Sequence record: SRR20825006_1000
DNA: 60,457 bases
Direction: 5' to 3' (one strand)
Positions 1-60,457 of the stretch are shown piece by piece (positions within the stretch are counted from its first letter, which is position 1; the number at the start of each line of letters is the position of its first letter). The position numbers and the translations under genes were made by a program. The notes below the pieces were generated by a model. It was given only the letters and a program-made list of their open reading frames with translations, did no database searches and was not told the origin of the DNA.

Positions 1-213
1 GCTTCAAAACGCCTGTATTCCCAACGCAAGCGGCTCGCCAAAGATGTGGGGTACAAAAAGGCTTTAGCACCGGTTGTGCATCTGTTTCACCGCCGCGAAC
101 GCGGTACGGCTCGTCAAATCAACAGGCCGCCAGGCGAACATGCGTTTCAGATGAACGAGATTGGTCCGGGCCGAAGCCCAGTCGATCGCGTGCGAAGAGT
201 GCTCAGCGAACGC

Positions 214-711
214 TCAAGAGGTCGAGCTTTTGGCGGAATACATCTCGGCGTATTCGATCGCCCAGGAGTCGATCAGTTGGCTGAAGTCTTCCGTTTCCAC
301 TTCCGCGATTTTGGTGTAGTGCGTGCGATTGAAAAGCTCACGGTTCATGACCGTACCTTTGCCTTTCAAGTCCAGCACCCTCAAATCGCTGTACGGCCGA
401 ATGACCAATTCCAAACGGCTGTACAGATTGGTGCGACGCCCGGCATCGAGCCTCAGATCATCTCGGTAACAGGCCGCACCCCAGCCTTCTTCGCCGAAGA
501 CAGATTCGTAGCGGAAACCGGGAAAGTGATCTGCCACGCGACGCACGGCAGTTTCAATTTGTTCTGACAAGGACAAACGATACGACGTGTGAAGTCGTTT
601 CAGCTCTTCCTCGGACATCTCCTTCTGCCGCTCCTGCGAAGCTTCATGCTCCGCGCGCCGGCGTCCACGAGCGATGGCCGATTCCAATCGAGACTGAAAG
701 TCGTCGCTCAT
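214..711 (-). CDS. Hypothetical protein (165 aa), translationally coupled to tex
   Basis: Protein-like ORF; its ATG overlaps the tex stop (ATGA at 708-711); no family recognised. Confidence 0.8.
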   Translation of the reverse strand: MSDDFQSRLESAIARGRRRAEHEASQERQKEMSEEELKRLHTSYRLSLSEQIETAVRRVADHFPGFRYESVFGEEGWGAACYRDDLRLDAGRRTNLYSRLELVIRPYSDLRVLDLKGKGTVMNRELFNRTHYTKIAEVETEDFSQLIDSWAIEYAEMYSAKSSTS

Positions 712-3700
712 TCGTCTCCCTCAGAAGCGGCTGGTTTCGATGCTTCGGCAATTGGAGCCTCGGCCTTTGGCGCGTCCGCAGGTGCAGTGTCAGCCGGCTT
801 CACTTCTGCTGGCTTTTCGGCAACCGGCTTCTCTGCAGCAGGAGGCTTCGCGGCTGGCTTTTTGTCCGCAGGAGGAGTCGTTTGACCTTTCTCCTTGCTG
901 AACATTTGCATCAGATCACCGAAGGATCGCATGGGCTCATCGCCTTTGGCCATCGCATCGCTGATCTTTGGCTTCTCAGGATCCTTGCCGATCACTTCAT
1001 AAACTTCTGGTTTCTTTGGTCCACGACCGCGACCGCCTCGGCCACCATCGCGTCCGCCGGGACGACCACCTGGCTTGCCGCCACGTCCGCCTTGGGCACC
1101 ACGACCTTGCCCCTGTCCACGACCTGGACCGCCGCGTTGTCCACCTTGACCGGTGCGTCCATCGCCTCCGGACTGTCCACCACGACCACGTGGTGCCGAT
1201 TCCGAACGTTGACCTTGCCCGGTGCCTTGAGCACCGCCTTGGCCGCCGCGTTGACCGCGACCGCCTGGGCCACGCCCACCGCGTCCGCCACGTTCGTTCT
1301 GGCGTCGCGACTCCATTGCCGCTTCGCGTTCGGGCGAGATCGCACTGAGTGCCACTCGGCGACGCTTCGCATCCGTCCCTGTCACCCAAGCGGTGATAAC
1401 GTCACCGACTTGAACGGCTTCGTGCAAATCCTCGACGTAGCTGTCCGAGATGCGGCTGACGTGGATCAAGCCACTGCAGTCGGGCGACAACTCAATGAAC
1501 ACGCCGAACGGCATTACACCGACGACCACGCCGATGACTTGATCGCCTTGCTTGAGTTCAGACAACGATGGCATTGCTGTCATCACGGCCGGTGCTTCGC
1601 CCTCGGAAGCTCCTTCGCCGAACGGATCGCACAACCAACGAACCAATTGATGCGAACGCCGTTTTCCGATTTGCCATTCCTTGATCAGCTTGTCGACAGC
1701 GGCACGTTCCGGCATCGGACGACGGACGGGCTCCGGTGCGGCGGGTGCCGCGGGGGCGTCCGCTTCAGCCTTGGTTTCGGCTGCATCGCCACCTGCCGCT
1801 GCGGGCTCTTCACTGGCCTCACCATCGCTTGCAGCGGATTCTTCTGATTCGGCCACGGCTTCCGGTGCGGGGGCATCGTCGGCGGGAGTTTCGTCCGAAC
1901 TGGCTTCCGCGACTGGTTCTTCGCTGGAAGCATCCGAAGCAGGAGCTTCGGTCGATTCCGGCGTGGTTTCCGCTGACAACTCAGCGGAAGATGCACTGGC
2001 GGCGTTTTCCGAATCGGCGTTTTCTGACTCGGTACCGTCTGCTGCCGTTTCTTCAGCGGCGGGAACTGCTTCGCTGGTCGCTTCCGCGGGTGCTTCCACC
2101 GCAGCGGGAGCAGGAGCCGGTGCAGGCGTGCTGTAGTCAGGCAGTTCGTAAGCTGGCGGACGGTCTGGCGGCAGCTCGACATTCAAAGCGGTGGCGAGCT
2201 TCTTTGCGAGTGGATAGTCATCTGGATGAATCAATGTTCCATCGAGCGTTTCTTCGCTAGCGAAAACTCGCAGGAACGGCATCGCTTGACGAGAATTCAC
2301 GACGGATGGCCATTCGACCGCGGTCGCCAAATCTTCGCGGGACGCAATCAGCTTCTCACGACGACGTTCATCAATGGCTTGAGAGATATCAGGCGTGATG
2401 CCGGGCAATCGCTGCATCCAGGTCGTCGCGGTTGAGTTGACATCCACGCCGCCTCGGGCAGCACCGCTGACCATCACGTCCTCGAGTGCTGACAAAACCG
2501 CGTCATCGGACAACTCGCGTTGGAACGAACCAAGTCGCAACTTCAGCGGATCGACTTTGACCAATGCTTGAGCAGGCTGCATCGCAGAAAAAGCGATCCA
2601 GGCGGCCGCTCGGAATCGACGCGGAGTCGATTTCATTTCTTGATCGCCGGCCGGCCCACCGGCATACGCGTCTGCGCCGCTGCGGTCAGCCAAAGTCCAA
2701 CGAACCGATTTGTCCGCTGATTGTTTGATCAGTTCGCCAACCGCGATCATGCAAGCCCGGCGTGCGGGACCGTTGCTGATCACGATCAGATCGACGTGGT
2801 GAGCATGAATCAGCTCGCCCATCTTTGTCACGGCCAACGTCCGCATGGCGGCGGACAATTGACACGGAATGTCTTCGCTGTGAAGCAGACGTCCGTCCGA
2901 TGAGACGATCGAAGTGGCGGCGGTACGAGGGCCAACGGCATCAATCGACATCACCACTTTGGCTTCGACGCCGCCACGGTTGATTTGCGAATGCAAGTTG
3001 TCGGCGGCGATGGAAACCAATCGTGCAGAAGCCTGCTCCTGCAATTCGTCCCACCATGCCGCTTCGGCCGCGTCGCGAATGATGGCTTCGTTTTCGAGCA
3101 CCAACCCGGACAAACGATCCGCCAACGGGCGGTTGAATCCGGCGGCGGTCTTTTGCAATTCCGCGACCAACTTCGCTGCGTCGTAATCAAACGCACACTG
3201 GGCCACTTGGCTTCTCAGGGCACGCCCGAGCATCACCAATTGGAACGAGCTGAGCTTGTTGGCGGGCATACTCTTTCCGGCAAGCGGCTTGAGCGTGCTG
3301 ACCAACCAACGGCGGCGACGTTGCCGAGGAGAAATCTTCTTCGATTTCTTGGCTTTCGCTTTTGCCGGGGCCGCTTTGGCTGCTGGTGCCTGCTTGGTCA
3401 CCGAGGCAGCTGGCTTGTCCGAGGCAGGCTGCTCGGTCGATTCGGCTGATTCCGCCGCTGGGGCAGGTGCTTCGGCAGTCGGTGTTGCTGCTGCAGCAGG
3501 CTGCTCAGCGGAAGGTTGCTCAGAGGGAGCTTCTGCGGCGGCTGGCTCGGTCGGAGCAGCTTGTTCCGCCGGGGCGGCCTCAGCAACCGGCTCGCTGGCT
3601 GGCGTTTGGGCTGCTTCCGCGGTTGACGTTCCCGGACTGCTGGCGGCTTCGGTGCCGCTTGCTTCCGGAGCGGCACCTTCAGCGGCAGCACTTTCAGCAG

Positions 3701-4505
3701 CAGGGGCATCTGCTGCCGGAGTTGCTTCGGCGGTCTCGGTCGCGGCAGCCGAGGCGGGAGCTTCCGAAACTTTCGTTTCAGCGGCAGCTTCGGGTTGGTC
3801 CTTTGCGGGAGCAGCCGACTTTTGGGCTTTGGGCTGAGGATCAGACGATTCCGATGAGTCGTCGTCGGCCTGAATGTGAGGATCGTGAACTTCCATCACG
3901 CGAATTTTCGCGTTGCGAGAAAGCCAACGGACCGCGGCACCGACAATTCGCGGATCGCCGATCAAGCGTTTGGCGATGGTCGCATCCAGCTTTGCCAACG
4001 CACCGTCGACATCGTTCGAGGCGGGCTCTGGTGAGGCTGCTTCGCCCTCGGCCGTGGTTTCTGCTGCGGCTGGTTCGGCAGCCAAGGACTCCGCCAAAGC
4101 CTTCAGGTCTTCGCCATCGCCCTTTTGTGGGTTGAGCGTGCGAACGGCCAAACGCTGGGCCAGGTTTGCCGATTCGCCCGTTTCCAATTTGACCCGGCGA
4201 CTCAGCCGATCAAGCAGACGCTTGGACTGTGCGTTGCCGATCGCTCGTCCAATGGCGGGATCCGCCAGCGGAGTTTGCTTCCAGGCTTCTTGTAGATCAG
4301 ATCGATATTCATCGAGTTTTTTCTGCGTTCGCACCGCGTGTGCGAGGTTCCACAGACTGGCCTCGTCGATATCCCCGAGTTCGTCACGACGATATCGCGA
4401 GAGAAACGGGGGCGTGTAACCTTGCTCAATCAGTGGCAGGGCCAGGCGTAAACTCGAGACCTCGCATCGCCCGCGTTGGGCGATTGCGTCCAGATCAACA
4501 GTCAT
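708..4505 (-). CDS. tex: Tex/YhgF-like transcription accessory protein with S1 domain and large low-complexity insertions
   Basis: Tex N-terminus (LIEQGYTPPFLSRYRRDELGDIDE), YqgF-like region, HhH region (GVDVNS...LDGTLIHPDDY), S1 domain (GVVVGVMPFGVFIEL...GLIHVSRISD), RGG-rich tail. Confidence 0.85.
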   Translation of the reverse strand: MTVDLDAIAQRGRCEVSSLRLALPLIEQGYTPPFLSRYRRDELGDIDEASLWNLAHAVRTQKKLDEYRSDLQEAWKQTPLADPAIGRAIGNAQSKRLLDRLSRRVKLETGESANLAQRLAVRTLNPQKGDGEDLKALAESLAAEPAAAETTAEGEAASPEPASNDVDGALAKLDATIAKRLIGDPRIVGAAVRWLSRNAKIRVMEVHDPHIQADDDSSESSDPQPKAQKSAAPAKDQPEAAAETKVSEAPASAAATETAEATPAADAPAAESAAAEGAAPEASGTEAASSPGTSTAEAAQTPASEPVAEAAPAEQAAPTEPAAAEAPSEQPSAEQPAAAATPTAEAPAPAAESAESTEQPASDKPAASVTKQAPAAKAAPAKAKAKKSKKISPRQRRRRWLVSTLKPLAGKSMPANKLSSFQLVMLGRALRSQVAQCAFDYDAAKLVAELQKTAAGFNRPLADRLSGLVLENEAIIRDAAEAAWWDELQEQASARLVSIAADNLHSQINRGGVEAKVVMSIDAVGPRTAATSIVSSDGRLLHSEDIPCQLSAAMRTLAVTKMGELIHAHHVDLIVISNGPARRACMIAVGELIKQSADKSVRWTLADRSGADAYAGGPAGDQEMKSTPRRFRAAAWIAFSAMQPAQALVKVDPLKLRLGSFQRELSDDAVLSALEDVMVSGAARGGVDVNSTATTWMQRLPGITPDISQAIDERRREKLIASREDLATAVEWPSVVNSRQAMPFLRVFASEETLDGTLIHPDDYPLAKKLATALNVELPPDRPPAYELPDYSTPAPAPAPAAVEAPAEATSEAVPAAEETAADGTESENADSENAASASSAELSAETTPESTEAPASDASSEEPVAEASSDETPADDAPAPEAVAESEESAASDGEASEEPAAAGGDAAETKAEADAPAAPAAPEPVRRPMPERAAVDKLIKEWQIGKRRSHQLVRWLCDPFGEGASEGEAPAVMTAMPSLSELKQGDQVIGVVVGVMPFGVFIELSPDCSGLIHVSRISDSYVEDLHEAVQVGDVITAWVTGTDAKRRRVALSAISPEREAAMESRRQNERGGRGGRGPGGRGQRGGQGGAQGTGQGQRSESAPRGRGGQSGGDGRTGQGGQRGGPGRGQGQGRGAQGGRGGKPGGRPGGRDGGRGGRGRGPKKPEVYEVIGKDPEKPKISDAMAKGDEPMRSFGDLMQMFSKEKGQTTPPADKKPAAKPPAAEKPVAEKPAEVKPADTAPADAPKAEAPIAEASKPAASEGDE

Positions 4506-4794
4506 CGGATGTCGGTCGCTTTGCTAGCATCGTGGGACGATTCGAATGCGCGCGTGGCAAAATCTCTCTCACGAGTGACCTAGCCATCGGTCAAAACATT
4601 GCGGCGATCGAATCGAAAGAAACGGTTGAGATTGAATCGTAAGTGTCGTTCACCATCGCAGATGAAGCCACATTGGGGCGAAATGAAACACCGCCGCCAA
4701 GTCAGCGTCGCGAGGACCTTCGGTGAACAGCCACGAACGGGGGCTTGGAACCAAGGCGGGAGAATAGCGCTGCAGGCCCGAACTGTCAACCTTC

Positions 4795-6069
4795 TCAGAT
4801 CCGCGACACATACTGACCGCTCAAGCGGCGAACAAACCGTTTCATCTCCAAAATACTGACAATCGCGTTGACACGGGATGCGGGAAGCCCGCTGCTGAGC
4901 GTCACTTCGTCGATTGCCGTGCCAGATGTCCCCACCGCAGCGAGCACCTGCCGCTCGACATCATTGAGTGTCATTTCGCGACCGTCCCGAACAACATCAC
5001 CACCTTCAACCGCCGTTGCCTGAGAAACATTTCCGCTCAAAGGCCCCAGCAATTCCAACACATCATCGGCGTGCTGAACCAACGTTGCACCGTCTCGAAT
5101 CAAATGATGACACCCCTGCGACGCCCGACTATTCACTTGGCCAGGCAAGGCACCAACCGAATGCCCCAGCTCGGACGCCAAGCGAGCCGTGATCAGCGAT
5201 CCGCTTCGCATGGGAGCCTCGATGACCAGGGTGGCTTGCCCCAAAGCCGCGATGATTCGATTGCGTTGTGGAAACATTCCGCCACGGGGTTGGGCCATCG
5301 GTGCGTACTCGCTGATGACGGCCCCATGCTCGGAAATTTTGTCTGCAAGAGGTGAATTCTCGGCCGGATAAATTTTCCCCAGCCCGCCACCGAGGACAGC
5401 GATCGTTCGACCCTCGGCCTCCAGTGCGGCACGGTGAGCGGCTGTGTCGACACCTCGAGCCAACCCGCTAACGATCGTCACACCGGCCCGGGCCAAATCC
5501 ATCGCGATGCGGCGAGTTTGCTGCAATCCATACGCTGTCGCATGCCGAGTTCCAACAATCGCAACCGAAATCGTGTCGCGAGGCAAAATCGAGCCACGAC
5601 AAAACATCAGCGGTGGAGCGTCATCGAGTTCTTCCATTGCCGCCGGATAAGACGCCTGACCCCGCCGGAGAATGTTGACATCCATGGCGGCACACCAAGC
5701 AAACACGTCCTCGATATCAACGTGATCACTCGCCGTATCGATCACGTGTGCCAACTTTGGCCCCACACCGTGAACCGACGCCAACGAATTCTTATCCGCA
5801 TTCAATATCGCACGCGCCGAGCCAAACGCTTCCATCAAAGACGTCAACGTCCGTGGCCCCAGCCCAGGAAGCAAGCACAACTGAACCAAGTCGCGAGTCG
5901 AATCGTCGGCCGGTGAGTTCACCTCCTCTGGGGCAAAATCGTCCTTCGCATCAAGTTCTTGATGAGAGACATCCGGACCGGCTGGATTCGAACTGGCATT
6001 TGCCTCGGATCCCGAAACGTTTTCAATTTCGGAAACATCGCAATCGGGAATCGATCGACCGTCGTTCAT
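4795..6069 (-). CDS. dprA: DNA-processing protein DprA/Smf (start uncertain; ORF open to 6162)
   Basis: Motifs VAIVGTR, IVSGLARGVDTAAH, FPQRNRIIA, VIEAPMRSGSLITA; C-terminal winged helix (ILEMKRFVRRL). Confidence 0.93.
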   Translation of the reverse strand: MNDGRSIPDCDVSEIENVSGSEANASSNPAGPDVSHQELDAKDDFAPEEVNSPADDSTRDLVQLCLLPGLGPRTLTSLMEAFGSARAILNADKNSLASVHGVGPKLAHVIDTASDHVDIEDVFAWCAAMDVNILRRGQASYPAAMEELDDAPPLMFCRGSILPRDTISVAIVGTRHATAYGLQQTRRIAMDLARAGVTIVSGLARGVDTAAHRAALEAEGRTIAVLGGGLGKIYPAENSPLADKISEHGAVISEYAPMAQPRGGMFPQRNRIIAALGQATLVIEAPMRSGSLITARLASELGHSVGALPGQVNSRASQGCHHLIRDGATLVQHADDVLELLGPLSGNVSQATAVEGGDVVRDGREMTLNDVERQVLAAVGTSGTAIDEVTLSSGLPASRVNAIVSILEMKRFVRRLSGQYVSRI

Positions 6070-6446
6070 CAGATGGTCACCATTGAATGGACTCGTACGG
6101 GCTGACTCGCGATGAGACTGCTCCAGAGTCTCCACTCCATCGAGCTTGCTTCTCACCCACACGACATTTCACCTGATCAAGGCGAAAGAGTCTCCCCTTC
6201 AAGTTTCTCGTTTTGGGCACAAGTCCGCGTGCTCAACATGACACTCGCGCAACTTCGATCACCGCTGACAATACGCCTAAAAGAATCAAAAACGCGATGT
6301 TCACCCGAGATGACGAACAAGGTGGACATGCTCGGCCCCTGAAGATCAGGCCGATAGAAAAGCTTTCCCAGAGCCACTAGCATACAGTTCTTCTCAGACG
6401 AGTCCTTCGCTCCTTCTTCCTTCGCTCACAATTCACGGTCGACCAT

Positions 6447-7391
6447 ATGTCATTTCGGGCCGCGTCCGACTTATGTCAAAACCTCTGCGATAATTTGGCA
6501 AAAGTCGTTTTGGGCAAAGACGAACTGGTGGATTTGTTGGTCGTTGCTTTGCTGGCCGGCGAACACGTCTTGCTGGAAGACGTTCCCGGTGTCGGCAAGA
6601 CGTTGACCGCCAAAGCGCTCGCGCGAAGCCTGGATGCCAAATTCACGCGGCTCCAATTCACACCTGACTTGCTGCCCAGTGACATCACCGGCAGCATGAT
6701 CTATCGGACCGACACCAGCCAATTCGAATTCGCACCGGGACCAATTTTCGCGAACATCGTTTTGGCGGACGAGATCAACCGCGCCCCGCCACGAACCCAA
6801 TCGGCGTTGCTCGAAGCGATGAGTGAAGGGCAAGTCACCGTCGATGGTGTGACTCACGAATTGCCGAAACCATTCATGGTGGTGGCCACGCAAAACCCTT
6901 TTGAATACGAAGGCACCTATGCGTTGCCCGAGAGTCAACTGGACCGTTTTTTACTGCGAACATCGATCGGTTATCCGTCGCGAAACGTTGAACGCGACAT
7001 TTTGACAACGCACAAATCAGGCGAACCGGTCGACGACCTTCAGTCGATCGTCGGCGCAGCGGAAGTTTCTGCTGCTCAAGAAAACGTCGGAGAAGTCCGC
7101 ATGGACGAATCGTTGGTGGACTATTTGTTGGACATCGTGGAAGCAACACGCCATCACGATGCATTTCAAGTTGGCGTCAGCACACGTGGTTTGCTCAGCT
7201 TCCACCGAGGTTGCCAGGCGATGGCGATTCGTCGAGGTCGCGACTATGTCACGCCTGACGACATCAAACAAATGGCGGTTCCTTCGCTGGCCCACCGAGT
7301 TTTGGCCGAAGGCATCTTCCAAGGTGGCAACCGTGCCGTTGTCGAACAGCAGTTGGCAGATTTGATCGAACCCATTCCCGTGCCGGTTTAA
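6447..7391 (+). CDS. moxR: MoxR-family AAA+ ATPase
   Basis: HVLLEDVPGVGKT (Walker A), RLQFTPDLLPSDITG, LADEINRAPPRTQSALLEAM, ATQNP, LPESQLDRF. Confidence 0.95.
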   Translation: MSFRAASDLCQNLCDNLAKVVLGKDELVDLLVVALLAGEHVLLEDVPGVGKTLTAKALARSLDAKFTRLQFTPDLLPSDITGSMIYRTDTSQFEFAPGPIFANIVLADEINRAPPRTQSALLEAMSEGQVTVDGVTHELPKPFMVVATQNPFEYEGTYALPESQLDRFLLRTSIGYPSRNVERDILTTHKSGEPVDDLQSIVGAAEVSAAQENVGEVRMDESLVDYLLDIVEATRHHDAFQVGVSTRGLLSFHRGCQAMAIRRGRDYVTPDDIKQMAVPSLAHRVLAEGIFQGGNRAVVEQQLADLIEPIPVPV

Positions 7392-7397
7392 ACCACG

Positions 7398-8666
7398 ATG
7401 GTCCTCCAGCGACGCAACACTCGCAATCGCCTGACGCGACTCGGTTGGCAATTCATGCTGATCGGTATGTTCGGGCTTCTTGGCGGGTCGCTCAACGGAT
7501 TGAACCTGCTGATCGTTGTCGCCGCAATGACATTGGCGGTGTTATTGGCGCAGTGGCGAGTCAGTCGATCAACCATCGAATCCGTTCGAGTCGACCGACG
7601 AGTTCCCAGCGAAGTGTTTGCCGGCAAACCCGCCCGAGTTCGCTATCAAGTCAGCAACCAGCATCGATTGATGCCGCTTTGGTTGGTCTGCCTTAGCGAT
7701 CAAATCATGCGAACGGGCGCGGACACTCAAGCCATTGAGTCAACCGACAACGTCGCAACGACAGCAATTGAATCCCGCACGATCCACACCGGCGTTGGAC
7801 TGCTGCTTCCTAACCAGACCACCAGTGCCTACCTCGACCTCACCTTTGAACGACGCGGTCGATACCGATTGGGACGTTGGCGAGTCTCCACAACCGCCCC
7901 CTTTGCTCTGTCGACCGCATGGCGAGAATCGACCGACGAAGAGGAGTTTGTGGACGTCTACCCGCGTCTGTTGAATTTGCCTCGGTCTTGGCGACAACGG
8001 CTTCCCACCAAAGTTGGCAACGTTTCATCATCGGCCCACCGACAGGGCCACGCGGACGAAGTTTTCTTCGGCCTTCGCGAATACCGCCGGGGTGACAGCC
8101 GACGGCACATCCACTGGCGAACCACAGCGAGAATCGGTGACCTGGTGGTGCGTCAATTCGAACAACAACGGCGTTTGGACATCTGTTTTCTGGTGGACTC
8201 CTATTGCCCAGCTTCCGCGGCTGAGAACGATCCCGCTCACCAAAACGTCGAAACGGCGATCAGCCTCGCCGCATCGTTGGTGGTTCAATTGTTTGGTGGT
8301 TCGGGCAGCCAAATCATGCTGAGCGTCGCCGGCCAACAAAATGAAACCTGTGGTGGCGGTTTGTCCCGCGAAGCATTGCGACGGATGTTGCAAATACTCG
8401 CCCGCGTTCAAACCACCGCCACGCCTGATTTGGATCAATCGCTCGAACAAGTCGCCAAAGCAGTCAAGCACTTGCCCGATTTGGTCGTGCTCAGCCCCAG
8501 ACCGTTGGCCCAAGTCTTGGCGTCGGATGACAACCAATCCTCACTCCTGCGACAATGGCAGCAAAGAGGACGCCTGAACTGGGTCAATTTGTCCGGCCGA
8601 GACGCCGCGAATTGGATTGCCGAAGGTTCGTCATCAAAATCATCCGATGAGGCACTTCATGAGTGA
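7398..8666 (+). CDS. DUF58-domain membrane protein
   Basis: Two N-terminal hydrophobic helices; FFGLREYRRGDSRRHIHWRTTAR...LVVRQFE signature; directly follows moxR. Confidence 0.9.
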   Translation: MVLQRRNTRNRLTRLGWQFMLIGMFGLLGGSLNGLNLLIVVAAMTLAVLLAQWRVSRSTIESVRVDRRVPSEVFAGKPARVRYQVSNQHRLMPLWLVCLSDQIMRTGADTQAIESTDNVATTAIESRTIHTGVGLLLPNQTTSAYLDLTFERRGRYRLGRWRVSTTAPFALSTAWRESTDEEEFVDVYPRLLNLPRSWRQRLPTKVGNVSSSAHRQGHADEVFFGLREYRRGDSRRHIHWRTTARIGDLVVRQFEQQRRLDICFLVDSYCPASAAENDPAHQNVETAISLAASLVVQLFGGSGSQIMLSVAGQQNETCGGGLSREALRRMLQILARVQTTATPDLDQSLEQVAKAVKHLPDLVVLSPRPLAQVLASDDNQSSLLRQWQQRGRLNWVNLSGRDAANWIAEGSSSKSSDEALHE

Positions 8667-11328
8667 CGCTTCGATCACCGACGACGAAATGAGTCGCACC
8701 GACGCACTCAACCTGCGCGAATTGCAGGCGATCACCGAATCCATTCCGGACTCGCCACTTCGGCTGCGCACCAAGCTTGCCTTTGCGTTGGTGACGATGC
8801 TGTCGGGGTTGGTCATCGGCAGCAGCGGACAAACTCAATCATTGCCGATCATCGTTATCTTCTTCAGCATCGTCGGGTTTCTGTTTGTCGACTGGATGAA
8901 GCTATTCGCGTTGCCCGCCGTGATCGCGTACGCCGCCATGGCGATCGCTGCGATTTATTGCGTCTCCGGCTTCATGCAGAACGACATGCAAGTCGGCAAC
9001 AAAATGAGTGCCGTCGCGGAACTGCTGATCATCGCGCAATCGATCTTGATGCTGCAAGAAAAGACGTCTCGACTGTTTGAGCAACTGATGATTTTCGCAT
9101 TGCTCAACTGCGTGGTCGCCGCGGTGTTCAATGATGCATTCGCCTACGCGATTTTCTTCATCCCGCTGTCGATCTGCGGTGGCATGGCGATCGCTTTGTT
9201 GGCTGCGGACAACGTGGTCGAACAATCTCAATCACCGGACCAAAACGCGACCCTTGCGGCACGTCCATCGGCTTCGACCACCCAGCCCGATGATTCGAAC
9301 ATTCAGTGGAACAATTCCGCCGCGGTGGATTCACTTGCGCGAGCGGGAGTGAACTTGCCGTGGATGGTCGCGGTGATCCTGTTCCCTGCGGTGTTGCTGT
9401 TCTCCGCGTTGTTCTTCTTCGGCCTGCCGCGACGCGTGGATGCTTCCCGGGGGAGCTCGCAAGGTGTCGCGATGACCGGATTCAGCGAAGAACTTCGCTT
9501 CGGCACGATTCAGGAGATGCAAAAGAGCAGCCAGCGTGCTCTGCGAGTTGATTTGGTCGATCGGCAAACCAAAAAACCTTACCCGGCCATCAACGATTTG
9601 TATCTTCGCGGCGCAGTGCTGGAACAATACTTGGTCGAGGCTGCAACAACTTGGCGTGCAACTTCGGTTTCCACCTTGCCACCCAGCCCGCTGCCTCCCG
9701 AGTTTGTTCCTGATCGATCTAGCGACACAAACTTTTACGACCGTGTCAACGTTCGCATCGCGTGCGAATCCATGAGCACGGAAAACCTCTTCGCGATTGC
9801 ACCTTATCACTGGTCACCCGGAAGTGATGATCTGGTGGAACTCAGCGGCAAATGGACGTTCACCCGCCGCAGCTCATCCGGCGGTTCAAACTCGGCCGGT
9901 GCACTGGGTGTGCCTTGGTACCCGCCGGTGAAATATCACTTCGGAACTCACGCGTTTCGCAACGGTGCTCAAAGCCGATGGATGGCCTACAAGACACCTA
10001 TGTTGGAAAGGTCCATTCGATCCGATGAAACGTCGTCGGACCTCACCGCCAACGATCTGAACTACATGGACCAGTTGCTGGAATACCCGCAAGTCCTGAT
10101 TCCTAACGCTGAGATTCTGGCGAACTCCATCGTTGACAATTTACCGCCGAACAAACGGACAACCGCCGGCATCGCTGACGCGTTGGAAAGACACTTGGCC
10201 TACAGCAGTGATTTCAGATACTCGCTGCAACCCAATCCTTCGACCACGGTTGGTGTCGATCCAATCGATCAGTTTCTTTCGACCGATCGACGAGGGCATT
10301 GCCAATACTTCGCTTCGGCATTGGTCATGATGCTGCGAAGCCAGAACATCCCTGCACGACTGGTCGTTGGTTATCACACCGACGAATTCAGTGAACTGGG
10401 TCAGTACTTCATCGTCCGGCAAAACCATGCTCACGTTTGGGTCGAGGCATTGATCCCTCGCGAGGACATTCCGGTTGGGACATCGGTGTACGGACAACCT
10501 CGTTCCGATTTCTATTGGCTGCGACTGGATCCGACCCCGGGTGGAGGCGGAATCGATGGTGCGGAAGTCGGTAGCAACCAAATGCTCGATCTGGCACGCG
10601 ACTTGTGGGACGACTATGTCATCGAGATGGATTCGAAACGACAGCAAACGGCCCTGATGTCGACACCGGGTTTGGCCCCCATGACCGCCTCTTATCGATC
10701 GTGGATCGACCGAACTCGCGACTTCGCCATGCGGATCAACTCCGGTGACGTGGAAGGCATCGGAGGAGGCAGGCTGTTTTCCTGGCAGGGTGCGGTCATC
10801 GCCATCGTGCTCAGTATTTTGGCATTGATTGGACTGAAGATCCGTTTTCCGCGTTGGCTACGCAGCAAGCTTGGCAAGAATGGTCAGCAAAAAGCGCCGC
10901 GTCCATCGATCCCTTTCTATGCCGAAGCACTTGATCTGCTCTCGAACCTGGGCATCGAAAGACGTCCCGGCCAAACGCCCGAAGAACTCACTCGGCAACT
11001 CGCCATCGCGAGTGCTTCGCCTGGCTCAGCGTCCGCTCGCGATTCGGATGGGCAAACCCATGCAACATCGGATCACCATCCAGAGTGGACACAAGCTCTC
11101 GGACCAATGCGTCGTTTGACCGATGCGTTTTACTCATTACGGTATGGCCAAGCGTCGGCGATGCCTCACGCAACTCGTCAGGACTCCGGCGGCGGATCTT
11201 CAAAAGCACCTCCGAATGCCGAAACGTCTGACGCATCCATCAAATCGAATTCGGCGGTCTCTTCGAGCCCTGACATCGAAGATGCATTGAACTCTCTTCG
11301 CCAAATCACAAAGCGTTCCCCCTCATGA
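8659..11328 (+). CDS. Membrane transglutaminase-like protein (TgpA/DUF3488-type, probable C-terminal DUF4129)
   Basis: Multi-TM N-terminus; catalytic triad motifs GHCQYFA, HAHVWVE, LDPTP; RRPGQTPEE C-terminal motif; ATG at 8659 overlaps the end of the DUF58 gene. Confidence 0.88.
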   Translation: MSDASITDDEMSRTDALNLRELQAITESIPDSPLRLRTKLAFALVTMLSGLVIGSSGQTQSLPIIVIFFSIVGFLFVDWMKLFALPAVIAYAAMAIAAIYCVSGFMQNDMQVGNKMSAVAELLIIAQSILMLQEKTSRLFEQLMIFALLNCVVAAVFNDAFAYAIFFIPLSICGGMAIALLAADNVVEQSQSPDQNATLAARPSASTTQPDDSNIQWNNSAAVDSLARAGVNLPWMVAVILFPAVLLFSALFFFGLPRRVDASRGSSQGVAMTGFSEELRFGTIQEMQKSSQRALRVDLVDRQTKKPYPAINDLYLRGAVLEQYLVEAATTWRATSVSTLPPSPLPPEFVPDRSSDTNFYDRVNVRIACESMSTENLFAIAPYHWSPGSDDLVELSGKWTFTRRSSSGGSNSAGALGVPWYPPVKYHFGTHAFRNGAQSRWMAYKTPMLERSIRSDETSSDLTANDLNYMDQLLEYPQVLIPNAEILANSIVDNLPPNKRTTAGIADALERHLAYSSDFRYSLQPNPSTTVGVDPIDQFLSTDRRGHCQYFASALVMMLRSQNIPARLVVGYHTDEFSELGQYFIVRQNHAHVWVEALIPREDIPVGTSVYGQPRSDFYWLRLDPTPGGGGIDGAEVGSNQMLDLARDLWDDYVIEMDSKRQQTALMSTPGLAPMTASYRSWIDRTRDFAMRINSGDVEGIGGGRLFSWQGAVIAIVLSILALIGLKIRFPRWLRSKLGKNGQQKAPRPSIPFYAEALDLLSNLGIERRPGQTPEELTRQLAIASASPGSASARDSDGQTHATSDHHPEWTQALGPMRRLTDAFYSLRYGQASAMPHATRQDSGGGSSKAPPNAETSDASIKSNSAVSSSPDIEDALNSLRQITKRSPS

Positions 11329-12014
11329 TCATCACCATCGATGGCCCAGCCGGAGCAGGCAAGAGCAGCATCGCACGGCGCGTCGCCAGTGAACTCGGAT
11401 TTGAGTTCCTGGACACGGGTGCGATGTACCGCGCCGTGACATGGGGTGTGATGCAGCAGGGAATTGCATGGGATGACGTGGAAGCTCTGGTCGAATTCGC
11501 GGACGCGGCTCAATTGATTTGGCAAGACGATCGCATCTATCTCGACAACCAGGACATCTCAGAAGAAATCCGAACGCCGCAGGTTACCAGCCACATCCGA
11601 TACTTGGCCGACCCTCCCAGAATTCGCGAACGAATCACCGCCCAACAACGGCGCATCGCGACGGGTCGTGACATTGTGACGGAAGGCCGTGATCAGGGCA
11701 CCGAGGTCTTCCCCGATGCACACTGCAAAATCTTCTTGACCGCATCGCCAGAAGAACGTGCCAGACGTCGACAGCGACAACTCGCCGAAAATGGCCGGGT
11801 GATGTCGGTGGAAGAAATCTTGGCAGCGCAAAATCAACGCGATCTGGAAGACCGGATGCGTCCAGTTGGACGATTGCGAGCCGCCAGCGACGCAATTGTG
11901 GTTCAAACCGATGGCATGTCACCTGACGAAGTTCGCGAAGAGGTTTTGCGTTTGGTTCGCGAATGCGTGCAAGCGTCGGCGGCAAACTCTGCATCGAGTG
12001 ACGTGACGAGATGA
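11325..12014 (+). CDS. cmk: Cytidylate kinase
   Basis: IITIDGPAGAGKSS, LDTGAMYRA, EGRDQGTEVFPDA, KIFLTASPEERARRR. Confidence 0.96.
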   Translation: MIITIDGPAGAGKSSIARRVASELGFEFLDTGAMYRAVTWGVMQQGIAWDDVEALVEFADAAQLIWQDDRIYLDNQDISEEIRTPQVTSHIRYLADPPRIRERITAQQRRIATGRDIVTEGRDQGTEVFPDAHCKIFLTASPEERARRRQRQLAENGRVMSVEEILAAQNQRDLEDRMRPVGRLRAASDAIVVQTDGMSPDEVREEVLRLVRECVQASAANSASSDVTR

Positions 12015-12544
12015 CCACCACGGGTGCCTCGGCGAACGAGACGACTGACCCGCGAGTGGTCGCAACCGATTTGGTTTCGCAGTTGAAACAATCGCAGCAC
12101 CGATTGATCTTGGCCGAAAGCTGCACCTGTGGCGCAGCCGCCGCAGCGATCGGAAGCGTCCCTGGTGCGTCCAACGTTTTTTGCGGCAGTGCCGTGACGT
12201 ATCGCGAAACCACCAAGCAAGCGTGGCTGGGAATCACCACAATCGATCTGGCGCAGTTCACTGCAGAGAGTCAGGAGATAACCAATCAGATGGCCGCAGC
12301 GGTCTTGCAAAACACCCCCGACGCCACGATCTCCGCTGCCATCACTGGACACTTTGGCCCCGACGCGCCACCAGCTTTGGACGGAGTGATTTTTGTCGCT
12401 GTGCAACAACGCGGCCGCGAAATTGAAACTCAACGAGTCGTCCTTCGCAGTTCCACCCGCCAGGCCCGCCAAACCGAAGCCACCGCCGGCCTTCTCACCG
12501 CGATCCAACAAAGCTTGATCGCTTCTGGCCAGACGACCAAATGA
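12011..12544 (+). CDS. CinA C-terminal / PncC-like nicotinamide-nucleotide amidohydrolase
   Basis: LAESCTCG, VPGASNVF, AITGHFGP motifs; ATGA overlap with cmk. Confidence 0.85.
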   Translation: MTTTGASANETTDPRVVATDLVSQLKQSQHRLILAESCTCGAAAAAIGSVPGASNVFCGSAVTYRETTKQAWLGITTIDLAQFTAESQEITNQMAAAVLQNTPDATISAAITGHFGPDAPPALDGVIFVAVQQRGREIETQRVVLRSSTRQARQTEATAGLLTAIQQSLIASGQTTK

Positions 12545-12559
12545 GCAACAAACGGGACA

Positions 12560-14410
12560 TCACTCGTTCGGCATCGGCGAAATTATGATCGCGCATCCGC
12601 TTCCAGAGCTCATGGTCGCGGTCAATTTGCTGTCTGAGGTGACCTGGCGTGACTGGATGACCACCTGCTTTTTGTCGTATGGATCTTCCGCGTAGATTTT
12701 GGCGTCGAACTCCCCCGGGCCCAAGAAATCGAGCGGGATGTCCAGACTTCGGGTTTCGTCGACAATCGTCCCAACGAACCACCGATCGCCTTTCCGCCTG
12801 GCGACCGTCATGTAGCTCCCGATGGATCCATGAACGACCTTCGAGTCATCCCAAGTCGTCGGCATCTCCTTCCAAAATTCAAGTTCAGGATAGCGGTTCT
12901 CAGGATACTGATGAGCTTGGTCGTACCAGTGCAGATATTGCAGCGGACTGTAGAACACGACTCCCAAAGCAAGCTGGAATGAACGACTGACAACTCGACC
13001 ATTCAGATAGCACGGTGTGTAGTCGCCAGCCCCTACGATCATGCGAGCAAACGATGTGGTCAGAACATTCTTCGGCGGATTCCCTTTGTCCGGCCGCTCC
13101 TCATTCCCAAGAATTCCTTCGACCGTCAGAAGATGAGGGTACGTGCGTTCGATCCCGGTCAACCGAAAGTTGTCATGGATATCAACGATCAATTTGTATT
13201 CCGCAGCTTTCTCGATCGCAGCGTACAAGAACTCCATGTCAGACTGGCTCTTCCAGTCAACAAACCCCATCTTGACCCCACGAATGCCCCATTTCTGAAA
13301 CGTCCGAAATGTTTTGTCGAGGTCGTACCCTGACATGGCAATTTTGTTGATGTAGCAGATCAACCCGATACCGTGTTGGTCCGCATAGCGAATTGTTTCC
13401 TGCATGTCGATCGCATCGATGACCGTCAGTGGGTCCGAATTCGCGTCGCGTTCAGGGCCATACCAACCAGCGTCATAATGCACGTATTGGTAATTATTCG
13501 CGGCAGCGTAGTCGACAATCGCTTTTGCACCCTCCGTCGTCAGACTACTTCGCCAGACCTTTCCCGGTTTGATCCATGATGTGTCACTCAACTTGGACGG
13601 CGGGGAAAGATTCTGTAGCAGGTAATGATTCTCAACCAACGTCCCAGGTTGTTCCGCCACCATGATCACTCGCCAAGGAGTCGTCAGTGACTTGCTTGCC
13701 GACACGGTCCCACTTCGAAACCGCGTGACCAGTTGATTCTTACCGGATCGATTCAACATCATGGGGGCGTAATGCCCGATGCTTCCTGCTTCGGCGATCG
13801 CCACAAAATGCGATCCTGCTTCAACGAGCAGCGGGCGAATCGAACGCTCCGGCATCTCAGAAAGCCGCAGTTTGGAATACCGTGCTTGCGGATAATCGTC
13901 CCAGTAAACGAAGTGATCGTCCGTGAACTGAAAGTGAGTCGCTTCCGATTTCAGCTTTAACTCATCGATCCCTTCTTGCGGAGGAATCGTGTAGCGGAAC
14001 GCGACCCCTTCGTCGTATGCCCGGAATGCCAGTTCAAGCCGTTGTGCCTTCTGAGTTGCCCCCCGAAGTTGAATGACACACGCATTGTAAGAATCAGGGT
14101 AGGAAGCTCTTGAACCGACCACAGGAACCCAACTTCCGCTCACAGATTCGGTCTGCTTGCTCTCGACAACGAACTGCTCATCAAGTTCGCTCCCATCTAG
14201 AACCAGAGAAAGCTTGGAATCGTCAAGAATGGTGACGCCCCGAAAGGAGACACTGTAGTGCGGCACCCCATCATAAAGCGAAAACCGGATCGACTGATCT
14301 CCCGAGGGAGACACGATCGTCGTCTCTTCTGCAGCCCAACTGCAGTTCGATGTGGAAAGAAGCAACCAACACGCGATTGAGAAAGAAGCCAGCTTTGGCA
14401 TTGAGATCAT
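12560..14410 (-). CDS. Glycoside hydrolase family 97, secreted (alpha-glucosidase/galactosidase-like)
   Basis: Signal peptide; FRAYDEGVAFRY, TPWRVIMV, DTSWIKPGK, DAGWY, WGIRGVKMGF, TGIERTYPH, PTTWDD. Start chosen at MISMPK. Confidence 0.9.
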   Translation of the reverse strand: MISMPKLASFSIACWLLLSTSNCSWAAEETTIVSPSGDQSIRFSLYDGVPHYSVSFRGVTILDDSKLSLVLDGSELDEQFVVESKQTESVSGSWVPVVGSRASYPDSYNACVIQLRGATQKAQRLELAFRAYDEGVAFRYTIPPQEGIDELKLKSEATHFQFTDDHFVYWDDYPQARYSKLRLSEMPERSIRPLLVEAGSHFVAIAEAGSIGHYAPMMLNRSGKNQLVTRFRSGTVSASKSLTTPWRVIMVAEQPGTLVENHYLLQNLSPPSKLSDTSWIKPGKVWRSSLTTEGAKAIVDYAAANNYQYVHYDAGWYGPERDANSDPLTVIDAIDMQETIRYADQHGIGLICYINKIAMSGYDLDKTFRTFQKWGIRGVKMGFVDWKSQSDMEFLYAAIEKAAEYKLIVDIHDNFRLTGIERTYPHLLTVEGILGNEERPDKGNPPKNVLTTSFARMIVGAGDYTPCYLNGRVVSRSFQLALGVVFYSPLQYLHWYDQAHQYPENRYPELEFWKEMPTTWDDSKVVHGSIGSYMTVARRKGDRWFVGTIVDETRSLDIPLDFLGPGEFDAKIYAEDPYDKKQVVIQSRQVTSDSKLTATMSSGSGCAIIISPMPNE

Positions 14411-14632
14411 CGTTTGGGGATAGACAATGGGGACACAATCATTGGAGCACTCGCTTGATTGCGACAGCGAGGCGAAGCCCACATACGAGCAGGCAAATTT
14501 ACCTTGCCTCGGAGCGACGCGGCGACACGAGGTGATTCAGCCGCTCAACAAGATGGGTTTGGCGATTGATTTCGCAAGCCAAACTCCGTTGACTCCGAAA
14601 ACCGGCCTGCGTTGGCTGAATATGGTGTGACT

Positions 14633-14674
14633 CCCCAAGCCCCCAGATTCGTTGGTGAATCCGGAGTTTTGGGG
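14633..14674 (-). terminator. Long imperfect hairpin downstream of the Gfo/Idh/MocA gene (terminator-like or REP-like)
   Basis: Minus strand CCCCAA-AA-CTCCGGATTC-ACCAAC-GAATCTGGGG-GC-TTGGGG; no clear U-tract follows. Confidence 0.45.
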
Positions 14675-14717
14675 CACAGCGTTTGGATCACAGGCTAGAA
14701 ACCTATGCCACTTTGGG

Positions 14718-16091
14718 TCAGACCAATTTGGTCTTGCCGGGGATCGCGTAAGCGGGTTCGGGAAGGGGCGCGTTCATGTCCAGGTTCTCCGGGAACAAAC
14801 TCAGCGTTGATTCGTTCACCGCGAAGTCCCACGTCACCAACTTGCCGGTGTAAGCGGCCATGCGTCCCAGCACTGCGGTCAACGAACTGTCCGCTGTCTC
14901 TTTGAATTCGACGATGGGTTGCCCCGAACGAACGCTATCGACGAGGTCCTTGTGCTCTTGTTTGTACGCCGCACCAATGTCGCCCTTCATCGACCACACT
15001 TCGTTGCCATCTTTGTCTCGGATCTCAGCACCACGGTTGAGTCCGTAGATCGTGCAGATGCCTTTGCTGCCATAGATGACATTGGAATTGTCACTTTGGG
15101 CATTTGGAATCTGACGGCACTTGAATGAAACGGTTCGATTGCCGGGATAGAGGTAGTCGATGCTCATGCTGTCCCACATCTCGCTGCCTTCGGGACGAGT
15201 GAACCGGCCACCGCTGCCATAAGCGGATTCAGGCGGTCCGCCCATGATCCAGTTGATCGCATCGATGTTGTGAACCGCTTGCTCAGCGATCTGGTCACCC
15301 GACAACCAAATGAAGTGCATCCAGTTGTAGATTTGGTACTCGGTATCGCTCATGCCTTCTTTGCGAGTCTTGTTCCAAATCCCATTGCTGCAATAGCGGG
15401 CTGTTGCGGAGATAATGTCGCCGATCGCGCCATCATGCAGTCGCTTGATCGCTTCGACGTAATTGGTCTGCCGACGATACTGGGTGCCCGTCACGATCGA
15501 GGTTTTGTTCGCCACGGCTTTCTCATGCGCTTCCACACAAACGCGGTAGCCAGCGGGATCGACGCAGGTTGGTTTTTCCGCGAAGACATGCTTCCCCGCG
15601 TCCACCGCTTCGGTGACGTACTGTGGTCGAAAACCAGGAGGCGTGGCGAACAACACCACATCGATTTCGGGGTCATCGAGAATCCGTTTGTAGGCGTCGA
15701 TGCCGCCATACATTTTGTCGGAAGCGACGGAGACCTTGTCACCGTGTCGCTTGGCAAGTGACTCGCAAATTTTGCCGAGCTTGTCACCTTCTAAGTCCGC
15801 GATTGCCGCCAGCGAAACATTTTCATTGATGCTGAGCGAATCATTGATCGCTCCGGAACCACGACCGCCGGCTCCGATCAATGCCAATCGAATGTGCGAG
15901 TTGGGCGAATGGCTCACCGACTCAGCGGGCTCTGCTCCCCGAATCGGACGTGCCGCCGAAGTAGCGGCGACGCCCGCGGTCAAAGCTGCACCGGTGCTCA
16001 TGAAGCGGCGTCGGGTGGTTGCCTCGCGGCCGGCGGTGAGGTCACCGTTGGCTGGCGACGCTGTGTTGTTTGGGCGAGTGGTTTTCGGCAT
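14718..16091 (-). CDS. Tat-exported Gfo/Idh/MocA oxidoreductase
   Basis: Twin-arginine signal TTRRRFM; LIGAGGRG; ATPPGFR; GKHVFAEKP; EQAVHNID. Confidence 0.92.
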   Translation of the reverse strand: MPKTTRPNNTASPANGDLTAGREATTRRRFMSTGAALTAGVAATSAARPIRGAEPAESVSHSPNSHIRLALIGAGGRGSGAINDSLSINENVSLAAIADLEGDKLGKICESLAKRHGDKVSVASDKMYGGIDAYKRILDDPEIDVVLFATPPGFRPQYVTEAVDAGKHVFAEKPTCVDPAGYRVCVEAHEKAVANKTSIVTGTQYRRQTNYVEAIKRLHDGAIGDIISATARYCSNGIWNKTRKEGMSDTEYQIYNWMHFIWLSGDQIAEQAVHNIDAINWIMGGPPESAYGSGGRFTRPEGSEMWDSMSIDYLYPGNRTVSFKCRQIPNAQSDNSNVIYGSKGICTIYGLNRGAEIRDKDGNEVWSMKGDIGAAYKQEHKDLVDSVRSGQPIVEFKETADSSLTAVLGRMAAYTGKLVTWDFAVNESTLSLFPENLDMNAPLPEPAYAIPGKTKLV

Positions 16092-16376
16092 GGTCGGCGG
16101 GCTCCTGAAGGAGAATGCACGGGAGGGAAGAACTCGAATGTCCGCCCCAGTTTAATGCAATCCCGCCGCCAATTCCGAAATCGTTGTGAGACGGCCTGAC
16201 ATCCGCCGTTCGGATCTCGCACGGTTGCCGATTGATCCAAATCCGGCTGACGGCAACCGCACCAGCCCGACGCAGGCGAGGAGATCGTCGGAATCCGTGA
16301 CCTACGTCGCGGGCCGACGAAACAACCGCCTACTTGTCTCAACTCTCGAAACTTAGTCCCGAAAGCTTGTTTCTAT

Positions 16377-17570
16377 TCATGCTTCGTCGAGCAAATCGAC
16401 GGCTGCGAAGGCTTGGCCTTCCAACATTGCCAAGCTGGCTCCGCCACCGGTGCTGACGTGGCTGACATCGTCGGCGAACCCGAGTTGATCAACAGCAGCA
16501 GCGCTGTCACCACCACCGATGATGCTGACGGCATCGCCATCGGCGATTGCTTGAGCGACGGCTTTGGTGCCTTCATCCATTGGTGGTTTTTCAAACACGC
16601 CCATCGGTCCGTTCCAAACGATGGTCTTGGCCGACTTGATGACCTCTGCGTACTTCTTCGCAGTTTCAGGACCGATGTCCAAACCTTCCATGTCGTCAGG
16701 AATCTCACCCGCAGCAACAACCTTTTTGTTGCAACCAGCGATGTTTCCGAAGTCGTCACCGCAGTGCGTGTCGACGGGAAGATGCAACTTGTCGCCGCCC
16801 TTGGCCATCAACTCTTTTGCCAAGTCGACCTTGTCTTTTTCGACCAACGAATTGCCGACTTTACCGCCACTGGCCAACGAGAACGTGTAAGCCATCGCAC
16901 CACCGATCAAGACCGCATCGCAGATGCCGAGCAAGTTGTTAATCACGTTGATCTTGTCGCTGACCTTGGCTCCACCCAGGATCGCAACGAAAGGTCGCTC
17001 GGGTTTGCTGATCGCATCGGTGAGGTACTGGATTTCTTTGGCGACCAAATGCCCAACCACGCGAGGCTTGCCAGCCATCGCTTCGGGGACGGCGACCATC
17101 GATGCATCTTTGCGGTGACAGGTGCCGAATGCGTCGTTGCAGTAGGCGTCGGCCATCGCGGCCAACTTGCCAGCGAACTCTGAGTCACCTTTCTTCTCGC
17201 CTGGATTGAAACGCAAGTTTTCCAGCACCAAGACTTCGCCAGCGGCCAACGAGCTTGCTTTGCTCGATGCGTCGTCTCCGACGGTGTCGGTCGCGAAGTG
17301 AACGGTGCTGCCGAGCAATTCACCCAAACGTTTCGCGGCCGGAGCCAAGGAATACTTCTCGTCGCCTTCACCACCAGTCGGTCGTCCCAGGTGGCTCATC
17401 AGGATCACTTTGCCACCACGGTCGATGACGCTCTTGATGCTGGGCAACGCCATGCGAATACGGCGGTCATCGGTGATGGCGAGCGATTCGTCCAACGGCA
17501 CGTTGAAGTCGACTCGCATGAGAACGGTTTTGTCTTGAACGTCGATTTGATCAATGGTTTTCTTGGCCAT
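16377..17570 (-). CDS. pgk: Phosphoglycerate kinase
   Basis: [54 protein letters not shown]. Start set at MAKK (17570). Confidence 0.98.
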
Positions 17571-17864
17571 CTGCCGGGAAACTCCGAGGTTGTGTTGAGT
17601 GGGGTCGATTTCAGCACCAAGTATCGGGCAGCGACCCAAATTCGCGAAGGGGACCGGCCGAACCCCGCTTTTTTCGCGACTTGGCGCGGTCCCCCCGGCG
17701 GGAACGTCAGTCCCAGGCGTCTTTTTCTCACGTCGCGCCACCGTCACAACCGAAACAAAGGGAGCGGTGACGATTCGCGTGCGGCTCGTCAACAGCACCG
17801 GTCCGCCGTGAGTTTTGGTGGAACTGACACACGTCGACCGGGTCAATTTGGATGGTCATTCGCC

Positions 17865-18986
17865 ATGAGTGATCTTTTTCGCGACGAAATATGCCTCCAG
17901 CCAAAAGCTCCGGGCCGTTTTCGATCGCAGCCGATACCAGCGGGGGTGGTGCGGGTGAGAGCTCGCGCCGGGATTGCAATGCGCCATGGCCAAACGGTCA
18001 CATCATCGCGAGACACCCTGGTTCGAGACTTCGCGGCCGCCAATGCCGCCGATGGTTCTCTCGTCGGAGCCCGCGTGACAACCGATTCGTTCTCGAAAGA
18101 CCGTGTCACCACGACATCGCTGCCGCGCCGATCGGTGCGACTGCAATTTGTAAGTGCATTGATGCTTGTGATGGTGTGCAGCGTCGCATCGGCTCAATCG
18201 CCAACAGAATCGTCGCCACGTCGATTTTCGTTGCTGCCCGGTTCCGGACCACCTCGGGTGGGATCGATGGCACATCGAGAACAGATCCTCGCGGCGTTGC
18301 CGATGGATCGACTGACCGATGAAGCCAAACAACGCATTTTGGGCATCGCGGAAAAGCCGACATTGTTCCGCCGGCTTCCATCCCAAATCGTTCCTTGCGA
18401 CCGAGACATGTTCTTGTTCCTGACTCGCAACCCCGACGTCTTGGTCGGGCTGTGGGATCTGATGGGGATCACCCAAGTTCAATCCACTCGGACGGGTCCC
18501 TACCAGCTCGACGCCAGCGATGGTGTCGGCACGCTGTGCCGAGTCGATCTCGTTTATGGCGATGCCAACAAACACATCTTTGTGGTGGATGGGTCTTATG
18601 ACGGTAAAATGACGCCGACCGAAATCCGTGGCAAAGGTGTCTTTGTTCTGGAATCGACTTACACAGCAGGCGAAGACGGACGCACCCGAGTTTCAGGCAC
18701 ACTCGACTGCTTCGTGCAACTCGACAGTCTGGGCATTGACTTGATCGCTCGGACGATGAGCCCCATCATCGGACGTTCCGCGGACAGCAACTTCGAGCAG
18801 ACCGCACAGTTCATCGCTCAGGTCAGTGAAGCGAGCGAGCGAAACCCGTCTGCGATGCTGGACATCGCGGCTCGTTTGCCACAGGTCAACCAAGCGACTC
18901 GGGACGAGTTTTCAAAAACGATTTTGGCCGTCGCGAGCCGTGGGCAACAAGTCGCCGCCCGCGCCCGCGAAAATTCGAATCAGTGA
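17865..18986 (+). CDS. Hypothetical exported protein (start uncertain: 17865, 17979 or later)
   Basis: Signal-peptide-like segment LQFVSALMLVMVCSVASAQ followed by a globular-looking region. The ORF extension back to 17298 is the antisense shadow of pgk. Confidence 0.75.
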   Translation: MSDLFRDEICLQPKAPGRFRSQPIPAGVVRVRARAGIAMRHGQTVTSSRDTLVRDFAAANAADGSLVGARVTTDSFSKDRVTTTSLPRRSVRLQFVSALMLVMVCSVASAQSPTESSPRRFSLLPGSGPPRVGSMAHREQILAALPMDRLTDEAKQRILGIAEKPTLFRRLPSQIVPCDRDMFLFLTRNPDVLVGLWDLMGITQVQSTRTGPYQLDASDGVGTLCRVDLVYGDANKHIFVVDGSYDGKMTPTEIRGKGVFVLESTYTAGEDGRTRVSGTLDCFVQLDSLGIDLIARTMSPIIGRSADSNFEQTAQFIAQVSEASERNPSAMLDIAARLPQVNQATRDEFSKTILAVASRGQQVAARARENSNQ

Positions 18987-19022
18987 TTCAAGCTAGAACA
19001 CTGATTCACGGCGAACACTGCT

Positions 19023-20291
19023 TCAGTTCAGGGGTGCTTCCCACAATCCCAACGCGGGATTCTGCACGAAGTAAAACTCCGACCCGTCGACATCGGTGTG
19101 GAAGCCATCCTCGAGTGAATGAACGTCGTAACGTTTCATCAATGCATCCAAGTCACCCGGCGTGAATCCAACCGAAGCGATCTCTTCATCGGTTAGTTTT
19201 CCAGCTGCGTAAACGACCTCAAATCGGTTCTCCGGAGAACCATGGACCAGGTGAGCGGCCGCCGACGGATCGCCCGCCAAGTCTTCGTTTTCGGCGACCA
19301 ATTGCATCACTTCGGCTTTGGTTCGATAGCCATACTTGCGAATCAATTGGTCAATGCGTGGGTCTTCACCAAACTCTTCCACAGCAGGACCAATGACGGT
19401 CAATCGACCGCCGGTCGCGATCGCTTTCCGGGTTCGGTAGATCGCTTTGTTGCCCAGCCACGTGCTTTTGAACTCATCAGGGTCCAGGTAAGCGACCACG
19501 TGCTGGGGAGCCTTTGGCAAGTGCGTGATATTGACTTTGCGAGCCAGTTCAGCGGCGCGAAAGAACGTTTCGTGATCGTCGCCGATGAAAAGACCTCGCG
19601 TGTGCTTCGTTCCGTCCTTCATCTGCTGAATCACGGTCAACGCGTAGAGCAAAGGCATGTTGTCGCAGAAGTGATCCGAGGCGTAATTCAGGATCTTTCT
19701 CAGCGGCGTGTCAGCGATACCAAGCGTGTCATCGATTCCAACCATCGCGCTGAGGTAGTGACTCTCGTTGATCCCTGACACGCCGCCGGTGCCGACGAAC
19801 ACATTCTTGTTGTAGTTCGCCATTCCGATCACTTCGTGGGGCACAACTTGGCCCAACGAGAAAATCAAATCGTGACCGCCATCTCGCAGCATCTTGTTGA
19901 CCTGCGCGGGCCAACTTTTGGTGTAGATGCCACCGGTGACTTCGCTGACAAAGTCCGCCGGAACCTGCCCCAATTCCACAACGTCCTCTCGCCAACGGTG
20001 CGGACGGAACAAATCGTGTGGCACACCGGGGAACATGTGGTCCAGCTGGGCGGGTTTCATCGGCGTGTGAGTGCCGAGCGCCGGCATGATGTCCTTGACG
20101 CGATCGCCCAACAATTCGTGGCACAGCACCGTGAGTTCGCCTGCGCGGCTGAACAATCGCGTCGCGTCCGGAGGCAACAACAACACACGTTCGGGCCGCT
20201 TGATCGCGTCAAACGTCTGCTTCAGAGCGTCGCGCAGGTCGTCTGTCGTCAGCGATGTGGTTTCCGATCCAACAGAAAAATAAAGAGTCAT
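19023..20291 (-). CDS. Lactate racemase LarA-like (DUF2088) domain protein
   Basis: LLPPDATR, PALGTHTPM, VVPHEVIG motifs typical of LarA-family N-terminal domains. Start MTLYF at 20291. Confidence 0.75.
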   Translation of the reverse strand: MTLYFSVGSETTSLTTDDLRDALKQTFDAIKRPERVLLLPPDATRLFSRAGELTVLCHELLGDRVKDIMPALGTHTPMKPAQLDHMFPGVPHDLFRPHRWREDVVELGQVPADFVSEVTGGIYTKSWPAQVNKMLRDGGHDLIFSLGQVVPHEVIGMANYNKNVFVGTGGVSGINESHYLSAMVGIDDTLGIADTPLRKILNYASDHFCDNMPLLYALTVIQQMKDGTKHTRGLFIGDDHETFFRAAELARKVNITHLPKAPQHVVAYLDPDEFKSTWLGNKAIYRTRKAIATGGRLTVIGPAVEEFGEDPRIDQLIRKYGYRTKAEVMQLVAENEDLAGDPSAAAHLVHGSPENRFEVVYAAGKLTDEEIASVGFTPGDLDALMKRYDVHSLEDGFHTDVDGSEFYFVQNPALGLWEAPLN

Positions 20292-20420
20292 TCGGCTCGC
20301 TCCAGCGACAATTTTGAAGGGTATTGCACACACTCTGCCCCATTAACCCTAAGATTAGGGGTGGTTCCTTCACCGGAACCAAGCCTGTCCTGCTTGCTCA
20401 ACATGAAAGAGGTAGATGCG

Positions 20421-21350
20421 ATGGCCAAGATCTTACTCGTCGAGGACAGTGCAACCCAGGCGGTAGAAATGACGATGCTGCTCCAGGCGGCAAACCACGA
20501 AGTCGTCCATGTCGCCAACGGACAGCTCGGTCTTTCGCACCTGAAAGAACAAGCTCCCGATCTCGTGATCACCGACTTGGAGATGCCCGAAATCAATGGA
20601 CTTCAGTTGGTGGAGAGCATGCGAGCCAACTTCTCGCATATCCCCAGCATCTTGGTCACCAGCCACGGCAGCGAGGAACTGGCCGCCGAAGCCCTTCGTC
20701 GCGGTGCCGCGGGTTACGTGCCCAAAACCCGTATGTCGGATTTGCTCAACGACACCATTGTCGATGTGCTCGGCGTCATCCGCAGCGATGCCTCCTACGC
20801 GAAATTGATTTCGACGCTGAAGAAAAACGTCTTCGTTTTTGATTTGCCATCGGACCCCGAATTGATCTCGCCGTTGGTGGGATTGTTGATGCAGGTCAGT
20901 GCCGGGATGGAACTTTTGCCCAGCATTGAAATGGTGCGACTGGGTGTCGCCGTTGAGCATTCACTGACCAATGCGATGCTGCATGGCAACTTGGAAATTC
21001 CCCGGAACAAACAACCGAGCCATGGACAACTCGCCCGCGAAGGCATGATCAACGACGCGATGAAGGAACGGTTGTCGCAAGAGCCCTACAAAAGCCGAGT
21101 GACACATGTGGAAGCCACCGCTTCTGAACACGCCATTCGCATTGTCATCACCGACCAAGGCCCCGGCTTCGACACGTCCAACGTGCCACAAGCCGGTGAA
21201 CTCGATGCAAGCTCACTCGCCGCCAGTGCCGACGGAGTCGGACAAGCGGACAAACAGGGATTGCTGCTGATTGCCAGCTTTGTTGATCAGATGTGGTTCA
21301 ACGACGAGGGGAATCAGATCACGTTGGTCAAACGTTGCGGTGCCGAGTGA
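20421..21350 (+). CDS. Response regulator: receiver domain fused to an RsbW-like HATPase_c domain
   Basis: ILLVEDS, DLVITDLEMPEING, YVPK; C-terminal NAMLHGN, ITDQGPGFD, GLLLI, FNDEGN; GAGGT SD-like sequence before ATG 20421. Confidence 0.88.
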   Translation: MAKILLVEDSATQAVEMTMLLQAANHEVVHVANGQLGLSHLKEQAPDLVITDLEMPEINGLQLVESMRANFSHIPSILVTSHGSEELAAEALRRGAAGYVPKTRMSDLLNDTIVDVLGVIRSDASYAKLISTLKKNVFVFDLPSDPELISPLVGLLMQVSAGMELLPSIEMVRLGVAVEHSLTNAMLHGNLEIPRNKQPSHGQLAREGMINDAMKERLSQEPYKSRVTHVEATASEHAIRIVITDQGPGFDTSNVPQAGELDASSLAASADGVGQADKQGLLLIASFVDQMWFNDEGNQITLVKRCGAE

Positions 21351-21354
21351 ACCG

Positions 21355-23886
21355 ATGAGTAGCGTCTCCGAGTTCCAAACATCTTCAACCTATCGCGCGC
21401 TTGCCAATGCGTTGCCGCTGAACCTGCTGATCAAGGCTGCGGATGGACGGCGTGTCTTCGCCAATGATTCGTACCTGAAATGGCGGGGCGTCACTTGGCA
21501 AGAACTCGCCGGCAAACATGACGAAGATCTGTTTCCGCCGGACATCGCTCGAAAGTATCGCGAAGACGACCAGAAGGTCATGCAGACGGGCGAGTCACTG
21601 CACAGCGTCGAATCGGCAAAATTGGCGGACGACTCGATCGGATGGATCGAACGCGTCAAAACTGCAGTGCATGATCATCATGGCAACTTACTCGGCGTGC
21701 AGGTTTTGTTTTGGGACGTGACCGCGAAAGTCGAAGAAGAAAAGGCGACGCAGTTCGAGCAGTCATTGCTGAAAACGCTCCTCGCCAACATTCCCGATTC
21801 GATCTACTTCAAAGACATCGACAGCCGTTTCATTCGTGTCAGTCACGCGATGGCGATGAAGTTTGGCCGGGCCAGTGTCGACGAAGTTCACGGCCGAACC
21901 GACGCGGACATTTTCACTCCCGAGCACGCCGAAGGTGCACGGCTGGACGAACTGCGTGTGATCGAAACGGGCGAGGCACTCGTTGACCGAGTCGAACGCG
22001 AAACGTGGCCGGATCGAGAAGACACGTGGTGCATGACGACCAAAATGCCGCTGCGGAATGACACCGGCGAAATCATCGGCACGTTTGGAATTTCCCGCGA
22101 CATCACGGACCTCAAACGTTCCGAAGCTGCACTGCATGAAGCGGTCCGAATGGCCGACGCCGCGAACCGTTCCAAGAGCGAATTTCTGGCGAACATGAGC
22201 CACGAAATTCGCACGCCGATGAACGCTTTGATCGGAATGGCGGATCTACTGTCACAAACGAAGCTCGATCCGGACCAACAGGACTACGTTCAAATCATTC
22301 AAGAATCATCCAATGGTTTGCTTCGGCTGATCAACGACATTCTGGATTTTTCCAAGATCGAGGCCCGACGACTCGAACTGGAATCGGTACCGTTCTCGCT
22401 CGGCAAAACAATCGAATCGACTCTGCGATCGTTCTCTTTCAAAGCGTCCGAAAAAGGCTTGGAACTGCAACGCGACATCTCGCCGGAATTGCCTGATCGA
22501 TTGATTGGTGACCCGGGACGAGTCCGCCAAGTGCTGACCAATCTGATCGGCAACGCGATCAAATTCACCGACCACGGTGGTGTCCGTGTACGAGTCGAAG
22601 TGCTTCGCCGAGAAGAACTCGCCGATCGTGATCTCGCTGCGACACCCAGTGGTCGCGAATCGCCTGAACGCGATGACATGGTCGAACTTCGACTGAGTGT
22701 TTGCGATTCGGGTATCGGGATTCCTCCCGCACAACAAGACGCCGTTCTCAATCCCTTCACTCAAGCGGATGCTTCGACAACGCGACGTTTTGGTGGCACC
22801 GGACTGGGCCTGAGCATCAGTCGTCAATTGGTGGAATTGATGGGCGGTGAACTGCAGTTGCAAAGCGAAGTTGGCGTTGGCACTACATTTTCGTTTCAAC
22901 TTAAAATGCCGGTTTGCCCAGCGTCGATGCCGAATGAAGTCGACGACGAAGAGGAAGACCTTGGTGGTCCCGCTCGCCAACGACTCGCGCCACTCCATGT
23001 GTTGGTCGCCGAGGACGGCGTGACCAACCAACACGTCATCGCCGGTTTGCTGCGTTCACTCGGCCACAAGTGTTCGATCGCAAGCGACGGCCGAGAAACG
23101 TTGACAAAGTGGCGATCCGAATCGTACGACGTTGTCTTGATGGACATGCATATGCCCGTGATGGATGGGCTGGAAGCGACCCGTGCCATCCGGCAAGAGG
23201 AATGGGGCACCGAGCGTCATACACCGATCGTTGCTCTAACCGCCGCGGCGATGAGCGAAGACGCTGCCGCTTGTCGCGAAGCTGGCATGGACAGTTACCT
23301 CACCAAACCAATCCACAGTCGTAAACTTCGTGACGCGTTGACGCCCTACCAACGAGAGTTGCCTCCCGCCGACGACGGGTCACACGACGAAACATTGGAA
23401 CAAACTTTTTCGCCAGCCGCCCATCTGGCCACCGAGCAGGACTCGACCACGATCAACGCTGCTCACGCCGCATTCCCGTCAATGGGGTCCACCTCCGATG
23501 CGATCTCGCTCTCACCAGAAAACATTGGTTGCCTGGATCTTGATTCGGCCCGCTCACGCATTCCAGGCGGAACGGCTGGCGTCCTGCGACTGGCATTTGT
23601 ATTTCGAACCGAATGCGCTCAGTTGGTGGATCAACTCAGCAATGAAATTCCCGCGGGCCTGAACGATGAAGCACGTCGGAACGCACACACACTGAAAGGA
23701 GCCTGCGGATTGCTCGGCGCCAAACAACTTCAGGAAGCAGCCGAACGCATTGAGGAAGCCGGCCGAGAAAATCGCGTGCAAGATTCGCCTGAACTGCTCG
23801 CCGAATTGCAACACGAAGCCGAACGAGTCCTACGAGCGATCGACGAACTGCTCAGCCAATCCGACAATGCTGATCAACCAAAGTGA
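21355..23886 (+). CDS. Cytoplasmic hybrid sensor histidine kinase PAS-PAS-HisKA-HATPase-REC-Hpt
   Basis: Two PAS/PAC repeats; FLANMSHEIRTPMN; NLIGNAIKFT; DSGIGI; GGTGLGL; LMDMHMPVMDG; AHTLKG; no TM helices seen. Confidence 0.95.
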   Translation: MSSVSEFQTSSTYRALANALPLNLLIKAADGRRVFANDSYLKWRGVTWQELAGKHDEDLFPPDIARKYREDDQKVMQTGESLHSVESAKLADDSIGWIERVKTAVHDHHGNLLGVQVLFWDVTAKVEEEKATQFEQSLLKTLLANIPDSIYFKDIDSRFIRVSHAMAMKFGRASVDEVHGRTDADIFTPEHAEGARLDELRVIETGEALVDRVERETWPDREDTWCMTTKMPLRNDTGEIIGTFGISRDITDLKRSEAALHEAVRMADAANRSKSEFLANMSHEIRTPMNALIGMADLLSQTKLDPDQQDYVQIIQESSNGLLRLINDILDFSKIEARRLELESVPFSLGKTIESTLRSFSFKASEKGLELQRDISPELPDRLIGDPGRVRQVLTNLIGNAIKFTDHGGVRVRVEVLRREELADRDLAATPSGRESPERDDMVELRLSVCDSGIGIPPAQQDAVLNPFTQADASTTRRFGGTGLGLSISRQLVELMGGELQLQSEVGVGTTFSFQLKMPVCPASMPNEVDDEEEDLGGPARQRLAPLHVLVAEDGVTNQHVIAGLLRSLGHKCSIASDGRETLTKWRSESYDVVLMDMHMPVMDGLEATRAIRQEEWGTERHTPIVALTAAAMSEDAAACREAGMDSYLTKPIHSRKLRDALTPYQRELPPADDGSHDETLEQTFSPAAHLATEQDSTTINAAHAAFPSMGSTSDAISLSPENIGCLDLDSARSRIPGGTAGVLRLAFVFRTECAQLVDQLSNEIPAGLNDEARRNAHTLKGACGLLGAKQLQEAAERIEEAGRENRVQDSPELLAELQHEAERVLRAIDELLSQSDNADQPK

Positions 23887-23997
23887 GCCCTGATCGCACC
23901 AGACTATCGAAATGGATGACCTGCGATTCGTTCCGTCACCTCCACCTGCCCCATACGTGCTTCTCGTCGTACGTGCATGCATGACGAACCGAAACGA

Positions 23998-26940
23998 CTA
24001 CAAATTTCTCAATCGCTTTGCGTTTGCCGGCGTGTCGGCCCAAGCGGGATCGATCGTCTGCCCCGCCCGTGCCGCTGCGATCAAGTGATCGACCAACACC
24101 TCCGTTGACTCACCGCGAATTTCGGAGATTTGCTGCAACGTGTAGCCGTCCCGGCATAGTTTCCAGGTCCAGTACTCGTTTCGCCACGCGGATGGATCAA
24201 CGACCTTTTCATCGGTGCGATCAGCAGCAGGGCTCGGTTGCGGATCGACAGCGGGTGACTCGGCAGGCTCGCTCGGTTTCACCGAATGGTTCGAAGGCGG
24301 CGTGGCTGATTTTGGTGGGCAGTCAATCTCGTGCTCTGCCAGTGTATTGGCGATCAACTCAAGTAGATCGCTGCCGTACGCCTCAATGAACTCACTGGAA
24401 ATTCCTGACACCGCTTCCAATTGCGTCGCATTGGCAGGCTTGGATTCAATCACCCGTTTGATCGTTGACTCAGACAGAATCCGGTGCGGCGCGACATTCA
24501 ACGCTGCCGATCGTTTGCGGCGAAAACGCTTGATCCGGTCCGAAAGATCTTGGTCGAGCAACTGCTCGGCATCGTCCGAGGTCAATGGCTCGGCCGCGAC
24601 CACGCTTGCTTCGGTTTTAGAACTTTCCTGTTGTGGCGATGGTCGCTCAGGTTGCTTCGGCGGAACATCCATAACCGCCGAGACGGTTGGCTCGATGTCA
24701 CCGGGCTCTTCCTCGGCAACATCACCCGATTCGATCTTGCTGGCGACCTTGGCCAGCTTCTTCGCAAGTGGAAACTTCAATTGCAAAGATGGCGGCAACG
24801 GCACCTGTCCATTCATCACTTGGCGACCGAGGTCCGTCATGTGCACGGTTGGTCGCCGCTCGTTCAACTCTTTCTGGTCCAACAACCCGACGGTCAATAA
24901 CGAATCCATTGCGTCGGTCAGCTCGCCTTGCTTCAATCCCGTCAGCATTCCGTAGGTACTCAGTCGACTCAGCCGCAACTGCGTCACCTTTTTGTTCTTT
25001 GACCCGGCGAGCATTTGTGCGATCAGGTTCTTCCCCAATCGTCCGTGTGTTCGGGTGACTCCGCTGAGGATGACACGAATGGCGGTTGTCAGTGCGGTCA
25101 TATCGATGCCGGCTTGCTCGCTCAACGCCCCCACCGAACCACTCTCTCCGAGCGTCTTCGCCGTCGTCAAATTCGAGCCGAGCTTCGACGGATCTACCTT
25201 TGGCATACAATCGCCGGCGGGATCGCAGTGGTCGCATCGACCACAATTTTCCGCATTCGGATCGCCAAAGTAATTCAGAATGACATGCTGACGACACGAA
25301 GTTGAACGAGCGAACTGGATCACAGAATCCAATTTTTCGTACTCGGCTTGCTTTCGCCTGGCCAATTCTTCGAAGTCAATCTTCAACTGATTGAATGGAA
25401 CATCCCGCCGCATGATATGAACGGCGCGCCCTCGAAATGGCGGGATGTAATCGAACGACTTCAGCTTCGTCAGTTCCCGCAGCGTTCGCGTCAATTGAAC
25501 CCGTTCCACGTCGGCTCGTGTTGCCAAGTAGCTCAATCGAACAAAGACGTCTTCCCCGCGGCGAGGTCCAACGATCTTCTCGATCGCCGTCATGACTTGA
25601 CGCTTCAACTTGGCTTCACGCGGCAAGAAATCAAGCAGTGTTGGCACGTCGCTATCAATTCGCAGCACCGCTTGGTTGGCGCTCGCGTCCAAACGTCGAA
25701 GAGCACCTGCCTTGGATAGCAACGTTTCCGAAGTCCCGATCGCTTCGCTGCCGTCGCGAACACCGATCGCTTCCCGCACCTGATCCAATGTCAGCTCAAT
25801 CGGGTCTTCCTCACGCGAGAGCAGGTACTCGTAAACCTTCTTCACCGTTTCCCGTGAGGGGTAACGGTTCTCGATGAAGAACTCTTGGATCTGACGATCG
25901 GAGTAAGCGAACAACAGAAGACACTGGCTCATCTCCCCGTCGCGTCCGGCTCGGCCTGCTTCCTGATAGTACGCCTCCAACGAACCCGGCATGTTGTAGT
26001 GCACCACAAACCGGATGTCCGATTTGTCGATGCCCATCCCAAACGCGTTGGTCGCAACGATTGCGGACAAGTCTCCTTTCATGAACGCTTCTTGCACGCG
26101 GCGTCGCTCGTCCGGATGCATGCCAGCGTGGTACACGCCGACCTTGCGTCCGGTCTTTTCCGGCAACCATTCCGCGATTTCTTCGCAACGTTTGCGTGTC
26201 GCGCCATAGATGATGCCAGCACCGGGCTGCTTCGACAGATAATCACGCAGTGCGTTTTGCTTGGCGACATCGTTGTTGCATGGCGTGACCGTGAACCGCA
26301 AATTGGTTCGCGCAAAACCGGTCACGAAAACACGCGGTTGTTTCAGGTTCAACAACTCACAAATGTCGTCGCGAACCGTCGGCGTTGCCGTCGCGGTCAA
26401 TCCGATCGTTTGAACGCCACCCAAATAGCGATCTCGGAATCGTCCGAGACGCGAATAATCGGGGCGAAAGTCGTGGCCCCATTCGCTCACGCAGTGTGCT
26501 TCATCGACTGCCAACAAACTCACGTTGGCTTTGGGAACCACGTCTAAGAAACGACCGTTCCTCAATCGCTCGGGAGCCACATAAATCAGATCCAACTTCC
26601 CCGCGGCCATTTCTTCCATGACGGATTCTTGTTGCCCGGGCGATTGCGTGCTGTTGAGCAATCGAGCTTGGATGCCTCGCCGCTGGAGCGTGTCGACTTG
26701 ATCCTTCATCAACGCAATCAGAGGCGAAACGACAATGGTGGTTCCTTCGCGAGCCAGCGACGGCAGCTGATAACACAGACTTTTTCCGCCGCCGGTTGGC
26801 ATCACGCAAAGACAATCCGTCCCCGCGGCCAAAGCATCGACGACATCGCGTTGGCCGGGCCGAAACTCTTTCAGACCAAAGCGTGGCAGCAGCGATTCAG
26901 GATCGATGGACGGATTGGAATTGGATGCGAGAGACGACAT
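23998..26940 (-). CDS. recQ: RecQ-family ATP-dependent DNA helicase, extended
   Basis: MPTGGGKSLCYQ, VDEAHCVSEWGHDFRP, TATA, ATNAFGMGIDK, QEAGRAGRDG, Zn motif CR..NCGRCDHC, RQC, HRDC and a C-terminal HTH. Confidence 0.93.
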   Translation of the reverse strand: MSSLASNSNPSIDPESLLPRFGLKEFRPGQRDVVDALAAGTDCLCVMPTGGGKSLCYQLPSLAREGTTIVVSPLIALMKDQVDTLQRRGIQARLLNSTQSPGQQESVMEEMAAGKLDLIYVAPERLRNGRFLDVVPKANVSLLAVDEAHCVSEWGHDFRPDYSRLGRFRDRYLGGVQTIGLTATATPTVRDDICELLNLKQPRVFVTGFARTNLRFTVTPCNNDVAKQNALRDYLSKQPGAGIIYGATRKRCEEIAEWLPEKTGRKVGVYHAGMHPDERRRVQEAFMKGDLSAIVATNAFGMGIDKSDIRFVVHYNMPGSLEAYYQEAGRAGRDGEMSQCLLLFAYSDRQIQEFFIENRYPSRETVKKVYEYLLSREEDPIELTLDQVREAIGVRDGSEAIGTSETLLSKAGALRRLDASANQAVLRIDSDVPTLLDFLPREAKLKRQVMTAIEKIVGPRRGEDVFVRLSYLATRADVERVQLTRTLRELTKLKSFDYIPPFRGRAVHIMRRDVPFNQLKIDFEELARRKQAEYEKLDSVIQFARSTSCRQHVILNYFGDPNAENCGRCDHCDPAGDCMPKVDPSKLGSNLTTAKTLGESGSVGALSEQAGIDMTALTTAIRVILSGVTRTHGRLGKNLIAQMLAGSKNKKVTQLRLSRLSTYGMLTGLKQGELTDAMDSLLTVGLLDQKELNERRPTVHMTDLGRQVMNGQVPLPPSLQLKFPLAKKLAKVASKIESGDVAEEEPGDIEPTVSAVMDVPPKQPERPSPQQESSKTEASVVAAEPLTSDDAEQLLDQDLSDRIKRFRRKRSAALNVAPHRILSESTIKRVIESKPANATQLEAVSGISSEFIEAYGSDLLELIANTLAEHEIDCPPKSATPPSNHSVKPSEPAESPAVDPQPSPAADRTDEKVVDPSAWRNEYWTWKLCRDGYTLQQISEIRGESTEVLVDHLIAAARAGQTIDPAWADTPANAKRLRNL

Positions 26941-27082
26941 CCGATCTTTCGTTCGGTGGGTATTTGGCGGGCAAGAATGAATCGCGTCCCAGCGACGCAT
27001 TGCCATCTTCCGCGATGCGGCCCATTTTTGCCACCTCGACTCGACCCGATACGCTCAGAGCTCGCCTTCTGCGCTGGCGCAC

Positions 27083-27125
27083 AAAAAAAAACCACCCCGC
27101 TGAAGAACAGGCGGGATGGCTTTTT
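27083..27125 (-). terminator. Intrinsic terminator after the DUF3467-like gene
   Basis: Minus strand GCCATCCCGCCTG-TTCTT-CAGCGGGGTGGT followed by T8; a T5 tract on the other side suggests it may be bidirectional. Confidence 0.8.
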
Positions 27126-27148
27126 GAATCTCAATTCTTGCGGGTCGA

Positions 27149-27538
27149 TTACGACTTCGCAGGTGCTTGCTGTTGTTGCAGGCCTGGACGAACGCGTTTG
27201 TTGATGTCCGTTTCCAGAACACCGAAGACGGATTCGTGACGGGCAACCGACATTTGCAAAGCAGCGAGCAAACGTTTCGCGGTGAAGAAGTTCACGATGA
27301 TACGTTGCTTGACTTGGATGGGGTCCTTTGGCACACCGATCGGCTGTGGGTTCAGACCGAAGTCGATGATCAACTCCTCGGGCGAACCAGTCACGCGGCA
27401 GAAGTTCGCGTAGGTTGCGACAGCGTTGTCGTCGTTAACCTGAACTTGAACTGGGGCCTGAGCTTGAGTTTGTGCTTTCTCAGCGGGAGCGGCCTTCTCT
27501 GCGGCGGGGGCTTCAGCCGTCTTGGTTTCGTCTGCCAT
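27149..27538 (-). CDS. DUF3467-like small protein
   Basis: YANFCRVTGSPEELIIDFG...RIIVNFFTAKRLLAAL...HESVFGVLE pattern; start MADETK. Confidence 0.8.
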   Translation of the reverse strand: MADETKTAEAPAAEKAAPAEKAQTQAQAPVQVQVNDDNAVATYANFCRVTGSPEELIIDFGLNPQPIGVPKDPIQVKQRIIVNFFTAKRLLAALQMSVARHESVFGVLETDINKRVRPGLQQQQAPAKS

Positions 27539-27828
27539 CAAATTCTCCAAAAAATCAAAAGGGAAACAGGTAAGTTGAGATTCGCGTGTTTGGGGCCAAT
27601 GTAGTGATCCCCCCCAACGTCGCAACGCGAAAGCGACTAGCGGGGATCAAGAATCCGTTTTTTTGGTTTGTCTTCAAAAGCCAAACGTTAAACCACGTCA
27701 AATGGAAAGGATGGTGGAAGCCTAGCTCACTCAAGAGCGGTTGGCAGAAAAGTATCAGGACCTTTTGTACAAAGCGGTCGGTGGACCGTTCCGGCAATAA
27801 CACCTGACTCTTTTTTCTCCTTGTTCAC

Positions 27829-30066
27829 TCAGAAGTCAAAGTTAAAAGTTTTAATGATCACTCGCCATAAACGTGATCCAAGCGACATGGGGTCCACGTG
27901 AACCTTGGCCGCGCCACGGTATCCAGGTCGCAATGGCATTTCGATTCCATCGATCGGCACGCGAGCTTGATACGAAACACTACGAGGTTTGATTTGTCCG
28001 GTTTTGGGATCGATCTCGGTCTGCAAGCTGCCGCCGGTCTGGCTCGACATCGAAGCCGAGGCGGCTTCGAGTGGCTTCTTTGAGATCTCTTCGATTGAAC
28101 CGTGGAACGTTTCCAATCGCCGCGAATCAAGCTTCAGATCCACCTCTTGCGATTCGCGAACCAGTTGCCGGTCACCTTGATCGATGATCAACACAGCTTC
28201 GAACGCTTCGGGCGATCCAATCTCACAGATCAAATCATCCGCCGTCAGCAACGCGCCTCGGTTTCGTTCTTGAAGCGGTGTCCCACTCCAACTTGGTAGA
28301 CGCCCATCACCAGGATCTTGTTCCTTCTTTTCTGGTGGAGGAAGTACAAAACCATCTCGTTTGGCTCGCACAGTCAAACGGTCCAGTTCTTCTTGAGTCT
28401 TGGCAAGCAACGCTTCGATCGAGTCGAGCATTTCTTCCTGCGTTTCGATCTGAATCTTTGCCGACGCATCGTCCAATCGGCGTGACTTCAAGTTCGCTAG
28501 CTGCACCTGAGCGAGTTTGCGTTCACCGTGCAGGTCAGCCAAACGAATTTCGAGTTCTGGGTTCTTCAGCAATGCAATCGTGTCGCCGGTGCTGACAAGC
28601 GTCCCAACCGGCACGGTTTCCTCTACTCGTCCGACGACGCCGGCGTAAACCATCCCGGCGCGACTGGGACGAATTTCAAATGCCGCATCAATGTGGTGAG
28701 GCAATGGGATGTAGCACACCGCGGCGATGATCACGCCCAACACGGCGAGCGAAGTTAACAACGGCCCGCGTTTCACTTTTGACAATCTCCCAGGAGTGCG
28801 GATGAATTTCCACGTTTGAATGACGGGTTGAGCGACCAAACCCGAGAAGCCGATCACGGCCAAAATCCGTCCAAGTGCTTGCAAGCCGTAAGGCTCGAGA
28901 ACCTGCATCACAAACCATACGATCGAAAAGACCACCACCCAGCGATAAATCACACTGGCGACAGTGAACATTCCAAACATGAATTGGTTGCGTGTGGGCA
29001 GGAATGGATCGTCCTGCAATTCCAAACCCAAGCAAGTGGTTTGGAACCAACGCTTGAGGACTTCCGTGCTCTTTTGACGGAGGTTAGGGATCTCCAAATA
29101 ATCCATCATGATGTAGTAGCCGTCGAATCGGAGCAACGGATTCCCATTGACCAAAATCGTGCTGACGACGTTCAAGAACATCATGTTCAAACACAAGTCA
29201 TTGATCGTCGTCCCCGGCTCGCTGAAGAACCAAACGAACGCCGCAATCGACGCAAGGATCATCTCAACGTAGATCCCGCCGGCACCAATCCAAATTCGTT
29301 TCCACTTGTTGGGCAACATCCACGAGTCGGACACGTTGCAGTACAAGCACGGTGTGAACACCAACAGCATGAAGCCAATTTCGTGACACTCACCACCGAA
29401 TTTTTTACAACTCAAACCGTGACCAAATTCGTGAATAACTTTCACGATCGCCATCGTCGCGGCCAAGATAATCCAACGATCCGCAGCAAAGAACTGATGG
29501 AACGTCGGTAGTTTCGCGTAAACCGTTTGGTACTGCGTCGCCAGCAGCAAAGACGCCGCCAACAGCAACCCAGCGAAGAAGATCAACGCCGGAACGGTGA
29601 AGATCCATCCAAAGATCGGCAACATCCGATTGAGAATCTTCTCGGGATCGATCCCGCGAAAACGGACGGCGAAGACGTTGGACATCTTCCCCATTAACTC
29701 TTTGTTCTTTTTCTTCCGCCCGCGTTCTCGAAGCGACTTTCCTTGACCAGGCGAATTGCTGATCACCAAACCGCTGCGGTGCAACATTCCGATGAACTGC
29801 TGCAAATCACCAAACGTGATCTTTTGCGGTGCGAACCGTTGCTCAAAACCGTCTTTGATTTGCTGCAAACTGACATGCCCATCCAGCATGTTCAGGATGA
29901 AATACTCTTCGTCGTGAAAACGAAAGTACTGCAATCCCACCGGCTCTTTGACCACCCAATACCCTTGTCCTTGGTAGTGGTGGCGGCTGGCGGTCAAGTC
30001 AGGACGCCGGCGCACCGTCAGTGCACGTGACGAACTGCTTACCAGTGATTCAGCCAGAGTGGTCAT
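27829..30066 (-). CDS. M50 (site-2) metallopeptidase-like membrane protein fused to a C-terminal HlyD-like adaptor
   Basis: HEFGH and NGNPLLRFDG zinc motifs within a multi-TM region; C-terminal lipoyl/coiled-coil/beta-barrel pattern (LRPGYRG). Confidence 0.85.
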   Translation of the reverse strand: MTTLAESLVSSSSRALTVRRRPDLTASRHHYQGQGYWVVKEPVGLQYFRFHDEEYFILNMLDGHVSLQQIKDGFEQRFAPQKITFGDLQQFIGMLHRSGLVISNSPGQGKSLRERGRKKKNKELMGKMSNVFAVRFRGIDPEKILNRMLPIFGWIFTVPALIFFAGLLLAASLLLATQYQTVYAKLPTFHQFFAADRWIILAATMAIVKVIHEFGHGLSCKKFGGECHEIGFMLLVFTPCLYCNVSDSWMLPNKWKRIWIGAGGIYVEMILASIAAFVWFFSEPGTTINDLCLNMMFLNVVSTILVNGNPLLRFDGYYIMMDYLEIPNLRQKSTEVLKRWFQTTCLGLELQDDPFLPTRNQFMFGMFTVASVIYRWVVVFSIVWFVMQVLEPYGLQALGRILAVIGFSGLVAQPVIQTWKFIRTPGRLSKVKRGPLLTSLAVLGVIIAAVCYIPLPHHIDAAFEIRPSRAGMVYAGVVGRVEETVPVGTLVSTGDTIALLKNPELEIRLADLHGERKLAQVQLANLKSRRLDDASAKIQIETQEEMLDSIEALLAKTQEELDRLTVRAKRDGFVLPPPEKKEQDPGDGRLPSWSGTPLQERNRGALLTADDLICEIGSPEAFEAVLIIDQGDRQLVRESQEVDLKLDSRRLETFHGSIEEISKKPLEAASASMSSQTGGSLQTEIDPKTGQIKPRSVSYQARVPIDGIEMPLRPGYRGAAKVHVDPMSLGSRLWRVIIKTFNFDF

Positions 30067-30143
30067 GGGGCCAGGTGTCGATTGAGAAGGTCAGGAAGAG
30101 AAGAGCAGCGGGTGAAATCAGAAACGGATGAATGCGTCGGAAA

Positions 30144-31055
30144 TCATTGAAAAATGATTTCGGCTTCCATCCCTGGCTTGATCATCCAATTGCCGTTGCT
30201 GTCCTTTTGATTGTCCACGTCGACCCAAATGCGATAGCGTTTTTGACCATCGACTTCACTGCTGACAAATCCCAGCGGAGCACGTACTTCAAAATTTTGA
30301 TCGGGGTCTGCGGTATTGAAAACACGAACCAGAACCGGGGCACCGGCATGGACAGCACCATTGGACGCCAACGCGTCGATGTCGCCACCAACTCGAACTC
30401 GGTCAAGCTGAACCAGCGTTGCGATTGGCGAACCAGGTTGCACCCATTCGCCGAGCTGTGCGATTCGCATTTCGATGTATCCATCAAACAACGCGGTGAT
30501 GCGGCGACGGTCCAGTTCGAACTCGGCGATCTCTCGCTCACTACGCTTCGCGATGTACTGTGCCTCGGCAATCTTCTTTTGCATCTCGGCCAAGTCGATT
30601 CGAAGCAATGCACGAATGGCTTCGAGCACCTTCTTCTTCATCTCGTAATAAGGCGTGGCTCCCTTTTCGTAGAGCTCACGGAACGATTCCGCTTCGGCTC
30701 GAGCCAACTCTTCGTTGTTGCGAGCGTCCTTCAAGTTGACTTCGTTGGCCGCGTTGAGCTGAGCTTCCTTCTCTTCGGCCTTTTTGAATTCGAGTGCCAA
30801 TCGAGCGGAGGTGTCATCCACCAATGCAAGCAGATCGTCTTTGGCGACAGTCATCCCCTCTTCGATGGGCAGCTCAACCAATTTGCCTTCCACCTCGGCG
30901 GGAATATCAACCTTGCGGATGTATCGAACTTGGCAATACTCCGCGACCAACGGGGACTCACCCCTCAGGCTAGTTTGTGCCGTGGCAGGCTCAGTGCTGA
31001 TTGCGGCAACGCAAACGCCGGCCAATACAGCAACGATCAATCGCCAGGATTTCAT
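30144..31055 (-). CDS. HlyD/RND periplasmic adaptor (membrane fusion protein) with signal peptide (alternative start 31109)
   Basis: IPAEVEGKLVELPIEEGMTV, coiled coil, ITALFDGYI, GEWVQPG, IKPGM. Confidence 0.88.
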   Translation of the reverse strand: MKSWRLIVAVLAGVCVAAISTEPATAQTSLRGESPLVAEYCQVRYIRKVDIPAEVEGKLVELPIEEGMTVAKDDLLALVDDTSARLALEFKKAEEKEAQLNAANEVNLKDARNNEELARAEAESFRELYEKGATPYYEMKKKVLEAIRALLRIDLAEMQKKIAEAQYIAKRSEREIAEFELDRRRITALFDGYIEMRIAQLGEWVQPGSPIATLVQLDRVRVGGDIDALASNGAVHAGAPVLVRVFNTADPDQNFEVRAPLGFVSSEVDGQKRYRIWVDVDNQKDSNGNWMIKPGMEAEIIFQ

Positions 31056-31118
31056 CAATGGGATCTCTTGGTGGAGGGACAAGGAGAAGAGGTTCGAAAG
31101 AGAAGACATGGAAGAGAA

Positions 31119-33170
31119 TCAGAAAGCGAACTTGTAGGCCCACTCAAAGACCTCGTGCAGCAACACAAAGCCGCTAGCTCGTTTGCCACATTTGACGTCC
31201 GCAGTCAGCTTGGTGCCGGGACTCGGAGACAGCTTTTTCAGCGCCTCCAGATCAGGCAGAACTCGCATCTTGATGACCGAGCCATGCTCTTCGTTGGTTT
31301 CCGCTCGCAACGAGATGTTTTCGACCGGCAACTTGGCGGGCAACGGTTCGTCGGGGTTGGAAGCCAAGATGTAGTCGACATCGAGGGTTTGGACTTTGTT
31401 GTCGTGGATGAATTCATCCAAATGACCTTCGCGTTTTTCGGGCATCTCAATTTCGAGATACATCGGCTTGGATAGGTCAGCGATCTCCATCAACACTTGC
31501 CCCGTTTGGATCGGACGGTTGAGCAGCATCTTTTCGACTTCCCACGAAACAACAATGCCATCGATTGGCGAACGCACGACCAAGTCTTCAGCACGCTGTT
31601 CTTTCAGTTTCAGCTTCGCACGTTGTGCTTCGAGCTTGGTTTGAACTTCAACTTCTTCCAATTCGATTGCACGCCGTTCGGTTGCTTTCAATTGCGACCG
31701 ACTGCGGGACTGAGTTCGAATGCGTTGCAGTTCCGCCATCGTCGTTCGAATCTGGCCACGCAGATCTTCCAACTCGATGCCAATGTCTGGGTTGATCATC
31801 TTCACCAACGGATCACCCGCTTGGACGATGGAGTTGTGATCGACCAGCACTTCACGGACTTCGCCATCGATCCCCGCGAAGACTTCCCGGCGAGCTTCGG
31901 CTTTGAGTGTTCCGTCGGCTTCGAGGTCAAACTCCATCGGGATGAAGATCAACCCGCAAATCAAAGCGGCGATCGCACCGATCACTCCCAACGTTTTTGG
32001 CAGTGTTCGAGCTCGCAAGACCCAAGTCGCTCGTCCAAGCGTTCGCCAAACGGGCATCAAGAACAGATTCGAGTGAGCCTGCGAGTTGGCAATTGCACGA
32101 GTGCCGTGCTCGTAAACCAAATCGCATCGTTGACGGAAGATTTCAGGCGGGAGATCCGTTTCGATTTGCTCGACAATCAACGCACCGATCACTTCGCCAC
32201 GGTGGGCATCATCGCGATCGACTTCGCCGGCCGCACCCATCTCAGCTTCCTGGCCGAGTTTGCGTTGTGGCTCCCGCAGTGGAAGCACTGCAAGATTACG
32301 GCCATAGGAAAGGTCGACGTAATCTTCGAGAGCTTCTTCGATTTGCGGCGGCAAGTCTTCGGTGGATCCATCGTGCCACAGAGGTTCGCCAGCCGCGACA
32401 ACTCGCGTGGCCAGCACATTCAGGGCTGCAACGATGTTCGAGCGGTTTTCGATTGTGTCCTGGCCACTGATGGCCTCGACCTTGCACTTGCCACCTTTCT
32501 TGATCGCCACACTGACACGGTCGCACCCGATCAGACGCCTGCCTTCGTTGGCGACGATGGCGGCGGTCTCTTTCAAATCCAATGATTCGTGAGCGGCACG
32601 CGCGAACGAGTCTGCTTGTTGCCACAGCGTTTGACGATCGCCGAGTGTGCGGAGTTTTTGGCTGCGAAGCCATTCCGCAGCCAACTCGCACATCTGCTGC
32701 AAGAACCGCAGGTAGCCACGCTGTGTATCGGGAGCGGTATCGGGACGCTGGAAGATCTCGATCAAACCGTCTTTTTGACCGTCGTGTTGAAGGGCCCCCA
32801 AAACCAACAGGTAACGGGTTGGGTTGCCTTCTGCGTCTCCATCGGTCGTTCCGCTATACGGAGGAACGAGCAACGATTGGCCCGAGGCGGCAGCGCGACG
32901 GATCAAACGGTTGTGGCGATCGGCATCCTCGGTGCCTTCGGTCAAAATCGACGGCTCAGCGTTGATTTGATACTGCAACCGAAGTTGTTGATCCTCGTCC
33001 AACAACCACACCGCACCTCCGGCCGCAGCCAGGGCAGTGATGATTTTGCTCAGCAACTCCGGATAAAACTCCGAAGCGGTGGCACCGCTCTTCGTGAGAG
33101 CTGCAATTTCGTTAACCAAACCGCGGATCTGCGCTTTGGTTTCTTCGACCGTTTGTTGATTGACCGACAT
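31119..33170 (-). CDS. GAF-domain-containing HlyD-family adaptor
   Basis: Two GAF-like segments (ALAAAGGAVW...; IVANEGRRLIGCDRVSV), one TM helix, then VFAGIDGEV...VRSPIDGIV adaptor. Start MSVNQQ. Confidence 0.85.
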   Translation of the reverse strand: MSVNQQTVEETKAQIRGLVNEIAALTKSGATASEFYPELLSKIITALAAAGGAVWLLDEDQQLRLQYQINAEPSILTEGTEDADRHNRLIRRAAASGQSLLVPPYSGTTDGDAEGNPTRYLLVLGALQHDGQKDGLIEIFQRPDTAPDTQRGYLRFLQQMCELAAEWLRSQKLRTLGDRQTLWQQADSFARAAHESLDLKETAAIVANEGRRLIGCDRVSVAIKKGGKCKVEAISGQDTIENRSNIVAALNVLATRVVAAGEPLWHDGSTEDLPPQIEEALEDYVDLSYGRNLAVLPLREPQRKLGQEAEMGAAGEVDRDDAHRGEVIGALIVEQIETDLPPEIFRQRCDLVYEHGTRAIANSQAHSNLFLMPVWRTLGRATWVLRARTLPKTLGVIGAIAALICGLIFIPMEFDLEADGTLKAEARREVFAGIDGEVREVLVDHNSIVQAGDPLVKMINPDIGIELEDLRGQIRTTMAELQRIRTQSRSRSQLKATERRAIELEEVEVQTKLEAQRAKLKLKEQRAEDLVVRSPIDGIVVSWEVEKMLLNRPIQTGQVLMEIADLSKPMYLEIEMPEKREGHLDEFIHDNKVQTLDVDYILASNPDEPLPAKLPVENISLRAETNEEHGSVIKMRVLPDLEALKKLSPSPGTKLTADVKCGKRASGFVLLHEVFEWAYKFAF

Positions 33171-33402
33171 GGGCCTGTCTGACTGCTCGGGCGAGAAGGG
33201 GGCGGAAATGTCCAGTGGGCCGACACTACTTAAAAATCCGCTCAGATCGCCACTGGAAGTCGCTTCAAAAGCGGAGTTTGCATTCTTCGCTGGCGAACTG
33301 TGACGCTGGCATGGGAAACGCCGGTTGCCCCGGTCTTTCCCCCCAACGCGACTACTCCGACAACGCCGAAAACACAGAGAAAATCGATTACAACGATTCC
33401 CG

Positions 33403-33440
33403 CTGGACAACTTATACATTTTGTATAACCTCTTGTCCAG
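33403..33440 (-). promoter_or_regulatory. Sigma70-like promoter (TGGACA-N17-TATAAG) embedded in a 38-bp imperfect palindrome (putative operator)
   Basis: Plus strand CTGGACAA-C-TTATACA-TTT-TGTATAA-CCTC-TTGTCCAG; on the minus strand -35 at 33439-33434 and -10 at 33416-33411, spacer 17 nt. Confidence 0.65.
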
Positions 33441-33533
33441 ACTCATGTCGGAAAGTTCACGGAACTCGTTTTCGCGTTCACCGACCAATCCTCTCGCGAT
33501 TCTCAGACACGCACCTCCGCCTGGACGCCCGCT

Positions 33534-34100
33534 TTGGCTGCACCCGACGATCAACCCGACACATCCAATGGCGGATCCGCTGGCGGTGGTTCTTCAGAAT
33601 CCGACTTGGCCCATGAAAGGCCCACGATGCACATGGGGAAAAGCGAGCAACCAGCCGCCAGCCAACCTTCTGCACCCGAGAATTCCGAAACGGGGCAGAT
33701 GTTGAAATCGCTGCAATGGGAACTCAACCGAATCCAGCGAACCGTTCGATTGACGCTGCAATCAAAACTTCAGGGCTTGGTTGGCAAATCGCTCTCGTCA
33801 CTCAACGAAAACCGAGAACTTGCCAATTCCATCCAAAAGATGCTGGACACACATAGCCTTCGGATTCGATGCCCTCAGTGCGGACATGCGTCAATCTTGC
33901 GTGTCTCGCCGCGAAAGGGGATGCCAGGCGGAGCTTTTGTGCTCGATCACACCATTGAAGGCAAGCGTACGTTTCATGGTGGATCGTCTTCCGTCCCGCC
34001 GATTCAACTGACGGCAAAGCCGGAGCGAAAAGCAACGGCGACCGCCAAGACTCGGCCCCAACCCGCCGACGCGGGGGAGCTTCAGTCCAAGGTTGGCTAG
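33534..34100 (+). CDS. Hypothetical protein with a CxxC zinc-ribbon-like motif (start uncertain: 33534, 33627 or 33699)
   Basis: Helical region followed by RIRCPQCGH and downstream His residues; basic; divergent from the HlyD operon. Confidence 0.7.
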   Translation: MAAPDDQPDTSNGGSAGGGSSESDLAHERPTMHMGKSEQPAASQPSAPENSETGQMLKSLQWELNRIQRTVRLTLQSKLQGLVGKSLSSLNENRELANSIQKMLDTHSLRIRCPQCGHASILRVSPRKGMPGGAFVLDHTIEGKRTFHGGSSSVPPIQLTAKPERKATATAKTRPQPADAGELQSKVG

Positions 34101-34152
34101 CTCGGCTATCCCATTTCGCCCAAAAAGCCTACAAACGTTTCCCAAATAGCCC

Positions 34153-34182
34153 TTGCCGAATTTGGGTTCAGTCGATTAGGTT
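34153..34182 (+). promoter_or_regulatory. Candidate promoter for rplM-rpsI
   Basis: TTGCCG-N18-TAGGTT ending 45 nt upstream of the rplM GTG; weak match. Confidence 0.3.
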
Positions 34183-34227
34183 CTGCGATTCAAATTTTCG
34201 GTGCCCTTTTGTCAGAAGTTGTGAGCA

Positions 34228-34683
34228 GTGGCTGTTCAACGAACCTACATGGCCAAACCCGGCCAAATCGAAAAGCAATGGCATGTTGTGGATGCCAGCG
34301 ACGAAGTCCTCGGTCGACTCGCCAGCGATATCGCTGTCGTGCTGATGGGAAAACATCGTCCTGAGTACACACCTCACGTTGATTGCGGTGATTTCGTGAT
34401 CGTCACCAACGCCGACAAGATCGGCATGACGGGCAACAAGATGCGTGATCGCCACTACACTTGGTACACAGGCTACCCAGGCTTGCGTCTGGAAAGCTAC
34501 CAAGATCGCCATGATCGCAAACCGGAATACTTGCTGTATCACGCCGTTCGCCGGATGCTGCCAAAGAACAAACTTGCTCGCCAAATGCTGAGCAAGCTGA
34601 AAATCTACGCTGGCCCTGAGCACCCACACACCGCTCAGCAACCCGTTGAATTGGTTCGCACCAGCAAAAAAGCTAGCGCTTAG
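34228..34683 (+). CDS. rplM: 50S ribosomal protein L13
   Basis: WHVVDA..VLGRLAS, GKHRPEYTPHVDCGD, AVRRMLPKN, HPHTAQQP. Confidence 0.98.
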   Translation: MAVQRTYMAKPGQIEKQWHVVDASDEVLGRLASDIAVVLMGKHRPEYTPHVDCGDFVIVTNADKIGMTGNKMRDRHYTWYTGYPGLRLESYQDRHDRKPEYLLYHAVRRMLPKNKLARQMLSKLKIYAGPEHPHTAQQPVELVRTSKKASA

Positions 34684-34725
34684 TTCCCACACGCCCTCAC
34701 CGACCGCATCACGCGGGTCTGATCC

Positions 34726-35139
34726 ATGATTGCAGTTAAAAAAGACAAGATCAACGGCGACGCACTGGGAACAGGACGTCGTAAAAGCAGCGTTGCCCGA
34801 GTACGCGTTCGTCCAGGCAGCGGAAAAATCACTATCAATGGTAAGTCGATCGAAGATTACTTCGTCAACGACCAACATCGCTACGCGATCACTGAAACCC
34901 TCGAAGCCGCTGGCTTGACCGAATCGGTCGACTTGCTGATTCGTGTTTCGGGCGGCGGAATGACCGGCCAAGCCGGAGCCGTTCGCATGGGCCTCGCTCG
35001 TGCTCTGTGCAGCCACGATGAGGCTCTGCACGACCCGATGCGTGAAGGCAGCTTCCTGACGCGTGATTCACGCATGAAGGAACGTAAGAAACCAGGCCTT
35101 CGTGGTGCTCGCCGTGGCGTTCAGTTTAGCAAACGCTAA
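34726..35139 (+). CDS. rpsI: 30S ribosomal protein S9
   Basis: GTGRRKSSVARV, GGGMTGQAGA, LTRDSRMKERKKPG, QFSKR C-terminus. Confidence 0.98.
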   Translation: MIAVKKDKINGDALGTGRRKSSVARVRVRPGSGKITINGKSIEDYFVNDQHRYAITETLEAAGLTESVDLLIRVSGGGMTGQAGAVRMGLARALCSHDEALHDPMREGSFLTRDSRMKERKKPGLRGARRGVQFSKR

Positions 35140-35151
35140 GAAGGTTCAATT

Positions 35152-35373
35152 TTGGGTAAGAAAGAAGAAGCTTTTGAAGTCGAGGGCACCGTTACACAAG
35201 CCCTCGCCAACACTCGCTTTCGTGTGCAATTGGAAACCGGCAACGAGGTCATGGCCCATGTTGCTGGTCGAATGCGAAAGCACTTCATCCGGATCGTTCC
35301 AGGCGACAAAGTTCGCGTGGAGCTTTCGCCATACGATTTGACCAAAGGTCGTATCGTTTACCGCGAACGCTAA
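35152..35373 (+). CDS. infA: Translation initiation factor IF-1 (TTG start)
   Basis: [45 protein letters not shown]. Confidence 0.97.
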
Positions 35374-35560
35374 TATCCGATTGCGTTGGCTGACGGTTTC
35401 AATCGCCGATTTGCTTGCCATTTCCAGACGTCTTTCCTCCAGAAACAGCGACCGATACAGTGGCCAAGCCCCACCGGAAAACGAAGAAAGCCAATCACGG
35501 CAAACGCCCCGCAAATGCGAAGGCACGCAAAGCTAAGCGGAAAAAAATCAAGACCTGATC

Positions 35561-36097
35561 GTGGCACGCAGCGAATTCATCCTTGATCCGGCTCTGCTGG
35601 ACGTTGACAAGCCAATCGCCGATATCGAAGCGATTCGCGAGTACAACCCGCAGCGGCACGAAATGGAACAACTGACCGCGATTCTCCATGAGGATCTCGA
35701 TCAGCACGCGTGCGCAGCTTACAAAGCGATCACCGAAAACGAGTTCTGGGTTCGCGGTCACATGCCCGGCATGCCGCTGATGCCAGGCGTCGTTATGCTG
35801 GAAGCGGTTGCTCAGCTGTCCAGCTACTACACCCAAAAACACGATTTGTTGGGTGCCGCCATGGTCGGCTTTGGCGGAGTGGACGAAGTTCGCTTCCGCG
35901 GAGTCGTTACCCCCGGCGACAATCTCATCGTCCTGGTCAAGCTCGAAAAAGCCCGCCGTGGACGCATGATCGTTGCCCGATTCCAAGGCGTCGTTGGTAC
36001 TGAACTGGTTCTCGAAGGTTGTCTGCGTGGGATTCCAATCCCAATCGAAGCGGTCACCCGACAACTGGGCGCATCCAAAGAATCCGCCGATTCCTGA
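35561..36097 (+). CDS. fabZ: 3-hydroxyacyl-ACP dehydratase, FabZ-like hotdog fold
   Basis: FWVRGHMPGMPLMPGVVMLEAVAQ (His plus Glu, FabZ-type); VRFRGVVTPGD. Confidence 0.8.
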   Translation: MARSEFILDPALLDVDKPIADIEAIREYNPQRHEMEQLTAILHEDLDQHACAAYKAITENEFWVRGHMPGMPLMPGVVMLEAVAQLSSYYTQKHDLLGAAMVGFGGVDEVRFRGVVTPGDNLIVLVKLEKARRGRMIVARFQGVVGTELVLEGCLRGIPIPIEAVTRQLGASKESADS

Positions 36098-36216
36098 GCC
36101 CTCACTACCATGGTGAGGCACGGCATCCGAGAAGTTCGAGCGAGCCAGCACTCCACGAAACTCTCATTCTGGACTCGGTCGCGTGGTTTCTTGCAAAGGA
36201 ATCTCGCAGCTTGCAA

Positions 36217-36238
36217 GCTCGGCGGCGAACCGCCGAGC
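36217..36238 (-). terminator. Perfect 9-bp GC hairpin 20 nt downstream of the glgC stop
   Basis: Minus strand GCTCGGCGG-TTCG-CCGCCGAGC (UUCG loop); lies between convergent fabZ and glgC; U-tract weak. Confidence 0.55.
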
Positions 36239-36258
36239 CTTCTCTTAGTCAAAGCTGA

Positions 36259-37542
36259 CTAACAGCTGAAACCGTTAGGGATCTGGCCGTCTTTGATCAC
36301 GATGCTGATACCATCGCGAATTTGCAGGTCATCGTCTTCACCTTGATGATCAACCTTGGCTTCGTTCAAGATCCGAACGTTTTCGCCAACGCGGCAATTC
36401 TTGTCCAGAATCGCACCTTGGATCACGCTTCCCGCACCGACGCCAACTGGCAATTTGCCGTCGCGTTCAGCGCCGCGCATCTCGATGAAGTCAGCTCCCA
36501 TTACAACGCTGTCCTTGATCGTTACGTTGTCGCCGATCACGGTTCTCAGGCCAATGACGCTGTTTTCGATCGTGACATTGTCGCCAATTCGGCAGCCATC
36601 CGCGATCAAACTGCCCGTGATCTTGGCATCGCCCATGATCGTTGGCGGCAAAAAGCGCGGCCGACTGTAGATCGGCGAATGACGGTTGCGAATATCAAAC
36701 GGTGGGTTCTTGCTAGCGAGCGATAGGTTCGCTTCGTAGAACGATCGGATGGTTCCGATGTCTTCCCAGTACCCATCAAATAGGTGCAACTGAACCTTGT
36801 GAGTGTTGATAGCTTCGGGGAAGACCTCTTTCCCGAAGTCGCTGTGCAGGCTGTTCTCGAGCATGTCGACCATCAGGTCTTTGTCGAAAATATACAGCCC
36901 CATGCTGGCCAACAAATCACGTCCTTGGCTTTCGATGCCGCGAGCGTCAATCCAGCTAGGTTCCATGCGAACCTTCGCGATCTCTTCTTCCGTTTGCGGC
37001 TTTTCGACGAAGCCGGTCACGCGTCCGGTATCGTCGACTTGCATGATCCCCAACGCCGAAGCGTCTTTTCGAGTCACAGGGATGCCGGCGATGGTCGCAG
37101 CGGCTCCGGACTCGATGTGAGTCTTCATCATGTCGCGAAAATCCATTCGGTACAGCTGATCGCCCGAAAGGATCAACACGTGTTTGATCCAGCTTTCACG
37201 CAAGTGGACCAAGTTTTTGCGGACCGCGTCGGCGGTGCCTTGATACCAATCGGTGCCGGAATTGACCGTTTGCTGAGCGGCCAACAGCTCAACGAAGCCA
37301 CCGCTGAAGTGGTCAAACGTGTACGTCTGCCGAAGGTGACGGTGAAGACTCTCTGACAAAAATTGCGTCAATACATAAGCGCGATTCAGTCCGCTATTAA
37401 TGCAATTGCTGATCGGAATGTCGATCAACCGATACTTCGCAGCCAAGGGCACAGCGGGTTTGGCGCGGATCTTTGTGAGCGGGAACAATCGAGTTCCGCG
37501 GCCACCGCCAAGAATCAACGCGATTGTATTGTTCAAGTCCAT
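36259..37542 (-). CDS. glgC: Glucose-1-phosphate adenylyltransferase (ADP-glucose pyrophosphorylase)
   Basis: [69 protein letters not shown]. Confidence 0.97.
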
Positions 37543-37618
37543 GATCACTCTCGTGGGATGACGTGCTAGTTAGTGTGAAGGATGGTGAATGTGAACGCTT
37601 GTTTCGGATCTGACTAGC

Positions 37619-38593
37619 TTACCAATACTTCTCAAAGCGAATGGTGCCAGGTCCGGGTGTTTCTGTGGCATCGTGGAAACCGGCAGCCCGAAGCAGAGGC
37701 AGCATGCCAGGTCGGTCGGGAACGTCTCCGCCAGGCGGCACGTAACCAATCATGTCCGGATTTCCACACAAAAAGACGTGCGTGTTGCCGGGCGCGAGTG
37801 GATCACCAACCAACTCCGCCAGCTTGCCGGTAGTGAACATGGTTTGCAGATACTGCTTGCCGACGTAGTCGGGCCGGTTCGGTTCCAGATTCTTGGGCTC
37901 ACGAGTCGTTAACGGCAAGTAGCAATAGTTCGGAAAACGTCGCATCAGTTCATCGTGCTCGCTCTGGTAAGCGATGTCCGACTGATAACGGACGCTGGTT
38001 GCGATGACGACTTTTCCACGGTGCCCGCGAGACAACAATGTGGTCGCCATGGCGTTGTGCGGAGCTTCGCCGGTGCCGGTTCCGAGCATCAGGACGTTTT
38101 CGTCCGCCGGAATATCACCCAACAAATACCGACCCGTGATTTTGCGTTCGACGCAAATTCGATCTCCCTCACCTTTGCCAAACAAACGAGGTGTCAGGGC
38201 GGGAGGCTTGCTCGCGGCAGTTGCGCCCTGACGCACCAACGTGATGTAAAACTCCAGGTAGTCGATTTGATCGATTGGCGCCAACTCACCCGCTTTGGGC
38301 GATTCGGCATCGTGAAGCATCGGACATGAAATGGAATACGCCCGTCGCACCAATTTTCGCGACTTTTTGATTGGAACGTCCTCGGGCTGGGTGCCACGCA
38401 ATCGCGGTTCCCAGTTCCCAAGCCCCAAGGCGACATACTGCCCGGGCTCAAACGGCATCACGGGTTCATCGCATTGGATGCGGAACCGGGCCAGGTCTTC
38501 CGTCAGATCCATCCGTTTGATGATGGTCGCGTTGTAGTGCCGCTCGCGAAGCAGATGCTTCTCTTCATCGTCCGGGTAGCCCAATTCATCCAT
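37619..38593 (-). CDS. fpr: Ferredoxin/flavodoxin--NADP+ reductase
   Basis: FEPGQY, RRAYSIS, LTPRL, GTGTGEAP, FLCGNPDMI, C-terminal EKYW. Confidence 0.88.
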   Translation of the reverse strand: MDELGYPDDEEKHLLRERHYNATIIKRMDLTEDLARFRIQCDEPVMPFEPGQYVALGLGNWEPRLRGTQPEDVPIKKSRKLVRRAYSISCPMLHDAESPKAGELAPIDQIDYLEFYITLVRQGATAASKPPALTPRLFGKGEGDRICVERKITGRYLLGDIPADENVLMLGTGTGEAPHNAMATTLLSRGHRGKVVIATSVRYQSDIAYQSEHDELMRRFPNYCYLPLTTREPKNLEPNRPDYVGKQYLQTMFTTGKLAELVGDPLAPGNTHVFLCGNPDMIGYVPPGGDVPDRPGMLPLLRAAGFHDATETPGPGTIRFEKYW

Positions 38594-38867
38594 CGCGTTT
38601 TCAACTCCCAGATGCCTTTTTCACGTCGGCGACCTCGTCCGCCTGAGTTACTATAGTGGATGAGGTCGAGCGGCGTGGTTGTATCCACCTCGCTTTGTCA
38701 GCCTGGCATTTTTTGACAAATGGCTTGGCTGCAAAGCGATGTGAACTAGCCGAGATGGAAAGCCCTCCGCCTAGTGAATTAGCGACCGCTATCACAGTGG
38801 TCACTGTCGCTTCGCTTGTCTCGACTTCGCGATCTCACCGCCTCACCTTTCATTCGGACCTTCGATC

Positions 38868-40289
38868 ATGCTTGATCGCCAAGTCTTCTTTCGGCAACTT
38901 CCGCATCGTCTCTCGATCCTATCAGGCACAATCGCGCTTTCGTTCGTGTTGGGCACATCGTCGAACTTGTCCGCAGAGAACTGGACCAGCTTGGTTGGCA
39001 ACCGAACGATCCAAGCCCAGATGGTTGGACTGTGGGACGACAACGTCATCCTGCTGATGTCCAACGGAAAACGTGTCAGCGTCCCGATGAAATCGCTGAT
39101 CGCAGAGAGCCGGATTCAAGCCGAAGAGATTGCGACTCGCTTGAAAGAACAGCGCGAAATGTTGAGCGAGGAACTTCGACAAGTCGCGGACGCAGAAGCT
39201 GCTGCTGCTCCGGACCCATTGCCGACTCCTCCTGCACCCGCCGCGTACCAACCGTTGGCACCAAATCTTTCCATTGACGAAGCGATCCAACAAATTCACA
39301 CGCAACTTCGCGAAGGACATTTGGCCATTGCTATCGACGCGTTGCCACCGTCTTATCGAAGCGACATTGATGAACTGACTGACTTGGCTTTGCAAAAGGC
39401 TGACGCGAATAGTTTGAATGAAGGCGTCCGAGAGCTTCACCGATGGGCGGATTTGATTGCCACGCGTCAGAACTGGATCAAGTCACATCCGCGAGTGGCC
39501 GCCGGTTCACCTGACAGTGACAGCCCTTATGTGGAAGTCATCGACGAGATGATCCTGCCAATCGCGAACATGATTCGTGCTGGCTTTGCCGATGGTGCTG
39601 GCGACGCAGAAACCATTCGTCAAAAGGGCGTCACGAACTGGATTCGCGAACGTAGCGAAGCGATGGCACCGTACTTCCGACAACTCACTCAGTCATTCAC
39701 ATCGTCTGATCCAAGATGGGAAGTCGCCCGTTTTGACGAGAAGACCGCAACAATCAAGCGTGCTGGATCGGGCACCCAACAACCGGGACAACGGCGTCCG
39801 AGCCGCGGCGAAACGATTGACTTCGTACAAGTCGAAGGCTACTGGATTCCGAAGTCCGTTGCGGATCAATTCCCGAAGTGGGTTGAAGAACAACGGAAGC
39901 AAATCAGCGAAATGAATGCTGATGAAGTCTCCGGTTTGACACTCCCTCAGGCGGGCCCCGCTGCTGCGATGGTGTCGGGCATGGCTGCCCAAATGAGCCA
40001 AAATTTGGCGACATTGGAAGCTGCTGCCGACGCCACGGCTTTCCATGAGGCATCCGAACAGATGCTCGCACCACTTCAACCAATGCTGAGTTTGGCGGGA
40101 GCAGCGTTGAAGATGGGCGGTGGTCGAAATGCGAACGGGATGTCAGGCTACGGCGACTCCGGTTACGGCATGGGCGATCCTGGATACGAAGACATGGGCA
40201 TGGACCCGCTCTATGACGAAACCATGATGGAAGATGGCAGCATGGACCAAAGTGGTTCGAACTATGGCATGGAACCGATGAATCAATGA
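38868..40289 (+). CDS. Secreted protein with N-terminal SHD1-like domain and Met/Gly/Tyr/Asp-rich tail
   Basis: Signal peptide then WTSLVGNRTIQAQMVG...VILLMSNGKRVSVPMKSL (SHD1 pattern); low-complexity C-terminus. Confidence 0.75.
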   Translation: MLDRQVFFRQLPHRLSILSGTIALSFVLGTSSNLSAENWTSLVGNRTIQAQMVGLWDDNVILLMSNGKRVSVPMKSLIAESRIQAEEIATRLKEQREMLSEELRQVADAEAAAAPDPLPTPPAPAAYQPLAPNLSIDEAIQQIHTQLREGHLAIAIDALPPSYRSDIDELTDLALQKADANSLNEGVRELHRWADLIATRQNWIKSHPRVAAGSPDSDSPYVEVIDEMILPIANMIRAGFADGAGDAETIRQKGVTNWIRERSEAMAPYFRQLTQSFTSSDPRWEVARFDEKTATIKRAGSGTQQPGQRRPSRGETIDFVQVEGYWIPKSVADQFPKWVEEQRKQISEMNADEVSGLTLPQAGPAAAMVSGMAAQMSQNLATLEAAADATAFHEASEQMLAPLQPMLSLAGAALKMGGGRNANGMSGYGDSGYGMGDPGYEDMGMDPLYDETMMEDGSMDQSGSNYGMEPMNQ

Positions 40290-40302
40290 GCTCAATGAAT
40301 CG

Positions 40303-41760
40303 ATGAACATTGCGATCATTGGTGGTGGACTGTCAGGATTGTCCACTTCCGTTCACATACGCTTGTTGGCCCAAAAGCAAAACAAGCCTCTTCCGAACAT
40401 CACTCTTTTCGAAGCTTCCGATCGACTTGGGGGCGTTATTCACACTGAAACGCTGACGGACGATCACGGCCGCACTTTTGTGATCGATCACGGTGCGGAC
40501 ATGTTCGCCACCGCCCCGTCGGCAGCAATCGATTTGTGTGAGCAACTTGGTGTCGCGGATCAATTACTGCGTCCCAGTCCGCTCGGCCGCGGCGCGATGA
40601 TCGCACGAGGCAACCGTCTGATTCCGATCCCGGAAGGATTCGTACTGATGCGTCCGACCAAACTAGGGTCGATGCTGACGACGCCTCTGCTGAGCCTCTC
40701 GGCCAAACTTCGCTTGCTGCAAGAGCGTTTCATTGCACGCAGGGCGGAAAGCGTGACCGATGAGAGCGTGGGATCGTTCGTCCGTCGGCGACTTGGCGAA
40801 GAGTGTCTGGACAACATCGTCGCTCCCTTGGTCGCTGGCATTTACACCGCAGATGTCGATCGCCTCAGCATGGCGGCAACGATGAAACCGATTTGGGACA
40901 TGGAGACCAGCGACGGTTCACTTGCGAAAGCGACGTTGCGACGCATTCGGACTGGCGAAGACTCCACCGAGCAAGCCAGCAGTGGAGCTCGCTATGAGAA
41001 GTTCCGCGCGTTTCCCAATGGCATGAAGCAATGGATCGACACGCTTGCAGACTTCACAGGCCGGGAAAACATTCGGCTCAAAACCGCGGTGCAATCGATT
41101 GTCCCACTTCCCGATAACCGCTATCAACTGAACGTCAAATCTGACATCAACGGTCAATCAACTCAAGAGTTTGATCAGGTCGTTGTTTCAACGCCCGCGC
41201 ACGTCGCGTCAACACTTCTGCAACCACTCAGCGAAGAAGCCGCGTCCACGCTTCGCTCCATACCATTCGCGTCCACCGCAATTGTTGTGATGGCAGTCGG
41301 ACGCGAGTGCATCTCGCGGTTGCCGACGACGTTTGGGTTTGTCGTGCCCCCAAAAGAAAACCGCCGCGTATTGGCAGGCAGTTTCGCGAGTACAAAATTT
41401 CCCCAGCGGGCGCCCGATGACTATGTCATTGTCAGGGCATTTGTGGGCGGCGTGATGCAACCTGAGATCTTAGATAGCAGCGATAATGAGATCATCGACA
41501 TTGTTCGTGCCGAACTGGGTGAGCTAATCGGGCTGGACCAAACTCAATCGCTCGAAGACATCACCGCGATGGTGAAAGTCGTGCGATGGAACGACGCGAT
41601 GCCTCAATACGAAGTTGGCCATTTGGACAAAGTCCAACGGATCCGCACCGCTCTTGCATCACTCGAAGGACTGCACCTGAACACAAACGCACTGGGTGGC
41701 GTCGGGATCGCTCCAGTGATCGCAGCTTCAAAACGGACCGCGGAACGCATCTTGAAGTGA
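40303..41760 (+). CDS. hemY: Protoporphyrinogen/coproporphyrinogen oxidase, HemY type
   Basis: IAIIGGGLSGL, EASDRLGG, PLVAGIY, FGFVVP, KFPQRAP, RWNDAMPQYEVGH. Confidence 0.9.
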   Translation: MNIAIIGGGLSGLSTSVHIRLLAQKQNKPLPNITLFEASDRLGGVIHTETLTDDHGRTFVIDHGADMFATAPSAAIDLCEQLGVADQLLRPSPLGRGAMIARGNRLIPIPEGFVLMRPTKLGSMLTTPLLSLSAKLRLLQERFIARRAESVTDESVGSFVRRRLGEECLDNIVAPLVAGIYTADVDRLSMAATMKPIWDMETSDGSLAKATLRRIRTGEDSTEQASSGARYEKFRAFPNGMKQWIDTLADFTGRENIRLKTAVQSIVPLPDNRYQLNVKSDINGQSTQEFDQVVVSTPAHVASTLLQPLSEEAASTLRSIPFASTAIVVMAVGRECISRLPTTFGFVVPPKENRRVLAGSFASTKFPQRAPDDYVIVRAFVGGVMQPEILDSSDNEIIDIVRAELGELIGLDQTQSLEDITAMVKVVRWNDAMPQYEVGHLDKVQRIRTALASLEGLHLNTNALGGVGIAPVIAASKRTAERILK

Positions 41761-42048
41761 CATCAAGACTTCCGCTCGGAGGCGGATTGGCGGGCAAGAG
41801 GCACGATTGAGTCACCCCTCGAAATCCAGAGTAAAACCGCCTGGAACACTCTCGAATTGTTTCGCGAATTCCGAGGGAGGGGCAAAAAGATGGGATTGAC
41901 TGGGGTATCGGGATGGTTCACGCTGCGCAGTCAGTTGAGCACCACATTTGGGTTGGTTGGTTTGTTTTGGAAGCGTTTTCCAGTGAAACGAGCCCGAATG
42001 CGAGAGGCATCTTGCCTCGTTGGTGACGGTTTGCAGGGTATCAGATTA

Positions 42049-42477
42049 GTGACGAACATTTATGTCGGGAACCTCTCGTTCAAGGCCACCGAAGAAGAGC
42101 TCCGTGGCGCGTTCGAACAGTATGGCGAAGTGTCAGCTGTGAACATCATCATGGACCGAGAGACAGGACGTAGTCGCGGTTTTGCCTTTGTTGAAATGGC
42201 GGATGCCGAAGGCGCAAAAGACGCGATCGAAAACCTGAACGGTCATGAAATCGATGGCCGTAGCGTGACAGTCAATGAAGCTCGTCCACGCGAGCCGCGT
42301 AGTGGCGGCGGTGGCGGAGGAGGAGGCTACGGTGGTGGCGGCGGCGGTCGCGGCCGAGGCGGTGGCGGCGGTGGTTACGGCGGCGGCGGTGGCAACCGCG
42401 GCGGTGGCTATGGTGGCGGCGGTGGAGGATACGGCGGAGGCGGTGGCGGCGGCTACGGTGGCCGTGGCGATCGCTAG
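42049..42477 (+). CDS. RRM RNA-binding protein with Gly/Arg/Tyr-rich tail (GTG start)
   Basis: RNP2 IYVGNL, RNP1 [31 protein letters not shown] repeats. Confidence 0.95.
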
Positions 42478-42508
42478 TCCCGAACCAAATCGCAAATAAG
42501 ATTCATTG

Positions 42509-42548
42509 AACGGAAGCCAGTTTGGTAACAGATTGGCGTCCGTTTTTT
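42509..42548 (+). terminator. Intrinsic terminator after the RRM gene
   Basis: AACGGAAGCCAGTTTG-GTAA-CAGATTGGCGTCCGTT followed by TTTT. Confidence 0.75.
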
Positions 42549-42602
42549 ACGTCCACTCTGCCGTCTCGGTGACCTCATCGGAGCGTCCCGTGACGCTTTG
42601 CA

Positions 42603-43883
42603 TCAGTTATCCAGTCCGGTCATCATCGGACGCTTCGAAGGCATTAAAATCGCGTCGTCACGCGAAACCTCTTCTCGCATCGCCTTCAACCGTTCGTACT
42701 TGCGACGAGCGGCTTCCGCCACTTCCGGGTCTTCGTATTTTGGCACAGTGCCGATGGGTGACTGCATCGCGAGCTTTCCAAACTCATCCAAGATTTCGGT
42801 CAAGCTCATCCCCGTACGGTCGCTGGTTCCTCGAGTGAGCCGAGTGATCATTTCCATCGAAAGGATGCCAGCCGAACGGAAATGAATCTCCGTCACGACG
42901 GGTTCCGCCGGGTACATCCCCATCAAAACCATCTTGTCGAAACGAACTTCCGAAGAGATCGTCGGAAGCGGCGAATTGACCGCTTCGTTCCCCAAATCCA
43001 ATCGGTGCAAATTGGCTCGCTCATCACTGGTGATGTAGACCTCGATGCTGAAGTCATCCGCCGTTGAGTCCTGGGGCAAGTGCAACAGCATCAACTCCAA
43101 CGCTTGACGACCACCATCGGCCACACCCGAAACGGTGTCGTCGCTTTTTTCAAACGCGAACATCAATGCTAGGGTCCGCCCCAATAGAACTCCGGACTCC
43201 TCCGAAGTGCCAACAATACCTAGCGTACGAAATCGACTGACCGCGACGTTGATCATTGGCTCCGGTTCTACTGTGTAACCGGGACGTTCAATCTCATAGA
43301 ACGCTGCTGTGCAATCGGTGCCGAAGTAAACCCGTTTTTCTTCGTCGTAGTACAACTTGGGCTGCACCGACAAACGATGCTCCTCAAAGTACTGATCGAC
43401 CTGTTGCCGGGTAACAGAAGGCAGCTTTTGCCGACCTTGTGACGCCATTTCCAATCCAATCGTGATCGCCGAGATTCGCCCCAACTCGCCATGCTGACCA
43501 CTGCGAGCCATCGACAAAGGTGCAGAAACGGATGCTCCGGGGGCAACCAAACGACACGAGTTCCCTTTCGCCATCGTGTAAGCACGTGTCCACTCGCGTT
43601 CCGAATTCGGTAACGATTTCAACACAGTGATTTCGTCGCGGCGCGGCGCGGAGCCGATCTTTCCTACGCGAAGGGTCAGTTCACCGGCCGACTCTCCATC
43701 GGGTCTGGAAGACAACGACGGTTGCGCAAAACTACCCAGGCTCAGTTCAGGCTCATTCGGATCACGTTCTTTCGTTGCCGTCGATTGTTCCGCGGTGGAC
43801 TTCATCACCTGCCAAACAACCATCCCCGCCAACAGAACCACCAGCGCTATCGTCGCCCGTCTAAGAATCAATGGATCAATCAT
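42603..43883 (-). CDS. Hypothetical membrane-anchored protein (426 aa)
   Basis: Single N-terminal TM helix (ATIALVVLLAGMVVW); same strand as, and 58 nt downstream of, the PKS-Rieske-SDR genes. Confidence 0.8.
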   Translation of the reverse strand: MIDPLILRRATIALVVLLAGMVVWQVMKSTAEQSTATKERDPNEPELSLGSFAQPSLSSRPDGESAGELTLRVGKIGSAPRRDEITVLKSLPNSEREWTRAYTMAKGNSCRLVAPGASVSAPLSMARSGQHGELGRISAITIGLEMASQGRQKLPSVTRQQVDQYFEEHRLSVQPKLYYDEEKRVYFGTDCTAAFYEIERPGYTVEPEPMINVAVSRFRTLGIVGTSEESGVLLGRTLALMFAFEKSDDTVSGVADGGRQALELMLLHLPQDSTADDFSIEVYITSDERANLHRLDLGNEAVNSPLPTISSEVRFDKMVLMGMYPAEPVVTEIHFRSAGILSMEMITRLTRGTSDRTGMSLTEILDEFGKLAMQSPIGTVPKYEDPEVAEAARRKYERLKAMREEVSRDDAILMPSKRPMMTGLDN

Positions 43884-43941
43884 CGAACTACCAATCGCCT
43901 AGAAACATCTGTCACAAAAACTTGCTTGGCCGACTTTCGCA

Positions 43942-44739
43942 TCACACGCGAATGCTGACGCCGCCATCGATCACGAGCGTTTGCCCTTGGATCAAATCAC
44001 TTCCATCACCACACAAAAACGCTACCACTGACGAAACGTCTTGTTCGCATAGCCGTCGTTTACCAACCATCATTCGTTCGCTCGCCGCTTCAATCAAACC
44101 TTCCGAACCGGGCATGCTAGCGATCGCGTCTGTGGCAATGATGCCTGGCAGTACACAGTTGAAGTTGATCCCGCGATCACCAAACTCCAACGCAAGATGA
44201 CGGACCAACGCTTCCAACGCTGCCTTGGATGCACCGATGGCTCCGTAATGAGGCACCGCCCAATTCGAACCGTGGCTACTGACGGCGACCAACTTGCCAT
44301 GAGATTCGCCCTCGGCCAAATACTTCCAAGCCGCTTGAGCCAACCACACCACCGGCGCTGAGTTACTGCGAAGAACCGCGTCGAAATTGACAGGTGTCAA
44401 ATCATTCAGATCGCGAAAACCACCCGCCGCGGCATTGCTGACAACGATATCCAATCCGCCCCACTTCTCGACGACGCTCTCGACCATCGCGTCGACGTCT
44501 TCCTTGCAAGAGATGTCAGCTCGCACCAACATCACCGCTCCGCCGGAATTGGAAATCTCCGTTGCGACCTCGACCGCACGCTCTTCCGACTTCAAAAAGT
44601 TGATCGCAACCGACGCACCGCGAGCAGCCAATTCCAACGCGATCGCGCGACCGATCCCTCGGCTCGCACCGGTCACCAACGCTCGTTTGCCTTGCAAGTC
44701 CGCCAATGGTTTCATGCCTGTCCTCGATCCCTCATTCAT
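43942..44739 (-). CDS. fabL: SDR, FabL-type enoyl-ACP reductase
   Basis: TGASRGIG, VSNAAAG, catalytic Y-x6-K (YGAIGASK) then AALEALVRHLALE, as in FabL/FabI rather than the YxxxK of FabG. Confidence 0.75.
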   Translation of the reverse strand: MNEGSRTGMKPLADLQGKRALVTGASRGIGRAIALELAARGASVAINFLKSEERAVEVATEISNSGGAVMLVRADISCKEDVDAMVESVVEKWGGLDIVVSNAAAGGFRDLNDLTPVNFDAVLRSNSAPVVWLAQAAWKYLAEGESHGKLVAVSSHGSNWAVPHYGAIGASKAALEALVRHLALEFGDRGINFNCVLPGIIATDAIASMPGSEGLIEAASERMMVGKRRLCEQDVSSVVAFLCGDGSDLIQGQTLVIDGGVSIRV

Positions 44740-45892
44740 GGTGATCTTCCAGCGTACCTTCTTTCGAAGCCGCGATTTCTGATTTCATTGATGTGTTCCA
44801 GTGCAAATGAAAGGCGTGCAGTCTTTCTTCACAGCGGCCAAAGATCCGACCGGCGTCTTCATCCGGATTGTCGCAACGGGCCGAATCCATGCCGGCCTGA
44901 ACCAGCGGGAAAATCGCCGCGTCTTCGGCCAACACTTTTCGAGCCATCGATGCGGCACTGCGCCCCAATCCATTCGCGACCCGATTTCGAATCAAGCCGG
45001 ACCGGGTGGGACGGCGGGTAAACCCGAATACGGTCAGCTTGCACTTCGATGTCCCGGTGGGTGTGATCTGATAAACCAAACTCATTGTGTCCGTGAACGA
45101 TGCCATGATATTTGGGAACACGTGAACATGCTGATAGTGGGTCGAAAAATCTCCAACCAACCAACACATCACCCGCTCTTCCATCCGAGCCAAGAACGAA
45201 TCGTCTCGCGCATCGGTCCGAAATCTGGTGCCCCAATCCAACAATTCATGAGTGCTCTCACTCTCGCCCGGGTCGTTGCCGAATGTTTGCGAGTGGACCT
45301 CACTCAGATGATAACTCTCCAGCGAACCTTCGATCGGGATTTTCCAATCGCATGAGTACTCGAGTTCCTCACAAAGAACTTGCTGCCACGAGGCCGTATT
45401 GGTCTTCGTCGCAAAGTCATCCAACCAAGCGTCGTTACCGAGCGAATTGGATTCGCCAGCCAGATTCACAAAGACCAATTGTCCGACGACGCGAACTGGA
45501 TAGCTCCCCAGCCGATACCGTTCACGATCGAAATGCGGGAAGTTTTTTGCCGCTGGAATCTTGCGAGTCCGTCCGTCACCACCGTACTGCCATCCGTGAT
45601 AGGGGCACTTCAGTTCCGTTGCGTGACCGTCACCTTCGGACACCAATTGGCACTGTCGGTGAGCACAAACATTTCGGAGTGCGACCAATTCGCCGCCGTG
45701 GTTGCGTACGATCAACGGCACTCCCAACCGGTCCATCGCTTGATAGTCGCCGACTCTGGATAGCCCCTTTGTCGTGGTGACCAACTGCCAACCGGAATGC
45801 CGCAGCACGGACACTTCACGTCGATGAATCGATGGATTGGTGTACCAGTTCGACGGCAGCAATGCCGGTTGAGAAGTCGTCGCGTGATACAT
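44732..45892 (-). CDS. Rieske non-heme iron oxygenase alpha subunit
   Basis: Rieske ligands CAH...CPYH; WKIPIE, ESYHLSEVH and ED mononuclear-iron motifs. Confidence 0.9.
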   Translation of the reverse strand: MYHATTSQPALLPSNWYTNPSIHRREVSVLRHSGWQLVTTTKGLSRVGDYQAMDRLGVPLIVRNHGGELVALRNVCAHRQCQLVSEGDGHATELKCPYHGWQYGGDGRTRKIPAAKNFPHFDRERYRLGSYPVRVVGQLVFVNLAGESNSLGNDAWLDDFATKTNTASWQQVLCEELEYSCDWKIPIEGSLESYHLSEVHSQTFGNDPGESESTHELLDWGTRFRTDARDDSFLARMEERVMCWLVGDFSTHYQHVHVFPNIMASFTDTMSLVYQITPTGTSKCKLTVFGFTRRPTRSGLIRNRVANGLGRSAASMARKVLAEDAAIFPLVQAGMDSARCDNPDEDAGRIFGRCEERLHAFHLHWNTSMKSEIAASKEGTLEDHHE

Positions 45893-45895
45893 GGC

Positions 45896-48800
45896 TTAGC
45901 GAAGCCAACCAATTTGGTAGCCTTCGATCCTTAGGATCAACTCCTGGTTTTGCCCAACCAAGATCGCGGACATCATCCCACCATCCGAGACGGTGGTTGA
46001 TTCACCTTCCCATTGCACATGGACCTTCAATGGCTCACCGGGATCAGGCAAACGTCCAATCTCGATTGAATCGAACGAGACCGGCAGACTTGGTCGATCC
46101 GCAACATGGTATGCAAGCATGCCCGCGGCGTACAAAACCGCATCCATCGTCGCCGGCGACAAGACCCATCCCATCAAAGGACGTGCCTCGCCCGCCAAAT
46201 GAGCTGGACTTGGGGCGACAATAGTCCCGACCGCGATCGGAAGTTTGGACACATCATCGCCGGACATTCCCGCGTTGACGTTCGCAAATCCAATTGACCG
46301 CAAACACTGCAGCGATGGTCCGTGGTAAATCGGGGCTGTCTCGTCGGAGTACTGCACTGCGGCCTCCGTGACTTTCGTATCGCCGATTGCCACAATGGGC
46401 ACGCCGTCGTTTCCCAATTCGATCATTGCCGAGAAATGTGGGCGTTGAGCTTGGACCAACCGCCCGTCGCGTCGACGCAGATCGCTGACCAAAGACCACC
46501 GCGTATGCTCGGTTGGATCTTGCAATAGCTCGACTGCTAACGAATCATCCCCCATGAACTTCAGTGGCATGGTCGCCGAAACGTTTCGACAACGAACAAC
46601 CTTCTGATTGGTTCCAAAACGTGCCGCCTCGGCCAACATTTCAATTGCCATCACGAATGGCAGCGTAGGACGACCGTTCACGAGGTGGTGCTTCAAAAAC
46701 AAGTCACGTTCGGGATCAAGCGTTACCGCAAACGAATCCCGCGAGGTCGCTACCAACCGTTCTGTGGGGTCAATCATCGGCGAGGGGCCTGGCAACGAAT
46801 GCCCGGCTCGCGATGACACGGCGGGAAAGAACTTGCGGACGTAGCGACGGTCAGTGATCAGCACTTCGGCTTCATCACCACCATGCTCCATTTCATTTAG
46901 GAAATGCTGCAGCCCTTCATCGGCAGGCATGAATTCCATGCCAATCATGTCGAGTGCCAGCTTGGCTTCCGGTTTGGTCGCCATTCCGATGTCTCCCCAA
47001 GCGTGCCAATGAAAAGTCAGGCATCGGGTTTGGGGGCGTTGTTGACGCAACCGTCCAATCAACTTCGCGAGCATGTCATTCGCGGCGGAGTAGTCCGTGT
47101 GACCGTTGGCGCCAAAGCGTCCACTGATCGAACCGTAGCCGACGAAAAACTCCAACGGATCCTCCTGAGTCGCTGCAGCCAAAGCGATCGTCCCATCCAC
47201 CTTGGCGGAGAAACACTGAGCCACCTTGTCGGGACGCTTGCGATCAAAACGTGCGTCTTGACCGGACCCAGCACCTTGGATGACTCCGTGAATCGATCCT
47301 TCCATGCCTCGGATCTTCTCGACGACATTTTCAACGGCTTTGAAATCTGAAACGTTGACGCTGTGATAGGTCGCTTCGATCCCGCGTTCTCGACACGCTT
47401 GCAAAGTCAGATCGATCTCGATGGCCTTCTCGAGTTGCCGCCAAATCTTGACCGGGTTGCCACCTTCTTTCTGAATGCGAGCCATCATCACACGACGCAG
47501 ATCCGCTCGATCTCGCTGAGCATGCTCTCGCATGGACAGATCGATTTCCGGCACGGGGGCCATTCCCAACAGATGCAGTTTCAGCCCGTGCCGTTCGGCC
47601 AACGCCATCGCCGTCATCGCAGTGATCCCACGACCGCCGCCGGCAACAATCCAGGTTCCGCCCCGAGTGATTTGGTTCGCATCGGCGGCGATACCAAGCG
47701 GACGGTAACAGGCTTCCGTGGCCAAGCGTTGTTCACCCGCCACGGCGACTTCTTCGTCATAAGACGGAACCGCCAATTCTCGGAAGACACCGTCCACCAA
47801 ATCATCAGGGCTCGCACCGTCAATTTGATCGACAACCAACATCGGCGTGTCGCGATATCCACGCATCCAAGCCTCGATCAACATCGCTTTAGTAAGACCA
47901 GCCAACCCGCCAGACTCAGCCGAGCGACCTTTGATCTGTTCAGAAGTCTGGACCGATTCAGACATCGCGTCGAATCCGAAACCGCCACCCAACTTCAGCG
48001 TGGTAACCAAGGAAGCCTTGCCCATACGATCATCATCGATCGTTCGCTGCATCCAGCGTTGACACACTCGATAAGGAATCGCGAGTGCATCGGAATATCG
48101 TCGTTCCCAACCGGCGGTGTCCAGCGTTGTCCAGCAAGCCGCCTCATCATGTGGCGTCGTCAGGAACAAATGCGGCGTCGAATCAGTGGCCCAAATTCGA
48201 TCGAGCTCGGTATCCAAATCGGACAGTGTCAGTTCGGCGGCGATTCGATAAACGGCTACCCCAGCCATCCGACATCGATTTTCAACCGCATCCGCGACTG
48301 GATTGTTGCCGACGATCAGCGCCGCCCCATTCAGCTGCGGCATCGTCGGCATCCCTTTTCGTCGCGGTGCCGATGTCATCCGCATAACGAAACGATGTGT
48401 TCCCGTCGCAGGAGCTTGAGGTGTCTCCTCAGTTGCGGTGGGATTCTGATTCAGCGAGGCGTTTTTTTTTTCGTCCGTAGGCTGACCAATCTGATCCATC
48501 ACAAAAGCGTGAATGGATGAGAGGGTCGGGAAATCAGAAAGCTTCAAATTCGACTCACGAAGCGACTGCAACTCATATTGTTGTTCCAGTTCGCCGAGCA
48601 ATTGAGCTCGCTTGATGCTATCGATGCCCAGTTCTCCTTCGAGATCAGCATCCATGTCGATGATGTCTTCATCGTATCCCGTTTGATCGACGACCAAATC
48701 AATCATCAATCGCCGCAATGATTCAGCAATGTCGGTCGGAGCTTCATCGCTGACCTGGCTGCACTCGACATCGCTTTCGCAAGCGTCCAATGTCGCGTCA

Positions 48801-51800
48801 ATCAATTCGACTTCGCCGCAACTCGCAGGATCACCGACCAATTGCAGAATGTCATTGAGCGAAGCGAACTGAGCCAATCGCATCGATTGCGTGTCGACTT
48901 CCAAGTTGCCCCACTGAACGATCTCGCCGATCAACTGAGCTTTCTTGATACTGTCGACGCCCAACTCGGCTTCCAAGTCTGCATCGAATTCAATCACTTC
49001 CGGATCGTATCCCGTCAGGTCGACAACGAGATCAAACAAGAACGATCGCGCCGAGCGGACGCGGTCTTGCAAGTCCTCTTGTACCGCTGAGTCGATTGCT
49101 TCCGTGGCAACCGCAACCGGTTGAAGATGCCCCGACGCAACACTGCCGTGATGCACGCCGTTTACATGGGCCGTTCCATTGCCATTGATTGGCGGAATCG
49201 AAGCAGACGTTGTGCCAGCGTCACTCGCCATCGCTTTCGAAGCTAGATTGGCTTCATTGCGACTTTCATCCCGAACAGTCTCCTGTTGTCGCCGACTTCG
49301 ACGAGTCACATCGACGACTTCAAACGCGGGCTGGCTCGGTTCAACAACGCTCGTCGCGACCGCTTGCGGTGCCAAAGTGACTTCGCCAACCGCGCTGTCA
49401 GTGGACCGGTTCGACGAGTCCACCGAACGACCGAGGGATTCATAAGCCAAATCGATCAATTGCCGCTGCCGATTCGGATCGCGACCACGATCATCTGCCG
49501 ACAAACACAGGACATGCGGGGCGACCGTCGCGTTGGCCAAACGAGTCAGCACATTGTTGGGACCTACTTCCACCAGCAACTCGCAACCATCGTGGACCAA
49601 ACGCTCGGTCGCGCCGCTAAAGCACACCGGACGGGTCAACTGGGTGACCAAATTGTCGACAATGTCGGAGGGCTCGGCCAAGTAGCGATTCGAAACGGCG
49701 GACAGGAAAGCAAACCGTGGAGGTCGTGCGTTCTGACCGGTGAACCGAGCTCGCAACATCTCTTGCGCCGGCATCATCTCGGGCGTGTGGAATGCGGCTG
49801 GAACAGGAATCACGATTGACGCCATTCCAGATGCGGCAAGCTGCTTCTTTGCCGCCGCCATCTGGTCAGGAGATCCAGCGATCACTGTTTGCTGTGGCGA
49901 ATTGTGATGCGAAATCGTGTAACGAATGTCAGATCCCTGCAGGGCAGCATCTACCGCCGATGGTGCACCGCGAACGGAGAGCAATTCACCACGCTCTCGT
50001 GTTGTCATCACCACACTGTCACTTCGCGATTTGGCAAACTCGATCGCTTGTCGCGTTGACACGACGCCAGCACACCAAGCTGCTGTGCACTCACCAAAAC
50101 TGTGACCGAGCACCGCATCGGGACGCAAACCGCGACGCATCAGTGAATCGGCAAACATTGAACCGACCGCCAAAACCCAAGCCTGGGTCCACCATACGTC
50201 TCGACCAAGTTGAGAGTCGGGGTCGTGCAATCGATCCGAAACCGAAGGGAGTCCCATCGACTTCAGATTTCGATCGAATCCATCCAAGAAGGCTTGGCTG
50301 GCCGAACCATCCTTTGTTTGCAACCAAGTGGGCACGGCCGAGTACTGCGAACCTTGCCCAGGGAACAACCAACCGACGCGTGGATCGGAGAACTCACTGG
50401 AACGAGCATTTGGCAGCCAAACCCAGCCATCGTGTTTTGAAAGTACGCCAGACACCTGCTGGCGAACTGGACCAGCCAATGCCGCCAATGCCGCCGCTGA
50501 TAACTCGCTAGCATCTTTGGCCAACAAGACTGCTCGGAAAGTCATTGCCGACGAAGGCGAGAATTCCGAAACACGGGTCTCGGTCGAAGGCTTTCCACCA
50601 GCAATCTTTTCCAAAGAAGCTGTCAGAGCGTCCAACGATGCACACTGGAGTCGAACAACTAAAGTCTCTGACGCATCCAAGTCCGCCGCCGTCACGATCG
50701 CTTCGGAACGAGACCGTGTTGGCGCGGAAGAAGTCGGCTGAGGCGTGGATGCTAGGGAGGTCGAAATCAAAGTGGACTCGCCGGAAGACAATGTGGACGA
50801 CTCGTAGTTCATCTGGGGGGCGACACTATAATTAACTCGATATCCGTCGTCGGCAACTTCACCGATGGGGATTGAAATGCCGGAAGCATCCTTGCGATTG
50901 AACTTGGGTGACAATGTCGCCGCTATCGTTCGAACGATACCCTGACCGCCGCCCATATGCCCGATTTGGCCGACCAATTTTTGTGAAGAAATAAATCCGG
51001 GCACTTCAGAAAGACTCGCTGATTCCGCACGAGCCACCTTAACATCCCCCGCGAAAGACTCGGTCGGCTTGGACAAAACTCCCAGAATCGTTCTTCCTTC
51101 CGCTTTGGCGTCGGACAGACGTTGGAGCGTCAGAACTGCGACCCCTTCGCCGGGGATAATCTGCGATCCGTCGGCAGGTAGGTCTTCGGGTCGACCTGAT
51201 GGCAACAATTGTTTCTTGTGAGCGAGCTGCTCAAAAGCGACCAGATCCATGCCTCGCTGGGTCACGCCGCACAAAGCTAAATCGATCGCATGGCAATGCA
51301 GTTGTTCCATGGCTGTGATGAGCGCTAAGCCACCGGATGCCTCGTCCGCATCAACAGCAAACGCTCCGCCCATCAGGTCGAACGTTCTGGCGATTCGAGA
51401 CGCGAGCGTGCTGGCGGTGAAACCACCGGTCTCATCAAGAAGGGCACCATACTTTTTCAGTGCCAACTTTCTGAGTTCATCGGCGGCGGACTTGGTTGCT
51501 GATGTGTCCCATCCCATCGCCGCCAATGCTTGCCCCAGATGCTTTGCGATCTCAGGCAATCGCAAACCAATTTGCAGCTCGTTGCTGAACTGGCCGCCAA
51601 AAATCGTGCCGACGACAACACCGACACGCTCGCGGTCGACCGACCACTTCCCACCATCGAATTCGTCCATCGCTTGGCGAACCGCTTCAATCAACATCAG
51701 CTGCGCGGGGTTGGCATTCGCCACCATTTTTGGCGGGATACGGTAGGACTGCGCGTCGAACTTGAAATCCCGAACGTATCCACCGCGGCAATGAAGCGTT

Positions 51801-54721
51801 GTGTAGCTGGACCGATTCGGATCCAAACCCATCCAAGATCCGTTCTTCGCATCAACCACCCAGCGTCCTTCCGGCGGATCACTGATTGCGGATCGCCCGC
51901 TCTGAAGCAACGCCTGAAACTCTTGCAACGTTCCAGCACCCGGCAACACCACTCCACGACCAACGATCGCGATGGGCTCCTCAGTCAACTTGGCTTCTGA
52001 TGCAGAGCTGCCGGATGAAGGCTTCTCTTCGATCACCGCGTGAGCATTCAAACCACCAATGCCGAATGCATTGACCGCGGCGACGCGACCGCTGGACTTG
52101 GTTCGCTGCTGCCACGGTTCCACCCGATCCACAATCCGAACCGCTGGATCGCTCCAGTCGTGACGTTCAGTTGGAACAGCAAAGTTGATTGACGGCGGAA
52201 TCTCTCCTCGACGCATCGCCAGCAAACATTTTACCACGCCAACCAAACCAGCGGCTTCCAACAAGTGGCCCAAATTGCTTTTGACACTACCGATGGGCAA
52301 GACTGTCCGGGTGCTTTTGCCATCTCGCAAGAGCGACGTCAAACTTTCCAATTCCGTTGCATCGCCCACCTGAGTGCTTGTAGCATGGCACTCCAAATAA
52401 TCTATGTTGAGAGGTTCTGCATCAACTGCGCGACGCATCGCCGTTTGCTGACCTTCACTTCGCGGAGCCCAGAGGCCTTTGCCTTTTCCGTCGGACGCAA
52501 CCCCCACACCTCGCAACGTTGCCAAAACAGGGAGCCCGTTGGCTTCCGCGACGCTTCGACGAGCGACGACGACCGCGACGTAACCTTCGCTGCTGATCAA
52601 TCCGCTGGCACGGTTATCAAACGGGAACGATCCGGTTTCGCTGCACGCGCCCGACTGAGAAAACAACGCCAGATTGTCGACATTGTTGAACGTTGCCCCG
52701 CCGACGATTGCCAAGTCCAACCGATTCGCTGCAATTGCCGAAGCCGCATGCTGCAATGCCAAGAGCGAAGACGAACAAGCCGCGTCGATGACCTCTCGGC
52801 GGCCTTCGAATCCCATCAATCTCGCCGCCAAAGACGCCGCCGAGTACGCATTGAACGCTGGCGAATGACCTGACTCATACCGAGGCCGATCACGTCGGAT
52901 GGCCGAGGCAACGGTGTCTTTGACTTGGTTCCGCAAATCAGAATCGGTGTGGTGCATTGACGGCACCTGATCCACCAATTCCATCGCGGTTTTTGCCATC
53001 GTCGCCATCGCCAGCGGCCCACCCAGTTCGGTTCCACCGCTGTGGCCGACGAACACGCCAGCTCGCATGGCTTTGATCGATAGCGTCCGACTGGACGCCT
53101 GATGCAGCGGCGAATCCGACGACAAGCTGCCCGTGCCAGAAGCGGCCTTGAGTGCCGCGACGGCGACCTGGGCAAACTGGCGATGCGTCAAATCAAAATC
53201 GCCTAAAGACTGAATCGCATTCTCGACATTGGCGTCCAACGGGCTGGGCGAAACACAACCTCCCAACTGCGTGTACGTCTTTCCTGGAACACCATGCTGC
53301 TTCGCAAAATACAATTCGCGATTCAATCGGTCTTCAGGCATCGGTGCGATCACCGAACGCCCCTCAAACAGCATGCTTTCAAACGCTTTCGCGTTATCAA
53401 CTCCACCTGGCAAACGAACCTCGAAACCACAAATCACACAGTCGTCGGGGTCGCCGCTCGGGTGCGTTGCCGATGGTTGAAGTGCGGCTTGCGGTTCGGA
53501 TGACGGTCGCTTCGCTGCCTTCGGCACCCTTGTCGGAACCGCTGACCAATTGCCGATCATCTGCAGTAGTTCAGTGCTGCCAATCTCGGGCGTATCATCC
53601 AAGTGCGTTGTCGCGATCACATCATCGATGTTGGCGCGATCAAAGACAGGATCATCCCGAAAGTATGGCAAGAATGTTTTCACGAACGGATCCGCCATCT
53701 GATCCAACTCTTCGCGTTGAGTGGATCCACCGGCGGAATCGGGCCGGTCAAGTTGCCTTGGTCGTTTCAGCCGATCCGGTTTTCGCGTCTGCAACCATTT
53801 CGTTGTGGCGGAATGAAACGCCGCGTCCAGCGATTTGATTGCGGTGCCTTCTCGAGTCGTCAGGTGATACGTCCGACCGTGCAATCGTGGTGTGCTCATC
53901 ACCTTGCAAATCGCTCGAGCGATCCAGTCCACATCGACAATGTTCTTTCGTTCGCTTCCTGAAAAACCAAGGTCGCGAAACCACTGGCCGTCTTCCGGCA
54001 ACCCAAACCGTGACGCCAACATCTGGTACATCGAGAATGCACCATAGATTGTTCGATCGCCTGAGACCGGCGACAGTCCCGTCCGGTCAATCACAATCGA
54101 TGGACGATAAACGGTCAGGTTCGACCCACCAAACGCTTCTCGAACAATGCCTTCCGCGATCAACTTGCTTCGTTCGTAGTCATTTGCAAACGACTGACCC
54201 GTATCGCCTTCGGATTCCTTCACCCGTCCCGATCGCGTGCCGCAAACATAGGCGGTGGAGACATGATGCAACTGCGTGATCCCAAATGCATTGCAGAACG
54301 CCACGACCTCGCGGGTTCCGTCAACGTTGGTTCGATAAGGTTCGTTATCGCCCGCTGGATCGGCGGGCAAGAAACTCAGGCTCGCCGCACTATGCAGCAT
54401 TCGATCGCAATTGTCCCGAACCCACTGAACTGACTCGTCCGACAATCCCAATCGGGGCTGATTCAAATCGCCTTCCAAAACTTTTGGCCTCGGCAACGAC
54501 ACTTGCCACGCCTGTTCGAATCGCTCCAGGATTTGGTCAATGCGTTGTTCAGCCGTTTGCTTCCCTTTGGCTCGGACCAGGACCGCGCACTCGATTCGCG
54601 CCCTCAACAACTCAGCAACCACGTAGGAGCCAAGCATTCCGCTGGCTCCCGTGATCAAGGGCATTCGTCGATAGGGCGAGTCAGACATGATGTGAGCAGG
54701 GCTTCGCTGAACGGCGCTCAA
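45896..54721 (-). CDS. Iterative type I PKS/FAS: R(NAD_binding_4)-KS-KS(no Cys)-AT-ACP-ACP-KR-DH (alternative ATG start at 54688)
   Basis: R: TGASGMLG, YERSK, YRPSIV. KS1: DAACSSS, ECHATST, KSNLGH. KS2: DADEASG. AT: FPGQGSQY, GHSFGE, AFH. ACPs: LGVDSIK, LGIDSIK. KR: GGGRGI, YSAAND. DH: HLVNGRPTLP, MDAVL. Confidence 0.93.
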   Translation of the reverse strand: MSAVQRSPAHIMSDSPYRRMPLITGASGMLGSYVVAELLRARIECAVLVRAKGKQTAEQRIDQILERFEQAWQVSLPRPKVLEGDLNQPRLGLSDESVQWVRDNCDRMLHSAASLSFLPADPAGDNEPYRTNVDGTREVVAFCNAFGITQLHHVSTAYVCGTRSGRVKESEGDTGQSFANDYERSKLIAEGIVREAFGGSNLTVYRPSIVIDRTGLSPVSGDRTIYGAFSMYQMLASRFGLPEDGQWFRDLGFSGSERKNIVDVDWIARAICKVMSTPRLHGRTYHLTTREGTAIKSLDAAFHSATTKWLQTRKPDRLKRPRQLDRPDSAGGSTQREELDQMADPFVKTFLPYFRDDPVFDRANIDDVIATTHLDDTPEIGSTELLQMIGNWSAVPTRVPKAAKRPSSEPQAALQPSATHPSGDPDDCVICGFEVRLPGGVDNAKAFESMLFEGRSVIAPMPEDRLNRELYFAKQHGVPGKTYTQLGGCVSPSPLDANVENAIQSLGDFDLTHRQFAQVAVAALKAASGTGSLSSDSPLHQASSRTLSIKAMRAGVFVGHSGGTELGGPLAMATMAKTAMELVDQVPSMHHTDSDLRNQVKDTVASAIRRDRPRYESGHSPAFNAYSAASLAARLMGFEGRREVIDAACSSSLLALQHAASAIAANRLDLAIVGGATFNNVDNLALFSQSGACSETGSFPFDNRASGLISSEGYVAVVVARRSVAEANGLPVLATLRGVGVASDGKGKGLWAPRSEGQQTAMRRAVDAEPLNIDYLECHATSTQVGDATELESLTSLLRDGKSTRTVLPIGSVKSNLGHLLEAAGLVGVVKCLLAMRRGEIPPSINFAVPTERHDWSDPAVRIVDRVEPWQQRTKSSGRVAAVNAFGIGGLNAHAVIEEKPSSGSSASEAKLTEEPIAIVGRGVVLPGAGTLQEFQALLQSGRSAISDPPEGRWVVDAKNGSWMGLDPNRSSYTTLHCRGGYVRDFKFDAQSYRIPPKMVANANPAQLMLIEAVRQAMDEFDGGKWSVDRERVGVVVGTIFGGQFSNELQIGLRLPEIAKHLGQALAAMGWDTSATKSAADELRKLALKKYGALLDETGGFTASTLASRIARTFDLMGGAFAVDADEASGGLALITAMEQLHCHAIDLALCGVTQRGMDLVAFEQLAHKKQLLPSGRPEDLPADGSQIIPGEGVAVLTLQRLSDAKAEGRTILGVLSKPTESFAGDVKVARAESASLSEVPGFISSQKLVGQIGHMGGGQGIVRTIAATLSPKFNRKDASGISIPIGEVADDGYRVNYSVAPQMNYESSTLSSGESTLISTSLASTPQPTSSAPTRSRSEAIVTAADLDASETLVVRLQCASLDALTASLEKIAGGKPSTETRVSEFSPSSAMTFRAVLLAKDASELSAAALAALAGPVRQQVSGVLSKHDGWVWLPNARSSEFSDPRVGWLFPGQGSQYSAVPTWLQTKDGSASQAFLDGFDRNLKSMGLPSVSDRLHDPDSQLGRDVWWTQAWVLAVGSMFADSLMRRGLRPDAVLGHSFGECTAAWCAGVVSTRQAIEFAKSRSDSVVMTTRERGELLSVRGAPSAVDAALQGSDIRYTISHHNSPQQTVIAGSPDQMAAAKKQLAASGMASIVIPVPAAFHTPEMMPAQEMLRARFTGQNARPPRFAFLSAVSNRYLAEPSDIVDNLVTQLTRPVCFSGATERLVHDGCELLVEVGPNNVLTRLANATVAPHVLCLSADDRGRDPNRQRQLIDLAYESLGRSVDSSNRSTDSAVGEVTLAPQAVATSVVEPSQPAFEVVDVTRRSRRQQETVRDESRNEANLASKAMASDAGTTSASIPPINGNGTAHVNGVHHGSVASGHLQPVAVATEAIDSAVQEDLQDRVRSARSFLFDLVVDLTGYDPEVIEFDADLEAELGVDSIKKAQLIGEIVQWGNLEVDTQSMRLAQFASLNDILQLVGDPASCGEVELIDATLDACESDVECSQVSDEAPTDIAESLRRLMIDLVVDQTGYDEDIIDMDADLEGELGIDSIKRAQLLGELEQQYELQSLRESNLKLSDFPTLSSIHAFVMDQIGQPTDEKKNASLNQNPTATEETPQAPATGTHRFVMRMTSAPRRKGMPTMPQLNGAALIVGNNPVADAVENRCRMAGVAVYRIAAELTLSDLDTELDRIWATDSTPHLFLTTPHDEAACWTTLDTAGWERRYSDALAIPYRVCQRWMQRTIDDDRMGKASLVTTLKLGGGFGFDAMSESVQTSEQIKGRSAESGGLAGLTKAMLIEAWMRGYRDTPMLVVDQIDGASPDDLVDGVFRELAVPSYDEEVAVAGEQRLATEACYRPLGIAADANQITRGGTWIVAGGGRGITAMTAMALAERHGLKLHLLGMAPVPEIDLSMREHAQRDRADLRRVMMARIQKEGGNPVKIWRQLEKAIEIDLTLQACRERGIEATYHSVNVSDFKAVENVVEKIRGMEGSIHGVIQGAGSGQDARFDRKRPDKVAQCFSAKVDGTIALAAATQEDPLEFFVGYGSISGRFGANGHTDYSAANDMLAKLIGRLRQQRPQTRCLTFHWHAWGDIGMATKPEAKLALDMIGMEFMPADEGLQHFLNEMEHGGDEAEVLITDRRYVRKFFPAVSSRAGHSLPGPSPMIDPTERLVATSRDSFAVTLDPERDLFLKHHLVNGRPTLPFVMAIEMLAEAARFGTNQKVVRCRNVSATMPLKFMGDDSLAVELLQDPTEHTRWSLVSDLRRRDGRLVQAQRPHFSAMIELGNDGVPIVAIGDTKVTEAAVQYSDETAPIYHGPSLQCLRSIGFANVNAGMSGDDVSKLPIAVGTIVAPSPAHLAGEARPLMGWVLSPATMDAVLYAAGMLAYHVADRPSLPVSFDSIEIGRLPDPGEPLKVHVQWEGESTTVSDGGMMSAILVGQNQELILRIEGYQIGWLR

Positions 54722-55147
54722 AGCGGCAGAAGTACATATGTTTCGTATCGCCCAAGTTTATTCACAGAATCTCAAGTGCAAATGCTGTGACACAAAAAGA
54801 CGCCCATGCCGCGCGAGCCAAACCGTAAGATCCGAATCAAATCGATCACGCGGCTTGTGCGGAACGTCCCGATTGGATCCACGGCCTTTCCAGCACGCGT
54901 GTTCCATTGCAAAAGCCCGCCAAATCACCTCCGGCTCGATTCCGAGGGTTGTCTACGCGGACCGCTGGCCTCAACTGTCCATGCCGCTGCACTGTGAATT
55001 TCCCGCTAAAACCACGTTTCTGATTTGGCGGAACCACCTATTCTGACTAGGTTGATTGAAACGTGTGGAGGCGGCCACATCGGATCTCGCCCGATCAATT
55101 CGGCTTTGTCGGACTCCCGCAACTTCCTCTCTACCAGACCCGCGACC

Positions 55148-56911
55148 ATGCATTCGACGTCCAATCCGTCCCGGTTGCCGGCATCTTCGAGACTGCCCGA
55201 GAGCCCGGACTCGCCCGTCCGTTGCTTGATGATTCAACCGTGTTTCGAGCAGACAAACTATTGGAACTTTGTTGAAAGTGCCAAAGCGATTGGTGCAAAA
55301 GCGACCGCACCACCGCTTGGTTTGATGACCGTCGCAGCTTTACTGCCTCAACACTGGGAATTCCGCATCGCTGACCAAAACGTTGGTCCAGTCGAGGAAT
55401 CCGATTGGCAGTGGGCTGATGTAATCTGCACGGGAGGCATGCTGCCTCAACAACCCGGCATCTTGCAGTGGGTTGAACGTGCCAACGCCGAAGGCAAATT
55501 TGTTGTCGTCGGCGGACCTGATCCAACCAGCCAACCGCAAATCTACCAGGACGCGGATGCTGTCATTGTCGGCGAAGGCGAATTGACTATTCCGATGTGG
55601 CTGGATGCCTGGCGAGATGGAAACCCCAAGGGCCAATTTGAATCGCCACACAAACCGGACGTGACCACGACACCAACTCCACGCTTCGACTTGGTCGACT
55701 TCAATGATTACCTACACGTCGGAGTGCAATCCTCGCGGGGATGTCCGTACAACTGCGAATTCTGCGACATCATTGAACTGTTTGGCCGGCGTCCACGCGT
55801 CAAAACGCCAGATCAATTTCTTGCCGAACTGCAAAAGCTCTATGACCTGGGCTATCGAGGTTGGGTCGACTTCACGGACGACAACTTCATCGGCAATCGC
55901 AAGCTCATCAAACCATTACTGGTTGCGTTGAAGCAATGGAACGAGGATCACAACTACCCCTTTGTGTTCTCAACCGAAGCCAGTATCAACCTCGCTGACG
56001 ACAAAGAACTGCTGGAGTTAATGCGTGACGTTCAGTTTCGATACGTCTTTTTGGGAATCGAATCACCCGATGAAGAAACGCTGATTCATACCCAAAAACG
56101 AATCAACACGGTCCATCCCATCATCGATCGAGTTCGAACGATCTACGACCACGGCATCTCCGTCGCGGCCGGTTTGATCATCGGGTTCGACACGGACAAA
56201 CCAGGCACGGATGGTCCAATGATCCGCTTCATTCAAGAAAGCGGCATCACGCTATCGATGGTTGGCCTGCTGTCGGCACTGCCCAACACACAGCTCACTC
56301 GCCGTCTCGCCAAAGAACGCCGGCTGATCGATTCCGAACACAACTGGATCCAGGACACGGGCGTAAATTACGAGCTCCGAAGCGCTGAGTCCAAGGACCA
56401 AACGATCAGCGGTATGAATTTCATCACGACGCGAGATCGTGTGGAAATCTACCAAGAACTTCGAAACATCATCGAAAACGTGTACTCGCCACGAGCGTTC
56501 ATGGACCGGGTGATCGACACCGCTGCACGAATCAAGATCGTCAACAAACACGTTCCCAATGCATGGGAATTCCGCCGGATGTTCAAAGGCTTTCGAACCA
56601 TCGCTTGGCGAATGCTTCGGGACAAACGCACTCGGTACCTTTATGTGCGTAACTTCGTGCGGGCATCCCTGATGGGCCCGACCAAGTTCGAGTACGCCCA
56701 TACCGTCATGGGCAGCTTCCTGCACTTCGATTTGCAAACTCAGAAGATGCTCGATGCCCTCGATGTCTCCATCGACTTTGCCAAGAACCACGCGACCTAC
56801 CCACGAAGCGTCGCGGATATGCCTGCGATCGCTACAACAAACAACTTGCATCCTTTGCCACTTGCTCAGACCGACGGCTGCAGTCCCCAGACCGAAGGCA
56901 AATCAACATGA
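55148..56911 (+). CDS. Cobalamin-binding radical SAM protein, HpnP-like (probable C-terminal DUF4070)
   Basis: PPLGLMTVAALLP, VVVGGPDPTS, VGEGE, SRGCPYNCEFCDI (CxxxCxxC), DDNFIGN, TEASINLA, FLGIES, IIGFD, ALPNTQL. Confidence 0.9.
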   Translation: MHSTSNPSRLPASSRLPESPDSPVRCLMIQPCFEQTNYWNFVESAKAIGAKATAPPLGLMTVAALLPQHWEFRIADQNVGPVEESDWQWADVICTGGMLPQQPGILQWVERANAEGKFVVVGGPDPTSQPQIYQDADAVIVGEGELTIPMWLDAWRDGNPKGQFESPHKPDVTTTPTPRFDLVDFNDYLHVGVQSSRGCPYNCEFCDIIELFGRRPRVKTPDQFLAELQKLYDLGYRGWVDFTDDNFIGNRKLIKPLLVALKQWNEDHNYPFVFSTEASINLADDKELLELMRDVQFRYVFLGIESPDEETLIHTQKRINTVHPIIDRVRTIYDHGISVAAGLIIGFDTDKPGTDGPMIRFIQESGITLSMVGLLSALPNTQLTRRLAKERRLIDSEHNWIQDTGVNYELRSAESKDQTISGMNFITTRDRVEIYQELRNIIENVYSPRAFMDRVIDTAARIKIVNKHVPNAWEFRRMFKGFRTIAWRMLRDKRTRYLYVRNFVRASLMGPTKFEYAHTVMGSFLHFDLQTQKMLDALDVSIDFAKNHATYPRSVADMPAIATTNNLHPLPLAQTDGCSPQTEGKST

Positions 56912-57274
56912 CGACGCAACGTTTCGAATGAGCGATCAGCGACCGCTGGTCGATAAGCGATCAAACTGAAAATGATTGGTTTTCATCCGAACAAATCCGA
57001 CCCCCATTCACGTGAGATCTGAAGTACGACAGCCCTATATCGAACTCAAGTGTCCGGCTCCGAAATCGTCCCAAATCCTTGAAATACCTGACTTAACGGA
57101 AACCAAAACACCTTTATAAGAAGTTGGCGGCACCTCGCCATCGATCCGCTCGAAAGTCGAGCACAGCAGCCTTTATTCCTGGTTGGCGCAATTACAATGC
57201 CAACCGTCCAGCCGCCAAGCAAAAAGTGGCTGGAGCGCCCACTCTTCTTGTTTGTTCACCTTGGCTAGCGTTTG

Positions 57275-58852
57275 ATGCCGCAACTAGACACAAATCCGCT
57301 CCCGGTCGGTGTCGTTTGCACAGACACGATCGAACAACTGGACCCGTTCGTCCCCAGCGCCGCGGTTACTGATCAACGGCTTACCCAACGACGAAGCTCG
57401 ACCCCGAACCGGCGTCGTGCGACCCGAAATCAAGCGAACGGTTCAATGCAAGTCTTGCTGACTTGCCTACCGCTTGTCTTCGGTGATTTGATTGCGTTGG
57501 TATCAGCCGCCGCCGTCGCAGCTCTGCCCATTTTTGCTCTTGGCTTGATCAACTGGCATTCGGGACTCGGATTACAAGCCGTTTGTCTGACGGTGTGCTA
57601 TCTGGTAAGCGGATCGATCTTAGGCCTGTATCCAGGCACGGGTATCAGCCCAGTTTTGGAACTCCGGCAAACCGTTCTCGCCGCTGCATCGTCTTTTGCT
57701 TTTGTCATGCTTGCCAACATGACCCTGGCTACCTTGAGCAGCGGAGAGTTTTTGCTTTGCTTGCTCGGAATGCTTACCTCAGCGTTCATGGTCCCGATTG
57801 CTCGACTACTCACTCGCAAAGCTTGTTCGCGAACCCGTTGGTGGGGCGAAAACACAATCATCGTTGGATCCGGCCCTCAAGGGCGAGCGCTGTATCGCTT
57901 TTATAGTCGCGTTCCTCAACGAGGCCTTCGACCAATTGGTGTGGTGGACTTCCCACGCCAATCCAGTGACGTGCAGGCTGAAGATCTCCAAGGGATTCCT
58001 TACCTTGGATCAGTTCAACGATTAGACCGCCTACGCCGAAAACTTCAAATCCGCTGGGCAATTGTTGCCCCAGGTGGATGCGAACAGATCGACATGAACG
58101 AAGTCATGTCCCATGCAGGAAATGTCCCCAACCTATTGGTTTTACCTTCACAAGTTTTACTTCCGAGTCTTTGGACCAACACTCGTGAATGCGCCGGTGT
58201 AATGGGAGTCCACTTGCGGGATCACCTGCGAAGCCCCATCAGTCGATTCGTCAAACGAACCGTAGATCTGCTTGCTTCGGCGGCAGCGTTGCTTTTTCTT
58301 ATGCCCCTGTTCGTTTTGGTAGCGATCTACATTAAACGCAAAAGTCCCGGCCCTGTTTTCTACGGCCACAAACGAATTGGCATTGGTGGCGAAACTTTCA
58401 AAGCATGGAAATTTCGGACGATGGTCACCAACGCAGATCAAGTCCTTGAACAATACCTCGAGCAAGACCCTGAGATGCGACGGCAATGGGTTGAAGATCA
58501 AAAGTTGAAGAACGATCCGCGAATCATTTCTGGCATTGGACACTTTCTACGCAAGACCAGCCTGGATGAAATCCCACAGCTTTGGAACACCTTCAAAGGT
58601 GAGATGAGCCTAGTCGGCCCCCGCCCCATCGTCTCGGACGAAATCGGTCGCTACCGAGAGATGTACCCGCTTTACCTGCGAGTCCGCCCCGGCATCACAG
58701 GCCTCTGGCAAGTCTCCGGCCGCAACGACACCAGCTACGAACAACGCATCCGCCTCGACAGTTATTACGTTTGCAACTGGTCCCCCTGGCTCGACACCTA
58801 CATCATCTTCCGAACCATCCGAACCATGCTATTCCGCGAGGGTGCGTACTGA
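57275..58852 (+). CDS. wbaP: Undecaprenyl-phosphate sugar-1-phosphate transferase (WbaP-like priming glycosyltransferase)
   Basis: N-terminal TM helices; [61 protein letters not shown]. Confidence 0.93.
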
Positions 58853-58951
58853 ACACTAGCCTTTGGTAGTTATTGGCCAGACCAAGGGTTTGATACCGAA
58901 CGACCCGACACGAGGCCGAACATTTCTTCATCTAATCCTAAAGGATCTAAA

Positions 58952-60307
58952 TTGGGCCGAGACTCCCATATCAATCGGCTTATCGAGGCTGCAGATCGTC
59001 TACTCGCATTTTCCAATACTCGAAAGCTAACCACCGACAGTGCGATCGCGTTTGTTATAAAAATCGCGAGCGCATTCCTGTCCTACCTCATGTTTGTTGC
59101 CTTGGCGAGGCTTCTAGATCTTGAAGAGTTTGGGTATTTCGGATTTGTGTTTAGCCTATCAACCTTCTTCGCGAAGTTCACCGTTTTTGGACAACAACAG
59201 CTTTCATTACGCGAAATAGCTATTGCGTTGGAAAAGAAAGACAAAGCCAAGATTGGCAGCGTCAAAACATTTTCTGTCTGCATCTTCTCTATATTCAGCA
59301 TGGTTTCCATTGCACTTCTGTCTGGATTGAGTTATCTGTTTCACCAACCTCTCTATTTCACCGCAATACCGCTAGCAATTGCACTCGGATTCAGCGAACT
59401 AGTCACATCCGTTCAGCGAGGACATGGCTCAATTGGCTTGGCATTGTTTCCTCGAGATGTCCTCTGGCGCTCTTTAGTCATTGTCATGTGCGGATTTTGC
59501 ACGTTTGCAATTGGCTTTCAACCAGAAACTACGTCCACCACTTGGGCTATCTCAGCTATCCTAATCGTCGTGGTCACTGGGCAGGTTCTTTCGCATCAGT
59601 CAACAAGGATTTGGACGAATCCCTCGTGGCTGAAGCTCGATTTATTTGAGCTATTTAAGTCGAGTGTCGTTTTTTTCGGCATCTCCGTTGTATCAGTTGG
59701 AGTCCCGACACTTTCGGCAATCGTTATTGGAGAGATGCTGCCCATCATCAAAGTTGGACCCTACTTTGCTGCACTGAAAACATCACAGTTGTTGAACCTG
59801 CTTCTCCTATCAAGCAACATCGTTGCTTCACCACTTATCGCTCGGCAGTACGCTGCTGGAAATTTTGATGCAATGGAGAGCACGGCTTCGTTTGTGTCAA
59901 TCGTTGCGGGACTATTTTCATTTTTGAGTTACCTGCTGTTTGTTGCGTTTGGGAGGGCAATTCTAGACGTCTTCGGCGATGGGTTTGGGGACGCTTACCC
60001 AGAGCTACTATTACTCGGTGCGGGATACGTTTTCGGCGCTTTTTGCGGCCCAAACGTTCAATGCTTGCAGATGACCGGGCTTGAACGCAAAACTCTCTCT
60101 ATCATGATCGTCACAGGCTCAGGCACACTGGCGATCATGCCACTTGCGGTGCACCTCTGGGGAACCTTTGGGGCGGCATCCCTAATTACGTGTGGGATGA
60201 TCTGGTGGAATTTATGGGCAACCCAAACGACTCGGCGACAGATTGGAGTAGACCCGTCCGCCTGGTCAATCCTGCGGCGTCAATCATATGTTCGTGAGCC
60301 ATTATGA
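58952..60307 (+). CDS. Wzx-type oligosaccharide flippase
   Basis: About 12 hydrophobic helices; LARLLDLEEFGYF; VGPYFAA; FGDGF..AY..L; follows wbaP; visibly more AT-rich. Confidence 0.85.
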   Translation: MGRDSHINRLIEAADRLLAFSNTRKLTTDSAIAFVIKIASAFLSYLMFVALARLLDLEEFGYFGFVFSLSTFFAKFTVFGQQQLSLREIAIALEKKDKAKIGSVKTFSVCIFSIFSMVSIALLSGLSYLFHQPLYFTAIPLAIALGFSELVTSVQRGHGSIGLALFPRDVLWRSLVIVMCGFCTFAIGFQPETTSTTWAISAILIVVVTGQVLSHQSTRIWTNPSWLKLDLFELFKSSVVFFGISVVSVGVPTLSAIVIGEMLPIIKVGPYFAALKTSQLLNLLLLSSNIVASPLIARQYAAGNFDAMESTASFVSIVAGLFSFLSYLLFVAFGRAILDVFGDGFGDAYPELLLLGAGYVFGAFCGPNVQCLQMTGLERKTLSIMIVTGSGTLAIMPLAVHLWGTFGAASLITCGMIWWNLWATQTTRRQIGVDPSAWSILRRQSYVREPL

Positions 60308-60356
60308 ACTGCACCTTTTCGCTGATACATGGCGACGAAAGATCCGTGCTATAGAC

Positions 60357-60457
60357 TGACCTGCACCCAAAACTTGGTGCACGGTTCTGAGAGTAGGGAT
60401 GAGGTTGACCTGCTCCTTTTTTTTTTGGGTCCATCTGGGACCTCTGTGGGTCGGTTA
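60357..60457 (-). mobile_element. Possible terminal inverted repeat of an IS3-family element (truncated by the window edge)
   Basis: Plus strand TGACCTGCACCCAAAACTTGGTGCAC resembles IS3-family termini (5'-TGA.CTGC.CCC); no transposase ORF visible within the window. Confidence 0.35.

Follow-up and report, generated by a model that had tools for sequence, protein, structure and literature searches.

The window analysed here, a stretch of 60,457 nt from SRR20825006_1000, was searched with Pfam and NCBIfam models over its 36 ORFs. It possesses the lipid cluster under study at 42603..56911, followed by polysaccharide genes.

42603..43883, minus strand, membrane-anchored protein of 426 aa from an undescribed family, core; no Pfam/NCBIfam match
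43942..44739, minus strand, FabL-type SDR, predicted trans-acting enoyl-ACP reductase, core; best model FabL
44732..45892, minus strand, Rieske non-heme iron oxygenase, accessory; PF00355 and PF00848 (Ring_hydroxyl_A)
45896..54721, minus strand, iterative type I PKS/FAS of 2941 aa, R-KS-CLF-AT-ACP-ACP-KR-DH; Pfam/NCBIfam, residues and structure 6RIW
53537..54664, minus strand, N-terminal thioester reductase (R) domain; PF07993, TIGR01746
51998..53449, minus strand, condensing KS of PfaC type (C-H-H, ECHAT motif); colinear with the PfaC KS-CLF structure 6RIW
50822..51985, minus strand, chain-length-factor-like (CLF) non-condensing KS with Glu at the Cys position; 6RIW alignment
49472..50389, minus strand, acyltransferase (AT) with malonyl-type motifs GHSFG and AAFH; PF00698
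48488..49054, minus strand, two tandem ACPs (LGVDS, LGIDS); PF00550 twice
46862..48394, minus strand, ketoreductase (KR); PF08659
45899..46774, minus strand, one PKS-type dehydratase (DH); PF21089 and PF14765
55025..56911, plus strand, divergent HpnP-like B12-dependent radical SAM enzyme (DUF4070), accessory; B12-binding, radical SAM and DUF4070 models
57272..58852, plus strand, WbaP-type initiating polyprenyl glycosylphosphotransferase; TIGR03022, 517 bits, over cut-off
58952..60307, plus strand, Wzx-type flippase, the polysaccharide locus continuing past the window end; PF01943

The initial annotation had read the large gene as an R-KS-KS-AT-ACP2-KR-DH synthase, and this order was borne out by the Pfam and NCBIfam matches. 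The R domain was matched as NAD_binding_4/thioester reductase at PKS residues 23-271. Among PDB entries it is closest to the reductase domain of MxaA, and its YxxxK motif is kept in 33/33 sequences. Many relatives encode it as a separate upstream ORF. Two KS-like domains are present as claimed, but only one of them is condensing, because the second has Glu at the catalytic Cys and aligns with the chain-length factor of PfaC (DADEAS against SAEENS of 6RIW). This position is Glu, Asp or Asn in all 33 clade rows, and the C, H and H residues of the condensing KS are found in 57/57. Similarly, GHSxG of the AT and the S, Y and N residues of the KR with its GQD motif are each conserved in 33/33, and the catalytic His and Asp of the DH in 33/34 and 32/34 segments, the misses being gaps. 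Conservation of catalytic residues in nearly all orthologues indicates an intact enzyme set and agrees with reductive release and with an iterative synthase of Pfa/Hgl type in which KS and CLF are paired. No family match for a TE, ER, PfaD or PPTase was found among the 36 ORFs, as had been noted, nor any FabA-type isomerase domain in the synthase. Synthesis of PUFA was rejected, there being no isomerase DH and no PfaD among these ORFs. The start codon is probably a later ATG at about 54688, judging from homologue lengths. The KS-CLF region is 99% identical to P0001, which NCBI names as a Rhodopirellula baltica protein.

The five ORFs proposed for the cluster lie at the coordinates listed above, and their tight operon structure was confirmed. 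The PKS stop and the Rieske ATG are separated by 3 nt, the Rieske and SDR genes share 8 nt, and the gene of the membrane protein follows the SDR after a gap of 58 nt. A promoter scan returned a site count below that of shuffles. The Rieske protein keeps its mononuclear-iron ligands in 22/22 sequences and CxH in 21/22. The proposed FabL-type identity of the SDR was upheld by the best model and by the PDB, where FabL of B. subtilis (3oic, E 5e-47) is closest; the SDR scored 228 bits against the cut-off of 328 for NCBIfam NF005975. Its catalytic spacing is Y-x6-K and not YxxxK, with Y and K present in 32/32 and Gly at the classical Lys position.

Gene content was counted over 35 orthologous clade loci, with 12 outer and 14 sister loci for comparison. 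The FabL-type SDR was found in 34/35, the Rieske gene in 23/35 and the radical SAM gene in 16/35. All four enzymes co-occur in only 12/35, and the idea of a defining four-enzyme unit was rejected on this count. By gene content, the core across Planctomycetia is composed of the synthase, the reductase domain and the FabL-type enoyl reductase. The Rieske and radical SAM enzymes appear as optional tailoring, which could act on the glycan rather than the lipid.

The divergent radical SAM gene was described before as HpnP-like, and B12-binding, radical SAM and DUF4070 families were all matched. Its start is probably a later ATG at about 55148 (homologue lengths), and CxxxCxxC is kept in 14/14. Among 191 Pirellulaceae genomes, a close orthologue is present in 11 and all 11 possess the PKS, which places the enzyme in the synthase system by co-occurrence. 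Plasmid matches are 31-47% identical and carry generic names only. The enzyme shares its three-family architecture with the HpnP hopanoid C-2 methylase and differs from it in genomic context, as two carrier genomes (G001 and G017) have no squalene-hopene cyclase over the cut-off, the best scores being 49 and 57 bits against 431. Hopanoid methylation was rejected on this ground, and the substrate here is, from gene content, not a hopanoid. Sister clades with HpnP-like proteins are described as uncharacterised in the parts of the source consulted (PMC10697835). The present context offers a first clue to such a clade and bears on the interpretation of lipid biomarkers.

The protein downstream of the SDR, noted earlier as a membrane-anchored unknown, possesses one N-terminal hydrophobic helix and no family match. 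Its 32 distant homologues were also without Pfam or NCBIfam match, and no usable Atlas match or PDB sequence match was obtained. Foldseek found nothing at E<=0.001 for its structural model (mean pLDDT 72.8), and the best VIA Z was 3.5; neither result implies a novel fold. The family, newly defined here, has 186 representatives. Its carriers also possess the PKS in 16/16 and 19/22 genomes, and it occurs almost only with the synthase, including when unlinked. Detached copies of this gene and of the radical SAM gene adjoin Wza/Wzc in L109, L111, L114 and L128. By distribution, the protein is a core part of the system, a status overlooked in the initial annotation.

The link to polysaccharide was likewise missed. 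Sequence comparison places WbaP and Wzx next to the cluster in the window and shows a ligase-like protein and an acyltransferase to be co-inherited. In G001, the nearest genome, glycosyltransferases, a Wzy-like protein, sulfotransferases, Wzx, the ligase-like protein, Wza and Wzc come next in the locus; the last three fall beyond the window and are taken from that genome. Polysaccharide genes flank 33/47 loci of this type against 0/14 sister loci (1/14 by Pfam). With neighbour profiles built from clade loci, genes for Wza, Wzc, WbaP, Wzx or the ligase were found within about 20 kb of the synthase in 25/35 clade and 8/12 outer loci. On the initial proposal the product would be a specialised lipid with oxygenation and methylation; taken as free in the membrane and unrelated to the polysaccharide, it would make the neighbourhood a matter of inherited chance. 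This reading is consistent with the intact enzymes, with the 10/35 clade loci where about 20 kb of surroundings are devoid of polysaccharide genes, and with the report of long-chain alcohols and diols in free form from a planctomycete. We consider it improbable, since the flanking polysaccharide genes differ in content and order across two bacterial orders, and the ligase and the membrane protein track the PKS when unlinked. Moreover, five PKS-less members of the genus have neither the ligase nor the membrane protein nor a Wza orthologue, and 4/5 have no Wzc orthologue.

WbaP adjoins the PKS in 13/35 loci and is often the nearest neighbour, which would fit a phosphorylated alcohol replacing undecaprenyl phosphate as a dedicated polysaccharide carrier. 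This is hardly credible, as the neighbour families include no recurrent kinase and the score of WbaP is that of an ordinary undecaprenyl-phosphate transferase. Sulfotransferase genes adjoin the operon in L031, L046 and L047 and occur in the G001 locus; read from these genes, the polysaccharide would be sulfated in several genomes. R domains can release aldehydes, and the PKS and these sulfotransferases together might make a secreted small molecule such as a fatty aldehyde or alcohol signal, a surfactant or an alkyl sulfate. Such a product seems very unlikely, because the sulfotransferase genes are interspersed with those of the glycosyltransferases and vary together with these, the neighbour families include no recurrent regulator or dedicated exporter of small molecules, and the ligase and Wza/Wzc would be left unexplained.

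The synthase family is present in 57/401 sampled Planctomycetia genomes, and the ligase-like PF04932 family was scored over the same 401. Its 22 best-scoring genomes all possess the PKS, 13 of these 22 having been outside the profile and many copies being unlinked, while none of the 20 weaker-scoring genomes does; such co-occurrence counts are not independent because the genomes are related. The ligase rows of PKS genomes fall together in a single clade of 24 with support 100, and the KS-tree split for this clade is 18/18 against 0/13 genomes. Within the genus, the ligase is present in 5/5 PKS-positive and 0/5 PKS-negative genomes. The G001 copy scores 34.8 bits with PF04932 (cut-off 31.7) and has about 11 hydrophobic segments. 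Invariant Arg residues occur in the family, as does a pair of Asp and Asn where WaaL has a His. Its profile matched no solved structure in the PDB, and one member matches the polymerase model TIGR04370.

Both ligases and polymerases belong to PF04932, and sister proteins in PKS-less genomes often occupy the Wzy site between glycosyltransferases and Wzx. The protein might be a second polymerase, with the same lipid and polysaccharide made and no ligation; the alcohol or a wax ester would form a non-covalent layer beneath the polysaccharide, or an acyltransferase would decorate the sugars as in an emulsan-like amphiphile. Co-inheritance and adjacency fit this reading, as does the xHxxxDG acyltransferase, related to PapA5 and wax synthases, which is found in 23/35 loci. 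We hold it to be unlikely. In L127 and L145 the PF04932 gene lies within the lipid operon itself (SDR-acyltransferase-ligase-PPTase-unknown), as it also does in the outer loci. A separate, variable Wzy-like polymerase is supported by TIGR04370 in three genomes (G001, G022 and G344); about 10 polytopic candidates were scanned, and two of the three supported ones scored below cut-off. The lineage of the window has no clade acyltransferase orthologue, yet retains the system.

In relatives, this PapA5-like acyltransferase often joins the core, and the window locus is without it. Its motif is HHxxxDG in 35/39 and xHxxxDG in 39/39 sequences, and PapA5 was matched at E 4e-12. Its presence in many relatives suggests esters, not a free hydroxyl.

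The reading we prefer, at a little short of an even chance, is that the synthase operon is inherited with a Wzy/Wza system across Planctomycetia and that its product, likely a saturated long-chain alcohol or diol, would anchor the polysaccharide through the ligase-like protein. From domains and residues, the AT would load malonyl onto the two ACPs and the KS would condense iteratively with the CLF as ruler. The KR, the DH and the separate FabL-type enoyl reductase would fully reduce each cycle; were a dehydration skipped, a hydroxyl could remain at omega-1 or C3, as it does in heterocyst glycolipids. The R domain, by its likeness to the MxaA reductase, would release a primary alcohol. Rieske hydroxylation or desaturation and B12 radical SAM C-methylation may follow optionally, with PapA5-like esterification in relatives. 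WbaP, glycosyltransferases, sulfotransferases, Wzx and Wzy, whose genes are present, would build an Und-PP-linked polymer, which the PF04932 protein would ligate to the lipid hydroxyl for export of the conjugate by Wzc/Wza. The membrane protein might, speculatively, handle the lipid or the conjugate.

The nearest analogue is the heterocyst glycolipid (Hgl) synthase of Nostoc/Anabaena, which shares KS, CLF, AT, ACP, KR, DH, enoyl reductase and thioester reductase. That route is reported, in the parts consulted, to give a long-chain alcohol which is then glycosylated (bioRxiv 2024.05.17.594646; PMC3098273). Hgl differs in its multi-gene island with two KSs, a PfaD-like ER, HglT and HgdABC; here one polypeptide has one PfaC-type KS with a FabL-type SDR, and the locus, without HglT or HgdABC, is coupled to WbaP, Wzx, Wzy, Wzc, Wza and the ligase-like protein. 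Pfa PUFA synthases share the PfaC-like KS-CLF, here joined to a PfaA-like AT-ACPn-KR-DH with two ACPs. The present synthase has no PfaA-type KS, FabA-type DH pair or PfaD, and an added reductase domain. It scored 544 bits with TIGR02813 (cut-off 1010), and its placement against characterised Pfa/Hgl enzymes rests on 6RIW and HMM scores. Mycobacterial PDIM/sulfolipid pathways (Pps/Pks2, PapA and MmpL) also combine a PKS with an HHxxxDG PapA5-like acyltransferase, and MMPL transporters are found in the sister subfamily. They differ from the Pfa-type iterative architecture, reductive release and Wzy partner seen here, where the loci of this type have no MMPL. In the passages available, figures aside, of Shulse and Allen 2011 on secondary lipid synthase types, Rhodopirellula is not mentioned and the layouts of planctomycete types I and J differ from this one. 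No description of the cluster was found in the literature searched, subscription papers being mostly outside its scope.

Wzy-dependent (group 1) capsules and O-antigen ligation by WaaL have WbaP, Wzx, Wzy, Wzc, Wza and a PF04932 protein in common with this system. The acceptor of WaaL is lipid A-core, whereas the predicted acceptor here is the PKS-made alcohol. According to a 2026 review, as far as consulted, Wzi retains group 1 capsules without a covalent bond, and a lipid anchor, PG-Kdo, is confined to capsules of the ABC type (PMC13721041). At slightly lower odds, the system may represent a third tether for bacterial capsules, in which a Wzy/Wza polysaccharide, often sulfated, is joined by WaaL-like ligation to a PKS-made alcohol. 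The membrane protein family, for which no fold match is known, would serve it, the Rieske enzyme and the HpnP-like methylase with its non-hopanoid substrate would tune it, and exchange of the release module on this chassis (for C45 and GH3, or for MMPL and acyltransferase) would give other planctomycete lipids. If real, the anchor would be a categorically new tethering route and would overturn the view that diderm Wzy-type capsules are held only non-covalently. Little is understood of the envelope of planctomycetes, which colonise the surfaces of algae and particles, and the synthase gains a testable envelope role.

The synthase is also a candidate source of the long-chain alcohols and diols reported in planctomycetes. 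In the sources as consulted, free forms of these are reported in one planctomycete, and omega-1 hydroxy acids, untied to this PKS, in Telmatocola and Zavarzinella (PMC3327967). In the diol-containing Planctopirus, the synthase belongs to the sister type, a protein without the R domain.

The five ORFs of the PKS region (operon 42603..54721, minus strand; radical SAM gene 55025..56911, plus strand), their domains and their junctions were found to be as the initial annotation described them. The PKS possesses the domain order R-KS-KS*-AT-ACP-ACP-KR-DH. The proposed pairing of a KS with a chain-length factor (CLF) was also supported: both KS domains together align as a single block to 6RIW, the KS-CLF structure of PfaC. 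In the first KS, the ECHAT motif is shared with 6RIW, and Cys-His-His is kept across 57 aligned copies. The second has Glu at the catalytic Cys position, matching SAEENS of 6RIW; every one of the 33 clade rows of the alignment carries Glu, Asp or Asn there. The AT, KR and DH residues are likewise conserved. Beyond the KS-CLF region the PKS resembles PfaA, but it scored 544 with the PfaA model against a cut-off of 1010, and neither a FabA-type DH nor PfaD was found with it in the family scan of the window ORFs. It works like an Hgl synthase, yet falls outside both the Pfa and the Hgl family. The best solved-structure match of the R domain was MxaA reductase, which releases alcohols. The SDR best matched B. 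subtilis FabL, with a score under the FabL cut-off, and its Y-x6-K spacing is present in 32/32 clade copies. A Sfp-type PPTase is encoded elsewhere in G001, the genome nearest to the window, and within the operon in several relatives. On this domain content, each cycle would be fully reduced with release as a saturated primary alcohol, and a long-chain reduced product leaving as an alcohol is likely.

Over KS-CLF, the window PKS shares 99% identity with P0001, a protein NCBI-named from Rhodopirellula baltica, and its named close matches are planctomycetes. The G001 PKS is 98% identical to that of the window. Full-length orthologues were found in 17 of 23 genus genomes. At family level 42 of 191 genomes, and at class level 57 of 401, carry the KS-CLF family. 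In a tree of 59 KS-CLF rows, the G001 copy fell within a 33-row clade (support 100) with a sister group of 19 rows (support 93). Seven more rows (the outer ones) have the same gene order and share a GxD motif in KR, yet they branch as an unresolved grade; gene order was the ground for pooling them with the clade, and the two together are not taken as a single clade. In the sister loci PPTase follows the PKS, and the cluster ends in R, in MMPL plus acyltransferase, or in a GH3 ligase. One genome, G014, has both a window-type and an MMPL/PapA5-like sister-type synthase. The synthase system is real, intact and widespread.

The gene-content count covers 35 clade loci, de-duplicated and 12-22 kb long, three of them with upstream halves added and three placed by score rather than by the tree. 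R was present in 35/35 and SDR in 34/35, the single miss stopping at a contig end. The Rieske oxygenase and an HHxxxDG acyltransferase were each found in 23 loci, the membrane-anchored protein of 42603..43883 (minus strand) in 20 and the radical SAM enzyme in 16. PKS, Rieske oxygenase, SDR and radical SAM enzyme had been proposed as a co-conserved unit; this did not hold, all four occurring together in only 12/35. The HHxxxDG acyltransferase is similar to PapA5, to wax synthases and to condensation domains, and the lineage of the window has no orthologue of it, only unlinked paralogues. No reductase partner for the Rieske oxygenase lies within the operon. A ferredoxin-NADP reductase-like gene, situated 4 kb from the operon (37619-38593), could be its electron source.

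The radical SAM gene was detected in 10/23 genus genomes, all PKS-positive and nine with the gene adjacent to the PKS, and in 11/191 family genomes, again all PKS-positive. It is an accessory but real part of the system. A home-made hopanoid was ruled out as its substrate because no squalene-hopene cyclase scored over cut-off in G001 or G017. HpnP-like clades are described as uncharacterised in PMC10697835. The membrane-anchored protein has one N-terminal membrane helix, and it gave no match to family models and no fold match in structure comparison of its predicted model. Its family comprises 186 representatives at 50% identity. It was present in 16/191 family genomes, all PKS-positive, and in 22/401 class genomes, 19 with PKS; the three PKS-less carriers are all among the five weakest matches. 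Several genomes have two copies, and the copy at L010:19903-21657 has a PDZ-like insertion in its C-terminal part.

Beyond the radical SAM gene, the window runs into WbaP and then Wzx. In G001 the polysaccharide locus runs on over about 35 kb, with two GT4s, a Wzy-like protein, two sulfotransferases, Wzx, large surface proteins, a PF04932 protein, a lipoprotein-like protein, Wza and Wzc. At least one of Wza, Wzc, WbaP, Wzx or the PF04932 protein was found in 25/35 clade, 8/12 outer and 0/14 sister loci, a count biased by neighbour profiles built from clade loci; Pfam placed a flippase in one sister locus. Where parted from the PKS, the membrane-anchored protein and the radical SAM gene often adjoin Wza or Wzc (L109, L111, L114, L128). 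Functional coupling of the PKS to the polysaccharide system is likely. The window WbaP (57272-58852) is 63% identical to the G001 copy and 93% to that of G010; the corresponding values for the PKS are 98% and 87%. The glycan cassette appears to have been swapped serotype-style next to a stable lipid operon. Ahead of Wza lies a Cys-rich lipoprotein-like protein (L003:8396-9466, L090:13317-14204) that belongs to no Pfam family and recurs class-wide. The window also contains a secretion-type pair of tandem genes (27829-33554), one for an M50 peptidase-HlyD fusion and the other for a GAF-HlyD fusion.

The PF04932 proteins near the PKS form one ligase-like family at 27-76% identity, and BLAST did not match them to the variable polytopic proteins that glycosyltransferase operons encode. 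Its profile matched in 42/401 genomes. All 22 genomes at >=319 bits are PKS-positive (nine fed the profile, 13 did not), and the 20 weaker ones possess no PKS. Of the class-sample genomes placed on the KS tree, 18/18 clade or outer genomes have the protein, against 0/13 sister genomes. In its own tree, 24 rows from PKS genomes formed one clade apart from nine PKS-less rows, which represent 8 of the 20 genomes without PKS. Within the genus, it was present in 5/5 PKS-positive and 0/5 PKS-negative genomes tested. Neither the membrane-anchored protein nor the Wza orthologue is present in the latter five, and the Wzc orthologue is missing from four of them; all five retain other Wza/Wzc paralogues. 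As related genomes are not independent, these counts indicate co-inheritance, not causation. In L127 and L145 the gene order is SDR-acyltransferase-ligase-PPTase-membrane-anchored protein. Two findings speak against a ligase role: the sister proteins of the family often occupy the usual Wzy position, and the family had no PDB match. A second, variable Wzy-like protein (TIGR04370) was found in G001, G022 and G344, over cut-off in one, and was not supported among the remaining candidates scanned. Covalent anchoring, in which this protein would ligate the polysaccharide to the PKS-made alcohol, is tentatively preferred as the best single mechanism. According to a 2026 review, Wzy capsules are captured non-covalently by Wzi and ABC capsules are anchored by PG-Kdo (PMC13721041). 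A covalent anchor, if true, would be categorically new.

The major neutral lipids of Planctomicrobium piriforme reportedly include long-chain 1,(omega-1)-diols, and its P0059 is an orthologue with 49% identity; these diols are a lead only to the PKS product. P0250, NCBI-named from a diol-containing Planctopirus species, is a synthase of the sister type that has a C45 domain but lacks R; therefore Planctopirus lipids support the chemistry of the synthase family only loosely. No description of the PKS cluster was found in the literature covered. Several genome-mining papers lie outside this coverage, and earlier counts therefore probably include the gene. In their accessible portions, the papers covered give type I PKS and hglE-KS clusters of planctomycetes as antiSMASH counts or with product unknown, nothing more (PMC3098273, bioRxiv 2024.05.17.594646, PMC10697835, PMC13721041, PMC12493201, PMC12673574, PMC13190842, PMC13092639, PMC10896814, PMC2649909, PMC3327967, PMC3035269, PMC4334474).

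Some sister synthases have the order KS-CLF-AT-ACPn-KR-DH-DH, followed by the FabL-type SDR and, in place of a reductase, a GH3-family acyl-amino-acid ligase. The GH3-ending sister loci are as follows.

L052:858-2666, GH3-ending sister locus
L054:18274-19983, GH3-ending sister locus
L055:18031-19686, GH3-ending sister locus
L067:1690-3360, GH3-ending sister locus
L070:1571-3217, GH3-ending sister locus

This arrangement suggests very-long-chain N-acyl amino lipids as products. Many related proteins contain an internal C45 acyltransferase domain. The OlsH paper makes no mention of PKSs in its accessible part (PMC12493201). Other sister clusters (L058, L063, L064, L034/L035, L061) have a second KR, or a second KS-CLF didomain and ACPs as free-standing proteins, along with MMPL and a PapA5-like acyltransferase which recall mycobacterial lipid export. 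G001 possesses a second, free-standing thioester reductase with no PKS (L072:9124-10629, L073:3394-5927). Its neighbours are glycosyltransferases, ABC transporters, a fatty acid desaturase and a PapA5-like acyltransferase, and the locus is perhaps another glycolipid pathway.
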